A stretch of 59,231 nucleotides of DNA, the filler included, from Catajapyx aquilonaris (lineage: Eukaryota): assembly GCA_000934665.2 (NCBI GenBank). It is 2 parts of 2 records of this genome, joined end to end, with 100 filler letters (N's around TTAATTAATTAA, not from the genome) between each part and the next. Parts side by side here need not be neighbours in the genome. Positions count along the whole stretch, not along the records: positions 1 to 29,565 come from JYFJ02004772.1; 1 more part is not named here. The stretch is one strand, 5' to 3'. The stretch's first letter is position 1. Every line of letters begins with the position of its first letter. The notes below the pieces were generated by a model. That model did not search any database and was not told the DNA's origin. It saw only the letters and a program-made list of their open reading frames with translations. A program made the position numbers and the translations under genes. Shown piece after piece: positions 1 through 59,231 of the stretch.

Positions 1-1556
1 CGATCCTCCAAGGAAGACATCCGCACACTCATCACCAGCCCGCCTGGAAGTTCCCTCAGGCTGCAACTGGTCACCACACCAACGACAGATGATGATGGGA
101 AGGGATCATCTCTCCAACTGAGCAAAGTCTGCTTCTTCTGCGGGGAAGGAGGGGATCACCTGGTTCAAGAAATGGGATCATTCAGTCCAGCGGGTCGGAA
201 GAAAGGCTTCGAACACTTACACCGCCTGTTCAAAGATGAGACCAAGCACGTGAATGGGAAGGTGCTGAGGCTGAGATTCTACGTGGATATAGAGCTAGAA
301 GAAGCAAGAGAGAAGAAGAAGAAGGAAGGAGAGATCTCTATTGGGGTCTATGACAGGGCCACACTCGTCACTGAAGAACTGTTGGGTGCCATGGTGGAGA
401 CAAGTCTACAGCCTGTTAAAAGTTTGGACTTTGAATTCCAGCATCCGAACGGAACATGGGATGGCCTTACTGGCTGTCTCATCTATAACAAGTCAGACTT
501 CACTCCACTTGCATATCTCACTGAAGAAACCTTCGCAATTTTTATTCCCACGTATGTGTATGCATATGGGTATGTGACATTCCTGACCAGGCAACCAAAA
601 GGAGTCGTGTCATGGCGGGTGATATTAAGACCTTATCCTCTTCTGTTTTGGATTTTATTCTTAGCAAGCCTCATTTTGTTGTCTGTAGCCACTCATCATC
701 TCTCTCGCTGTAATCGCACAGACAAGAACCACCTGTCCCTTCCTAAATCGTCTGGATATGTCATCCGATACATTATAGAGCAGCCAATAGATTTCACCTC
801 TACACATTTTTCTATGTTCCAAGCTTCCTTTTTCTTCTTATTTGCGACAGTGATTGTCGTTGGATACAAGGCAAAGTTGGTTTCCTTTCTCACGTACCCT
901 CCGAGGGAATATTCGTACCTGCCACTATCCAGGAATTTCTTGATTCCGATTGGGAAGCCGAACTCAGCATGATTCAGTATCTCATAATGAAAAAAGCTAC
1001 TGTATTTGCTAATGACGCATTCGCTAACAAATTGATGGATAGGATGATATTAGGAGGCAGCATCCCCGAGTGCTTAGATAGAGTGGACGAAGAGAATCTC
1101 ATCTGCGGTGGACTGAACCTGCTGCTGGATCGTGAAGTGTATCGATACACCAGCAGTTCGGGTGAACTTAAGGTAAAATACGGCGAAGACAAGTTATTTC
1201 CTACATTCACTTCAGGAGCAGTACCCAGAGGACAGGTTGCACTGTTTCGTCTCTTCAACAATGTTATTCGAATGTATCTTGAGAGCGATCTCATGAACCT
1301 GTTCCTGGAGCAAGAGCTGTACATGAACCTCCTCCGAAGTCTGAAGGACATTCGGGCCGAAGAAGAGAGATACGCAGCATCGCACGTGCCAGAAGAAGTT
1401 CTGACTGTCAAGAAACTCTCTGGAATATTTAACATGTGGCTGCTTGGATTGGGCTGCGGTATGCTCATGTTCATAATGGAATTTGTGAAGCGCCCAGCAA
1501 AGAAAGGCAAAATAACTATCCACCCTATCCACATACAGGAGCCTACATCAGACTGA
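1..1556 (+). pseudogene. Divergent ionotropic receptor (IR/iGluR-like), intronless, 5' end outside window, 1-bp frameshift
   Basis: Frame 1 is open from base 1 (RSSKEDIR...SKVCFFCGEG, the same VCFFC motif as the IRs at 30-36 kb) through S1 (NGTWDGLTGCL..NKSDF), M1 (ILRPYPLLFW) and GYKAKLVSFLTYP. Frame 3 from 915 continues VPATIQEFLDSD into S2 and the last TM (LTVKKLSGIFNMWLLGL), stop at 1556. This is either a pseudogene or a sequencing error. Confidence 0.8.
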
Positions 1557-1694
1557 TCTCTTTGCCGCTCTTCTTTGTTCTTTCAAGTATAATCAACTTG
1601 TGTTAGAATTACTCTTCATTGCTTGTAACCACTTCATGGCACTCTTGATTCACCTTTTAAACACAGTGACTCATCACCAACGTGCATGAAGTAC

Positions 1695-1820
1695 TACTTT
1701 CCCCCTAAGCACGGCAGTAGTGTATGATATACACTACTGCCGTGTTTAGGGGGAAAGTACACGATTTACAATACTGGCCCTCTGTATATTATACAGAGGG
1801 CCAGTATTGTATATCGTGTA
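1695..1820. repeat. Two abutting near-perfect palindromes (~30-bp arms each)
   Basis: tactttccccctaagcacggcagtagtgtat / atacactactgccgtgtttagggggaaagta (1695-1759) and tacacgatttacaatactggccctctgtata / tatacagagggccagtattgtatatcgtgta (1758-1820). Confidence 0.85.
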
Positions 1821-4115
1821 TTGTGTCTCTGCATATTAGTTATTATCCCGTAACTTGTCATGTACTTTTCTGTTTAAAGGAAGTAAATAAAAATGTTCTG
1901 TTGCATTGTAATGATCAAAGAACGGATGTTTTTACCTGTACTTTTTATTCTGTAGACAGAGTACCAGAACCAGAATATCTCTCCGTTTCATAGGACAAGG
2001 ACCTCAGAAATCGTAGTTTTATCAAACTCGTTCGGACATTTGGACCTAAATGGCCTATTAGCGCCTATTTTCACCTGTTTATACCTTTTTGACCCCTTTT
2101 CGTAATATTTTCGGCAGTTTTTACGTATTTTCCGTTCAAGTCATCCCTCCCGCTTCAACCTGGGAATATATCGAAGAAGTATTGTGGCCTATATACTCTA
2201 GAGAATGTCTAGATGAATTCGCCAACCAGCAAATAAAATGTCAATATCTTCTGTATGAAGAAGAGGGTAGTTCATAAGACACTAGCCAAGCAGCTGAAAG
2301 CACTACTGCAACATTATTCTGATGGCGCCTCTTCATTGTCAGCCCACATTGACAGATATAGACTTGGATTCTTTTCTTGGATATGAGAATCATATTAATT
2401 TTCCACCTGCATTGTGTGTTGGTGGACAGCTCCATCCAGGATCGAAGACTCCTCTGGTGCCCATTTTGGAGTTGTTTTTTTTACATGGCATTATAAGATA
2501 AAAGGACGAAAGGCGCTTCCAATATTGCTCTGTTGATGCGCAGTCATTCGTAGTACAGTATTTCCATGACGTGTCACTGTACTCGGTGCATGACGTTTGT
2601 ACGTGGTATTTGATGACGGACTAGCCCCGCCCTACTTTTGTACGTGTCACTCATTCCTCGATTTTCTCTTACGAGCACTTAACGTTCATTGCAGCTTGGC
2701 TTATGATAGTTATTGCTTGTGATACCTGTACTTGTGTGTCTGTCTCAGCTAATTTTTTTTTAACCATCTGATGGATATAAAAGAAAGATGCGTTTACAAT
2801 AAATGTGGGTCTGCATAATATTAACATAATTTTTCTAGTATATACAAAACCTGAAATTGTGAATACAAGTAACAGTATTTATCGATTTGTTATATGTAGT
2901 TATGTAAATGTACGGTACTGTTTTAATAAACACGTAACTTATTATGGTTGTACTGTACATTATTTTTCACGTACTTATGCGAGATCTAATGTCAATATTC
3001 ACAAGGATCATTGACTATTAATATTATTATTATTGTTAATGATGATGATGATGATTTTTGCTGACGGCGGCTGCTTCTTTAAAAACGAATCACAAGTGCC
3101 ATTTAGACATAATTGGATGTGGGCTTTATGCATCCTGTTTGTTGCGTCAAAGGTTCCCATTGGATGAATTGAGTCTGATGAATAGGGATATACATTAGAG
3201 TAAGTTAAAATGTGCTGTACAGTATACCCCCACGATTTTAACAACAGTCTCATTGCACCAGAGGACAGGGAATATCGCTGTGCGTATAAGTGAAGTAACT
3301 AGCGTTAGATTTTGGAGTCGATATTTTTCGCTTGGTTTAATAATGTGTCGCATAATGTCAGTCGTTATCCGATCAAGGTTTTCTTTTTCTTTTTCTTTTG
3401 GCTTCACTATGTCATTGCTGAAGGCCCAATAACTGCATGAATAAATTACAATAAACGTGCTGAGCATTGCTGCAGTTCAAAGTGCAGCACGAAAGAATCA
3501 ACAGGTGAGGTTATATTGATCTTTTGTTATCATTGAACTCTGTATTATTTTCATGTCGACGACGCCTTTAAAAAAAATTAATCTCCATTAGGCCTTAATG
3601 GATGGACAAAATTGAGAAAATCTTTATTACGGTATTATAAAAGGAAAAGTTTGTTTGTTTGTCCAGGCAAAGTTTGCTTGTTTGTTTGTCCAGATTTAGT
3701 TACCATGTCAACCTATATGCGTGGATTTATGTACGGACTAGAAAAGCCCTCATTCGCTCGCATTTTTCTAGGCCTGTGGCCTGCGGTGAACATAAGGATA
3801 ATGGACAAAATTGCGAACATTTTATTATAATTTGTCACCACTTTTGTCCTACTTGGCCATTTACTGATTAGCGCATTATTAATGAGTAAACTGGGCCATA
3901 TTGCTCCATTTCAACTCGAACATCGATTGTGTGAGCAAACTGCGAGTAATATTTTTCTGGGACATTGCGCTCCAATGCCCCATGTAGACCATTTTCAAGG
4001 CCTGCTATTGATCCCTTATATACGCACACAACACATGCTTATAGGAATTCACTAGAGTCTACGTGCTGCGTGTTGTAGCCGGACAGTTAGTTGACCACCG
4101 GGACTATAGCTGGAC

Positions 4116-6446
4116 ATGGGTTGCTCTACCTCATCATCGGTTCATCCGGCCAGCACAAACGGACACGCACAAAGTTTGCCTAGGGTGAGTTTAAATCAGG
4201 TTCAAATATCATCAAGCCAAAATGCTATGAAAATTTGCGCCTATCGTAGCAGGTAGGTGTTGTGAGCAGTATTGGCGTGATCGGTACGGCAGCTGCAGCG
4301 GTACCGAACATACAGAGGGTCCTGGAGCAGCCTGGACAAGGCGCGTTTCAGCCTCAGGACCTATTCTGCGACGCCCAATTTCCGGCCCAACTATCGTCTT
4401 TGAATCTTGCTGAGACGCCTCCAGAAGAGCTGGAATGGAAGCGTCCTCAGGTCAGTACGACAACGACAACAAGCAACAAAGACAGCAACGACAAAATAAT
4501 GGAGATGCAATCAGTCACATTGGAATGATTTTGACGGATTTAATGGATTTGACTGATTTCATGGATTCGACGAATTTGACGGATTTGATTGTTTTGACGG
4601 ATTTGACGGAATCGACTAATTTGACGGATTTAATGGATTTGACTGATTTGACTATTTGACGGATTTAATGGATTTGACTGATTTAATGGATTCGACGAAT
4701 TTGACGGATTTGATTGTTTCGACGGATTTGACGGAATCGACTAATTTGACGGATTTTACTGCATCAAAACTAGTACATCCATTATGCAAATTTGGTTTAA
4801 TTATTCAGACGCACTTGCTCTAACTCCTCGAAATGGAGGTTTTGTAAGTGAGATATAAACCTATAATTACTCTCGATCGATCTGGGAACTGTGGGAAGGT
4901 CAGTAAGTCAAGTGTTTCGTAGTAATTGTCGGGAGCAAGCGCAGTACAATGCAGGCTCATTTAATGTACTTGTATTAAACGTACGGTCAAATGTTTATTG
5001 TTCGTGCTTGTATAATATTAGGAAATGTGCGAGAATCCGTCTCTGTTCGTGGATGGCAGTGCTCGTTGTGATGTGAAGCAAGGTTCTTTGGGCGACTGTT
5101 GGCTTCTGGCATCCATATCTGCCCTGGCTCAGTATCCAAGTCTGATGAACAAGGTACTGGACAAGAGACAGGTACTGATCGGACCTGGGTACGACGGATG
5201 CCTCAGGGTCCGTCTCTGGAAGTTCGGTCGCTGGAGAAGCATCCTGATAGACGACAGACTGCCGGTGGTGGAAGGCAGACTCTTTTTCGCCAACTCTGCA
5301 TTTCCTAACGAGTACTGGGCACCATTGCTGGAAAAAGCGGTTGCAAAGTACGTTAAGTACAAACAAACAAGCAGACAAATCCAATCGTTTCATATATCAC
5401 GCAGGTTTCATTCAAACTACGGCGCATTGGACGGCGGTCTCTGCTTGGAAGGACTGACCTGTCTGACTGGAGGATTGGCCGAACCTGTGGTGTTCCAGCA
5501 GACTGACCCCGAGGGCATCTTTCCTAAGGTAAGAAGCGGTCTTCAGAGCAAGGCGGTCATCACCTGCGCCAAATGGAACGAAATGGAAGGCGGAGGAGAG
5601 TCGACCGGAGACGACGGACTGGTCTCAGGTCACGCCTATTCAATCACTGGAGCCTCAGAGGTCATCCTGGCTGACCAGAGCACAGTCATGCTGGTCAGGA
5701 TAAGGAATCCTTGGGGAGACGACACAGAGTGGAAGGGAGCCTGGAGCGACGGGTATGTTATTGTTCACTATAATGGGTACGAAATAAAGTTGTTTTTTTC
5801 TGATTTAAAGGGATTCGTCGTGGGAGCAAGTGAATCAGGAAGTCCGTGAGAGGCTGGAGGCTGAGAAGGTTCGAGCAAACGGAGAGTTCTGGATGAGCGT
5901 TGAGGATTTCAGGTCAGAGTTCTCCATGATGACCATATGCAACCTGATGCCTGACCTGGACGGAGATGGTGACGGTGACCAAGGCGTGTCGGGTCAGATG
6001 GAAGGTCTTTGGGAGGAAGGCATGGAAAAGCAGTACCAGTATTTGCTTCGACTAAGACCTCTCGAAGATGATGACGACGAAGGGACTTTGTGCTGGGTAG
6101 TACTGGCACTGATGCAAGAACCAGTCAGAGGAACAGATAGAGAAAACAAAGCCATAGGTTTCAGCATATACGAGGTGAGTGTAGCAGCTCTTTTCATTGC
6201 ATATAATGACATTAATTCCAGGCTGAAGAGGACACCTGCAAACCTCTGGATAACCTGGAAGATCAGGACCATCAGTCGACAGAGCCTGAGACCATATCAG
6301 AAGTGGTCTATCGGTTCGAAATGGCTCCAGGAAACTACGTGGTTGTTCCCTTTGCCAGTGATTTGCAACCGGAAGAGAAGAGGCATTTCCTTCTTCGGGC
6401 ATATGCAGCTTCCGGTCTCAACCTTCTGCCTCTTTTGTACCACTAA
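4116..6446 (+). CDS. Atypical calpain 1 (CysPc + short C2-like domain, no EF hands), catalytic triad intact
   Basis: Exons ~4116-4184, 4250-4450, 5022-5347, 5405-5752, 5811-6174, 6222-6446 with phase-compatible GT-AG introns. Motifs: MGCSTSS start, FCDAQFP, WKRP, QGSLGDCW (Cys), IDDRLP, WAPLLEKA, GHAYS (His), RNPWG (Asn), GEFWMS, GNYVVVP, FLLRAY. Confidence 0.92.
4528..4760. repeat. 9-bp tandem repeat (TTGACGGAT-like) in calpain 1 intron 2
   Basis: Repeated ttgacggat/ttaatggat/ttgactgat units. They account for the spurious LTDLMDLTD ORF. Confidence 0.9.
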
Positions 6447-7028
6447 ACAACACACACTGACCGGATTAAGGCTGTGATTAATCATATATGTAAACTCGGA
6501 CCTGCTTATGCTGCTTTGGTCTATGCGAATTTATATGCGATTATATACAATAAAGGCATGTGTTCGTTAAGAAGGAATGGCTGATCTTTCCTGCGGGACG
6601 CTCTTTGTGGCCCCGCCAGGTAAGGTCCGAATGATTCGTTGGAAGCTTATTAAATTTATTGAAAAGTTTCTTTTAGAGAAATATATTGATCAGTGCTCTA
6701 AATAAAATCAAGGTGAACACCATGGACATGTGTGATCTAAAAGTTTGAAAAACTGTCCCATTGGCACCTTGACTCCATTCTTTTTTACTGTATACATCAG
6801 AGTATGTCCTCTTCGTGTATTAGATTACTAGGAAAATTGTATAATATTGCACATGCAATAATTGGGGCCTCGTATAGTGCGCCAACATCGATTGTTTCCA
6901 GGAACGGATGAATCACAATTGGCTGGGGACGATTTTTGACAAGGTTACCATTGATCCAGTGGGTGTATTTAGATATTCAAACACCCCCACCACACACCTT
7001 TTCGCACAGTCGATGTCCAGGCCTCAGC

Positions 7029-10000
7029 ATGGGTTGCACCACCTCTTCACTCTCTCTGGTCACCAATGGACATTTCAAGAGGTTGCACAAAAAAGTTGCA
7101 GCAGATGATGTGAATGGTACTGTGTCGGAAGCTGTACCGTGTATTGAAGAGGTTGACAAGTCAGATACAGCCACTGCAAAGGAGCTGTATTGCGACGAAG
7201 AGTTTTCAGCTGTCGAGTCCTCGATAGGAGATCTTCAAGACGAAATTCCGACAGAACCTGAATGGCGTCGTCCTCATGTACGTATATATCGGTACTGTAC
7301 CTGACACATTTTTAGAAAAAAAAAAAGTTGTCAAAAATATCCCGTTATTGTGATTTCACTCAAAACGAGCGGGTTTTCCCACTCAATTTGAGTGAAAATG
7401 ACCACTCGTTTTGAGTGGAATCTATAAGTTAGAGTGGTCGCCTTAGAAGCCAGAGTTGTTTCTTCTCTTTCAATAGGTTTCTGGGGTAAATATGTAGCAG
7501 ATTTTTTTTTATTGTTGACCCTACACTGTTTGTATTTGCATATAAGCTAAGTGTGATCGATTTATATTCACACGAACATACGATGATATACCGTAGCTTA
7601 TATCAAAAACTGTAATAAGGGGAGGGGGGCCATCTAGGGAATATTGCGAAGTACTTTAGTGTCCTCTTCATGAGTCCATTTCATTGGAAGATATTACATC
7701 AGCGATATAGCGTGTGGTCAGCAACTATTGAAATGATAGCATGTAACTAGTGGGAATGAAGCAATTACGTCAAACTACTAGGTGACCCCAAAGAATCGCA
7801 AAAATATGGTCGGGTGACATTCACGTTGACATTGTCTTTTTTCCAAACAGGAAATATGTGACAATCCGGAACTATTTGTGGAAGGAAGTGGTCGTTGCGA
7901 CGTGATGCAAGGTTTGTTGGGTGATTGTTGGATTCTGGCTGCCATGTCTGGCCTAGCTCAACATCCTCATCTGATGAACAAGGTTCTGGATCCGAAGCAG
8001 GTTCTATGTGGGCCAGATTACGACGGATGCATACGAGTCAACCTCTGGAAATATGGGCGATGGATCACAGTGGTGATCGACGACAGACTACCAGTGACTA
8101 AGACGGAAGATGCTGATGGGTACAGCTTCCTATTTTCATCGTGCGCAAGTTCAAACGAGTTCTGGGTACCGATTCTGGAAAAAGCTATCGCCAAGTAAGT
8201 ACTATAAGAATAATTGACATAATTTGGACAGGAATACTACATAAGAGGCGCAAACTTCTGTCGGCGCCTTTGATGTTCGCGTCTCTCTGTTTGGGGCCGT
8301 TGCCAAGGATGGCGGCCATCTTGAAGTGTGGGGAACGCCAACGAGGTATAAATAGGGTACAGGCAAAAATAGGGTCCGCCATCTTTGATGGTTTTGGCGG
8401 CCATGGCAACTACACGGCAAGAACACGCGCGAATCAAAGATGGCGGACCCTATTGTTGCCTGTAGGCCTACCCTATTATTATACCTCGTTGGCGTTCCCC
8501 ACACTTCAAGATGGCCGCCAGCCTTGGCAACGGCCCCAAACAGAGAGACGCGAAAATCGAATGCTTGGGCCTCTTATGTAGTATATGCTCCCTGATTTGG
8601 ATTTCATGAATGTCGCCAAATGTGTAGGTTGCACACGACTTATGCTGCTCTGAACGGAGGTGCTTGCTTGGAGGCATTGACCTTGCTGACCGGAGGAGTG
8701 TCATATCCGGTAGAGCTGGGCACTGAGGAGCCGAATGTACTGTCGGACCTGGTGACCACAGCACTTCAGGGCAAGGCTATGGTCACCTGCAGCAAAATCA
8801 ATCCAGACGAAGGAGGCGACGAGACAGAGTCCAACACTGGGCTTGTGTCCAACCACGCTTATTCGGTCACCGGTGCCACAGAGGTCACACTGTCCGACGA
8901 GAGTAGCACAGCGGTCAGCTTGGTCAGAGTACGGAACCCTTATGGCGATTCAACAGAGTGGACAGGAGCATGGAGCGATGGGTACGAAAATTGGTTCAAA
9001 AGTGTATGTATAATTGGCCTGGTCTGTGCCTCTGTCCGCGGTGAGAGGGCCATCTATGTGAGAGATATGGTACTAGGCTGCATGAACAGTCGGAGGCAGT
9101 GTTCCAAGTTTTTGCTCATAGAAAGCACTCTCTCTAAAAAAATTCGATTGAATTTTTCATTCGAAAAGAGAGCATTTTCGCAAAATGCTCTTTGTGAGTG
9201 AATTTCACTCTGCAAAGCTTTAATTTCACTCATGTCGAGTGGAAAATTACTCGGGAGAAGAATGAAAATGAGTGGAAGACTCATAAATTTTCAGGGCGTA
9301 AAAATTTTCACTCGAAATGAATGGTAATTTCACTCATCCCGAGTGGAAATTTACTCGGCTGGCGAAGAATGAAAATGAGTGGGAGACTAATTTTCAGTGA
9401 GTGGAAAATTTCCACTCGAAATGAATGGTAATTTCACTCAATATGTCGAGTGGAAAATTACTCGAGAGGAATGAAAATGAGTGGGAGACTAATAAATTCT
9501 CCGAGTGTAAAAATTTTCACTCAAAATGAATGGCAATTTCACTCATCCCGAGTGGAAAATTACTCGGCGGGAGAAGAATGAAAATGAGTGGGAGACTAAT
9601 TTCCAGTGAGTGGAAAATTTCCACTTAAAACGAATGGTAATTTTACTCAAATTGAGCGAATTTCCGACTTAAATTGAGTGAAATGTCTAATGCAAATTGA
9701 GTGAAATGTCTATGCAAATTGAGTGAAATGACCACTCAGTTTGAATGAAGATTTTTCACTCAAGTGCTCGAGTGAGTTCACTCAAAACGCACACATTTCA
9801 CTCAAAATGAATGGTCACTTTGAAAATTTGTGAGCGTTTTTCCACCCATTTTGAGTGGCATCACTTGAGTGAAAATTTCATTCAAAATGAGTGGTCATTT
9901 CACTCAATTTAAGTAGGAAATCAACTCAATTTAAGTGAAATGACCACTCATTTGGAATGATATTTTTCACTCAAGTAATCGAGTGATTTCACCCAAAACG

Positions 10001-11182
10001 AGTGCTCATTTCACTCAAAAGAAGTGGCCTTTCTCAAAATTTTCGAGCTTTTTTTTTTACCTAATGTGAGTGAAATGATAACTCGTTGTGGCTGAAATCA
10101 CTCAATATTATCTGACTGACAATTTTAAACTAAAAATGAGTGGACATTACACTCCATTTATGTAGGAAATCCACTCTCATTTTGAGTGAAAATTTGTCAC
10201 TCAAGTATTCGAGTGATTTCTCCCCATGGGGTTAACGACTTCGGTACTCCTTGGTACTCCTTGAATTTTGGTACTCCAGTGTACACTTTACAGTCGAGTG
10301 GTTAACCCCTTGTTTCACCAAAAAACGAGTGATCATTTCACCCTAATTGAATGGTCACTCTTTGAGCGTTTTCCCACTCAATTTGAGTGAAATGAGCACT
10401 CGTTTTGAGTGGAAATTTTTTACTCAAATTGAGTGGGAAAATGCTCGAATTTTTTTTAGAGTGCAGAAAGTTCTGACCAAACTATGTAATTAAACCTCAT
10501 TTTACGTTTTGAAGGGATGCGATGTGGGATGAGGTGATCCCAGAGGTTCGAAAGGCCCTGGAAGCTGAGCTGGCCATTCCGGATGGAGAGTTCTGGATGA
10601 GCATAGAGGACTTCAGGTACCATTTTTATTGCATGACCATATGCAACCTGATGCCAGACCTGGACGGAGACGGAGACGGAGACGACGTAGTGTCAGGACA
10701 GATTATGGAAGGCGTCTGGGACCAGGGTGGTCCGGATACAAACTTCCAACAATATTTGCTTCGATTGGATCCGATCTCTGAAGGAGAAACCACCTCTTTG
10801 GTCATAGCTCTGATGCAGGAACCTGTCAGAGGAACAGGTCGAGATGACAGATTCATCGGTTTTACCATTCATGAGGTACAGTACGGATTCATAATGTTGA
10901 TCGAAATATTAAGTTAGGAACAGTAAGCTCATGACATCTATTGAATTTTTGAAGGTTGAAGAAGACGTCAGCAGTCCCTTTCCTATTGACGAATTGCCTG
11001 AGCAGAAGTTTGAGAACCCGGGTCCCGCGGGTATATCCGAGCTAACTGAAAGGTACCAGTTGTCTTCCGGGTCTTACGTCGTACTTGTTATGGTTGCAGA
11101 CCTCGAACCTGAAGAGAAGAGAGGCTTCTTACTGAGGGCATATGCGTCGACTGGACTTAGCCTTACACATCTGGCATCATGA
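7029..11182 (+). CDS. Atypical calpain 2, catalytic triad intact
   Basis: Exons ~7029-7277, 7851-8194, 8628-8981, 10515-10875, 10955-11182, with the same intron positions as calpain 1 except the first. Motifs: MGCTTSS, QGLLGDCW, NHAYS, RNPYG, GEFWMS, PDLDGDGDGD, FLLRAY. Confidence 0.92.
8234..8584. mobile_element. Foldback/MITE-like insertion (~350 bp, long inverted arms) in a calpain 2 intron
   Basis: Termini atactacataagagg ... cctcttatgtagtat; internal arms (cgcgtctctctgtttggggccgttgccaagg...agggtccgccatctttgat) recur in reverse complement. The equivalent intron in calpain 1 is only 57 bp. Confidence 0.85.
9126..10463. mobile_element. Non-autonomous TIR element with CACTC termini and dense CACTCAA/TTGAGTG subterminal repeats (CACTA/EnSpm-like)
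   Basis: Left end cactctctctaaaaaaattcga, right end tcgaattttttttagagtg. The interior is built of inverted ttcactcaaa/tttgagtgaa motifs. The superfamily assignment is inferred from the termini only. Confidence 0.7.
10225..10312. mobile_element. Small hAT-like MITE nested in the CACTC element
   Basis: TIRs catggggttaacgact / agtggttaaccccttg; flanks tttctccc / tttcacca (degenerate 8-bp TSD). Homologous to the copy at 58219-58354. Confidence 0.7.
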
Positions 11183-12212
11183 GAAGCAAAATATACCGAC
11201 ATGAAAGTCTGAATTGTTTAAACTGTGCTAATTGTTTAATAAAAGTTTGCAGGGTTTTGCAGGTAAATCACATTATGCACATAATTATGATCTCGGCCTC
11301 TATTATGTAAAAGTTGGTAGTACTGAAACCAAGCTGTAATGGCACAATTTTAGTGTACAATAATAATTCGTGCTGACGTGTACTTTCAAGATTGAAGTAC
11401 TATTGCGACATTTGACATTGGGCCATACTGGCTCATATTGTGGTTAAACAATAATATTTTTTGTGACATGTATTTTTGGACGAATCATTCATAATATGAT
11501 GTAATATCGACAATGTGTAATAAACGCAGCAACTTATGCAACGTTTTGGTCATCCTGATTAATATTTTGAAAATATTGACATTTTGCATGCAACATTTAT
11601 TGGATAATCGATGTTACTTGTAGAAAATGCGCACTGAATTTTTGTGCACAATATTATTCAGTGCACATTTTCTTAGTTAAATATTCTTAGGGAGTGACTC
11701 TTCTAATTTTTTGAGATAGTTGTAATATTTACATTTTCACTAAAGTGATCCAGTGATTTCCATTCAAAAAAGAGTTGGAGTCAAATCAATTATGCGAAAG
11801 AGTGAAAAAATCACTCAAATCGAGTGGAAAATCGCTGGAAATTTTTAGAGTGTACAACTATCTCGAAAATGATAAGGTTCACTTCCTAATATTTAACTCT
11901 GAATTTTATTGTAATTCGGGGCCTAATTACTGTACAGGTCTTAATTTTATTACTGATTAATAAGCTAACACATTGTTTATGCTGACTGAAACAGGCATTT
12001 GTCACTTGACCAAATTGCACATAATATGGTAATAGGGCACATACCGTGTGTCCACAAGACATTGATTTTTCTAGGAACATGAACCGAGTTTTCAGGGACA
12101 TTCGTACAACATTACCAAGGTTGCATTGATTTCAGAGTCAATAATATTTAAATATTCCGGCACCAACATCCGGCCCTTTACGTATATACGCAGTCGATAT
12201 CAGGCTTTTGTC

Positions 12213-15087
12213 ATGGGTTGTTCTACCTCTTCCTTAACCCTCGTTACTAATGAGCAAATCACGATGTTACCGGTACCGAACAAGGAGAGTGACACAAACA
12301 GTGTTGACGTTGCAACAACATCAGACATTCAAGACGATGAAGTGTTTGAAGACAATTGGGAAATAGAAAAGGATCTATTTTGCGACGAAGATTTTCCGGC
12401 TGACCAGTCGTCAATAGGCGAACTAGGAGAACTTCCATTTCCAGTTACGTGGTGGCGACCACACGTAAGTAAATTTTTTTAGAGTTACCACTCACTTTAA
12501 GTGAAATAATCGCTGCTTTTTGAGTGAAATCACTCTCGATCACTGGAAGGAAAAATATTTTCACTCAAAATGAGTTGTCACTTCATTTAAATTTAGTGCG
12601 GAAAAGCTGTGGGATTTTTACAGTGGCCACTCAATTTAAGTGAAATGACAACTCATTTTGAGTGGAAAACTTTCCCTCGAGTGATCGAATTATTTCACTC
12701 AAAACCAGTCGAGATGAGTCGGAAACGCTCGAAATTTTTAAGAGTGGCTACTCGTTTTCAGGGAAATGATAACTTGTTTTGAGTGAAATAACTCGACTAC
12801 TCGAGCGAAAAGTTCACTCAAATTGAGTGATTCATTTCACTTCAATTTGAGCATAAATTCCCCATTCAGATTTATCGATCACTGGAGTGATTTCGCTTAA
12901 AACGAGTGGTCATTTCACTCAAACTGAGTGGAACACAGCTCGAAAATTCTTTGAGTGAAATGACCACTCGTTTTGAGGGATTCATTTCACTTCATTTTGA
13001 GTATAAAATCCCCATTAAAATTGATCAATCACTGGAGTGATTTCACTTAAAACGAGTGGTAATTTCACTCAAACTGAGAGGAACACAGCTCGAAAATTCT
13101 TTGAGAGAAATGACCACTCGTTTTGAGTGAAATTCACTCGAGTAATCGATCACTTGAATGAAATCACTCGATGACTTGAGTGAAAGATTTCACTTAAAAT
13201 GAGCTGCCCAACATACCAACAAACTTTCTGCTTTATATGTAGAAATATGAGTGGAACAAAATGTTTTTTTTTTTCTCCTTCCAACAGGAATTGAGTGACA
13301 ATCCGGTACTAATTTCGGATGAAAGTGGTCGCTGCGATTTGAAGCAAGGTTCGTTGAGCGACTCTTGGATAATGGCTGCCATGTCTGGTCTGGCCCAATA
13401 TCCCCACTTGAAGAACAAGGTTCTGGATCCGAACCAGGTCCTGTTTGGTCCAAAGTACGATGGATCCATAAGGGTCAACCTCTGGAAATTTGGGCGATGG
13501 AAGACTGTGGTGATAGACGACAGACTGCCAGTGTTTGACTGGGACGAAACTTACTGCTTGCCATTTGCTAACTGCGCAAACACAAACGAGTTCTGGGTGC
13601 CTCTTTTGGAGAAAGCAATTGCCAAGTAAGTCAGAGCACAGTGTGAAAATCGAGTGTGCGCACCCACATTCGCGCAGCTCCATTTGTTCTGAGACAACAA
13701 CATTGCCAGAGTTACGCTCCTGTAGCACCGTCCAGGCTGCGCTAACTGTGGTGCGCCGTTGGAAACTTTCATATTTGTGATAATGTTCGTATGTTTATTC
13801 ACAGGTGGAATACGAGTTATGCTGCTTTGAACGAAGGTTTGTCATGGGAAACTCTGCCTCTTTTGACCGGAGGAGTCCAGGACATGGTGGTGCTTGGTAC
13901 TGACCCGTACCAGGTCGACCTGGACGGAATGTTGGGTCAACTGAAGACAGCGCTTGAGACCAATGCGGTCATCACCTGTCGTTATAAGGACCAGGAAAGT
14001 GAAGAAACCGAGTCACCGATTGTAGACAAAAAGAAGATTACAGGTCAGGCGTATAGGGTGACCGGTGTTTCAGAGGTCACACTGTCCGATCAGGAAAAGG
14101 TCAACCTGGTCAGAGTGTGGGATCCTTCATGGAACAGTGTCACCGAATGGAAAGGAGCATGGAGCGACGGGTAAGAAAGGCTGGTAAATCAGGTCAAAGG
14201 TCACCCTTAATAATTGTTATGTCTTTTTGAAAGGGACGAGATATGGGACAAAGTGAGCGATGAAGTTCGAAAGGACCTGGAATCCGATCTGTCCTCTCCA
14301 AACGGCGAGTTTTGGATAGGCCTCGATGATTTTGGGAATGATTTTGAGCCAGTGGTCATAAGCCACGTGGTGCCCGATCTGGACATCATTTCCGGTAAGA
14401 TCGAAGGAGTTTGGGACGAGACAGCTCCTGATTGGTGGAACCAGCAGTATTTGCTTAAAGTGGAGCCAATGGCTGCTGTGGAGACTTCCGTTATCATCAT
14501 ATCACTTATGCAAGGAGCTGTCGAAGGATCAACTCAAATGCTCAAACCCATCGGTTTTCCAACTTATAAGGTGATGCTATTATGCGATTCACGAGTCCTG
14601 GCCTGCTAGGCTCCTCCCCCGTCCTCCGCCCTCTGAAGGCGAGGTTGCCACGTCGTTGGGAGGAGGTGGGTGGAGCCTAACAGGCCAGGACTCGTGAATC
14701 GCATAATACTTAAGAACTTTTTTTAAACTAGCGCAACCTAGTGCGCACTCACACTTGCGCAATTGTTCGCTCGTTGCGCTCGTTACAAAATTAATCCATT
14801 GTGTTATTTTTTTAAAAAATATGAAAGACCTAATATCAAATTATTTGATTCAGATTGGAGGTGACACCAGCCGTACAGTTAAAGATGAATATCTGTCAGA
14901 TCTTCTTGCGTTTCCAACCCATAGTTATGTGGATTTCGATGAGGCAACCCGGAGGTTGGAGATGAAACCCGGATATTACGTAGTGATTCCTCTGGTTATG
15001 GGTCTGGAGCAAGGAGAGAAGAGAAGCTTCCTGCTTAGAGCTTACTCAGTATCTGGACTCAAAGTCAGTTTCAAACTTCTGACCTGA
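12213..15087 (+). CDS. Atypical calpain 3, predicted catalytically inactive (pseudoprotease) with intact reading frame
   Basis: Exons ~12213-12464, 13288-13625, 13805-14170, 14234-14570, 14854-15087; splice sites and phases conserved with calpain 2. Triad motifs read QGSLSDSW (C>S), GQAYR (H>Q), WDPSW (N>D). AATAAA follows the stop. Confidence 0.88.
12475..13260. repeat. CACTC/GAGTG repeat-family fragment filling calpain 3 intron 1
   Basis: Same ttcactcaaa/tttgagtgaaatgaccactc motifs as 9126-10463, including an internal tandem duplication at ~12830-13130. Confidence 0.75.
14578..14708. repeat. Short hairpin/MITE in calpain 3 last intron
   Basis: tattatgcgattcacgagtcctggcctgctaggctcc ... ggagcctaacaggccaggactcgtgaatcgcataata. 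Confidence 0.8.
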
Positions 15088-15491
15088 TCATATATATTAC
15101 AAAAGTATCAAATAAAAGTCTGAAACTGCTCACGATTGTATAACAATGTTAACAAAGTACCTAATAAGTCGACAAAGTGTTGTAAATACAGAAGATGTAC
15201 AATAGTATTAGAGAATCCCAAATTATATTTTGAATATATTGACAAAATGAGTCCGAAATTTTTATTTATTGTTCCCAGCAAGTATTGTCCCACATTTTGT
15301 TAAACTCAACTAAAAATTCATGTTTTTTTTTTTAAACGGCTGAATTTACAAACGAGGCCATTACTTTCCGGCACCGAGTCATGCAACAAAATTCAACAAA
15401 AAAAAATATTATCCTGCACAACCTGTGGCAGGATGTTATACCTTGTCTCACAACATGCATCAGACCGGTTAGTACTCATCCTTCCGCAGCC

Positions 15492-18400
15492 ATGAGAGGA
15501 CCACACTTCATCATCTCTATAGTGATCACATTGTACTTTTCGCAACAAAACAAGGTAAGTCAACTGTCCCAATTTCTGAAGCAAGTGGACCAGGGTGAAT
15601 GTCTGACAACCACTTTAGGTTGCTGCTTACGAGGATGTCCAGGGCATCCTTCCGAGACCTCCGAATTGTGGGATATCCCATGGTCATCTTCCGGATAACA
15701 AGAACCTGACAGCTCCAAAAGAGGCTTATCCTTGGGTAGTGCTTTTGGGATACGAGAGCAGCACAGGAAACACCATTTGGCCATGTCAGGGGACACTCAT
15801 TTCCTCTAAATATGTGCTGACCACTGCCCATTGCCTCAAAGCACGTGGAATGTAAGAATTTTATTTTAAAATTTATATCATTTGTAAAAAAAAAATTATA
15901 CCGTTTGCTGGCGCTGATAAACTAAGTTATTTAAAACTAGCTGAGGCACTCAAAGATGTGACTTCAGGTAAAGAGAATGATGAAAAAAACTACTCAAGAG
16001 TAATTATTCACAAGATTTTTATTGTGTAATGGTATATTTTTGCAGAAATTTGCAATTTGCACGATTGGGTGAGCAAGCTGCAGCATTTTCGGATGCTCCT
16101 CCACCTCAGAATATTCCAGTGGAAGAAGTGATTATTAACTTGAACTACCAGGCAATAGGATCAGGAAAATTTGCAAGTGACATTGGTCTCATCAGGCTTA
16201 AAGACCCTGCAAATTTCAACGGTAAGATTTTTTTTTCTATAGTATTTATGATATTATTACTCGTATCATTATTGGTGTAGACTATACTTTAAAAGCTATG
16301 GCGAAATTTTATTTTCTTTCTTATATAACTGCAGTAAGCAATCATATAATGTTGTTATTTTTATATAATTATATGCAGAGAATTTTCTGGCACCTAAAAT
16401 GTAAATATTTTATTGGCTTTTGTTATTTTTAATGTTCATTGTTATGCATATTTATTAGGGTATATCATTCAATACAATAAATGATTCAATACATTTATTT
16501 TTCACTAGAAAATTGTTAGAAATTTTCCTTGAATAATAATTATTAGTTTTTTTGGGTTGTGATGTTGCTCATTACATTATGATTATGACGGTTTATTTCA
16601 GCTACAAAGTACATATTTTTTATTATGCATTGTCGCCTGAATCCGCAGTTTACAGACCTCCCAACACATTGTATGGCATCAACACGAAATCTGATTACTT
16701 TTTGCGAAGACGAAAAATGTTGTAATGACAAATTAGGCGCCATATGCGCAAAATATTAGCGATTCAACACGACAGTTTCCCATGGCCTTGACGCTCTTCT
16801 GTATAATATAGCTAATCACTCAATAACAATTAAGTCTCGCTAACACTATATATGTTATGAAGGTCAAGAAAATCACGAAATGCTGCTTAGACCATGTGGT
16901 GCAAATCCAATATTCGCGTGCATATTTAGGTAATCGTGCTCAGCGCATCAGCCGTCGGCCGTTAATTACATGACTAATGTTTTTCCAATCAAGGTCGCAA
17001 AATAGGTTATACTGCACAAAACACACAAATGATGTTACCATCAAAAAAAATTTCAAACCCTAAAAAATGCATATTCAAGCCAAAATGCGACTCTGAAATT
17101 TTCTGAGAAAACACACGTAATTTAGAAAAATGCTAAAAGTTGAATAACCCTAACCAGGAAAAAAATAAATTATCGCGAGACCATCAGGGAAAAACCTTGA
17201 AAAACCTGTTCAACCCTGACCTTTGAAGGCCTGATTCTCCCAAAGCCAGTTGTTGGTTATCTAACTAAACTGGATTTTGTGCCATATTATTAGGTTGGCA
17301 CCAATAATATTCCTTACAGCTTCCGCATTATTTGCAAAAATTGAAGGGATGTATAGTGAACTCATATAGGTTTTATTTGGATAAAATCCTGCATGTTTTT
17401 GGATTATTTTGTGATATCAAGCAAGGAAAAATATTTTTATATATTTTTTAAAAAACATAATATTTTGTTACCGATGACTAGACTACTTTTAAAATTTTTT
17501 TGAACAGTTTGCCTTAACCAATTATTGCTAAAAGTCACTTCTCTTAATTTTTATTCGATGGCATATCTTGATTTATTTTGTGCCCTGATGTGTCAATAAT
17601 TTAATTTAAGTTTTACCGTTTGTCAAGCAGTATAAAGGTGATAATTATTTTTTTAAATAATAAATAATTACAATGAGTAATCTCGTAGCATTAAATCACC
17701 ATAACCATTATTATTATTATACAGATTTTTCTGGATTTTTTTGAAACCTATTTGTTGCAACTTTTTTGCAACATTGCAAAAAATATTATTGTCTCGCATT
17801 GCAGAGTATGTCGCTCCAGTGTGCTTAGACGTGAAAGGACGAGAAGTCCCCAAAATCCTTCCAGGAGAAAAGTTATCTGTAGCAGGCTATAAAAAAGGTT
17901 TGTATCTAACAACCATCTATAAAAGGCGCATAACAACTTATAACTACAGCAGGTTAATTTCGTAGAAGAAAAAAAAATTACTGTCATTTCAATTCGAACC
18001 AATTTTTTTTTCTATATGGTATTGCGGCAGTGTAGTTGCTGTGCGCCTGCAATTTGCTCACGGAGGTACACAACTGTACCGGATTTCCACAGAAGGTAAG
18101 GCGGACGCATCTCTACTTCACATCTGGATACGAAGCGTGGCAGAAGTGACCTGCGCACAAAACTACTCAGGGAAGCTGGAGCTCAACTTCAAGGAGATGA
18201 TGTGTCTGATGGGAGAAGAGGAGTCCAACCTGTGCAAAGGTACCTCTGGGATACCACTGATGAAGCAGGCAGGACCTTCGTCGTACCTGTACCAAGTAGG
18301 GTACGCCACACTCGGACCTGTCAACTGCGGAAAGTCGCCATCGGTCTACACAAAAGTGTCTGCCCACATGCCATGGATCCTCAGCGTCATGCGTCCATGA
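15492..18400 (+). CDS. Secreted trypsin-family (S1A) serine protease-like protein, CLIP-B/easter-like domain without a clip domain, non-canonical active site
   Basis: Exons ~15492-15554 (signal peptide), 15619-15851 (LPRPPNCG...AYPWVVLLGY...CQGTLISSKYVLTTAHC), 16046-16221 (ARLGE...SDIGLIRL), 17805-17897 (YVAPVCL...SVAGY), ~18093-18400 (MMC...LCKGTSGIPLM...CGKSPSVYTKVSAHMPWI). Confidence 0.85.
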
Positions 18401-18464
18401 AAATATACATCCGTTTATAAGTTTGTGGGACATCCTGTAGCAACAGGGAGAGCAGTAGAAAATT

Positions 18465-19040
18465 CTGAGTGAAAATTTTTCACTAAAGTGATCGCGTGAT
18501 TTCAATCAAAACGAGTGATAATTTCACCCAAATTGAGTGGAAAACGCTCGAAATATTTTAGAGTGAACACTCATTATGAGTGAAATTGCTCGATCACTGG
18601 ACTGAAATTTTTTCATTCAAAATGAGTTGGTCATTTCACTCAAATTGAGTGGAAAACGCACGAAATATTTTAGAGTGAACACTCATTATGAGTGAAATTG
18701 CTCGATCATTTGAATGGAATTTTTTCATTCAAAATGAGTTGGTCATTTTACTCAAATTGAGTGGAAAACGCACGAAATATTTTAGAGTGAACACTCATTA
18801 TGAGTGAAATTGCTCGATCATTTGACTGAAATTTTTTCATTCAAAATGAGTTGGTCATTTCACTCAAATTGAGTGGAAAACGCTCGAAATATTTTAGAGT
18901 GAACACTCATTATGAGTGAAATTGCTCGATCATTTGAATGGAATTTTTTCATTCAAAATGAGTTGGTCATTTTACTCAAATTGAGTCGATTTACTGCTTA
19001 AATTGAGTGGAATGGCCACTCATTTTGAGTGGAAATTTTA
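18465..19040. repeat. CACTC/GAGTG family array with four tandem 112-bp units
   Basis: The unit aaaacgctcgaaatattttagagtgaacactcattatgagtg... starts at ~18541, 18653, 18765 and 18877. Confidence 0.85.
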
Positions 19041-19208
19041 TCGGTAGGCTCGCTGCCGAATTTTTGTTACTGGGTCCCATTTAAGGAAAACACATATTCC
19101 CATCATTTTTGTTACCATTTATTAAGTGTACAGCACACATATTTTTTGGGGAGATATGTATCCAATAATAAGTGTTGACATAATTTGCGTGTGTACCTAG
19201 TATATTGA

Positions 19209-20494
19209 TTACTCCATTTTAGCAAATGAGCCCATTTCGAGCGCGATTCCGTTGCTGGATTGCGGTTCAAACGCGGCCAGAATCTCCTGGAAGGTGACGG
19301 TGTCCACGTTGTTTCCCAGCATGGTCAGCACATAGAAATCGCTGAGTCTGAGGTGGTTGACCAGCTGGTCAAAGTTGAGTATGTTGTTGTACAGGCCGGT
19401 ACGATGCATCAGGAGGAAGACTCGGAACCGAGGCAGCAGGAGGATCAGTACGTGTCGTACCATGTTCAGCGCTGTGACAACAGACAGAGCAACCATCCAG
19501 CAGTACAGGATGTAGTACATCTTCTCTGCGTACGAGCTGAGGTTGATCTGGCAGAGAAACTCGATGCCCGTGACGGTACCGGAGGACCCCATCTTGTGCA
19601 GGAGGCACGTGGCCACCCTAGGAAACACCTGGTGTTCCAAAGGTGCTTCCGATACCTGACAATAACGGAGGAGAGAATCTACATGTATCATAGTATATAA
19701 GGCAAAGTTTGTTTCGTTATGTACCTGGTATGGAAACGAAAAGAAGGCGCCGGACAAGTAGTGGTCGATCAGGAAGAAGTTTCCGATCACGTTGGCGAAG
19801 TTGAGTGCCTCGCAGGCCAGGTATGAAGAAGTCAGAAGGAGGTGGTTGGAGCCGGATTCCAGAAGGTACTTGGTCAGACGACGGGCGCCGAAGTCGGTGT
19901 TGTTGTTGTCGATGTTGTTGTTGCTGTGAAACGTGGCGATCATGCTGCTGATACGTCCCTGCTCGATGTTGCTCCAGATGTAATGAGGAAGGTAAAAGAA
20001 GATTGCTGTCGAAAAGAGAGGGTGTTTGTTTGTCCTAGCTGATAGTACCACTACCTATCGAGAGTGGCAGTAGTTTGCAGAGAAGGAGGATGCGCCATCT
20101 ACCGGTTAGGCAGAATAGTGCAGTTCATACCGTGTACGAGAAGCAGGATCGGTAACCAGCTGAAGTGTCTGTTGATGACTGATCCTTCCTCGGATGTTAG
20201 TGGTCCGATCTCATCTCCAGGGTACAGAGATCCGTAGGTGTTGGCACCATGATGTGCCACCGAGTACAACGGACTGTGCCAACACCGGTTGTTCACGTAC
20301 TGCTCGCTGACACGTTCGTCGTTCTGGGCAGCACAGTTTATCGGCGATACCCAGACGAAGTACATGGACGTCAGTACGGCACACGTGGCGAACACTGCCG
20401 TGGTGACAATGTAATGCAGACGGAACACACAACCTTCAGTCATCGCAGAACGGTACCTCAACATGTCAACGTACGAAACTGAGCACTGATGCAT
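19209..20494 (-). CDS. Divergent innexin A
   Basis: Exons ~20494-20131, 20005-19725, 19655-19209. Motifs: VFRLHY TM1, PINC...NNRCW (EL1 Cys pair), HFSWLPILLLVHAIFFYLPHYIW, CEALNFANV, FPRVATC..HKMGSSG....LCQINL...EKMY, SDFYVLTMLGNNVDTVTF. The start could instead be the ATG at 20464. Confidence 0.88.
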
Positions 20495-20755
20495 CGCCGG
20501 TGGTTGTTGACTACAATGTTGCTCAGATTCTTGTACTGGGTAAACAGCAGGGAATTTTCGCATTATACTGAGCAAATATTTCGCAAACAGCGTGATCCTT
20601 TCGTACTGGTATGCTCAAAATGCTGGAATTTGCGGTATGGATCGCACACATGTTAATGGAAACATTGTTTATTATATATTCAAAATTCATATACACAGTG
20701 ATTCATACTCCGGTCGATATGATTGCGAAATACCATGCACTGCATTTTTATTGTT

Positions 20756-23596
20756 TCATTTGGCCAGAGGTGTCATCTCCAACTCGTTGCCACCATACCC
20801 GGACAACGAAGTCAGCACCTCTTGGAAGCTGATGGTATCCATATTCTTTCCCAGTAAGTACAGGACCAGGAAGTCGTCGATTCGAGTACGATGCGTCAGT
20901 TCCTGGTAGTCCAAAACGTCGCGGGACAGTCCGGTACGGTACATCAGGTAGTAGTCACGAATCGGTCTGACACTGCAGAGAAGTACGTACCATACGAGGC
21001 TGAGAGCGGTCAGAACCATAAGCAAGATGAGCCAGCCGTACAAGAACGTGTACATGGTCTCGCAGAAATGACTTATCTTGACAAAACACGGGAAGCTGTG
21101 TAACTGGACCGTACCGCTGGGACCTAACTTTGCTACAGTGCACTTGACCGTGTCCGCAAAGACTGATGGCTCTCCACTGTCCTCCTTGTCGTACATCCCT
21201 CCGAAGGTCACGAACTCACCGGACAGATAGAAGTTGATGAGAAAGAAGTTGGCCAAAGCGTTGAATAAGTTGAGTGCAGTGCATACCGCGTACGACACAA
21301 AGTACATCATGTGGTTTGAACGCGATTCTTGCAGGTACTTGGCCAGTCGACGCACACGTGTCTTCGCGTCTTTGTCCTGGTTGTACGACGTGACGATACT
21401 GCTGATTCTTCCGTTCTCCATAACTCCCCAGATGTAACGAGGTACGTAAAACAGGAAGCCTGAAAAAAAATGCAGAAAAATAATAATATTTGTTGACAAA
21501 TCAACATATTACAAAAGGCAAAGCTTGTTGCTGGTTTGTTTGTCCAAGTTCGCCATGGCAACGTGTCGCCATGGAAACGGGCCGTGTGAAGAACGGGCTC
21601 CTCTGCGACTTTACATATATATAAAAGGCAAAGTTTGTTGGCAAAGGCAAAGTTTGTTGGTTTGTTTTTCCAAGTTTCTCCATGGCAACAAGTATCCATG
21701 GCAACACGTTGCCGTGTGAAGGACGGGCTATATAGTGGGAGCGGTACAAGTAAAATGACATAAAAATACCGCATTTGATGATAGAAGCAAGCCACTTTGC
21801 ACACTTGTTCCTAACACCATAAGGTTCAATTTGACCAGCAGTACCCTCAAAATTTTACCGTAGGATTCAAAATGGCGACCATCTTTTCAAAATGGCCGAA
21901 AATATCGAAAAGTGTTACTTTTTGGGGTAGTCATGAATGCGGGGTGTCGATTCCGCATGATTTAAGGTCGCTAAACTCGAATTTGGCCATACCAAGTTGC
22001 CATCTTGAATTATTTCGGCCCCAGAGGCGCCATTTTCCAAAATGGCGGCTTTTATTGTATACACCTCGAATTGTCCTAGAAGCGAATGTGATGTGTCGAT
22101 TCCGGGTCATTTCCACATGCGAAGCTCAAATATGAACTGACCTTGGCGACATTTTGTGTCAATTAGGCCCCACAGCCGCCATTTTCCTAGATGGCGGCCT
22201 GATGTATTCTGTAATCTCGGAGCTAGTCGAAGCGGTACACAAAAATATGCTGCAAAATCTTGCAGAAAGCAAGCCACTTTGCACAGACGTTCCATAGACC
22301 AAGACGATCAATTTGACCCGCAGCACCCTGACCCCTGACCTTGTGGGGTCAAATGGAGGCCATTTTTGAAAAAGAAAGTCATATATTTTTTGGTAAATTC
22401 CCAATTGCCTCTCCATGGCAATGTTGGTGTCATTTCCGCATATTTCGGGGTCGACAAGTCGATTGGTAACATGCCGGAGGTCATAAGGTCACTAGTTTGT
22501 GATCTATGACCTCCATTTTGAAATTACCCTACTGGGCTCTATCTAATGGTATTTGCGACTAAAAGGTGGCATGTGAGGTATAGGTATCGTTTAGATATAA
22601 TTTGATGTCATTGAAACCGAAAACGACAATAAAAATTCGGAACCATGCATCCAGTGACCTGTGGGGCGCCATATTGGGTTTCAACTTATACCTTTTGGTG
22701 GGGATGATTGTGCACCCGTAAGCGAATAGTATTAGACGTGTTTGGTAACCTTGCAGCATAATAATTCGAGGTCGCTAAGACGATTGGTCATATTCAGAAG
22801 GTCAGAAGGTCACTAGTTTGTGACCTATGGCCGCCATTTTGAAATTATCCTATCGGGAAATGTCTAAAGGTATTTGCATATGATGTGTGGCTTGTGAGGT
22901 GTCGATTACATATAATTTGCTGTCACTGAAACCAAAATATGCACTAAGATTTGACTTGCCTCTCTTGTTGCTGCATCTTCATTTGCATTTCTTATACAAT
23001 TGAGAGGGCATGGACGCCTGTGTGGTCCGAAAAGGATGAGATCTGGCCAGTTTGTCGAGCCCTCGATAGGTGCGGATGCGCCTCAAAATGCGACACAGTG
23101 CGCTGCAATTGCATGAGGGAGTCATTGCCATGCCCTCTCAAATGAAATGCAAACGAAGCTGCAGCAACAAGAGGCAAGTCAAATCTTAGTGCATATCATG
23201 CACTTTTTGTGCGACTTCTCAGATTCTAATATTCTTCTATAGCTTGTTGCATAATTTTTTAACAAATAATAAAAAATTAATTATTTTAAACGTCAGATAT
23301 AATAATTAATTACCATGAACGACCAGAAGAAAAGGCAGCCTATGGTAGTGCGTCGGATTAAAAACAGGACCGGGACCGAATTTTGTTGACCGAATGTTCC
23401 AGCAGTAGTTGTCGAGAGCATCACGTGACAACGGCGTATCGACGTTTCCGATGCATGACACTTTGGTGTCAAGGGTCAAGTAGACCAGGGAGGTCACCAG
23501 GGAGCAGATGAAAAATATGGCAGTTGTCACGCAGGAGTGGAGACGAAACACGCTGCCTGTTATGGTCGGACGAAACTTGAAGCACGCAAAGGCCAT
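20756..23596 (-). CDS. Divergent innexin B (two coding exons)
   Basis: Exon 1 23596-23314 (MAFACFKFRPTITGSVFRLHSC...VSC...NYCW...HYHRLPFLLVVH); exon 2 21459-20756 (GFLFYVPRYIWGVMENGRI...KCTVAKLGPSG....PC...DDFLVLYLLGKNMDTISF). The intron is a compatible phase-1 GT-AG intron. Confidence 0.88.
21505..21725. repeat. CCATGGCAAC-rich minisatellite at the 3' end of the innexin B intron
   Basis: Units of aaaggcaaagtttgttg...ccaagtt..ccatggcaac...ccgtgtgaa. A longer version occurs at 29020-29530. Confidence 0.8.
22937..23196. mobile_element. MITE-like element with ~70-bp inverted arms
   Basis: atatgcactaagatttgacttgcctctcttgttgctgca... / ...tgcagcaacaagaggcaagtcaaatcttagtgcatat. Confidence 0.8.
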
Positions 23597-25136
23597 CCTA
23601 TATACAAAATAATTTAATAATATATTATATAGTAACAAAGAAAACAAACAAACAAACAAACAAACAGGATTACCTGAATCGGTACCGACACTTGGTTAAC
23701 TGATGGAAGTGTTATTAATCGAGTGGCTTATATTATGCAGAAAAAAACTGGTTTGTTCTGGGTTTTATTTGTTGTTAGATCGTATATAGGAAAAGGATGC
23801 GGTAAGGTAACGGATGTAACTTACTCACAGTTTGTAAACTATAATAATTGTCGTCAGTATCGTATGACCAATAGGCCGCAACCGCAATGTTTGATTTTTC
23901 CTATGGATTTGTCAGGTTATATCCGGCAATAATGGTTTCAATGCACTACTGTACTGACGCACTTTGATAGAATTGAGATAATTAATTTTATCTAGGAAAT
24001 AATCGTCGCATTGCATGTTCAGAAGATATTTGTCGCCAATCCGTATCTGCAATAATGTTACCTAGGACATTTTATTCTCTGGGACAACATACTGCGACAC
24101 TCACCTAAGGTTAACCGTCCCAAGGGAAACATATATTATGTGCTGCATAGAACGACCTTGCGTTTAATTCCAAGAATCAGATGATCAGTAATAATATTGT
24201 TTCCATCAGGAGACCCGCGTAATTGAATTGTGCAATATGTAATATGCACCGCAATATTGAGTCGTCTTTGAGCAAAAATCCGATGATGTGAATGCATTCA
24301 TCCATTACTCACGAAACATGTCGGGTAAGACACTCAATTCATTCGCATTTAAATAATGAACTTGAGGGGCCACAACCCTGAAGACACAATTAATTGCAAA
24401 AAAAATAAATCTACCACTGAATTTTAAAATATTTATATCTCATGGACTTTTACATAAATTGCTACACTTTGGCGTACAGTATTAAATTATTTTTAGCGAT
24501 GTTATTTATAAACAAATAAAAATGTGCCAACTCTGTTTATTTAGCAAGCAGTACCAGTGTTGGCACTGGCACTGCTAAGTTAGCAGTAACTAGCAGTGGG
24601 ACGAAAATCCCACCAATTGTTACGAGTCCTGAGTGGATCGAGTGATTTCACTCAAAACGAGTGATCATTTCGCTCAAATTGAGTGGAAAACGTTCGAAAT
24701 ATTTTAGAGTGAACACTCATTATAAGTCAAATTGCTCTATCACTTGACTGGAATTTCTCATTCAAAATGAGTTGGTCATTTCACTCAAATTGAGTGGAAA
24801 ACGCTCGAAATATTTTAGAGTGAACACTCATTATGAGTGAAATTTCTCGATCACTTGACATTTTTCATTCAAAATAAGTTGGTCATTTTACTCAAATTGA
24901 GTCGATTTACTGCTTAAATTGAGTGGAATGGCCACTCATTTTGAGTGGAAATTTTATTGGTGGGCTCGCTGCCGAATTTTTGTTACTGCGTCCCATTTAA
25001 GGAAAAACACATATTCCCATCATTTTTGGCACCATTTATTAAGTGTACTTAATGTTACAGCACACATATTTTTTGGGGGGATATGTATCCAATAATAAGT
25101 GTTGACATAATTTGCGTGTGTACCTTAGTATAATGA

Positions 25137-25320
25137 TTACTCCATTTTAGCAAATGAGCCCATTTCGAGCGCGAATCCGTTGCTGGATTGCGGTTCAAAC
25201 GCGGCCAGAATCTCCTGGAAGGTGACGGTGTCCACGTTGTTTCCCGTCATGGTCATCACGTAGAAATCGCTGAGTCTGAGGTGGTTGACCAGCTGGTCAA
25301 AGTTGAGTATGTTGTTGTAC
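25137..25320 (-). pseudogene. Truncated duplicate of the innexin A 3' end
   Basis: Near-identical to 19209-19392, together with its 3' flank and repeat array (24640-25136 vs 18495-19208). Homology stops abruptly where a repeat element begins at 25320. Confidence 0.9.
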
Positions 25321-27574
25321 TCTGTAAAATATTTTGAGTGAAAAATCGCTCAAAAATTGAGCAATTATGTTAATTACTCGATTTGAGTAGTTTATTTTCA
25401 AGGGGAATGTGAGTACTACCCACTCAAATGCATTCACATTTAACTCAACGGTCGAGTGAATTATCCGGGATTATCACTCAAATTTTTTTGCACTCCTTTA
25501 GAGTTCTTTTCCATTCAATTAGAGTTTGGCCGCGTCAATGATACGTGCAAGAGGGTTAGGGTGCCGCAGTTGCTATAATTACATCCATTTTTGTTCCATT
25601 GTTTGTGTGACAAAATATGTACACATGTGTACTGCTTGGGAGAGTGTGTTAGTTGTAGTGTTAGCAAGGGAGGTACTGAGCAGCACAAATTCTAGGAAAA
25701 CGTAAGCACTATTCGGCATTATCAGAGATCCGCCATGTTTAGTCCGAGTCGGAGGTGGACAGTGTTGCGTCATTCTCGACCACTGCCCCTGTTGGCTATT
25801 GCGGACTATTGCATCATCCACCATATTTCGTGATCCGGCCTGCAATCACTTACACCATGGAAGAGCTTGGAGTAGCAGGGTTGAGGTGCTACAGTCTCGA
25901 GCCGGACCGGGATATCCCGAAAGAAGTGTTGCAAAAACTAGCAGGTGAGTTGTATGAATTTGAAGTGATGTTGGTAATGGGCATTATCATATATAGGGCA
26001 GATTGCACGCCAGCTTGGACACTTTTGACCGCTTTCGACGGCCCATATTATTGACCCTAATATAGACCTGGTGTAACTCAAAACTGTGATTTTGACAAAC
26101 CACCCTCCAAATGAACAACTGTAAAAAAAAAAGTGAGACAATGCTTTTTAAAACGTGAATTAGGTAGAAAAAAAGGGGCAAAACTGTGATGTTGACACAT
26201 CCTCAAATTGAACAGCTGTAAAAAATGTTAGGCAATGATAATAAACTTCTTGTGTGAATTAGGGGTCTCAATCACTTCCGGACCACTGTGCCCCACCTAT
26301 CGGGGTACAGTGGACCATTTGCAGGGGGTCGCTTCTAAATTTTTTTTAAAGCCAAAAGGATGGCACTGCCTGTGAATATAGTAGGGACTTATATTACCAA
26401 GGAGTATCTCCACCATGCCTGAAAATATGGGGTGTGTAGGTATAACAGGTAGGTATATAAAAATTCAAATGTGCAAAAGTGGTCTCCCCTACTACGTATT
26501 GTGGGATTTATGATATGGAAATGAGGCCCAGGGCTACCCATGAATAGTTATTTGGTTGCATAAAATAATGATCTGAACATTTAATAAGTCTTGAATAATA
26601 AGTGTTTAATAAGGATGTTCCCACTTCCATTCATTTATGATCCAGTTGGGTATTGTCACATTTATGTTACTTATAATTTGATTCCTTTTTTAAAATTATC
26701 TTGAACAGTACTATTGTGGTCTTTGATAGGGAAAGGAGCCCCAGGGCTACTCATGAACATCAGTTATTTGGTTGTATAAATAATGTGAACATTTAAGTAT
26801 TATTGTCACATTTATGTTACCGGTACTTATAATTTGATTAATTGTTTTGACTTCCTTGAACAGTACTATTGTGGTCTTTGATATATGGAAGACCACAATG
26901 TAGTACTCCTCAAGAAAGTAAAAAAAATTTAATCCAATAATTATAAAATCCATGTTTTTGACTTTCTTGAACAATACTATTGTGGTCTTTGATACGGAAA
27001 GGAGCCCCAGGGCTCATGAAGAGTTATTTGGTTGTATAAATGTAAATAATATGAATATTTAATAAATGGTATTTGTCTATTTATGTGTTGTATTTAATTG
27101 CTGCTAAGAATTCATACAGCACATTTTATAGTGTTGTATATATGGCAAGACTGCTGCAGTATTGCTATTTTTGATGAACGTGGCCCATTTTCGAGTTAAA
27201 CAATTATAAGCGCTATGATGGAGAAAATAACATGTTTATCTTAATGAACCTTTCGTAGTGATACTGCAACAATTCTTAGTATTGTAGGAAAAAGGTCAGG
27301 GGTAGGATCGCACAAAATTCGAGTGAAGGTAAATCACTCAAATTTGAGGTCTTGAGAATACTCAAATTGAGAAGAATTTATACTCAAATTGAGAAGAATT
27401 TATACTCAAATGGAGTCACATAGTGCTCAAACTGATTCAGGTAATGCTCACATTTTGAGCGACATAAAAGTGCTCAAGTAAACGACTCAAATTGATTGCT
27501 TCCAATTTTAAGGTGAAGGTTGAGTGAAAAATCGCTCAAATGGGGCTAAAAACCACTCAAAGAAATTTACAGAG
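25320..27574. mobile_element. ~2.25-kb TIR element with CACTCAA subterminal repeats
   Basis: Left end ctctgtaaaatattttgagtg matches the reverse complement of right end cactcaaagaaatttacagag. ctcaaa/ttgag repeats cluster near both ends. No transposase ORF was recognised. Confidence 0.6.
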
Positions 27575-28265
27575 ACGATGGGGCTTTGGTCAATATCTCG
27601 TCAACGGTGCAATATATCGCAAAGATAACGACATTTCACCCCCAAAAGGCCACAACTTTTCATGTTTAGGCCGGGTAAGTGTACTCGCACACCAAAAACC
27701 GAAAAACCGGAAGTTGCGTCACTTACGCCCCTGGCGGAGCCGTAGGATATTAACCCACATGACTCAGATTTTTTACCTGTCAAAAGAATCGCCCAACACA
27801 ACTTTTTTTCACTAGCGAACTACAACTTTCGAAAAAAGGTGTTTTTCGAGCCGCCCTAATGTGCATATATAGAACGACCTTGCGATTAATTCCAAGAATC
27901 AGATGATATTAACGCTGTGGGCCTTTTACTCTACCCCCTTCGTATACTACACTTGACCTCCTTCCAGCTCAGCTCGGGAAAACGCTGGAGATCTGAGCTT
28001 TACAAAATAGAATGGCATGGGCCCAGGGACCATAGAAAAAATAGTCATAATTTTGTGACAAAAGGTTCTAGAGATATAGCACCTCAAAAAAGGCAATTTT
28101 TCTTCCAATAACAGGCTTTCGTACTGGTATGCTGAAAATGCTGTAATTTGCGGTATGGATCGCACACTGCATGTTAATGGAAACATTGTTTATTATTATT
28201 CAAAATTCATATACAGTGATTCATTCTTCGGTCGATATGATTTCGAAATACCATGCACTATTGTT

Positions 28266-28969
28266 TCATTTGGGCAGAGGTGTCATCTCCAACTCGTTGC
28301 CACCATACCCGGACAACGAAGTCAGCACCTCTTGGAAGCTGATGGTATCCATATTCTTTCCCAGTAAGTACAGGACCAGGAAGTCGTCGATTCGAGTACG
28401 ATGCGTCAGTTCCTGGTAGTCCAAAACGTCGTGGGACAGACCGGTACGGTACATCAGGTAGTACTCACGAATCGGTCTGACACTGCAGAGAAGTACGTAC
28501 CATACGAGGCTGAGAGCGGTCAGAACCATAAGCAAGATGAGCCAGCCGTACAAGAACGTGTACATGGTCTCGCAGAAATGACTTATCTTGACAAAACACG
28601 TGAAGCTGTGTAACTGGATCGTACCGCTGGGACCTAACTTTTGTACAGTGCACTTTATCGTGTCCGCAAAGACTAATGACTCTCCACTGTCCTCCTTGTC
28701 GTACATCCCTCCGAAGGTCACGAACTCACCGGACAGATAGAAGTTGATGAGAAAGAAGTTGGCCAAAGCGTTGAATAAGTTGAGTGCAGTGCATACCGCG
28801 TACGACACAAAGTACATCATGTGGTTTGACCGCGATTCTTGCAGGTACTTGGCCAGTCGATGCACACGTGTCTTCGCGTCTTTGTCCTGGTTGTACGACG
28901 TGACGATACTGCTGATTCTTCCGTTCTCCATAACTCCCCAGATGTAACGAGGTACGTAAAACAGGAAGC
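28266..28969 (-). CDS. Innexin B duplicate, exon 2 only (exon 1 not in this contig segment)
   Basis: Near-identical to 20756-21459 with an intact frame and splice acceptor, and a few substitutions (e.g. EPSVFADTVKCTVA vs ESLVFADTIKCTVQ). The upstream intron runs into (TA)n and the N spacer. Confidence 0.85.
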
Positions 28970-29527
28970 CTGGAAAAAATGCAGAAAAATAATAATATTT
29001 GTTGACAAATCAACATATTAGAAAAGGCAAAGCTTGTTGCTGGTTTGTTTGTCCAAGTTCGCCATGGCAACGTGTCGCCATGGCAACGGGCCGTGTGAAG
29101 AACGGGCTCCTCTGCGACTCTATACATTTTATAAAAGGCAAAGTTTGTTCGTCTGTTTATACAAGTTTCCCCATGGCAACAGGTATCCATAGCAACACGT
29201 TGCAGTGTGAAGGGCCCTTGTTGGTTTTTTTTTTTTGGTCCAAGTTTCGCCACGGCAACAGGTATTCGTGCCAACGTGTTGCCATGGACACAGGCCGTGT
29301 GAAAAACGGGCTCCTCTGCTATAGTCTACATAATTATATAAAAGTCAAAGTTTGTTGGTTTGTTTATCCAAGTTTCTCTATGGCAACACGTTGCCATGTG
29401 AAGAACTGGCTATATATAAAAGGCAAAGCCTGTTGGTCTTTCTGGCCAAGTTTCGCCATGGCAACAGGAACTCGTGGCAACGTGTTGCCATGGAGACGGG
29501 CTGTGTGAAAAACGGGCTCCTCTGCTA

Positions 29528-29565
<38 letters not shown>

Positions 29566-29665
29566 NNNNNNNNNNNNNNNNNNNNNNNNNNNNNNNNNNN
29601 NNNNNNNNNTTAATTAATTAANNNNNNNNNNNNNNNNNNNNNNNNNNNNNNNNNNNNNNNNNNNN
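29566..29665. other. Artificial assembly spacer: 44 N + TTAATTAATTAA + 44 N
   Basis: Exactly 100 bp and symmetric. The central 12-mer (29610-29621) gives stops in all six frames, as used in contig-joining linkers. Confidence 0.9.
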
Positions 29666-29907
29666 TAATAATTGCGTACAATAGGCCCAGATCGAGTCAG
29701 CTTCATTATGTCTCATTACTCTCATATGCTGTAATAAGAACACCAGAAAGGTACTTCAAAAAATAATTTCATATAGTGTATTGTACATTAAATCTTGTTT
29801 GATGTTGTGTGAGCCTTATAATCATTATCCTGATATTCCGTTAGGCTTAAACCATTATTGACAGTGTGGCAATATTGCTATAGGACGAAATGTGAGTAGT
29901 ATTGTTT

Positions 29908-31771
29908 TCATGCCCCATTTTGGGGGCCTGTGGCGGTGTACCACATATTAAAGTACAAACAGCAAAATTCTATCATGAAAGCAACTAATGCAAATATGCT
30001 TCCAGTCAAAAGAATCAGGAAAGATCCTTCGACATGTTCCCAGGTGAACTGCACATTTTTTTGTATCTTCGCGAACATCTTCTCCCTGTGTTGATACCTG
30101 GATGCAAATAGCGACCTCTCATGTATCTTCATACTATTTCTTTTCCGATGTAACTCTAAACCGATGCTGTTGAATACATGCATCCATTTGTTACTGTTGT
30201 CGAATGTTGTCCTTTAGAACTATCACAGATATTTGCACAAGAGCAAGGGTGTCACTAGATATGAAGGTCTCCTCCCCGTGCATATAGGATTCATAGGCGA
30301 TATCCTCCAACAAAGTGTCGGATTCAAAGATCACAATGTCATCTGTCAAGAGATGGTCCTCGCAAGTCTGAACATCAGTTACGACTTGCAATCTTGAGAG
30401 GAAATCTGAGTCTGTATCTACTCCATATAGAAACATTTTTACCATTGCAGATGTTTCTATGGAGAAACTTGAATGAGTTAGTTCCTCAATATCTTTTGGT
30501 ATTTTTTCCACTGGAGGAAATATTAGGATATGAAAGAGCTTGCTTTTGTAGCAAGTGCAAAAAATTGTGCAAAAATAAATCCAGAATATCAGGAACATTC
30601 TGTACGATGACGAAGATGGATGGATGTTGTTCCAGAAGAAATCTCGCCAAATATTTGAAGTTGGCTGAAATGGAATTGAAGCGAGTAAGTGTACCGTGTC
30701 TTCTCTTAAACTTGGTAATGAGAGAGAGTAATGCAACTTCCAGCAAAAGTGATGCGATCAAAAAGCACCAAGTAGCAGTCGAGTAAGGCATCACTAAAAT
30801 TAACGGTGTGATCATTGGTCTTGGCTCACGTGCAATGAACGTGTACCTGTAACGACCGTGAGGTGGGGCACAATCAAACAGTTGGTATATCAGGTCCAAC
30901 ACGGGGGCTTTTGGTATGAAGGCCAATTTTCCAGATCGAAAATCTTCCATCAGTTCGAGGGCACTGCCAGTGTCGGAAAGGATGGAGTTGAAATCGACCT
31001 CAGTGATATTCCAATGGAAATTCATGGCTTTGCCCAAATAACACATATGAACATCGCGGTGGTACACGCTGCTGCATCTCTGGTCGCTCATTTCCCACAT
31101 GTAGACACCTTCCAGGTGTTTCCCATGTAAGTCATTTGCAGTGTCTCTGAACAAAGAGTCAGACACTGATTCCATCAGTGGTTCTCCATCGTCGCAGAAG
31201 AAGCACACCGAGTGTACCTTGAGAGCACCGTCTCCTCCTCTACTCAGCGACACCGCAGCGACACCTTGTACTTGAACTGCGAGGCCGGTTTGTCCAGCAT
31301 GAAATCCGGATGAGTCGAGTCCCGTATCCAGAACACGAACCGGTCCTTTGTCTTCCTCACTCCGAGAATCCCTTCGTCCGGGTCCAAAATCATGTCCATC
31401 ATGTCCTCGTAGGTGTCCTGGCATGTCACAACCATGTGCACCAGACACTTGGATGCGCGGTATGGCTCTCTGAACACGGCCGCATTGTCTCTTGATGTCG
31501 GTTGGCAATCCCAGGTGCTCTGAGAACTTGTCCTGATGACCAGGGGTCGTCCAGCAGAGGACATGCTGGACAGGAGTGTGTCCAGACTCTGAGGGATTGG
31601 TCCGTCCCAGTCGTGGGTCACCGCCAGTGGACACTCAATGTCCATGACGAGGTCATGTCCAAGAATATTGTTGACAAACTTAGGGATCTGATCGTCTGCA
31701 TCGGTTTGTTGTAATAAGGTCAGGAGACCCGATGTTATGTTGAGAAATGCAGAAACATCTGCTGGTAACAT
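29908..31771 (-). pseudogene. Divergent ionotropic receptor pseudogene (three frameshifts)
   Basis: Collinear with the two intact paralogs but split over four ORFs. There is an 11-bp tandem duplication (cagcgacacc-g-cagcgacacc, 31245-31265), a shift at ~30620 (catccatccatc) and a shift at ~30205. Confidence 0.9.
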
Positions 31772-32201
31772 AATGACTTCAAATGCTGATCTTTACAACC
31801 ACCACCCACACTTGCGGTATTAACCTCGACACTACGAGAATGTGTCACAAATACTGCGTTAGTACCATTTCGTATCGAATAATCGACGGTGTCGGCTACT
31901 GGTGGACGTGTGGGTGCATGCTTCTTTGTCATTACAGCTAACGTCGGTGTTTGTAACAAAGGGACTTCTGATGTCAACACCACCTTGGTTCTAGGAATTT
32001 ATATCCTTCACCAAAAACAACAAAAGAAATTCCACGTATGATATGTTTGTTGACAGGGTCTTTGAACATATTTGAGTCAGGCATATATATACCTGTATTC
32101 CATTAATGGTTCACCGTCGTTGCAGAAGAAATATATCGAATGTGACACAGTGGGCCATATCATTATTAAGTTACAGACATCAATAGCATAAAATGTGTCT
32201 G

Positions 32202-34082
32202 TCACTCTTTAGAGCGTGTCACACACGATTTGTTAAAATGCAACCGGCACAGTTCTATCAAGAAAGCAATCAACCCAACAATGCTTCCAGTCAAGAGAAT
32301 CAGGAAGGGACCTTCGACATGATCCCAGGTGAACGGGACATTTTCATCTTTCAGCAGATCCCAATTGTTGAGCTTTTTCGCCCACACATCAACCAACTTG
32401 AGTTGATGCTGGTGAATACTTCGCCTAAGATGATCCAGCCCAATGCTGTTGAAGACATGCGTCCAATGGTCGATGTTCTCTGCATAGATGCTGTCCTTCA
32501 GGACGATCAGTGAAGTATGTACGATGAGAGCTATGTCGGAGGACATGAAGGTCTCAGCATTGCGGAATAGTGTGGCGAAATAAGCGATATCTCTCAATAT
32601 GGCGTCAGACTCGAAGATTACGACGTCATCTGTCAGGATATCGTCGTAGTGCCTATCGATCCGGCCTGTCACAACAGTCAGTTTTGCCAAGAAATCGGCA
32701 TAAATATCTTGGAAATCTTTAACTGCCACGTCAATAAACATTTGTACTACTGGAGACGTTTCTATGGTGAAACTTGATTGAGTTAGTTCTTCAAAATTTT
32801 TGGGTATTTTTTCAACTGGAGGAAAAATCATGATGTTGAAGAGCTTGCTTTTGTAACACGTGCAAAATATTATACAGAAATACATCCAAAATGCTAGAAA
32901 TATTCTGTATGAAAAAGACGTGGGTGAGGGAGGGTATTGCTCGACAGTGTATCTCGCCATGTTCTTACAGATGCTTAGAACAGAATTAAATGGCGTGAAC
33001 ATCCCATGTCTCTTGTGAAACTTGGAAATAAAAGCGAAAATCCCAACTGCAAGCAAAAATGATGCGAAAAAGAATGACCATGATCCGGGGGTGTATGGCA
33101 AAGCTAAAATCAGAGTTGTTATCACAGGACGTGGCTTACGGGCAATGAAAGTGAATCTCAATATATCATGAGGAGTAGCGCAATCAAACAGTTGGTGTAT
33201 CAGTTCTACCAGGGGAACACTTGGTATGAAGGCCAATTTTTCGGACATAAAGTCTTCCATCAGTTCCAAGCTTTTGCTAGTATCGGAAAGAATCTCGTCG
33301 AAATTTACCTCTTGAATCCGCCAGTGGAAATTCATTGCCTTTCCCAAAAAGCATTCGTGGTAATGCCATTCCAAGATACTGCACAATGCGTCACTCATAC
33401 TCCACATGTAAACACCTTCCAGACGCTTCCCATGAAGGTCCTTTGCATAGTCTTTGAAGAAGGTGTCATCAGACACAGATTCGATCTGTGGTTCGCCTTG
33501 GTCGCAGAAGAAGCACACCGAGTGTGCCTTGAGAGCACCGTTGTCTCCTCCTGTGCTCACAGACACCTTGTACTTGAGCTGCGAGGCCGGTTTGTCCAGC
33601 ATGAAATCCGGATGAGTCGAGTCCCGTATCCAGAACACGAACCGGTCCTTTGTCTTCCTGACTCCGAGCATCCCTTCGTCCGGGTCCAAAATGATGTCCA
33701 TCATGTCCTCGTAGGTGTCCTGGCATGTCACAACCATGTGCACCAAACACTTGGATGCGCGGTATGGCTCTCTGAACACGGCCGCATTGTCTCTAGATGT
33801 CGGTTGGCAATCCCAGGTGCTCCGAGAACTTGTCCTGATGATTAAGGGTCGTCCAGCAGATGACATGTTGGACAGGAGTGTGTCCAGACTCTGAGGGATT
33901 GGTCCGTCCCAGTCGTGGGTGACTGCCAGTGGACACTCAATATCCATGACGAGGTCACTTTGGAGAATATTGTTGACAAACTGAGAGATCTGCTCATCTG
34001 TAGCGTGTTCAGGTGTCAAAGTAACTAGACCTGATGTGATGCTGGCAAGAGAGAAAACAGTCACTACGGTCATCAACACCAT
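32202..34082 (-). CDS. Divergent ionotropic receptor, intronless, 626 aa
   Basis: Signal peptide; VCFFC; FKDYAKDLHGKRL; FDCATPH..RFTFIARKPRP..LILALPYT (S1-M1); SYRIFLAFW..F.II..CYKSKL....FP...KIPKNFEEL; FTWDHVEGPFLILLTG....AFLIE (last TM). Confidence 0.88.
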   Translation of the reverse strand: MVLMTVVTVFSLASITSGLVTLTPEHATDEQISQFVNNILQSDLVMDIECPLAVTHDWDGPIPQSLDTLLSNMSSAGRPLIIRTSSRSTWDCQPTSRDNAAVFREPYRASKCLVHMVVTCQDTYEDMMDIILDPDEGMLGVRKTKDRFVFWIRDSTHPDFMLDKPASQLKYKVSVSTGGDNGALKAHSVCFFCDQGEPQIESVSDDTFFKDYAKDLHGKRLEGVYMWSMSDALCSILEWHYHECFLGKAMNFHWRIQEVNFDEILSDTSKSLELMEDFMSEKLAFIPSVPLVELIHQLFDCATPHDILRFTFIARKPRPVITTLILALPYTPGSWSFFFASFLLAVGIFAFISKFHKRHGMFTPFNSVLSICKNMARYTVEQYPPSPTSFSYRIFLAFWMYFCIIFCTCYKSKLFNIMIFPPVEKIPKNFEELTQSSFTIETSPVVQMFIDVAVKDFQDIYADFLAKLTVVTGRIDRHYDDILTDDVVIFESDAILRDIAYFATLFRNAETFMSSDIALIVHTSLIVLKDSIYAENIDHWTHVFNSIGLDHLRRSIHQHQLKLVDVWAKKLNNWDLLKDENVPFTWDHVEGPFLILLTGSIVGLIAFLIELCRLHFNKSCVTRSKE

Positions 34083-34633
34083 TTTGAATTGCTGTGTTGG
34101 ATCTCCTTCTGTTGCATTCTATCTCCCCTAAACCTTGAGGCAAAGTGTCACCTTGTGTCTCTTTCAAGCTGGCTATCGTATACAAGAGAATTGTTAATTA
34201 CGGCGGAGTTGGGGTCAACAATATTCTGTGCAAATATTTGCTGCTGGTTCATTCACTCTTATTGCCACAAACGATCAAAGAACTTTCTCACAAGGTCCCA
34301 TCGATTCTTGTCGACTTAGATAGGGAGTTCAAGGGTCGACCCCGCCAATAGACCCCGATTGTTGTCGACTGAATCCCTGAAAACGAGTAGCGACGATCAA
34401 AGTTTTCTTAGGATCTGTTGTGTGACGGGTGATAACAGACTGTGGATGTGTGTACTGTACGTGAACAATGCCAAAGGTCTCAGGTGTCAGGTATCAGAAT
34501 TTCAAAGGGAAATACTTTTCATAATGTGGAAAGCGACGAAGCTATAGCAGATGTGTTATCACAGGATATGTCAATATTTTTCTGAAGAAAAATAGTAAAG
34601 TGCAACAGGATTTTAATATTACAGATGCGTTTC

Positions 34634-36514
34634 TCACTGTTTCGTGCGTTGTACATGCGATTTGTTAAAATGTAAACCCCAGTATAGTTCTCCCAATAAT
34701 GCAACGAACGCAACTATGCTTCCGGTCAAGAGAATCATAAAGGAATCGTCCACATGATTCCAGGTGAACTGCACATGTTCTTCTTCCATGCGATTCCAAT
34801 TATGGCGCCTTTTCGCCCGAACATTAATCATCGACAGATCATGGTCGTGAATTCTCCGCCAGAGAGTGTCTAGTCCAATGCTGTTGAAGACATTTGTCCA
34901 GTGGTCAATGTTCTCTGCGTAGACGTTGTCCTTCAGGACTATCGTTGAAGTGTGGACAATGGCCAGTGTGTCCGAGGACATGAAGGTCTCAGCATTGCGG
35001 TAGAGTGAGGCGTAATAAGCGATATCTTTCAATAAGGCATCAGACTCTAGAATTACAACGTCACCTGTCAGGATGTCATCGAAGCGCCTCTCGATATTAT
35101 AGCCTGGCACAACACGAATTTTTGCCAAAATCTCGGGGTAGGTCTCGCGGAACTCATTAACTGCTTCTTCTATGAACATTTGCACTAATCGAGAGGTTTC
35201 TATGGTGAAACTTGAACGACTCAGTTCTTGAATATCTTGAGGTATTTTTTCAACTGGAGGAAAAATCATGATGTGGAAGAGCTTGCTTTTGTAACATGTG
35301 CAGAATATCATGCAAAAATACATCCACGACGCCAGAAATATTCTGTATGAAGGAGACGTTGGTGACGGTGGTTCTTGCTCAACAATGAACCTCGCCAGAT
35401 ATTTAGAGACATGTAGAACAGATTTAAAGGGAGTGAACATTCCCTGTCGCCTATGAAACTTGGCAATAAATGACACGTATGCAACTGCAAGCAAAAAAGA
35501 TGCGAAGAAGAATGACCACGATTCAATTGTGTAAGGCATTGCTAATATCAATGGCGTTATTACGGGTCGTGGCTTACGTGCAATAAAGGTGAATCTGAAG
35601 GCATCATGAGGTGTAGCACAATCAAACAGTTGGTATATCAGGTCCAACACGGGAACCTTTGGTATGAAGGACAATTTTCCGGATCTAAAGTCTTCCATCA
35701 ATTGGAGGCTTTTGCCAGTGTCGGAGATAATGGCGTCGAAATTTACCTCTTGCATCCACCAGTGGAAGTTCATTGCCTTGCCCAAGAAGCACATGTGGTA
35801 GTCACCAGAGAATATGCTGCACGTTCTGTCGTTCATACTCCACAAATAAACACCTCTGAGACGCTTCCCATGTAGGTCCATTGCATAGTCTTTGAACAAA
35901 CTGTCCACAGACACTGATTCGATCTGTGGTTCTCCTTGGTCGCAGAAGAAACACACCGAGTGTGCCTTGAGAGCACCGTCGCCTCCTGTGCTCACCGACA
36001 CCTTGTACTTGAACTGCGAGGCCGGTTTGTCCAGCATGAAATCCGGACGAGTCGAGTCCCGTATCCAGAACAGGAACCGGTCCTTTGTCTTCCTCACTCC
36101 GAGCATCCCTTCGTCCGGGTCCAAAATGATGTCCATCATGTCCTCGTAGGTGTCCTGGCATGTCACAACCATGTGCACCAGACACTTGGATGAGCGGTAT
36201 GGCTCTCTGAACACGGCCGCATTGTCTCTAGATGTCGGTTGGCAATCCCAGGTGCTCTGAGAACTTGTCCTGATGAACACGGGTCGTCCAGATGACGTGT
36301 TGGACAGGAGTGTCTCCAGACTATGAGGGATTGGTGTGTCCGAGTCGTGGGTGATGGCCAGTGGACACTCCATGTCCATGACGAGATCACTTTGCAGAAT
36401 GTTGTTGACAAACTGAGGGATCTGATCGTCTATATCATGTTCAGATTTGAAAGTCACAAGGCTCGATGCCATGCTGACAAGGCAGAAAACAACGACTGCT
36501 CGCATCGACCCCAT
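34634..36514 (-). CDS. Divergent ionotropic receptor, intronless, 626 aa
   Basis: Same architecture and motifs as 32202-34082; tandem paralog. Confidence 0.88.
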   Translation of the reverse strand: MGSMRAVVVFCLVSMASSLVTFKSEHDIDDQIPQFVNNILQSDLVMDMECPLAITHDSDTPIPHSLETLLSNTSSGRPVFIRTSSQSTWDCQPTSRDNAAVFREPYRSSKCLVHMVVTCQDTYEDMMDIILDPDEGMLGVRKTKDRFLFWIRDSTRPDFMLDKPASQFKYKVSVSTGGDGALKAHSVCFFCDQGEPQIESVSVDSLFKDYAMDLHGKRLRGVYLWSMNDRTCSIFSGDYHMCFLGKAMNFHWWMQEVNFDAIISDTGKSLQLMEDFRSGKLSFIPKVPVLDLIYQLFDCATPHDAFRFTFIARKPRPVITPLILAMPYTIESWSFFFASFLLAVAYVSFIAKFHRRQGMFTPFKSVLHVSKYLARFIVEQEPPSPTSPSYRIFLASWMYFCMIFCTCYKSKLFHIMIFPPVEKIPQDIQELSRSSFTIETSRLVQMFIEEAVNEFRETYPEILAKIRVVPGYNIERRFDDILTGDVVILESDALLKDIAYYASLYRNAETFMSSDTLAIVHTSTIVLKDNVYAENIDHWTNVFNSIGLDTLWRRIHDHDLSMINVRAKRRHNWNRMEEEHVQFTWNHVDDSFMILLTGSIVAFVALLGELYWGLHFNKSHVQRTKQ

Positions 36515-37996
36515 TTTGAATATTGTTGGATCTCTTCTGTTGTACTTCTCAACTGCCCCTTCCTATATCTTGCATAAGTGTGTTTCGTCTTTCCTTTCCG
36601 GGTACGGAATCATCCAACAGAATAGTTAAAGACTGCATAACCGGTCAATAATACTAAGGTACTTGAGAAACCATTTCTGGATGAGCAGTCAAGTATAAAT
36701 ATAAGGTTACTCTTACCGTATACGCAGCAGTCATGCTGCTTGATGCAAGAACTATTGCAAAATGTCCCATCGATTGTTGTAGGCTATATACTGATACAGT
36801 ACAGCAAGCGGTACAGTGTACATTTTCATTCCTGGAATTGAATGGGTATCACCGGAATGTTATATGATTCACGAATATTATCACGTGTAATCTTTTGAAG
36901 GTAGGCCTACATATTGAAGCAATATCCTGACCATATCATCACCTGCTTTTCTTGTTGAACATTTCTCGTATCCGGATTGCCCTCTTCTGCCTTTTAAAAA
37001 TCTGGAAAATTCCAGACAATAATTCAGTTTTGTTTCCAGCAGCTGTGTGACTCCTAAGGTAGAAGGTCAGTGGGTGACCAGGTGTTCCTCTGGGAGAAAG
37101 ATGAGTAAAGTCAGCTGCGTGTCCTTGGAGAGGATTTAACTACTGGACGGACAGATAATTTCCACTGAGGGGCTGTCTGGAAGGGGTCGTACGAAGCGAA
37201 GGTCAGGTTGCAACAGACTGGACTTATCTCCCACCGGTTTTATTGCTTCAAGAACAAAAAGGAAGAAAAAAAATCATCCGGAAATCTTGCATAATAATTA
37301 TGTTTCCGAAGAAGCAGACCTTGCTGCACTCGAGTATTTACAACATTTTTACACGGGACTATATAAGGCAAAGTGTTGTCAAAACTAACATTAAATTAGC
37401 AAATTAATGAATAATAAATTTAAACGTAATTAAATAATGGACATCAATGATAGCACGTAAATTAATGTAAAGTAGCATATTTGCACAATAAATTGAAATC
37501 AATTAAATAAATTACATTGATCACAACAAAATAATAAAATAAACCATGACACAATTAAAAATAAAAATACATCAAAAATAAAATAACGAAATAATGATAA
37601 TTATATAAACAATAAAGTATAAATTAACACAGAAAACACACCAAATAAATAAATCCAGAATAATACACTAAATATATGCACTAAAATATATACAGAAATA
37701 ACTAATACACCAAATAAGTGGATTAAATAAATGAATGGATGAATGAATAAATAAATAAAAATCGTGTCCTACGCGTATAAATTTTTAGGGAAATTACTGC
37801 GCACTTTCACATTTTTCCCTACATTTAATTGCCACCTATTGCGCATGACGGATTGACGGCACTAATATATTGTTTGCACGAAATAATTAACTCCTAGTTG
37901 TCCATCTTTGTAATTTAAACTCGCCCCCAAAAAATTCGAGCTTTGAATATTTGCACAGATAAAATTAGCATCATTGCAATTTATAGGTCTCTATAA

Positions 37997-38044
37997 TATC
38001 GATACGCTAAACTTGGCAGTATCGATATATCAATCGTATCGATA
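37997..38044. promoter_or_regulatory. Three DRE motifs (TATCGATA), probable housekeeping-type promoter of the DENND4 gene
   Basis: TATCGATA at 37997-38004, 38020-38027 and 38037-38044. A GC-rich stretch follows, with a YY1-like AAGATGGCCG at ~38366. Function is inferred. Confidence 0.55.
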
Positions 38045-38553
38045 TGTCTTAAGACACGGGAAGGGGGGGAGGGAGGGAGGGAGGGGGTGGTGCGGGGGCG
38101 GATTTGAAAATAGCCGTTATATTAGTTCGCAGCTATTTCACAATTGCTACAATTGTGCACTATGGAACATTCGGGACCAATTTTTGCAGGTGAACGGGTT
38201 CGGTTGGGTTCGGCTGAGCGAATTTGCAGGTACCATCTATTTATTGTAAGTAATTGTCGAATCATCAGCCACATTCCAAGCCTCTGTTTGTTCCGAGGTA
38301 GCGGTTACTTTCCTCCAGCCGTTACGCTACATCCGACCCCCCCCTTTTCCTGGCAGGTCAGAACAAAGATGGCCGCCGTTCGAGGTCGTTCGTCTGGAAT
38401 CCCCACAAAAGAACGGAGATAAAAACAGAACGAAGGAAGGATCGCTCTTGTTTGTTAGCAGGCTTGCCTGGGGGGGACCACCAACCCTCTGCCCCAGGAC
38501 CAGGCCTCGAGGTAACTGGGCCTCCAGCATGAGGGAGACGCCTCTGTTCGATT

Positions 38554-38592
<39 letters not shown>
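38554..38592. repeat. (GA)n microsatellite
   Basis: Visible directly as a gagaga run. Confidence 0.9.
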
Positions 38593-38596
<4 letters not shown>

Positions 38597-38890
38597 AAGG
38601 TTTGTTACGTGATTGTTCTTGTTTTATGGGATGTCTGCCCTTCAGGCGTGGTTGGGACAAGGCAAATTGGGGAGGAGGGATTATATTTGGGTGGTAGCCA
38701 GATTGTGTGGAGCCCAGGTTCGAGGGTGCCTGACATGGTTTAACGCTGCACGGTCATTGCGACAGCGATGGCCAGTGGTGTCCAGGTATAATATTATTAA
38801 TAATGATGATAATACTAACAGTCAACAACATCACGACATTTCCCTATGAGGGGTAGTCAGCGATGAAGGGAGGCGCAAGCTAACCCAACA

Positions 38891-39633
38891 TATTGTAAAT
38901 AATAGTTGTAATAATAATATTGTACATAATAGTTATAATAATATTGTACATAATAGTTATAATAATATTGTACATAATAGTTATAATAATATTGTAAAAG
39001 TTATAATAATATTGTACATAATAGTTATAATAATATTGTAAAAGTTATAATAATATTGTACATAATAGTTATAATAATATTGTAAAAGTTATAATAATAT
39101 TGTACATAATAGTTATAATAATATTGCACATAATAGTTATAATAATATTGTAAAAGTTATAATAATATTGTACATAATAGTTATAATAATATTGTAAAAG
39201 TTATAATAATATTGTACATAATAGTTATAATAATATTGTACATAATAGTTATAATAATATTGTAAATAACAGTTATAATATTGTAAATAATAGTTATAAT
39301 AATATTGTAAAAGTTATAATAATATTGTACATAATAGTTATAATAATATTGCACATAATAGTTATAATAACATTGTACATAATAGTTATAATAATAGTGT
39401 ACATAATAGTTATAATAATATTGTACATAATAGTTATAATAATATTGTAAAAGTTATAATAATATTGTACATAATAGTTATAATAATATTGCACATAATA
39501 GTTATAATAATATTGTACATAATAGTTATAATAATATTGTAAATAACAGTTATAATATTGTGAATAATAGTTATAATATTGTGAATAATAGTTATAATAA
39601 TAATAATATTGCAATAATAATAATAATAATAAT
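38891..39633. repeat. AT-rich minisatellite of 24-bp and 20-bp units
   Basis: Interspersed attgtacataatagttataataat (24 bp) and attgtaaaagttataataat (20 bp). Confidence 0.95.
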
Positions 39634-40874
39634 AGTGTAGGGTGAGTCGGGATGGGGAAATAATGGTGATGCAATTGATTTAGGTGCGGTTGTGGCTGTT
39701 GCTAATACCTGGGATTGCTTCATGGGTTATTACGCATGTACATAATTTTTGTTATGTTACGAGCATTGCATACTTTGTGCATCATAGCTTATTATCACAT
39801 ACACAGTACACGCAATTTTTTATCGTGGAGTATTGGCACCTTGTACGTGCCGAGATATGTTGAGAATTTCCGATGTCGTATTGTCAGTAGCGTTAATTTG
39901 TTTCGCTAATTGCGAAACTTACTTTTGGAGTGTAATAATCTTGCATTATTGCGCTAGTGGGATTGTTCAAGTCCCGCCACTTCATCTTCGGAGTTGTATA
40001 AGATGCATATTATTTAAATGCTAAATTCATTCGTTGTGTGCGACCTTCTAATATTGCTTCAGACTACATTACTTCAGCGAGACTAACATGATAAATATAC
40101 CTAAGAAACAGATGTAGACGCAATTGGTTACAAATATGAGGATTATCCTAAAACGGATCTTTTTTCGTAAGTTTAAAAAAAAAATGACAGTGTTTGCATG
40201 CCACAAAATAAATAATATTGCCATATGTTTAAGATTGCATCGCAGTTACACATAAGTAGCGGCCAAGGTGGAACAAATCGCATCGGAAATATTCCGAGTG
40301 TAATTCCAATATCATGACACAAGGGCACTATTTCCAACAAAGGCTGCTGTCCGTCAGTAGCATGCAACATGTCTTATCAAAAAAAAAGACGTTGGCAAAT
40401 ATGCATTTCAACACAATCTATTGTATTGTCCAACTGATCCTGGTTCATACCAGTTTTTTTCTTCTTCTTCTTTTGGATAAACTTTTAAGTGCGGTTAAGC
40501 TGCGCAATTTTTCTATTTTAATTTCGTAATAATTGTTGCAAATTCCTATTTGCGCTAATGATGTAATTTATGTGTTTTTTTATTGTGTGTGCAACTTAGC
40601 ATGAATTGTGTTGTGTAATTGGAAGTCATCAAGGTAAAGTTTCGCTTCGTCATGCCAATCTGCTTTTTGTTTTGGTAATTACAGTTTGGCTTACAAATTT
40701 TTGAATCAGTATGTGTTCACTTTCGAAGCGAACTGATTACCTAGCACATGACATTGTTGCATAGTAATGTGCATCCTCAGTTGTGCAGTTTTGTTGCACC
40801 TTACACGACACGCTGCTTCTACTGTTCAGGTTGTAACTTTCTCATCATTTTCCAGGTAGAGAATCCTACGAAAG

Positions 40875-43800
40875 ATGGACGACCGCAGGGTAGCGGACTA
40901 CTTCGTGGTCGCAAACCTCCCTGAGAAGAGATCCCGCCTGAACGAGTTCTCTTACGACGGGGCCCACCTGAAGCCAACCCATGACCAACCCCCAGTGACG
41001 GACATAACGGTCGTGTTTGCTTCGTTGGGAGAAAGCGTCCCCAAAGGTTACGTGTGCATAGAAGCCACGCCTACGGGATTCCCAGCGGACCTTAACCACG
41101 GAAGTCTCAGGAGTCCCGAGGTCTACCTATGCTTCAGAAGAGGGCGGGACAAACCTCCACTTGTTGATATTGGGTATGTCGCTTAATGCAGAAAAAAAAT
41201 AATTAGTGCATAAGCTTGGGGACAATCGTTTATGCGTTGTCTGCTGACAGGAAGTGACACATTATCACTCGTCGTGTTATTTTTATCCTTGTATTCAGGG
41301 CATATCGCACTCGATGCTGTTACGTCATTGCTTTTTAGAAGGTTGTGGTCATGCATCTGACTTTTTTCCCCCTCTGTGGTTAACCACAGTGTCTTGTCAT
41401 GCGTAACTTTTTCCCCACTTTAGGGTGACATAATAATGAGCGGATGGCTGGAAAAATATTTTATTTGTAATGCTTTTTATCGATGATAACGACGGTGGAA
41501 GTGCGTAAATTTGTTTTTTTCTGAGCATTCGTTTAACCTTGCTTGTATAGCGTATTTTTTTTCACGAAACCTTCAGGAAATTTTAATTAATTAAACATTT
41601 TACCACTTTAGGGTCATATGATGAGTGGATTGTCGCAAAATGCATTTACTTGTAACGTTTTTATCAGAATAACGACGGCAGAAGTTCAGTAAAAAAATTG
41701 TCTGAGCCATTGCTTATCTTTGTTTGTATAGAGGATTTTTTTTTCTTCTTCTGGGAAGCCTCCAGGCAATTTTTAATTAATTCATTTAATTAACTCATTA
41801 AAAACTTGAGGGTGATATAATAACGAGCATGTGGTCACAAAAAAGATTTAATTACAGAAGTGTAAATGGTTTTTTTCTGAGCATTCGTTTAACCTTGTTT
41901 GTAGAGCAGATTTTTCTACCTTGAGGAAATGTTAATTCATTAATTCACTTAATTAATCAACCACTTTATAGCGATATACGTAATAATACGTAATAATGAG
42001 CTGATGGTCGCAAAGAGATTTTACTTGTAATGCTTCTTTATCGACAATAATGAGGAAGTACATAAATGGTTTTTTATGGACCGTGGTTTTCCTTGTTTGT
42101 AGAGAGCTCGATCCACCTATTTCGGACTCGATTCATTACAAATTATTAAGTATTACGCTAGGTGTTGAAGCGCTTCGGCAAATGACCAGAATGATTTGAC
42201 TTTTTCAGAGTGATGTTTGAGGGTAAGGAGCGATTGATGACCGACTCTGAGGTAGTCCTTTCCACTCCGTACTCTCGATGTGCGAACGTGAACAACTCCG
42301 GAGCACGCACCTTCTTGACCTACCGCCGTGCGTTAGAGACCAACCCATGCAACGAGCTGGTGGTGACGGACATATGCGTCATCCTCACCAACAAAGGGGA
42401 GATGCCTCCGCATGCATTCTGCATGATCCCGAAGAACCTGAACAAAGGAATGGTCAGTACGAAATCAGCGGATAATCCAGATATGGTCTAATCGCCATGC
42501 AATTACAGGTGGGCTCGGATGTGTACCTGTGTTATAAGAAGTCGATGAATCATTCCGATCTGATATCGTTCGATCCTGGAGTCCTGATGAGGTATCCGAC
42601 AGAAGATCGCGAGCAGCTGCCATTTCCGTCATCAGTCGCCATGTTCTGCCTGCCTCTCGGAGCCACACTTGAAGTTTGGCCGAGGCGAGCCCAGAAACCC
42701 AGGCCCGTCTTCTCAACATTCGTGCTCACAGTGTCGGATGTGTCGGTGGAGAAAGTGAAGAAGGTGTACGGATCGGCTATCACATTCTACGAGAGGTTTC
42801 CTATGGATCAGTTGAAGGATGACGAACGAAAAGATTTGAACTTGGACACCAACGAGGAGAACAGGACACTGAACACGAACAAGTGCATATGCGTGTTGTC
42901 GCACTGGCCTTTTTTCGATACTTTCGAGAAGTACTTGCTTTTTCTCTACCGAATGTCAATCACCGGTCCGCATCCAGTTCCGATTGAAAGGTTCGTTACA
43001 TCGCAGTGGGGTTTTTCATGTACTGATCATCCTTTTTTTTGCGTAGGTACATATGCCATTTGCTGGAGGACACACCGTTTCCATCCCCGCAACGGCCTCG
43101 CATCCTCGTGCAGCTATCCGGATCCGAACGGGTCATACTGAGCCAGCCTGAGGACATCCCGCTTCCGAGGAGCGGAGCCAGTTTCCGGAAGCTGCTCACT
43201 AATCTGGGACCAGACAACTGCCTGCTTGTGCTGTTACTGGCACTGACGGAGCAGAAGATACTCATACACTCGCTAAGGCCCGATGTCCTCACTGCTGTGG
43301 TCGAGGCCGTCTCGATGGTAACTGCTGTCGGCTTTAAGCAATATGGAAATAATTAGAACGATGTGTCTCTTTCAGATGATCTTCCCGTTCCACTGGCAGT
43401 GTCCGTATATTCCGCTGTGTCCCTTGGGCCTCTCGGACGTCCTGAATGCACCGTTGCCGTTTCTAATCGGCGTGGACTCCCGCTTTTTTGACATGTATGA
43501 TCCACCCCATGATGTTCATTGTGTCGACTTGGACACCAACACTGTTTCGCTCGGGGAGGACGGCCGAAAGATCAACCTTTCCACTAAGATCCTGCCTAAG
43601 AGGCCGTCTCGTGTTCTTCGCGCATCGTTGCAGGCGTTGTACCAGCGTATGCAGCTGTTGGCCAGATGCGGACTTGGATTAGAGGATCAAGCAAGCAGTA
43701 GGGACACCGGAATCGACCGGGATTTTAGGTACGTTTCAGTTGCCGTCCATCTCGACTAGTCATAATGAGTATGTAATTCCAGGCTACGTCGCAAGGAGCT

Positions 43801-46800
43801 TCTACTGGAGCTGGAGATTCAAGATGCATTCCTTCGCTTCATGTCAACCATACTCCGCGGATATCGCAACTACCTCTTGCCCATCACCAAGGCGCCGACC
43901 GTGGGAACGACCGATGCATCCTCACTCTTTGACCTCCAAGGTTTCCAACGTTCACGAGACAAGACGCATCACAAGTTCTTTACCCTCGCTATGAAGACGC
44001 AGATGTTCATACGATTCATCGAAGAGCGCTCGTTCGTCTCGACGTTGGATCAGAGCTTGGCCTTTTTCGATGAGTGTGCTGAAAAGTGCGACCAGGAAGG
44101 TGAGACAAGGTTGCTGGAGTTGGACGACGGGACGCAAGCAAGCAGCGAAAGGACGGTGTTTGTGATGCCTCCCGAGCCGCATGGTCTGCCATCGGGGGAA
44201 AGCTATGAGTATCCGGAGGTAAGTACTTGTTATTTCATAAATTGGGCTAAGCGATCCAACAATAACTGTTTCGCCATGCAGGGATTTCAATTGAACCCAG
44301 ACCTGTTCACAAAGCGAGATCCAATGAAGGACAATTTAGGAGTCCCAGCAAAAGCGAGCATTACGCCTGGAAGTCCAATCGCAAGGCGGACCAAACAGGA
44401 GATCAAGTTGTCTCAGAAGAAGGCGAAGAAGTATGCGGAGACACCTATGCTCTGGGCAAAATGTCTTCTCAACACCTGCTTTAGGTTTGTTTCTATAATT
44501 CTGTGATTCGCATGTACCTAACTCGATTGTCTACGCAGCTTGTGGTTTATCCATCTTCCGAGTCATGTGATGGTCGCTCCGTCCAAGTCAGTCGCACTGT
44601 GGTCCGCATATGATGTCCTCGTCCGCATGAAGAAGGCTCGTCTTCACCCAGCGGATGAGGTGTGCTATCGGGTCATGATGCAGCTGTGCGGTGCTTACTC
44701 GCAACCAGTCCTTGCCGTTAAGGTGCTCTTCGAAATGAAGCGAAGCGGCGTACTACCGAACGCAATTACATACGGATTTTACAACAAGGTACACGAAAAA
44801 TTCTTTATATGTTTTTACATGCTTCTTACGACTACGATGCAAATTCCAGGCCGTGCTGGAAGCTCAGTGGCCGTCGCATATGACTAACTCAAGCCAGATG
44901 CTTTGGAACAAGCTGAGGAATGTGATTATCGGAGTGGCTCACTTCAGGCGAGCCGCACGACGAGGTGCGAGGCGGAAGTTGAGCATGTCCGACAGTGGCG
45001 GGATGGTGGACCCAGCGGCGGATGACAGAGTGTCGAGATGCTCTGTTGAAAGTGGGAATTCTACAGCTCCTATGGAAGCTGACAAGTCGAAGGAAAAAAC
45101 CGAAGAGCCGCTAAAGCATATCGACTTTACAGCCTCGGACAGCTTCAGGTAAATATTATTGCAGATCGTTATGCTGTAGAATCGTAAAACTGTGTCTTTT
45201 CGTAGGAGTCGCGTCGGTAGCATAGTCCGCAGCTCGGCCAGCTCCCTCGCGACTGTCTCCGCTTTACCGACACATCCAGCCAACAGCAGCGCCGGACTTC
45301 TAATGACAAGCCAACTGGCTGATTCCGCCGCCAAACCCACCGGTGTCAACCGAGGAAGCAACAGGAAGTGGCGTCACCAGAGCGCAGGAGCCGCCGAGTT
45401 TCAAGGCCAGAGGTTACGGCACGGGAGCGACACCAGCAAAGGACCAGCGGAGAAAAGCCCGCCTTTCAGTGTAATGCGATCTGAAAGTTTCGCTAACGAC
45501 GCGCAGATACTGGAGAAGCTGAATAAGTTGGGACCAAGCCTGGAAAAGCTGGACAGCATGGAGAAGCTCGACTCGGGACCAGATTTGACTAAAGTTGGGA
45601 CGGACAAGGATTGCAGGCAGTGGAATGGAGGACTTAGCGATGCTGTTGGCCATGAGAATCCCGATTGCAGGCAGTGGAATGGCGGGGTTGATGCGGATAT
45701 CACGCGACGTTCATCCGAAAGCAGGTATGTCCTATATACGATCGTCAAGTCGCCCGTACTAAAATTGATCCCATCAGATCCGGAAGCCAGGATTCAAGCC
45801 TGGACCAACGAATAACGGACTTTCTGCTGTCTGGCAATCGCGACAAATCCGAGGACCGCAGCTCATCCGAGGTCCTAGAAGAGGATGAGGAAGAAGAGTC
45901 GGATGACAAGGTTGACCTGATGTCCACCCCGATATTGGAGACTGGTCAGAGGTCGCCTAGCATCCCGATCAAAAGGTCACCTGTTAGCCCCACGCGAGTA
46001 CCAGTGACTGAGAATGATCCTCTTGGTGCGTTGGGCGGAGCGATTGCGGAGGAGCCAACTCCGGCTGAGGAGGTCAAGGTTCAGATGCACAGGTCGTCCA
46101 CGATGCCTCCGAGGTCACCCAAGCAGCCGAGAGGAAGCGACCCAGGAGTTCCGACCGTGGCAAAAGCTATGTCGCAGTCGCCCAGCATGGCATCGAGTCT
46201 GTCCAGCATCGGATCAAGCTTTAAACTTCCGTTCAGGTAAGCCGAAATGATTAATCACGCCGCACAATTAGAGCAAGTCACACATTCAACATGTTCGTAC
46301 GAACTGCAGGGCCCAGAAATTTCGCAACGAGCAAAGGATTTTAATTGCGCATGCGTCTTTGGTTACTATCTTTTGTGCATAGCATGGCAGGCATTTTGAG
46401 CATGGTTATTTTTTTTTTTCATTAATTTTTTAAGCACATCTAAGGTATAGTAATTTAATTTACAGCAGTACAATTTCGTTGGGCAAATTTTTTAGTTATA
46501 TTGCAACGACAGGATAATGATGCTATAATAATTGATCAGATTTTTCATGAAATAATTTTTTACTCTTATTAGGATGGATTAACGATTTATTAATTTTTTT
46601 TGTGATTAAGTTGTAGGTTTTCTGTAGCCGATATTGCATCGTTTTTTCGTTGTAATTACGCAGCTTTTGTTTGGGTGTCGGGCGCATTTAAATGTTATTC
46701 AAATTACCGAAGGGAACTATTAGTGATGCAATAATTCGTTTAGAGAAATCTCTTAAAGAGCATATAATTTTCTGCCGAATGGATTAACGATTTATTAATA

Positions 46801-49800
46801 TTTGTGATCCAGTTGTAGCTGATATTGCATCGCTTTCATTGTAATTACGCAGCGATTGTAAGTTCTTGCCCACAGTAGCATTACGATTTTGTTAGGCAAT
46901 TATTAGGTCATATCATGTAATTATTATGTCATATTGTGATTTACTCAATCATTGATCAGATTTTTAGAAATATTATTATGTACTCTTAGAGCGTAGAATT
47001 TTATTACGATGGATTTCATTCAGTTGTTGATTTTCGTAACCGACATTGCATCGTTTAAATTGTTATTACGCAGCAGTAATCTCTCAGGACATATCAGATA
47101 AGGGAACTAATTTTAGCGCAGTTTAATTACTCGACTGTTGTTTCACCTTCTATTAGTCACACTGCAAAACTGTGAAAAGTTGCATGATTTTTAATTAACA
47201 AGAATGATTATTTTTGCTACTAATTCAAGAGAGACATGTGCACATAAGCACGGAACTATTTTTAAAAAAAACACAGTAATTTGTGAAAAAAAAGTGTTTT
47301 TTCTGTCCCACACATTGTTGCCATGCTTGTCTTGTGTTTTTTTTTTCTGTTTTTTTGTTCCAGCCGCTATAGTCCCGCCCGCCTTAGCCTTAGAAAAGCA
47401 GACTTTCTTAAAGGCACCCAGATGATAGAAAACGCGCTTACGTCATTCAGGTTAGCATAACATACTTAACCGCTTTTTTAAAAAACATAACTCGCTTTTA
47501 AAAAAATAATAATAAGCTTTATAGTCTGTTAACGAGCAATATGTGTTGCATGTATATGTTCTTGGGAGAAATTTTTTTCTACACCTCTTTCGTCTGTTTG
47601 GATGTTTGTGTATATGTTTTTTTGATTTTTTAATTTAGTGCCCCTTGTTTATGTCTGTTGTCTCTTTTCCTCACCCCTTTTCTTCAACCCTTGTCGAAAA
47701 CGAAAAAAAAAAAAACTCGGTCCCCTCCACACTGGTGTAGTCCTAGTAGTTTCAATCAGAAAAAGTCAGAGCTTCTCATGGAAGGAATCAACAGTTTAAA
47801 GTCTGCCGCATCGAGCATGGCCAAGAAGTTTGACGAGATAAAGGAAGCCATATCAGCCAACAGCACCCCGGTCAAGCCTGGCCAACTGGGGTGAGTTACG
47901 ATTAACCATGTCGTTACGCCATTGTTACAAACATGGTTTTATCCGCAGTGCGAAAGGCTACCAAGAGGATGAACAGCCTGCAGCGTCGTCGTCGTCGTTG
48001 CTTCTAGCCTCCGAGGACACATCCTACAAGACGGTGGATGCGGATCCGATCCCAACTATGGACCAGATGTCCTTTCCGCCAATGGCCGGAGACTACTGGG
48101 GCAGCTTTGCGGAGTCATTCATGTACCTTTTGGATGGAGGAAGCAGCGCAGGCGGAGGGAGCAGCAGACGAAGCAACACGGATATCTACCAGTCCTCGCA
48201 GCAGATGGAAATGTCAGTGCCGAATCACCAGCGCCTTTTGGTGGATGCCCTTTATCCGAGAGGCTCCATGACTCTCAGGGATTCAAGGGAGCCCGTGGCG
48301 CTCGAAATATGCATGACCACCTGTACTAGATGCCACAACTGCCAGGTAAGCCGCCTATCGTACCGCACATCGTAAGAATTAGTCTTTTATGTTGCTGTTT
48401 CTATCTGCAGGCTCTCCTATACGACGAGGAGATAATGGCCGGTTGGCTTCCGGAAGACTCGAACTTGAACACACGTTGCGAGTTCTGTGCCAAGCAGCTC
48501 GTTCCGTCCCTTCAGGTGTGGGGACGGGACTTCAGGGGCCAGTCTTTAGTTCAAGTTCGGGAGCAGCAGCAGGCAATGGCCAACGCGTCCTCGACGGCTC
48601 TCTTGACCACCATGACCCCTGCTCAGAGTCTCGAGAGTGTCCGAAGCATACACTCGCTACCCTCGACTCTAGCTCGACGGACTGTCAGGAGTGCGGGTAT
48701 GTACTGAAATTACGGGTTCGGTACGAGTTGCTTACGTATGTTTTTCCGAAGCTCTAAGCTGCCCTGCGGTGGACTCGGCAGGATTGCTAGGATCACGCTC
48801 CTCCAGTCAGAGCATGTCGTCTGAAGGCGCCGAAACGCATGCTCCATCTGGTTCGCAATCGACGCATGGCAGCACCGTGAAGAGGGTGTCGTTAGAGGAA
48901 AGCTTGATGAAAACCTCGAGTTTGCCGAATGGTGTCACATCCCCGAATCCGGATCTCGTTATGCTGGGGTTAGAAGAGAGAAAGAACAGGCCGGATTACA
49001 CCAAAGTCGAGGACAGTGGCTGCGGGTCAGTTGAAATGCGAGTATGGAAGGTTACTTGACACTCATTGCTCTTTATTCCACAGTACAAGTGAAAGCACAA
49101 GTACGGGCTCGCAGAAGGGAAAGGAGTTTGCAGAAAAGGTTGGTTTTATTCGGTAACGGAAACTGTGCGATGCTGACCATTCTTTGCTCCAAGGTGTCGT
49201 GCGAGGACTGCAGCTTCCCTCCGACTCCATCTCCTCCACCGGCGGACATCGACCTCGTAATGGTTCCGTACCTAAGCCCAGTGGTCCTATGCAAGGAGAT
49301 GGAGACGGTCCTTGAGCAAGAGGGCGACCCAAGCCTGACCCGCCACCAGTTCGTAGACGACCATCCAATAATCTACTGGAACATGGTCTGGTTCTTTCAG
49401 CGGGTCAACCTTCCCTCGCACCTTCCCGGACTCTGTCTCGCATCAACCACGATCAACAAGGGAAGGACGCACCATCCCTCTTGGGCATCGGCCGACTACA
49501 AGAACGTGTCCGTCAGGTGCCTTTGGGACAACCACAAGATGCACGAGGAGGTAACTTATTTTACTACGAGTCGTTTTAATACTGTCCGCAATTACCTCAT
49601 TTCTTTCCTGGCATCAAAGGATTTGAAAATTCAATCCGAGGTATGTCTTGGCATATTACATTACATGAAGATGATTTTGCTGGTTTCACTTGATGGTCAT
49701 TTTTTTCCATTCAGGTCGGATACCCGATGTACTGGTTGTGGAGACAAGGTCCTAGCGAGTCTTCTCTCGTTAGTGCTTTGGTCACGGACAGGATGATGGC

Positions 49801-50241
49801 ACCTAAAGCGTAAGTCGCATTCGGCAATTTAGCGAACATGGCTCATTGCGTCCCTCTTGCAGCTTAATCCAGCAGATTATATCATGGGTGCAATGCAACG
49901 ACTTGTTAGAGCCGCTCAAGTCTCTCCTGAGCGAGAGGCGGAAGCAGGTGAAGAGCAAAAGCAAATGCAGGAGCTCCACCCACTCTGCGTACAGGGACAT
50001 ATTCTTCCTGGCCCTCGTCGCTCTTGGCAGGGACAACATCAATCAAAGTACGCCTTGTAATTTGTAATCGATTTTGTAATATTAACGATTTACAATAATT
50101 GCAGTTGAGTTTGACCGTGAATTCCGAAGTGCCTACGGGAAGCTGCCCCAAAAGTACCTGCACATGATGCACAAGAAGGACGGGCCGCCTTCGTTCACCA
50201 CAATCTTCTGCAGGCATTACTTCAAGGATCTGGAACTGTAG
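40875..50241 (+). CDS. DENND4: DENN domain protein 4 / Crag-like Rab GEF (MABP, uDENN, cDENN, dDENN, PPR), about 20 exons
   Basis: [13 protein letters not shown] start; [22 protein letters not shown] (MABP); [141 protein letters not shown]; stop TAG at 50239-50241. Confidence 0.95.
41415..42105. repeat. About four diverged ~190-bp tandem units in a DENND4 intron
   Basis: Recurring ttagggt..ataatgagc..atggtcgcaaaa...tttttctgagcattcgtttaaccttg.ttgta blocks. Confidence 0.65.
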
Positions 50242-52701
50242 TAGGGAAGTGACAGAATTTTTATAAAGCGACGAGTGGCTCCCCGTCCATTCAAGAAAGA
50301 AGAAAAAAAAAGGAAATTTAACAGGCCAGGGAAAATAATTTTTATTTGGGTTTTTACCTGTGTTTTAAGTGCATTATTTTTTAAAGTGTGACAACCGTTT
50401 TTGTTTTGTACATTTTTTTGTATCCTGTGTTAGTCGTTAAGTTGGTTTGAGAAGCTATCTCAGATATGCGAATGAGACTGTCTATTGAGTCGATATTAAT
50501 TGACTAAATTGGCCAGTTTACAGACTAATTAGTGAGTCAGTTGACGACGTTAAGATGATTTTGTCGTGATCGACACTTGTGGTTTTTAATCAGGAAATTT
50601 TTTTAATTGCTCAATTTGTTCCACACAATCAAATTTACTGGTTGTCTAATTATTAAGGTATGGTGACTAATTTTCCGGTTGTAATAAGCTCGATGTTTTT
50701 AAAATATTTTTTAACAAGCCGTGCTACTGGTAAATAATTTCGTCCATTTAAAAGAAGAAGAAGAAAAGAAATTTTATGCAAACAAAAGTGGCACACAATC
50801 CCTCAGGTTTTTAATTTTTTCGTTTAAAAAAATAAATAATTGGGGGGTCGGATATTTTAAATATTTCCGACTGCACGTCACTTTATTAAATCTGCTTGGA
50901 TTGTTACGAAGTAAATAAGAATTATAATTGGAAGGAGTCAGGGTAAAAAAAAATATATATTATATTGTTTGTCCACTTCTCAATAGTCTGTGATAATTTT
51001 ATTTTAAATTGTATACACTCGAAAACACTTATCTCAAACTTTCCTCCCCCCCATTTAATAATTATTAAAAAGTATGGACACAATTGCTCACAATTTTAAA
51101 TTAGGTTAACTATACACAAAGAGTCACAGCAACGTTTTTTGCTAATAAAAACGGTCCATTTTTTGGTGCTGAAACAATCGAGTTGGGAGAAGGTTTATTT
51201 GTTGTGGTGGCATTGTTGTGATAATGGAGAGCTGATTATTTCATACGGGGGAAAGAGCCAAAAACATCTTTTCGTTCGAACCGAGCATATGTTTATTTTT
51301 GTAAATGGTGAATCCCTCCCTCGCAAAAAAAAAAGGATCATGCCAAAATAAAGACCCGTTTTCTGTTGGCGCATTGTTGGTATCACCGAAATAATTGCAA
51401 ATTATGAATGCGCCGAGAGTAACGAACAAAACGACGGATCGTTGGCAGGATCCTTTTCCTGCCATAAAAATGAACACCGATGCTTTTCGCTTTCATAATT
51501 TTTAATATCCGTTATTTACGTGAAGCGGGCAAGAAATTTCCGGGAGCTAATTAGCTGATTTATTAAAACTGTGCAATGAAAAACTTTTTTTTTAAACAAT
51601 ATGTATATGCACCACAGATTATATTGCAGTAATATTGTAAATACACATTTTGTTTATTTTTTTTTGAAAACGTGCCAAGTGTGACAGGTTATTCGATTTT
51701 AAAACATTTTGCTTAGCAAAATAGTGCTCAATGTTTTTTTATTTCATGACTTTTAAGGACTAATTATTTACCCCATATTTAGCTACAGGAAGACTGACAA
51801 TTTTTAGATGGAAGACGTTAATTAATTTTTTTTTTGCACTCGTAATAACCAAATGGCATTTTTTTTTTCTTCAGTTGTGAGATAGAGGCATTTATATCAT
51901 GTTTACACGAAGCTAATATTGTTGGCAGTGCAAAGAAAAGAAGAGGTGTTCTTTAATTTATTGTTGTGAAGAGCGACTTGGGTCTTCCAAAAAAAAAAGA
52001 AAAGAAAATTTTACCTTTTAAAAAAAATGTGGTTTGTGTTTGGCAATCAAGAATTTGTTTTTGTGTGCAAGTCACCCTAAGATGTATAATGTTTTAATTG
52101 ATAGTTATTTGAGCCTATAAATTGTACATAATGTACATAACACATATTACGTACTGTTTCTGATCACGAGACAGTTTACGAAATGGAATCGCTTTGAATC
52201 TCAGTTTTTTATGATGTGGATCATATCAGCGGGAGACAAAAAAGGTAGCTGCAAAGTGTTATTATATGCAAATGTGTAAATCATGAAAAATTGTTATTCA
52301 AGGCTAGTGAGGTAATGTCTTTTTTTGTAAGTAAAAGAAGGGCTGCAGCTTAGTTTTAAACGGCTCACTTTTCATTAACGAAGTGAAGTTTGAGAACATG
52401 AAAATAGGGACGTGTTCTCTCGCAGTTAACTATTGACAAAAACTTGTAGCTCCGTAGCCCTTCGTTTACTATACTGGTTTAACTTATGGAAGGAGTTGAA
52501 ATCAGATGAAGTCAATGGAATTTGCAAAAACTTGTTACGTATTCCTAATTTTCTTTTTTCTCTCATTTTTACATGGAGTGCTGTACAGATATAATGATGG
52601 TTTTTAAAAAGCGCTTAACTGTAGTTCCACTCTGGTGCCATTTTAGTAAAAAAAAATCAAATTCACAGTTACTTGTGGGGTCTGTTTATTTGCCTTGTTA
52701 A

Positions 52702-52816
52702 CCTCCTGAGACCCCTGGTACAGTATACTGTACCTTTGTTTTTTTCCAGAACCCTCTGACTAACTCAAACATGTAAAAAAAAAGGTACAGTAGACTGTAC
52801 TCCGGGTCTCAGGAGG
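52702..52816. mobile_element. piggyBac-like MITE (115 bp)
   Basis: TTAA|cctcctgagaccc ... gggtctcaggagg|TTAA: a perfect TTAA target duplication and CC...GG TIRs, with internal gtacagta.actgtac palindromes. Confidence 0.85.
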
Positions 52817-53349
52817 TTAATCATCAATAAGAGCCTGATGTAATTTATGGATAACACATTTTACATTAATTTTGAAATATTTAGAATTTATTCGATCATA
52901 AATACTGAGGAAATCCACATTTTTAAAATTCTGTCAGTACATTTTGTCATATTTCCAGTGGATTGTCTCGTCCTGTCTCCCTATACCCCCCAGCACTGCC
53001 GTCCCACGGAACAAAGCCGTATCTGCAAACCGGCAGATACGGCTTTTTTCCATGGGACAGCAGAGTATCCCCAAGGTTATATCTGCATGCATCCCAATCC
53101 CCCTACATTCCTACAACTCTTTGAGTTGCCAACCAGAGTTGCCAGGTAGTGCCAGTTGTGGGCTTTGTGCGCAGCATTCCCGCAACTTTCAGTCTTGCGT
53201 AGCACATTTGGAAGGGAGCTTGGGATTATGGACGCGGCCAGGATACGGCAGGAGGCGTGGCCTGGACTGCCAACTTGACAAGGCCTTTGTGGGCTCCATC
53301 AGGGGTTCAGGGGTTCCAAATGGAAAGGCTGGTTCGTGATGATAACGAC

Positions 53350-53756
53350 CATGGTTATTGAAGACTCAGGTTAGGTCACTCCCCACCCACCCCCCTGCCC
53401 ACCCCCTGCCGAAGGATTACGCACCGGGTGCCCACTTGAGATCGCTACGAGACATTTCCCAAGGCTATCATGTGGCGACCCTACCGGACTAAGGCTGAAC
53501 TTCACAGGTACGAAGGGCAGGGCTACATGCTGGCCTTCCACCATGATGCTGGCCCAACATGGCCGCCAGCGGCCATGTTGGGCCCCCCAATGTAGCCCTC
53601 CCCTTCGTACCTGTAAAGTTCAGCCTTAGTCCGGTAGGGTCGCCACATGATAGCCTTGGGAAATGTCTCGTAGCGATCTCAAGTGGCCACCCGGTGCGTA
53701 ATCCTTCGGCAGGGGGTGGGTGGGGAGTGACCTAACCTGAGTCTTCAATAACCATG
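53350..53756. mobile_element. Foldback element with ~170-bp near-perfect inverted arms
   Basis: catggttattgaagactcaggttaggtcactcccc...gggctacat is mirrored by atgtagccc...ggggagtgacctaacctgagtcttcaataaccatg. Confidence 0.88.
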
Positions 53757-54224
53757 CTTCCATCCCAAGGGCTTTTGTGATGCCGCCAGTGCTGCCAAAG
53801 TGCTGCGTTCCATAGAAAGTAGATACTAGATAGTCTGGTTCAGGTCTGGTTCTTATCACGGAGGGGGCAAACGTTGCTCGGTTGCTGTGCTGGCGTCGTT
53901 ATGGATTTTGTTGCCTCTGCATACAACCTGGCTGACTTGATTGATCGGAACAGAGCAGTACCAAGCAGTGAGTAAGGAAGAAAAATAAGGTGACCTAACA
54001 GTGCGCATCGGATTAATATTAGTAGTGTACCGGACGGTACCGGACATGCGTACCGGATGGCCCAAAAATTAGTTGCATTGTCGATTGTAGTGCACATTTT
54101 GGTCCAGCCCCCAGCTGGCCCTCCTTTACGTAGCTTTAGTTCAGTTTTGGGTAGTAGAGATCTGGCCACGTTTTAAAATTCCCGTATTTTCCCGCCATTT
54201 GTGTTCTCTTCCTTTGTTGCATTA

Positions 54225-54290
<66 letters not shown>
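54225..54290. repeat. (ATT)n microsatellite
   Basis: Visible directly. Confidence 0.95.
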
Positions 54291-54721
54291 TACTATTTAA
54301 ACATTGCATACTGCAAGTAACGGTCGCTATTGTCATACTATGTAATGCTGATGAAACTACCTCATCAGCCATCCGACTTGTAACCAGTTTTATCTTTAGC
54401 CGCGTTGCCCACGTATTTTTCTATTCTTCCTCCCTGGCCAGTTGTCTCTCTTGAAAACGACCCCTCGGGCTATTCTGAAGGTTATTAAGCCCAACCCCCT
54501 GTCGGTGACGCCCATTTTATTTACCGGTGCCTACTGCTGCCACCTAGGGGTATGCCATCAGTAAAAAATAAGGCCTGGATTTTTTGGCCTGGGAAAAACC
54601 ATGAAATTGGCACAAATAAATCCTTATTAAATAGGCACAAATGGAGGGTTATGGAGGACAACGTTACGGAAAATGTTTTGTTGAAAAAAAAAATTACGTA
54701 GGCCTAAAGTATAAGTTCTTG

Positions 54722-55077
54722 GTTCTAGTCAATAGGTACCCGCCCCGGGTCGCCTGAATGGCGAGAGATGGACGCACTCAAAAATAGTCACCGTGTTGAA
54801 AAACATCTTTCCCCATTGAGGCGACTCCGGGCATTGGTAAGACATCCTTCACTGACATCATCAACAATGATATCACCGTCGGGCTCATCTATCCCTACCA
54901 TCACTGTTGCTATCTCCGCTGTTCGGGAGTTCTTCAGCTGGCAGCTTCGGGAGTTCTTCCGGCACAACATCCAACGAACAGTGGGTCAAGTGCATTAACG
55001 CCCCACGGTGACTATTTTTTAGTGCGTCCATCTCTCGCCATTCAGGCGACCCGGGGCGGGTACTTATTGACTAGAAC
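54722..55077. mobile_element. MITE with ~75-bp TIRs
   Basis: gttctagtcaataggtacccgccccgggtcgcctgaatggcgagagatggacgcact... / ...agtgcgtccatctctcgccattcaggcgacccggggcgggtacttattgactagaac. Confidence 0.85.
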
Positions 55078-55969
55078 TTATGTAAAGCAGCATGTACTGT
55101 ACATGTGAGCGATAAATCCAATTGGGGTGAAAAAAGTTTACCATGATTGTTACTTTCACCGCAAACTATTTGGATTCATTGCTCAGCAATGCTGATCAAA
55201 TCGCTCACATGTAAAGGCGGTCACAAACCAGAGCGATAACAGAATAACAACGATAAGCTGACTGATAATTAGCGAACATGGGCAAATGGAGACAAAGTGT
55301 GAGCAAGCATCACTTGCTGTGGACTCGACCGCTTATAGCCCACTTGCATAGCAGGGACAACTGCTTCCTGTTCAACAATGTCCTCGAAACGGCATCAGCG
55401 AAGGTTTTTAAAATGAATTGGAACAGGCGAAAGTGTTTGGGGGCTAGGGCGGGTGGGGTAGTGCTGGTGTGGAAGCACCCAAACCCGGAGCTATGAAAAC
55501 CCTTTGCTGACGCCATTTCGAGGACATTGTTGACTGCGTGCAGTTGTCCGGGAGTGGGTGCACCGCGGTAGGGCCTGGAGTGATTGGCAGACCCAAGATT
55601 CCAGTCCAGTCTACGCTAGGAGGGTTCTGTCAATAACGTGTGCCTAACTTCCAACCTGTATGGGCCCTGTGTTAGTGACAATAATAGGGTAAATCATTTT
55701 GGAACGGTCTTCGTAGATAAGGCTGTGAGGTGGATTCGAATTATTTGGTGAAGTAGTCCAACAATTAGACTGGGCCAATATGGTGATGTGACTGCGATAG
55801 AGGCAGCGCAGCTATTAATTAGGACTATAACTAATCTGAGGATGGATTTATTGTGAAGTGTTAAGGCCCATTCACACAGGCCATTGACGGCCTGTGTGAA
55901 TGGTCCTTTACCAGGACCACCAGGACTCTCCTGCCAGGCACTGTCTGCAGCATTGCCTGATAAGTTTAG

Positions 55970-56135
55970 TTAGTAGCGAGCTGAGCGGTAATTGTGGGTT
56001 GTGTCTCCGCCCAACAATACTGTCCGTCTTTGTGCGCCATAGGTCTACGGACATTGGTTTACATGCAGCACACAAAGACGGACAGTATGGTTGGGCGGAG
56101 ACACAACCCACAATAAGCGCTCAACTCGCTACTAA
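55970..56135. mobile_element. Hairpin MITE
   Basis: ttagtagcgagctgagcg...tgtgggttgtgtctccgcccaac..tactgtccgtctttgtg and its reverse complement. A fragment of the same end (ttagtagcaagctgagcacttattgtg) occurs at ~59107. Confidence 0.8.
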
Positions 56136-56262
56136 GTAAAATCACCAAGAAATGCGACGGACAGTGCCTGACAGTGGCATAACAAAGGACATTCCTGGTG
56201 CTGTCACCCCAAAGCCCTACATCTATCACCCCATCTATGACCTCCATATCCATAGGTACCAG

Positions 56263-56263
<1 letters not shown>

Positions 56264-56331
<68 letters not shown>
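56264..56331. repeat. (AAT)n microsatellite
   Basis: Visible directly. Confidence 0.95.
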
Positions 56332-56569
56332 CCTGGGGTAGTGCTTTCACCCCAATATGGGGGTATATCACATGGACCTTTATTTTGATTGATGGTACAG
56401 TGTTGGACATGAATCAAGGCATACTGCTAGCGACATTTTCCGCAGTATGCCTCAATTAATGTCCAACATTGTACATTTTGGTGTCTATTGATTGAAGCGC
56501 TCAGGCTCACGGGCAGGATGACAGGAGGGGATGTGCAATGTGCAGTCAAGTGTGCAGTGCAAAGTTTTT

Positions 56570-56757
56570 AACATGGTACATAATTTGTCATTTCCCCCGC
56601 GTGAAAATGTGCAGCTGAGATTCCTCTCGAGGCTAAGCCAGAGACGACCCAACTCTGCACGAGATGAAGGGGGGAACCCCGGGCTGGGATCGAACCGGGG
56701 TCCTTAACATCCGTGGGCGCATACGTTACCGCAGGGCCACAGGCCACTACGCCTCCC
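56570..56757 (-). mobile_element. tRNA-derived SINE (head with Pol III A/B boxes)
   Basis: Minus strand ggcgtagtggcctgtggccctgcggtaa...ggaccccGGTTCGATCCCagcccgggg: an A-box-like sequence and a canonical B-box/T-arm, but no convincing cloverleaf. The 3' limit is uncertain. Confidence 0.55.
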
Positions 56758-57469
56758 TTATCCATCGGTACCGGTATATTACTAACAGGAATGACCTGAC
56801 CGAGGTCTAGCTGCCTTGAAAGCAACCAGTGGCTGTTTTCAGGGTTTGAGCCTAACATACGCACCAAACCAGTTGGGTTTGATGATGATTTAAGGATTAT
56901 GAGAAAAGCCAATTGGCATAATTTGAACTAGCAAGTAACCCAGCATTGCTCGGGTGTGTTGTGGTGGTAGTGGGGTATGCAAAAGTGAAATTACACCTTA
57001 TATACTACAGTAAAACCTCGATATAACGCTCTGCAAGGGAACGTCCAAAAGTAATATCATTATTAATAGGATCGCATTATATGCGGAAAAAAACTTCATT
57101 TTTTGCAAATATAATATTGAAAACAATAAGCCAAAGTTGTTCATTACCCTATCTGAGGTGGTCAATCACGCCTCAGTTAACGCAAATGTAACATTAGGGA
57201 GAATGGCCCAGATCCGTGTGTGTTCCTCTTTGGTCAGCTGAACACTGAAGAGGGCGCCCTTCTGGGCAGTCGGGGGGGCAACAGGTTGATAATATGGGGA
57301 GTGTCCGGGGGCTGGTACCGAATCTTCGGAAGGGGCGCCTCTTCGTTGCCCCCCCCCCCCCCCCCCCCCNCCCCCCCCCCCCTAGGTACGCCCAACGATA
57401 AGAGAATACCCAGGATGAGCAATGCTCATTCTGTCCTGTGATTGGCTCCTCTCGGATGACGCGGCCAGT

Positions 57470-57779
57470 TAAAATTCATGTTATGGCAGAAAAATTTATT
57501 TTCTCCCACTCGCAACCGCTTCGCTAAGATTGTGCGGCCTGCGCCGCCTGGGCAGTTGTCTGGTGGTGCTGCTGGTGCTGCTGCTGCTGCCGGTGCTGCT
57601 GCCCCCCTGCACCTCGGCCTAGGAATGCTCAGGGGCGAAGGAGGATTTCGGAGACCTCCCACTGTGGAGAGCCCTCCTCCTCCATCCCTCCTCCTTCCTG
57701 CTGTAGTGGTCGTGTGGATGTAGGAGGCATATTTCGAGAGTATGAGAAAATAAATTTTTCTGCCATAACATGAATTTTA
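57470..57779. mobile_element. MITE-like element with ~40-bp TIRs and GC-rich core
   Basis: taaaattcatgttatggcagaaaaatttattttctc ... gagaaaataaatttttctgccataacatgaatttta. Confidence 0.75.
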
Positions 57780-58218
57780 TAAATACTTCTTATTTATACC
57801 AATTTCGTGTGGGCTTCCTTCCTAAATGAATACTTATATTTAACCCTCAACTTGAAACATTTATGTTGCCACCCTGAAGTAAGTTTGTGTCAAAATGAAA
57901 AATCCCATACCTATATTCCTCCAAACCCAAGTCCAAACCCAAACCACTCTCTCATGGGCCGTACCGGGGGAAAAAAGTGTGATGGAAAATAATTTTAATG
58001 TGAGCTAATGTCATTATTAGACACTCGCTATAGTCGATTAGGGCAGAGATTATGGATACAGTCATCATAATCATAATAATTGAGTAATTAAATAAGTACC
58101 ATATACTACTGTGCAGTAATATATAATTATAACTAAAAAAATTCTAATTAACTAATAATGCGCTAATCTCGCTTACTGACCTTAAACATGGGCGAATAAC
58201 GTTTCATACAGAGCAGAG

Positions 58219-58354
58219 CAAGGGGGTAATCACTTCGCTACTCCGGTGACTCCCAGTTACTCCTCAGCTACCTCACTATTTATTACTCCTTGGCACTCCT
58301 TGAATTTGGTACTCCAGTGTACATACACTTCTCAGTCGAGTGATTACCCCCTTG
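58219..58354. mobile_element. hAT-like MITE
   Basis: TIRs caagggggtaatcact / agtgattacccccttg; flanks gagcagag / gagcagat (7 of 8 match, 8-bp TSD). Confidence 0.8.
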
Positions 58355-59231
58355 GAGCAGATGGTTAAATCGCATATTTCGGATATGCCAAATTTGTCAA
58401 AATATGCCATTTTTGTCATTGAAGGTGGCATTTTTTCAAGACATTCATCGCGTAACAACCGCACCACCTCTGCCGGAAAAAGGGGTAATTCTAAAACCAG
58501 GGCATGACCCGGGCATGACTGACCTACACAGAGAAGCGCATAATATGCAGTACAGTACCGTAATGGCGGTAATAGTTCGATAACTCGAGCGCTGAAATCT
58601 CTGTGCGTGACTCGCGCCTCTCGCCTCGCGCCTCGTGCCGGGGGGGGGGGNNNNNNNNNNNNNNNNNNGGGGGATTCCGGAATATCGCGTAATTTAAAAT
58701 GGTTTATTTCAAAGAATAACAAACGAAAAGTAGTTTGCCCAATTCCTGATCGCCATAGGTTCATTGAAAAAAAATATGTGATAAATATGTAGTTTTTAGT
58801 ACGCCTCTGCTCTGAAGTGAAGGTCGAGGGTGTGGCAGAGTGGCCCCCCGCAAACACCGTAACCCATACGCTACCGTAGTTTTTAATTGCAGAGGTCTCC
58901 GCTACCACGGGGATGTTGGCGCTGGCGTCGCACGTTCGGGCTACTGTGACTAGGGGGAAGGTGATTGGTTGCGCGCCTCTCGCTGCCAAATTTGGGAGTG
59001 CCATCAAAACTTGTCACCAACACAGGGGCCCATGCAGGTCGGCAGATGAATGCTCTTTGTTGTGGCCCTGCCAGGCGTGGTCCTTCGCATTGCCCAATGA
59101 TTTCAGTTAGTAGCAAGCTGAGCACTTATTGTGACTTAAGGTGGAAATGAAGCTAGAGTCACTCAATGAGAATTTTATGAAAAAAACATATGTTACGCAG
59201 TTTTGTGTCCTCTTATCAATGTTGCAAAGAA

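Follow-up and report, generated by a model that had tools for sequence, protein, structure and literature searches.

A local tandem duplicate among Catajapyx aquilonaris calpains, devoid of the catalytic triad, with frame and fold under purifying selection

When a gene of a protease family encodes none of the residues needed for catalysis, is it a copy in decay, or a protein kept for something other than proteolysis? This question is raised by the last of three calpain copies (g1, g2 and g3) in a 59,231-nucleotide stretch of DNA from Catajapyx aquilonaris (assembly GCA_000934665.2), hereafter the window. The three follow one another in the same orientation, on the plus strand. Each protein is roughly 510 residues long and contains the Peptidase_C2 and Calpain_III domains; the genes have four introns in common, in position and phase, and g1 has one extra intron. 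The original prediction saw in g3 an independently derived, selected, non-proteolytic calpain, acting as a scaffold, a substrate trap or a regulator of two active neighbours.

The g3 gene (12213-15087) has five exons that splice into 1527 nt encoding 508 aa, with an open frame, one stop at its end and GT-AG boundaries at 4/4 introns (phases 0, 2, 2, 0). Exon 1 (12213..12464) specifies a Met-Gly-Cys start, Ser at position 6, an acidic N-terminal region (16 Asp or Glu in the first 60 residues) and the beginning of CysPc; exon 2 (13288..13625) encodes the PC1 subdomain (Pfam Peptidase_C2, E=1.6e-27) and exon 3 (13805..14170) the PC2 subdomain (Pfam, E=7.4e-18); CysPc ends and CBSW begins in exon 4 (14234..14570); and exon 5 (14854..15087) holds the end of CBSW (Pfam Calpain_III, E=2.3e-4) and the stop, with AATAAA following at about 15111. 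This spliced model bears out the earlier description of a gene free of stops and frameshifts, with its splice sites and Met-Gly-Cys start preserved, and the motifs IDDRLP, EFWVPLLEKA, WKGAWSD and GEFW are all found in it. We infer that the gene is expressed. Its Met-Gly-Cys-x-x-Ser start is a predicted myristoyl/palmitoyl anchor, in agreement with the consensus for myristoylation with adjacent palmitoylation. Membership of the calpain superfamily (peptidase C2) is clear, with PF00648 above cut-off in exons 2 and 3 and further matches to calpain-1, -2 and -3 structures. The architecture is CysPc plus CBSW with no EF-hand region behind it: a Pfam scan gave no match to an EF-family domain in the exons covered, and the stop follows directly upon CBSW in g1, g2 and g3. 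The C-terminal penta-EF-hand domain of classical calpains (CalpA/B/C) is thus missing from g3.

A young, internally deleted MITE of 127 bp occupies positions 14580..14706 in g3 intron 4, within a TA target duplication; its 50-nt arms are 92% complementary, and the exon 4 donor site is intact. The family has many copies of 96-100% identity in the genome, full copies measuring about 325-370 bp, and TA flanks were seen in 4/5 copies examined, the fifth being unmatched by the pattern. A separate family of short GAGTG/CACTC-rich repeats (9190-10460, 12470-13200, 18470-19040 and 24640-24950) fills g2 intron 3, g3 intron 1 and other non-coding stretches. Directly downstream of g3 lies a trypsin-family gene (about 15490-18400) that seems to have the Ser as well as the His and Asp motifs, but in which Thr rather than Asp precedes the Ser and the usual activation motif is missing; it is possibly a serine protease homologue. 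The window also holds an innexin tandem array on the minus strand (19200-29300), two of whose members, at 20756-21508 and 28266-29009, are near duplicates, and an array of single-exon ionotropic-receptor-like genes (30190-36560, minus strand, and 747-1556, plus strand), one of which, at 30190-31800, is broken up among several frames.

In place of the Cys-His-Asn triad of active calpains, g3 has Ser-Gln-Asp. The catalytic Cys is replaced by Ser110 (TCT, 13363..13365), the His by Gln278 (CAG, 14046..14048) and the Asn by Asp303 (GAT, 14121..14123), all on the plus strand; the three replacements had been predicted at exactly these codons, and alignment to calpain-1 structures confirmed the register. 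With nine invariant residues around the triad altered together, neither a sequencing nor an assembly error is a plausible cause; no allelic copy of g3 was found in the genome. The protein is presumably inactive as a protease.

The changes extend well beyond the triad. Across 76 near-invariant columns, g3 matches the calpain consensus at 59, as against 69/76 for g1 and 69/76 for g2. It is altered at 12 of the 66 columns where g1 and g2 agree, and these changes are concentrated near the triad (9/17 columns, against 3/49 elsewhere; p=1e-4), a bias that is retained when the triad itself is set aside (6/14 within five residues of it, against 3/49; Fisher p=0.0025). Among the substitutions in g3 are Gly>Glu96, Gly>Ser108 and Leu>Met113 in exon 2, and Gly>Glu207, Gly-Leu>Lys-Lys 273-274, Arg>Trp302 and Gly>Asn307 in exon 3; Gly>Glu207, one of the three distant changes, opens a glycine-rich stretch beside the cleft. 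Ser305 is a one-residue insertion ahead of a conserved Trp which, in calpains, stacks on the catalytic His (PMC4057710). Judged from these alignments, the geometry of the cleft appears to have been remodelled. A 21-nt in-frame deletion after 14384 (exon 4) has also taken out a DxDxDG loop, a possible extra Ca2+ site. The description of g3 as otherwise intact therefore stands for the reading frame and has to be given up for the sequence, in view of the cleft changes, the insertion and the deleted loop. In a site no longer under constraint, all three triad residues would be lost by chance in 16-38% of cases on a branch of this length, and positive selection on them need not be invoked.

Other functional positions are preserved. 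The oxyanion Gln104 is kept, as are Gly208 and Gly277 (equivalent to calpain-1 glycines 208 and 271), the Ca2+ site 1 residues Arg99, Asp101 and Glu185, the site 2 residues Glu311 and Asp318, and Glu344 in exon 4, where Asn342 is the same as in g1. By alignment, with ligands and residue roles taken from a description of calpain-1 (PMC4057710), g3 thus keeps the equivalents of Asp106, Glu185, Glu302, Asp309 and Glu333, plus Arg104; the Asp331 position is Asn, as in g1, and the Gly101 position is Glu.

The neighbours differ in how safely they can be called active. The oldest paralog of the array, g1 (4116-6446, plus strand, 509 aa), has a complete canonical active site (TGT/CAC/AAT), and here the prediction of an active neighbour is secure. 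The sister of g3, g2 (7029-11182, plus strand, 511 aa), has an intact triad (TGT/CAC/AAC) and is a less safe case: the conserved Trp that follows the catalytic Asn is Tyr here (8935-8943), the Gly preceding the His is Asn (8851-8853), and the protein may be an attenuated protease, since the replaced Trp is described as critical for activity. At the protein level g3 is 48% identical to g2 and 45% to g1. Between g2 and g3, dS is smallest in exon 2 (0.52; exons 3-5 give 0.75-1.2), which may reflect gene conversion from g2. A conserved g2/g3 promoter was also considered and set aside, the short common upstream blocks being too weak to count. Parts of g1 and g2 seem to be present as second haplotypes on two short contigs, L004 (C16199) and L033 (C13938), respectively, with about 2-4% substitutions, many intron indels and one substitution each in the exon parts.

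Where did g3 come from? A maximum-likelihood tree of the CysPc core (25 rows) unites g1, g2 and g3 with support of 100/100 and places g2 and g3 as sisters (98/95), and a quick tree of 48 rows, what was left of 66 after 18 redundant or fragmentary ones had been dropped, agrees (99 and 94). In the 25-row tree the g3 branch (0.62) is twice that of g2 (0.28). The genome holds two other dead calpains. L006 (C420:16068-16691, on another contig than g3) has Arg/Val/Cys at the triad and is presumably CalpC-like, its Arg and Val matching those of CalpC. In a tree without any named CalpC, a clade of g3 with L006 was rejected (p-AU 1.2e-6), and with it the candidacy of g3 as a CalpC ortholog; a single clade of g3 and all four other dead calpains of the tree was rejected as well (p-AU 4e-69), so that its triad loss is independent. 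As the original prediction had it, then, g3 is an independently derived dead calpain, and it is a local tandem duplicate. L007 (C217:107700-108403), the second dead calpain, reads Ala/His/Cys at the triad and clusters at 99/95 with two proteins that are likewise short of catalytic residues, P0046 from a mite and P0022 from a clam; together they may represent an ancient protostome clade of dead calpains. Word-based and full HMMER searches for orthologs of g3 gave nothing above 49% identity (best 47-49%), and among candidate short relatives of exon 3 none was found (0/3 scored). Nor did the database matches include any named crustacean CalpM. Identity to the best database proteins is at most 34% over most of the length, and 36% in one partial match.

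The array does have a wider family. A PDxDxDG motif is present in 19/313 proteins compared, from crustaceans, a tick, a cockroach, molluscs, an annelid, a nemertean, a starfish and a hemichordate; 16/19 start with Met-Gly, 10 of them with Met-Gly-Cys. Tigriopus P0004, Hyalella P0006, Penaeus P0175, the tick protein P0087, the molluscan proteins and Ptychodera P0009 are members, annotated merely as "calpain-A-like" or "clp-1-like"; P0062 and P0171 are among the further members, and the loop sits between CysPc and CBSW. The array, the motif proteins, P0007 and P0185 are set apart from classical calpains with support of 100/99 in the 25-row tree, a branch that reaches only 80 in the 48-row quick tree. 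With these proteins the array shares a CysPc plus CBSW architecture, Met-Gly(-Cys) starts and, in g1 and g2, the linker motif itself; g3 has the architecture and the start, and, its linker being deleted, is a derived member by descent. The array differs in its long branch and its 29-38% full-length identity, and g3 in having neither triad nor loop, whereas Cys, His and Asn are kept in 19/19 motif proteins. This EF-less, Met-Gly-starting subfamily is bilaterian-wide and apparently under-described: no paper that gives it a name turned up in a search of titles and abstract openings, although such a negative says little.

Whether g3 is constrained depends on where one looks. In a branch model over 489 codons dN/dS was 0.18 for g1, 0.28 for g2 and 0.80 for g3 (dS 0.35), estimates that come from three sequences and leave the division of dS between g2 and g3 uncertain. 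The g3 value exceeds those of g1 and g2 (p=8e-6) and is indistinguishable from 1 in the free model (p=0.54); only with the dS of g2 and g3 set equal, a model that fits almost as well (log-likelihood 0.5 lower), does it fall below 1 (0.67, p=0.004). Paralogs range over 0.18-0.35, against 0.67-0.80 for the g3 branch, and taken alone the whole-gene value would favour decay. The signal of selection comes instead from site classes and indels. We sorted 439 codons into classes according to how conserved they are among 56 reference calpains, a set without the window genes, own-genome loci, two dead proteins and one truncated protein. In the free model, g3 dN/dS was 1.35 at invariant codons near the triad (within five residues of it), 0.13 at invariant codons elsewhere, 0.49 at mid-conserved and 1.38 at variable codons; with equal dS the values were 1.02, 0.10, 0.37 and 1.04. 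The near and far classes were drawn after the changes had been seen, and two windows and two thresholds agreed. At the 58 invariant codons away from the triad dN/dS=1 is rejected under either model (p=0.008, free; p=1e-10, equal dS), as it is at the 124 mid-conserved codons with equal dS (p=3e-6), and structural invariants are constrained alike in g3 (0.10) and g2 (0.08, equal dS). The rates at the 239 variable codons (1.0-1.4) are explained as well by relaxation as by adaptation. A model in which g3 was selected like g2 and then became neutral was worse than free site classes (p=0.001), with a neutral share of about zero.

Indels tell the same story: the exons of g2 and g3 differ by 11, every one of them with a length divisible by three, while 13/14 gaps between presumed allelic intron copies in the same genome, in repeat-rich introns, have lengths that are not. 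In simulations of neutral evolution, frame, start and splice sites survived together in fewer than 2% of runs at a divergence of 0.05; survival judged by stops and splice sites alone was 22% at 0.02 and below 2% at 0.05. The g3 branch has a dS of 0.3-0.4. The frame and fold of g3 are under purifying selection. To that extent the prediction of a selected gene is sustained, though a dN/dS near 1, which the prediction itself had named as counting against it, is in part what the whole-gene value of 0.80 shows.

How does g3 compare with dead calpains already described? CAPN6 of mammals carries a C2 domain, and g3, unlike it, ends after CBSW. Dead calpains are common, 344 having been catalogued, and CAPN6 and CLPR-1 to -4 of C. 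elegans resemble g3 as inactive calpains derived from active paralogs (PMC3315469), although these sequences are outside the trees used here; CAPN6 stabilises microtubules (PMC3315469). Drosophila CalpC and L006 have, like g3, lost the whole triad, but L006 did so with other residues, on a different contig and, the joint clade being rejected, apart from g3, and CalpC is of the classical type and single-copy across insects (PMC11387712). A close parallel is Rp-CalpA/B2 of Rhodnius prolixus, which arose by clade-specific duplication, lacks all three active-site residues and EF-hands, and is required for embryonic patterning, its knockdown giving an embryonic phenotype (PMC11387712); such triad-null genes can therefore be functional. 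The same study counts at least three origins of dead CalpA/B in insects, places Rp-CalpA/B2 in CalpA/B and reports that its active-site surroundings are conserved (PMC11387712), whereas g3 belongs to the Met-Gly-starting PDxDxDG subfamily and has a seemingly remodelled cleft; the Rhodnius sequence is outside our trees. Among trypanosome calpains, some of which are described as non-proteolytic (PMC7912814), CAP5.5 is N-terminally myristoylated and palmitoylated and plays a structural role at the membrane skeleton (PMC13317235). It resembles g3 in coming from a calpain-like, mostly non-enzymatic family and in its acylation, only predicted in g3; being of unrelated origin, it is a functional analogue at most.

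We consider it probable that g3 is a functional pseudoprotease of some sort. In the history that we favour, an EF-hand-less calpain bearing an N-terminal acylation motif was duplicated in tandem, and the copy that became g3 split off from the g2 lineage. Proteolysis being left to g1 and g2, the active-site cleft of g3 would have been freed and reshaped; its reading frame, its CysPc-CBSW fold, its Gly2/Cys3 motif and the acidic ligands at both core Ca2+ sites would have been maintained by selection. The product may work as a lipid-anchored, Ca2+-responsive, non-proteolytic adaptor at the membrane or cortex, binding partners through its altered surfaces. This would be the simplest function to call on the fold, the core Ca2+ sites and the anchor, all of which are kept, and to do without the cleft, which is free to change, and we would give a membrane-tethered adaptor of this kind about even chances. 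A more ambitious version, in which g3 is the first dead member of an N-acylated EF-less subfamily, still young, with cleft and surfaces being actively rebuilt into a new binding site and a two-Ca2+ switch retained as a membrane-tethered calcium sensor, strikes us as rather improbable. The common N-terminal motif and architecture of the paralogs would also suit a decoy or regulator of g1 and g2, sharing their anchor and competing for docking sites, exosite-bound substrates or inhibitors, and Drosophila CalpC is reported to interact with CalpA and CalpB (PMC11387712); g3, however, has no penta-EF domain for dimerisation, and its variable sites, which presumably lie on the surface, have changed relative to g2 without restraint, the opposite of what one expects of a mimic, so we regard this as unlikely, if the least so of the alternatives to an adaptor.

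The suggestion of a substrate trap, holding calpain substrates in the cleft and leaving them uncut, loses ground with the remodelling of the cleft. In its favour, all three replacements in the triad are conservative and need a single step each, and g3 keeps Gln104, Gly208, Gly277, Ala279 and Trp306, whose calpain-1 equivalents touch inhibitor peptides (PMC4057710); but 9/17 near-triad invariants are altered, several radically (Gly-Leu>Lys-Lys, Arg>Trp), Gly>Glu207 and the insertion before the Trp are added to these, near-triad dN/dS is 1.0-1.35, and the conservation around the active site reported for dead Rhodnius calpains (PMC11387712) is not seen in g3. We think a trap improbable. Somewhat less so is a gene that was long functional and very recently became dispensable, or persists as a weakly constrained leftover: whole-gene dN/dS does not differ from 1 in the free model, g3 has the lowest GC of the three copies (0.48, against 0.51 and 0.53) and a branch double that of g2, and a young MITE sits 8 nt from a donor site. 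Yet the frame and indel tests leave room for a very short neutral period only, and the structural invariants show the same constraint as those of g2, so decay of this kind is doubtful. Ser110 and Asp303 are residue types of serine-hydrolase triads, the oxyanion Gln is kept, and triad substitutions do not always abolish activity according to a review (PMC7912814); g3 might on these grounds still be an enzyme with a serine nucleophile. Against this, Gln at the His position cannot serve as general base by established chemistry, Cys>Ser by itself is used to inactivate calpains 1 and 2, and the active site evolves as if free, which together make such an enzyme barely credible. An anchored adaptor, which we infer would be acylated and bind Ca2+, is the reading we prefer.

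Lineage-specific, EF-less, triad-null calpains have already been published, in the form of Rhodnius CalpA/B2, and g3 adds another; one more dead calpain leaves the general picture unchanged. What this locus offers is a clean natural experiment: next to its active relatives stands a young triad-null copy in which constraint can be mapped site by site, with the cleft released and the fold, the Ca2+ ligands and the predicted lipid anchor retained. It also points to a seemingly under-described subfamily of calpains with acylation motifs across bilaterians. If g3 were indeed a membrane-tethered calcium sensor, then g1, g2 and g3 would form a graded series, active, attenuated and dead, in which the origin of a pseudoenzyme could be studied.
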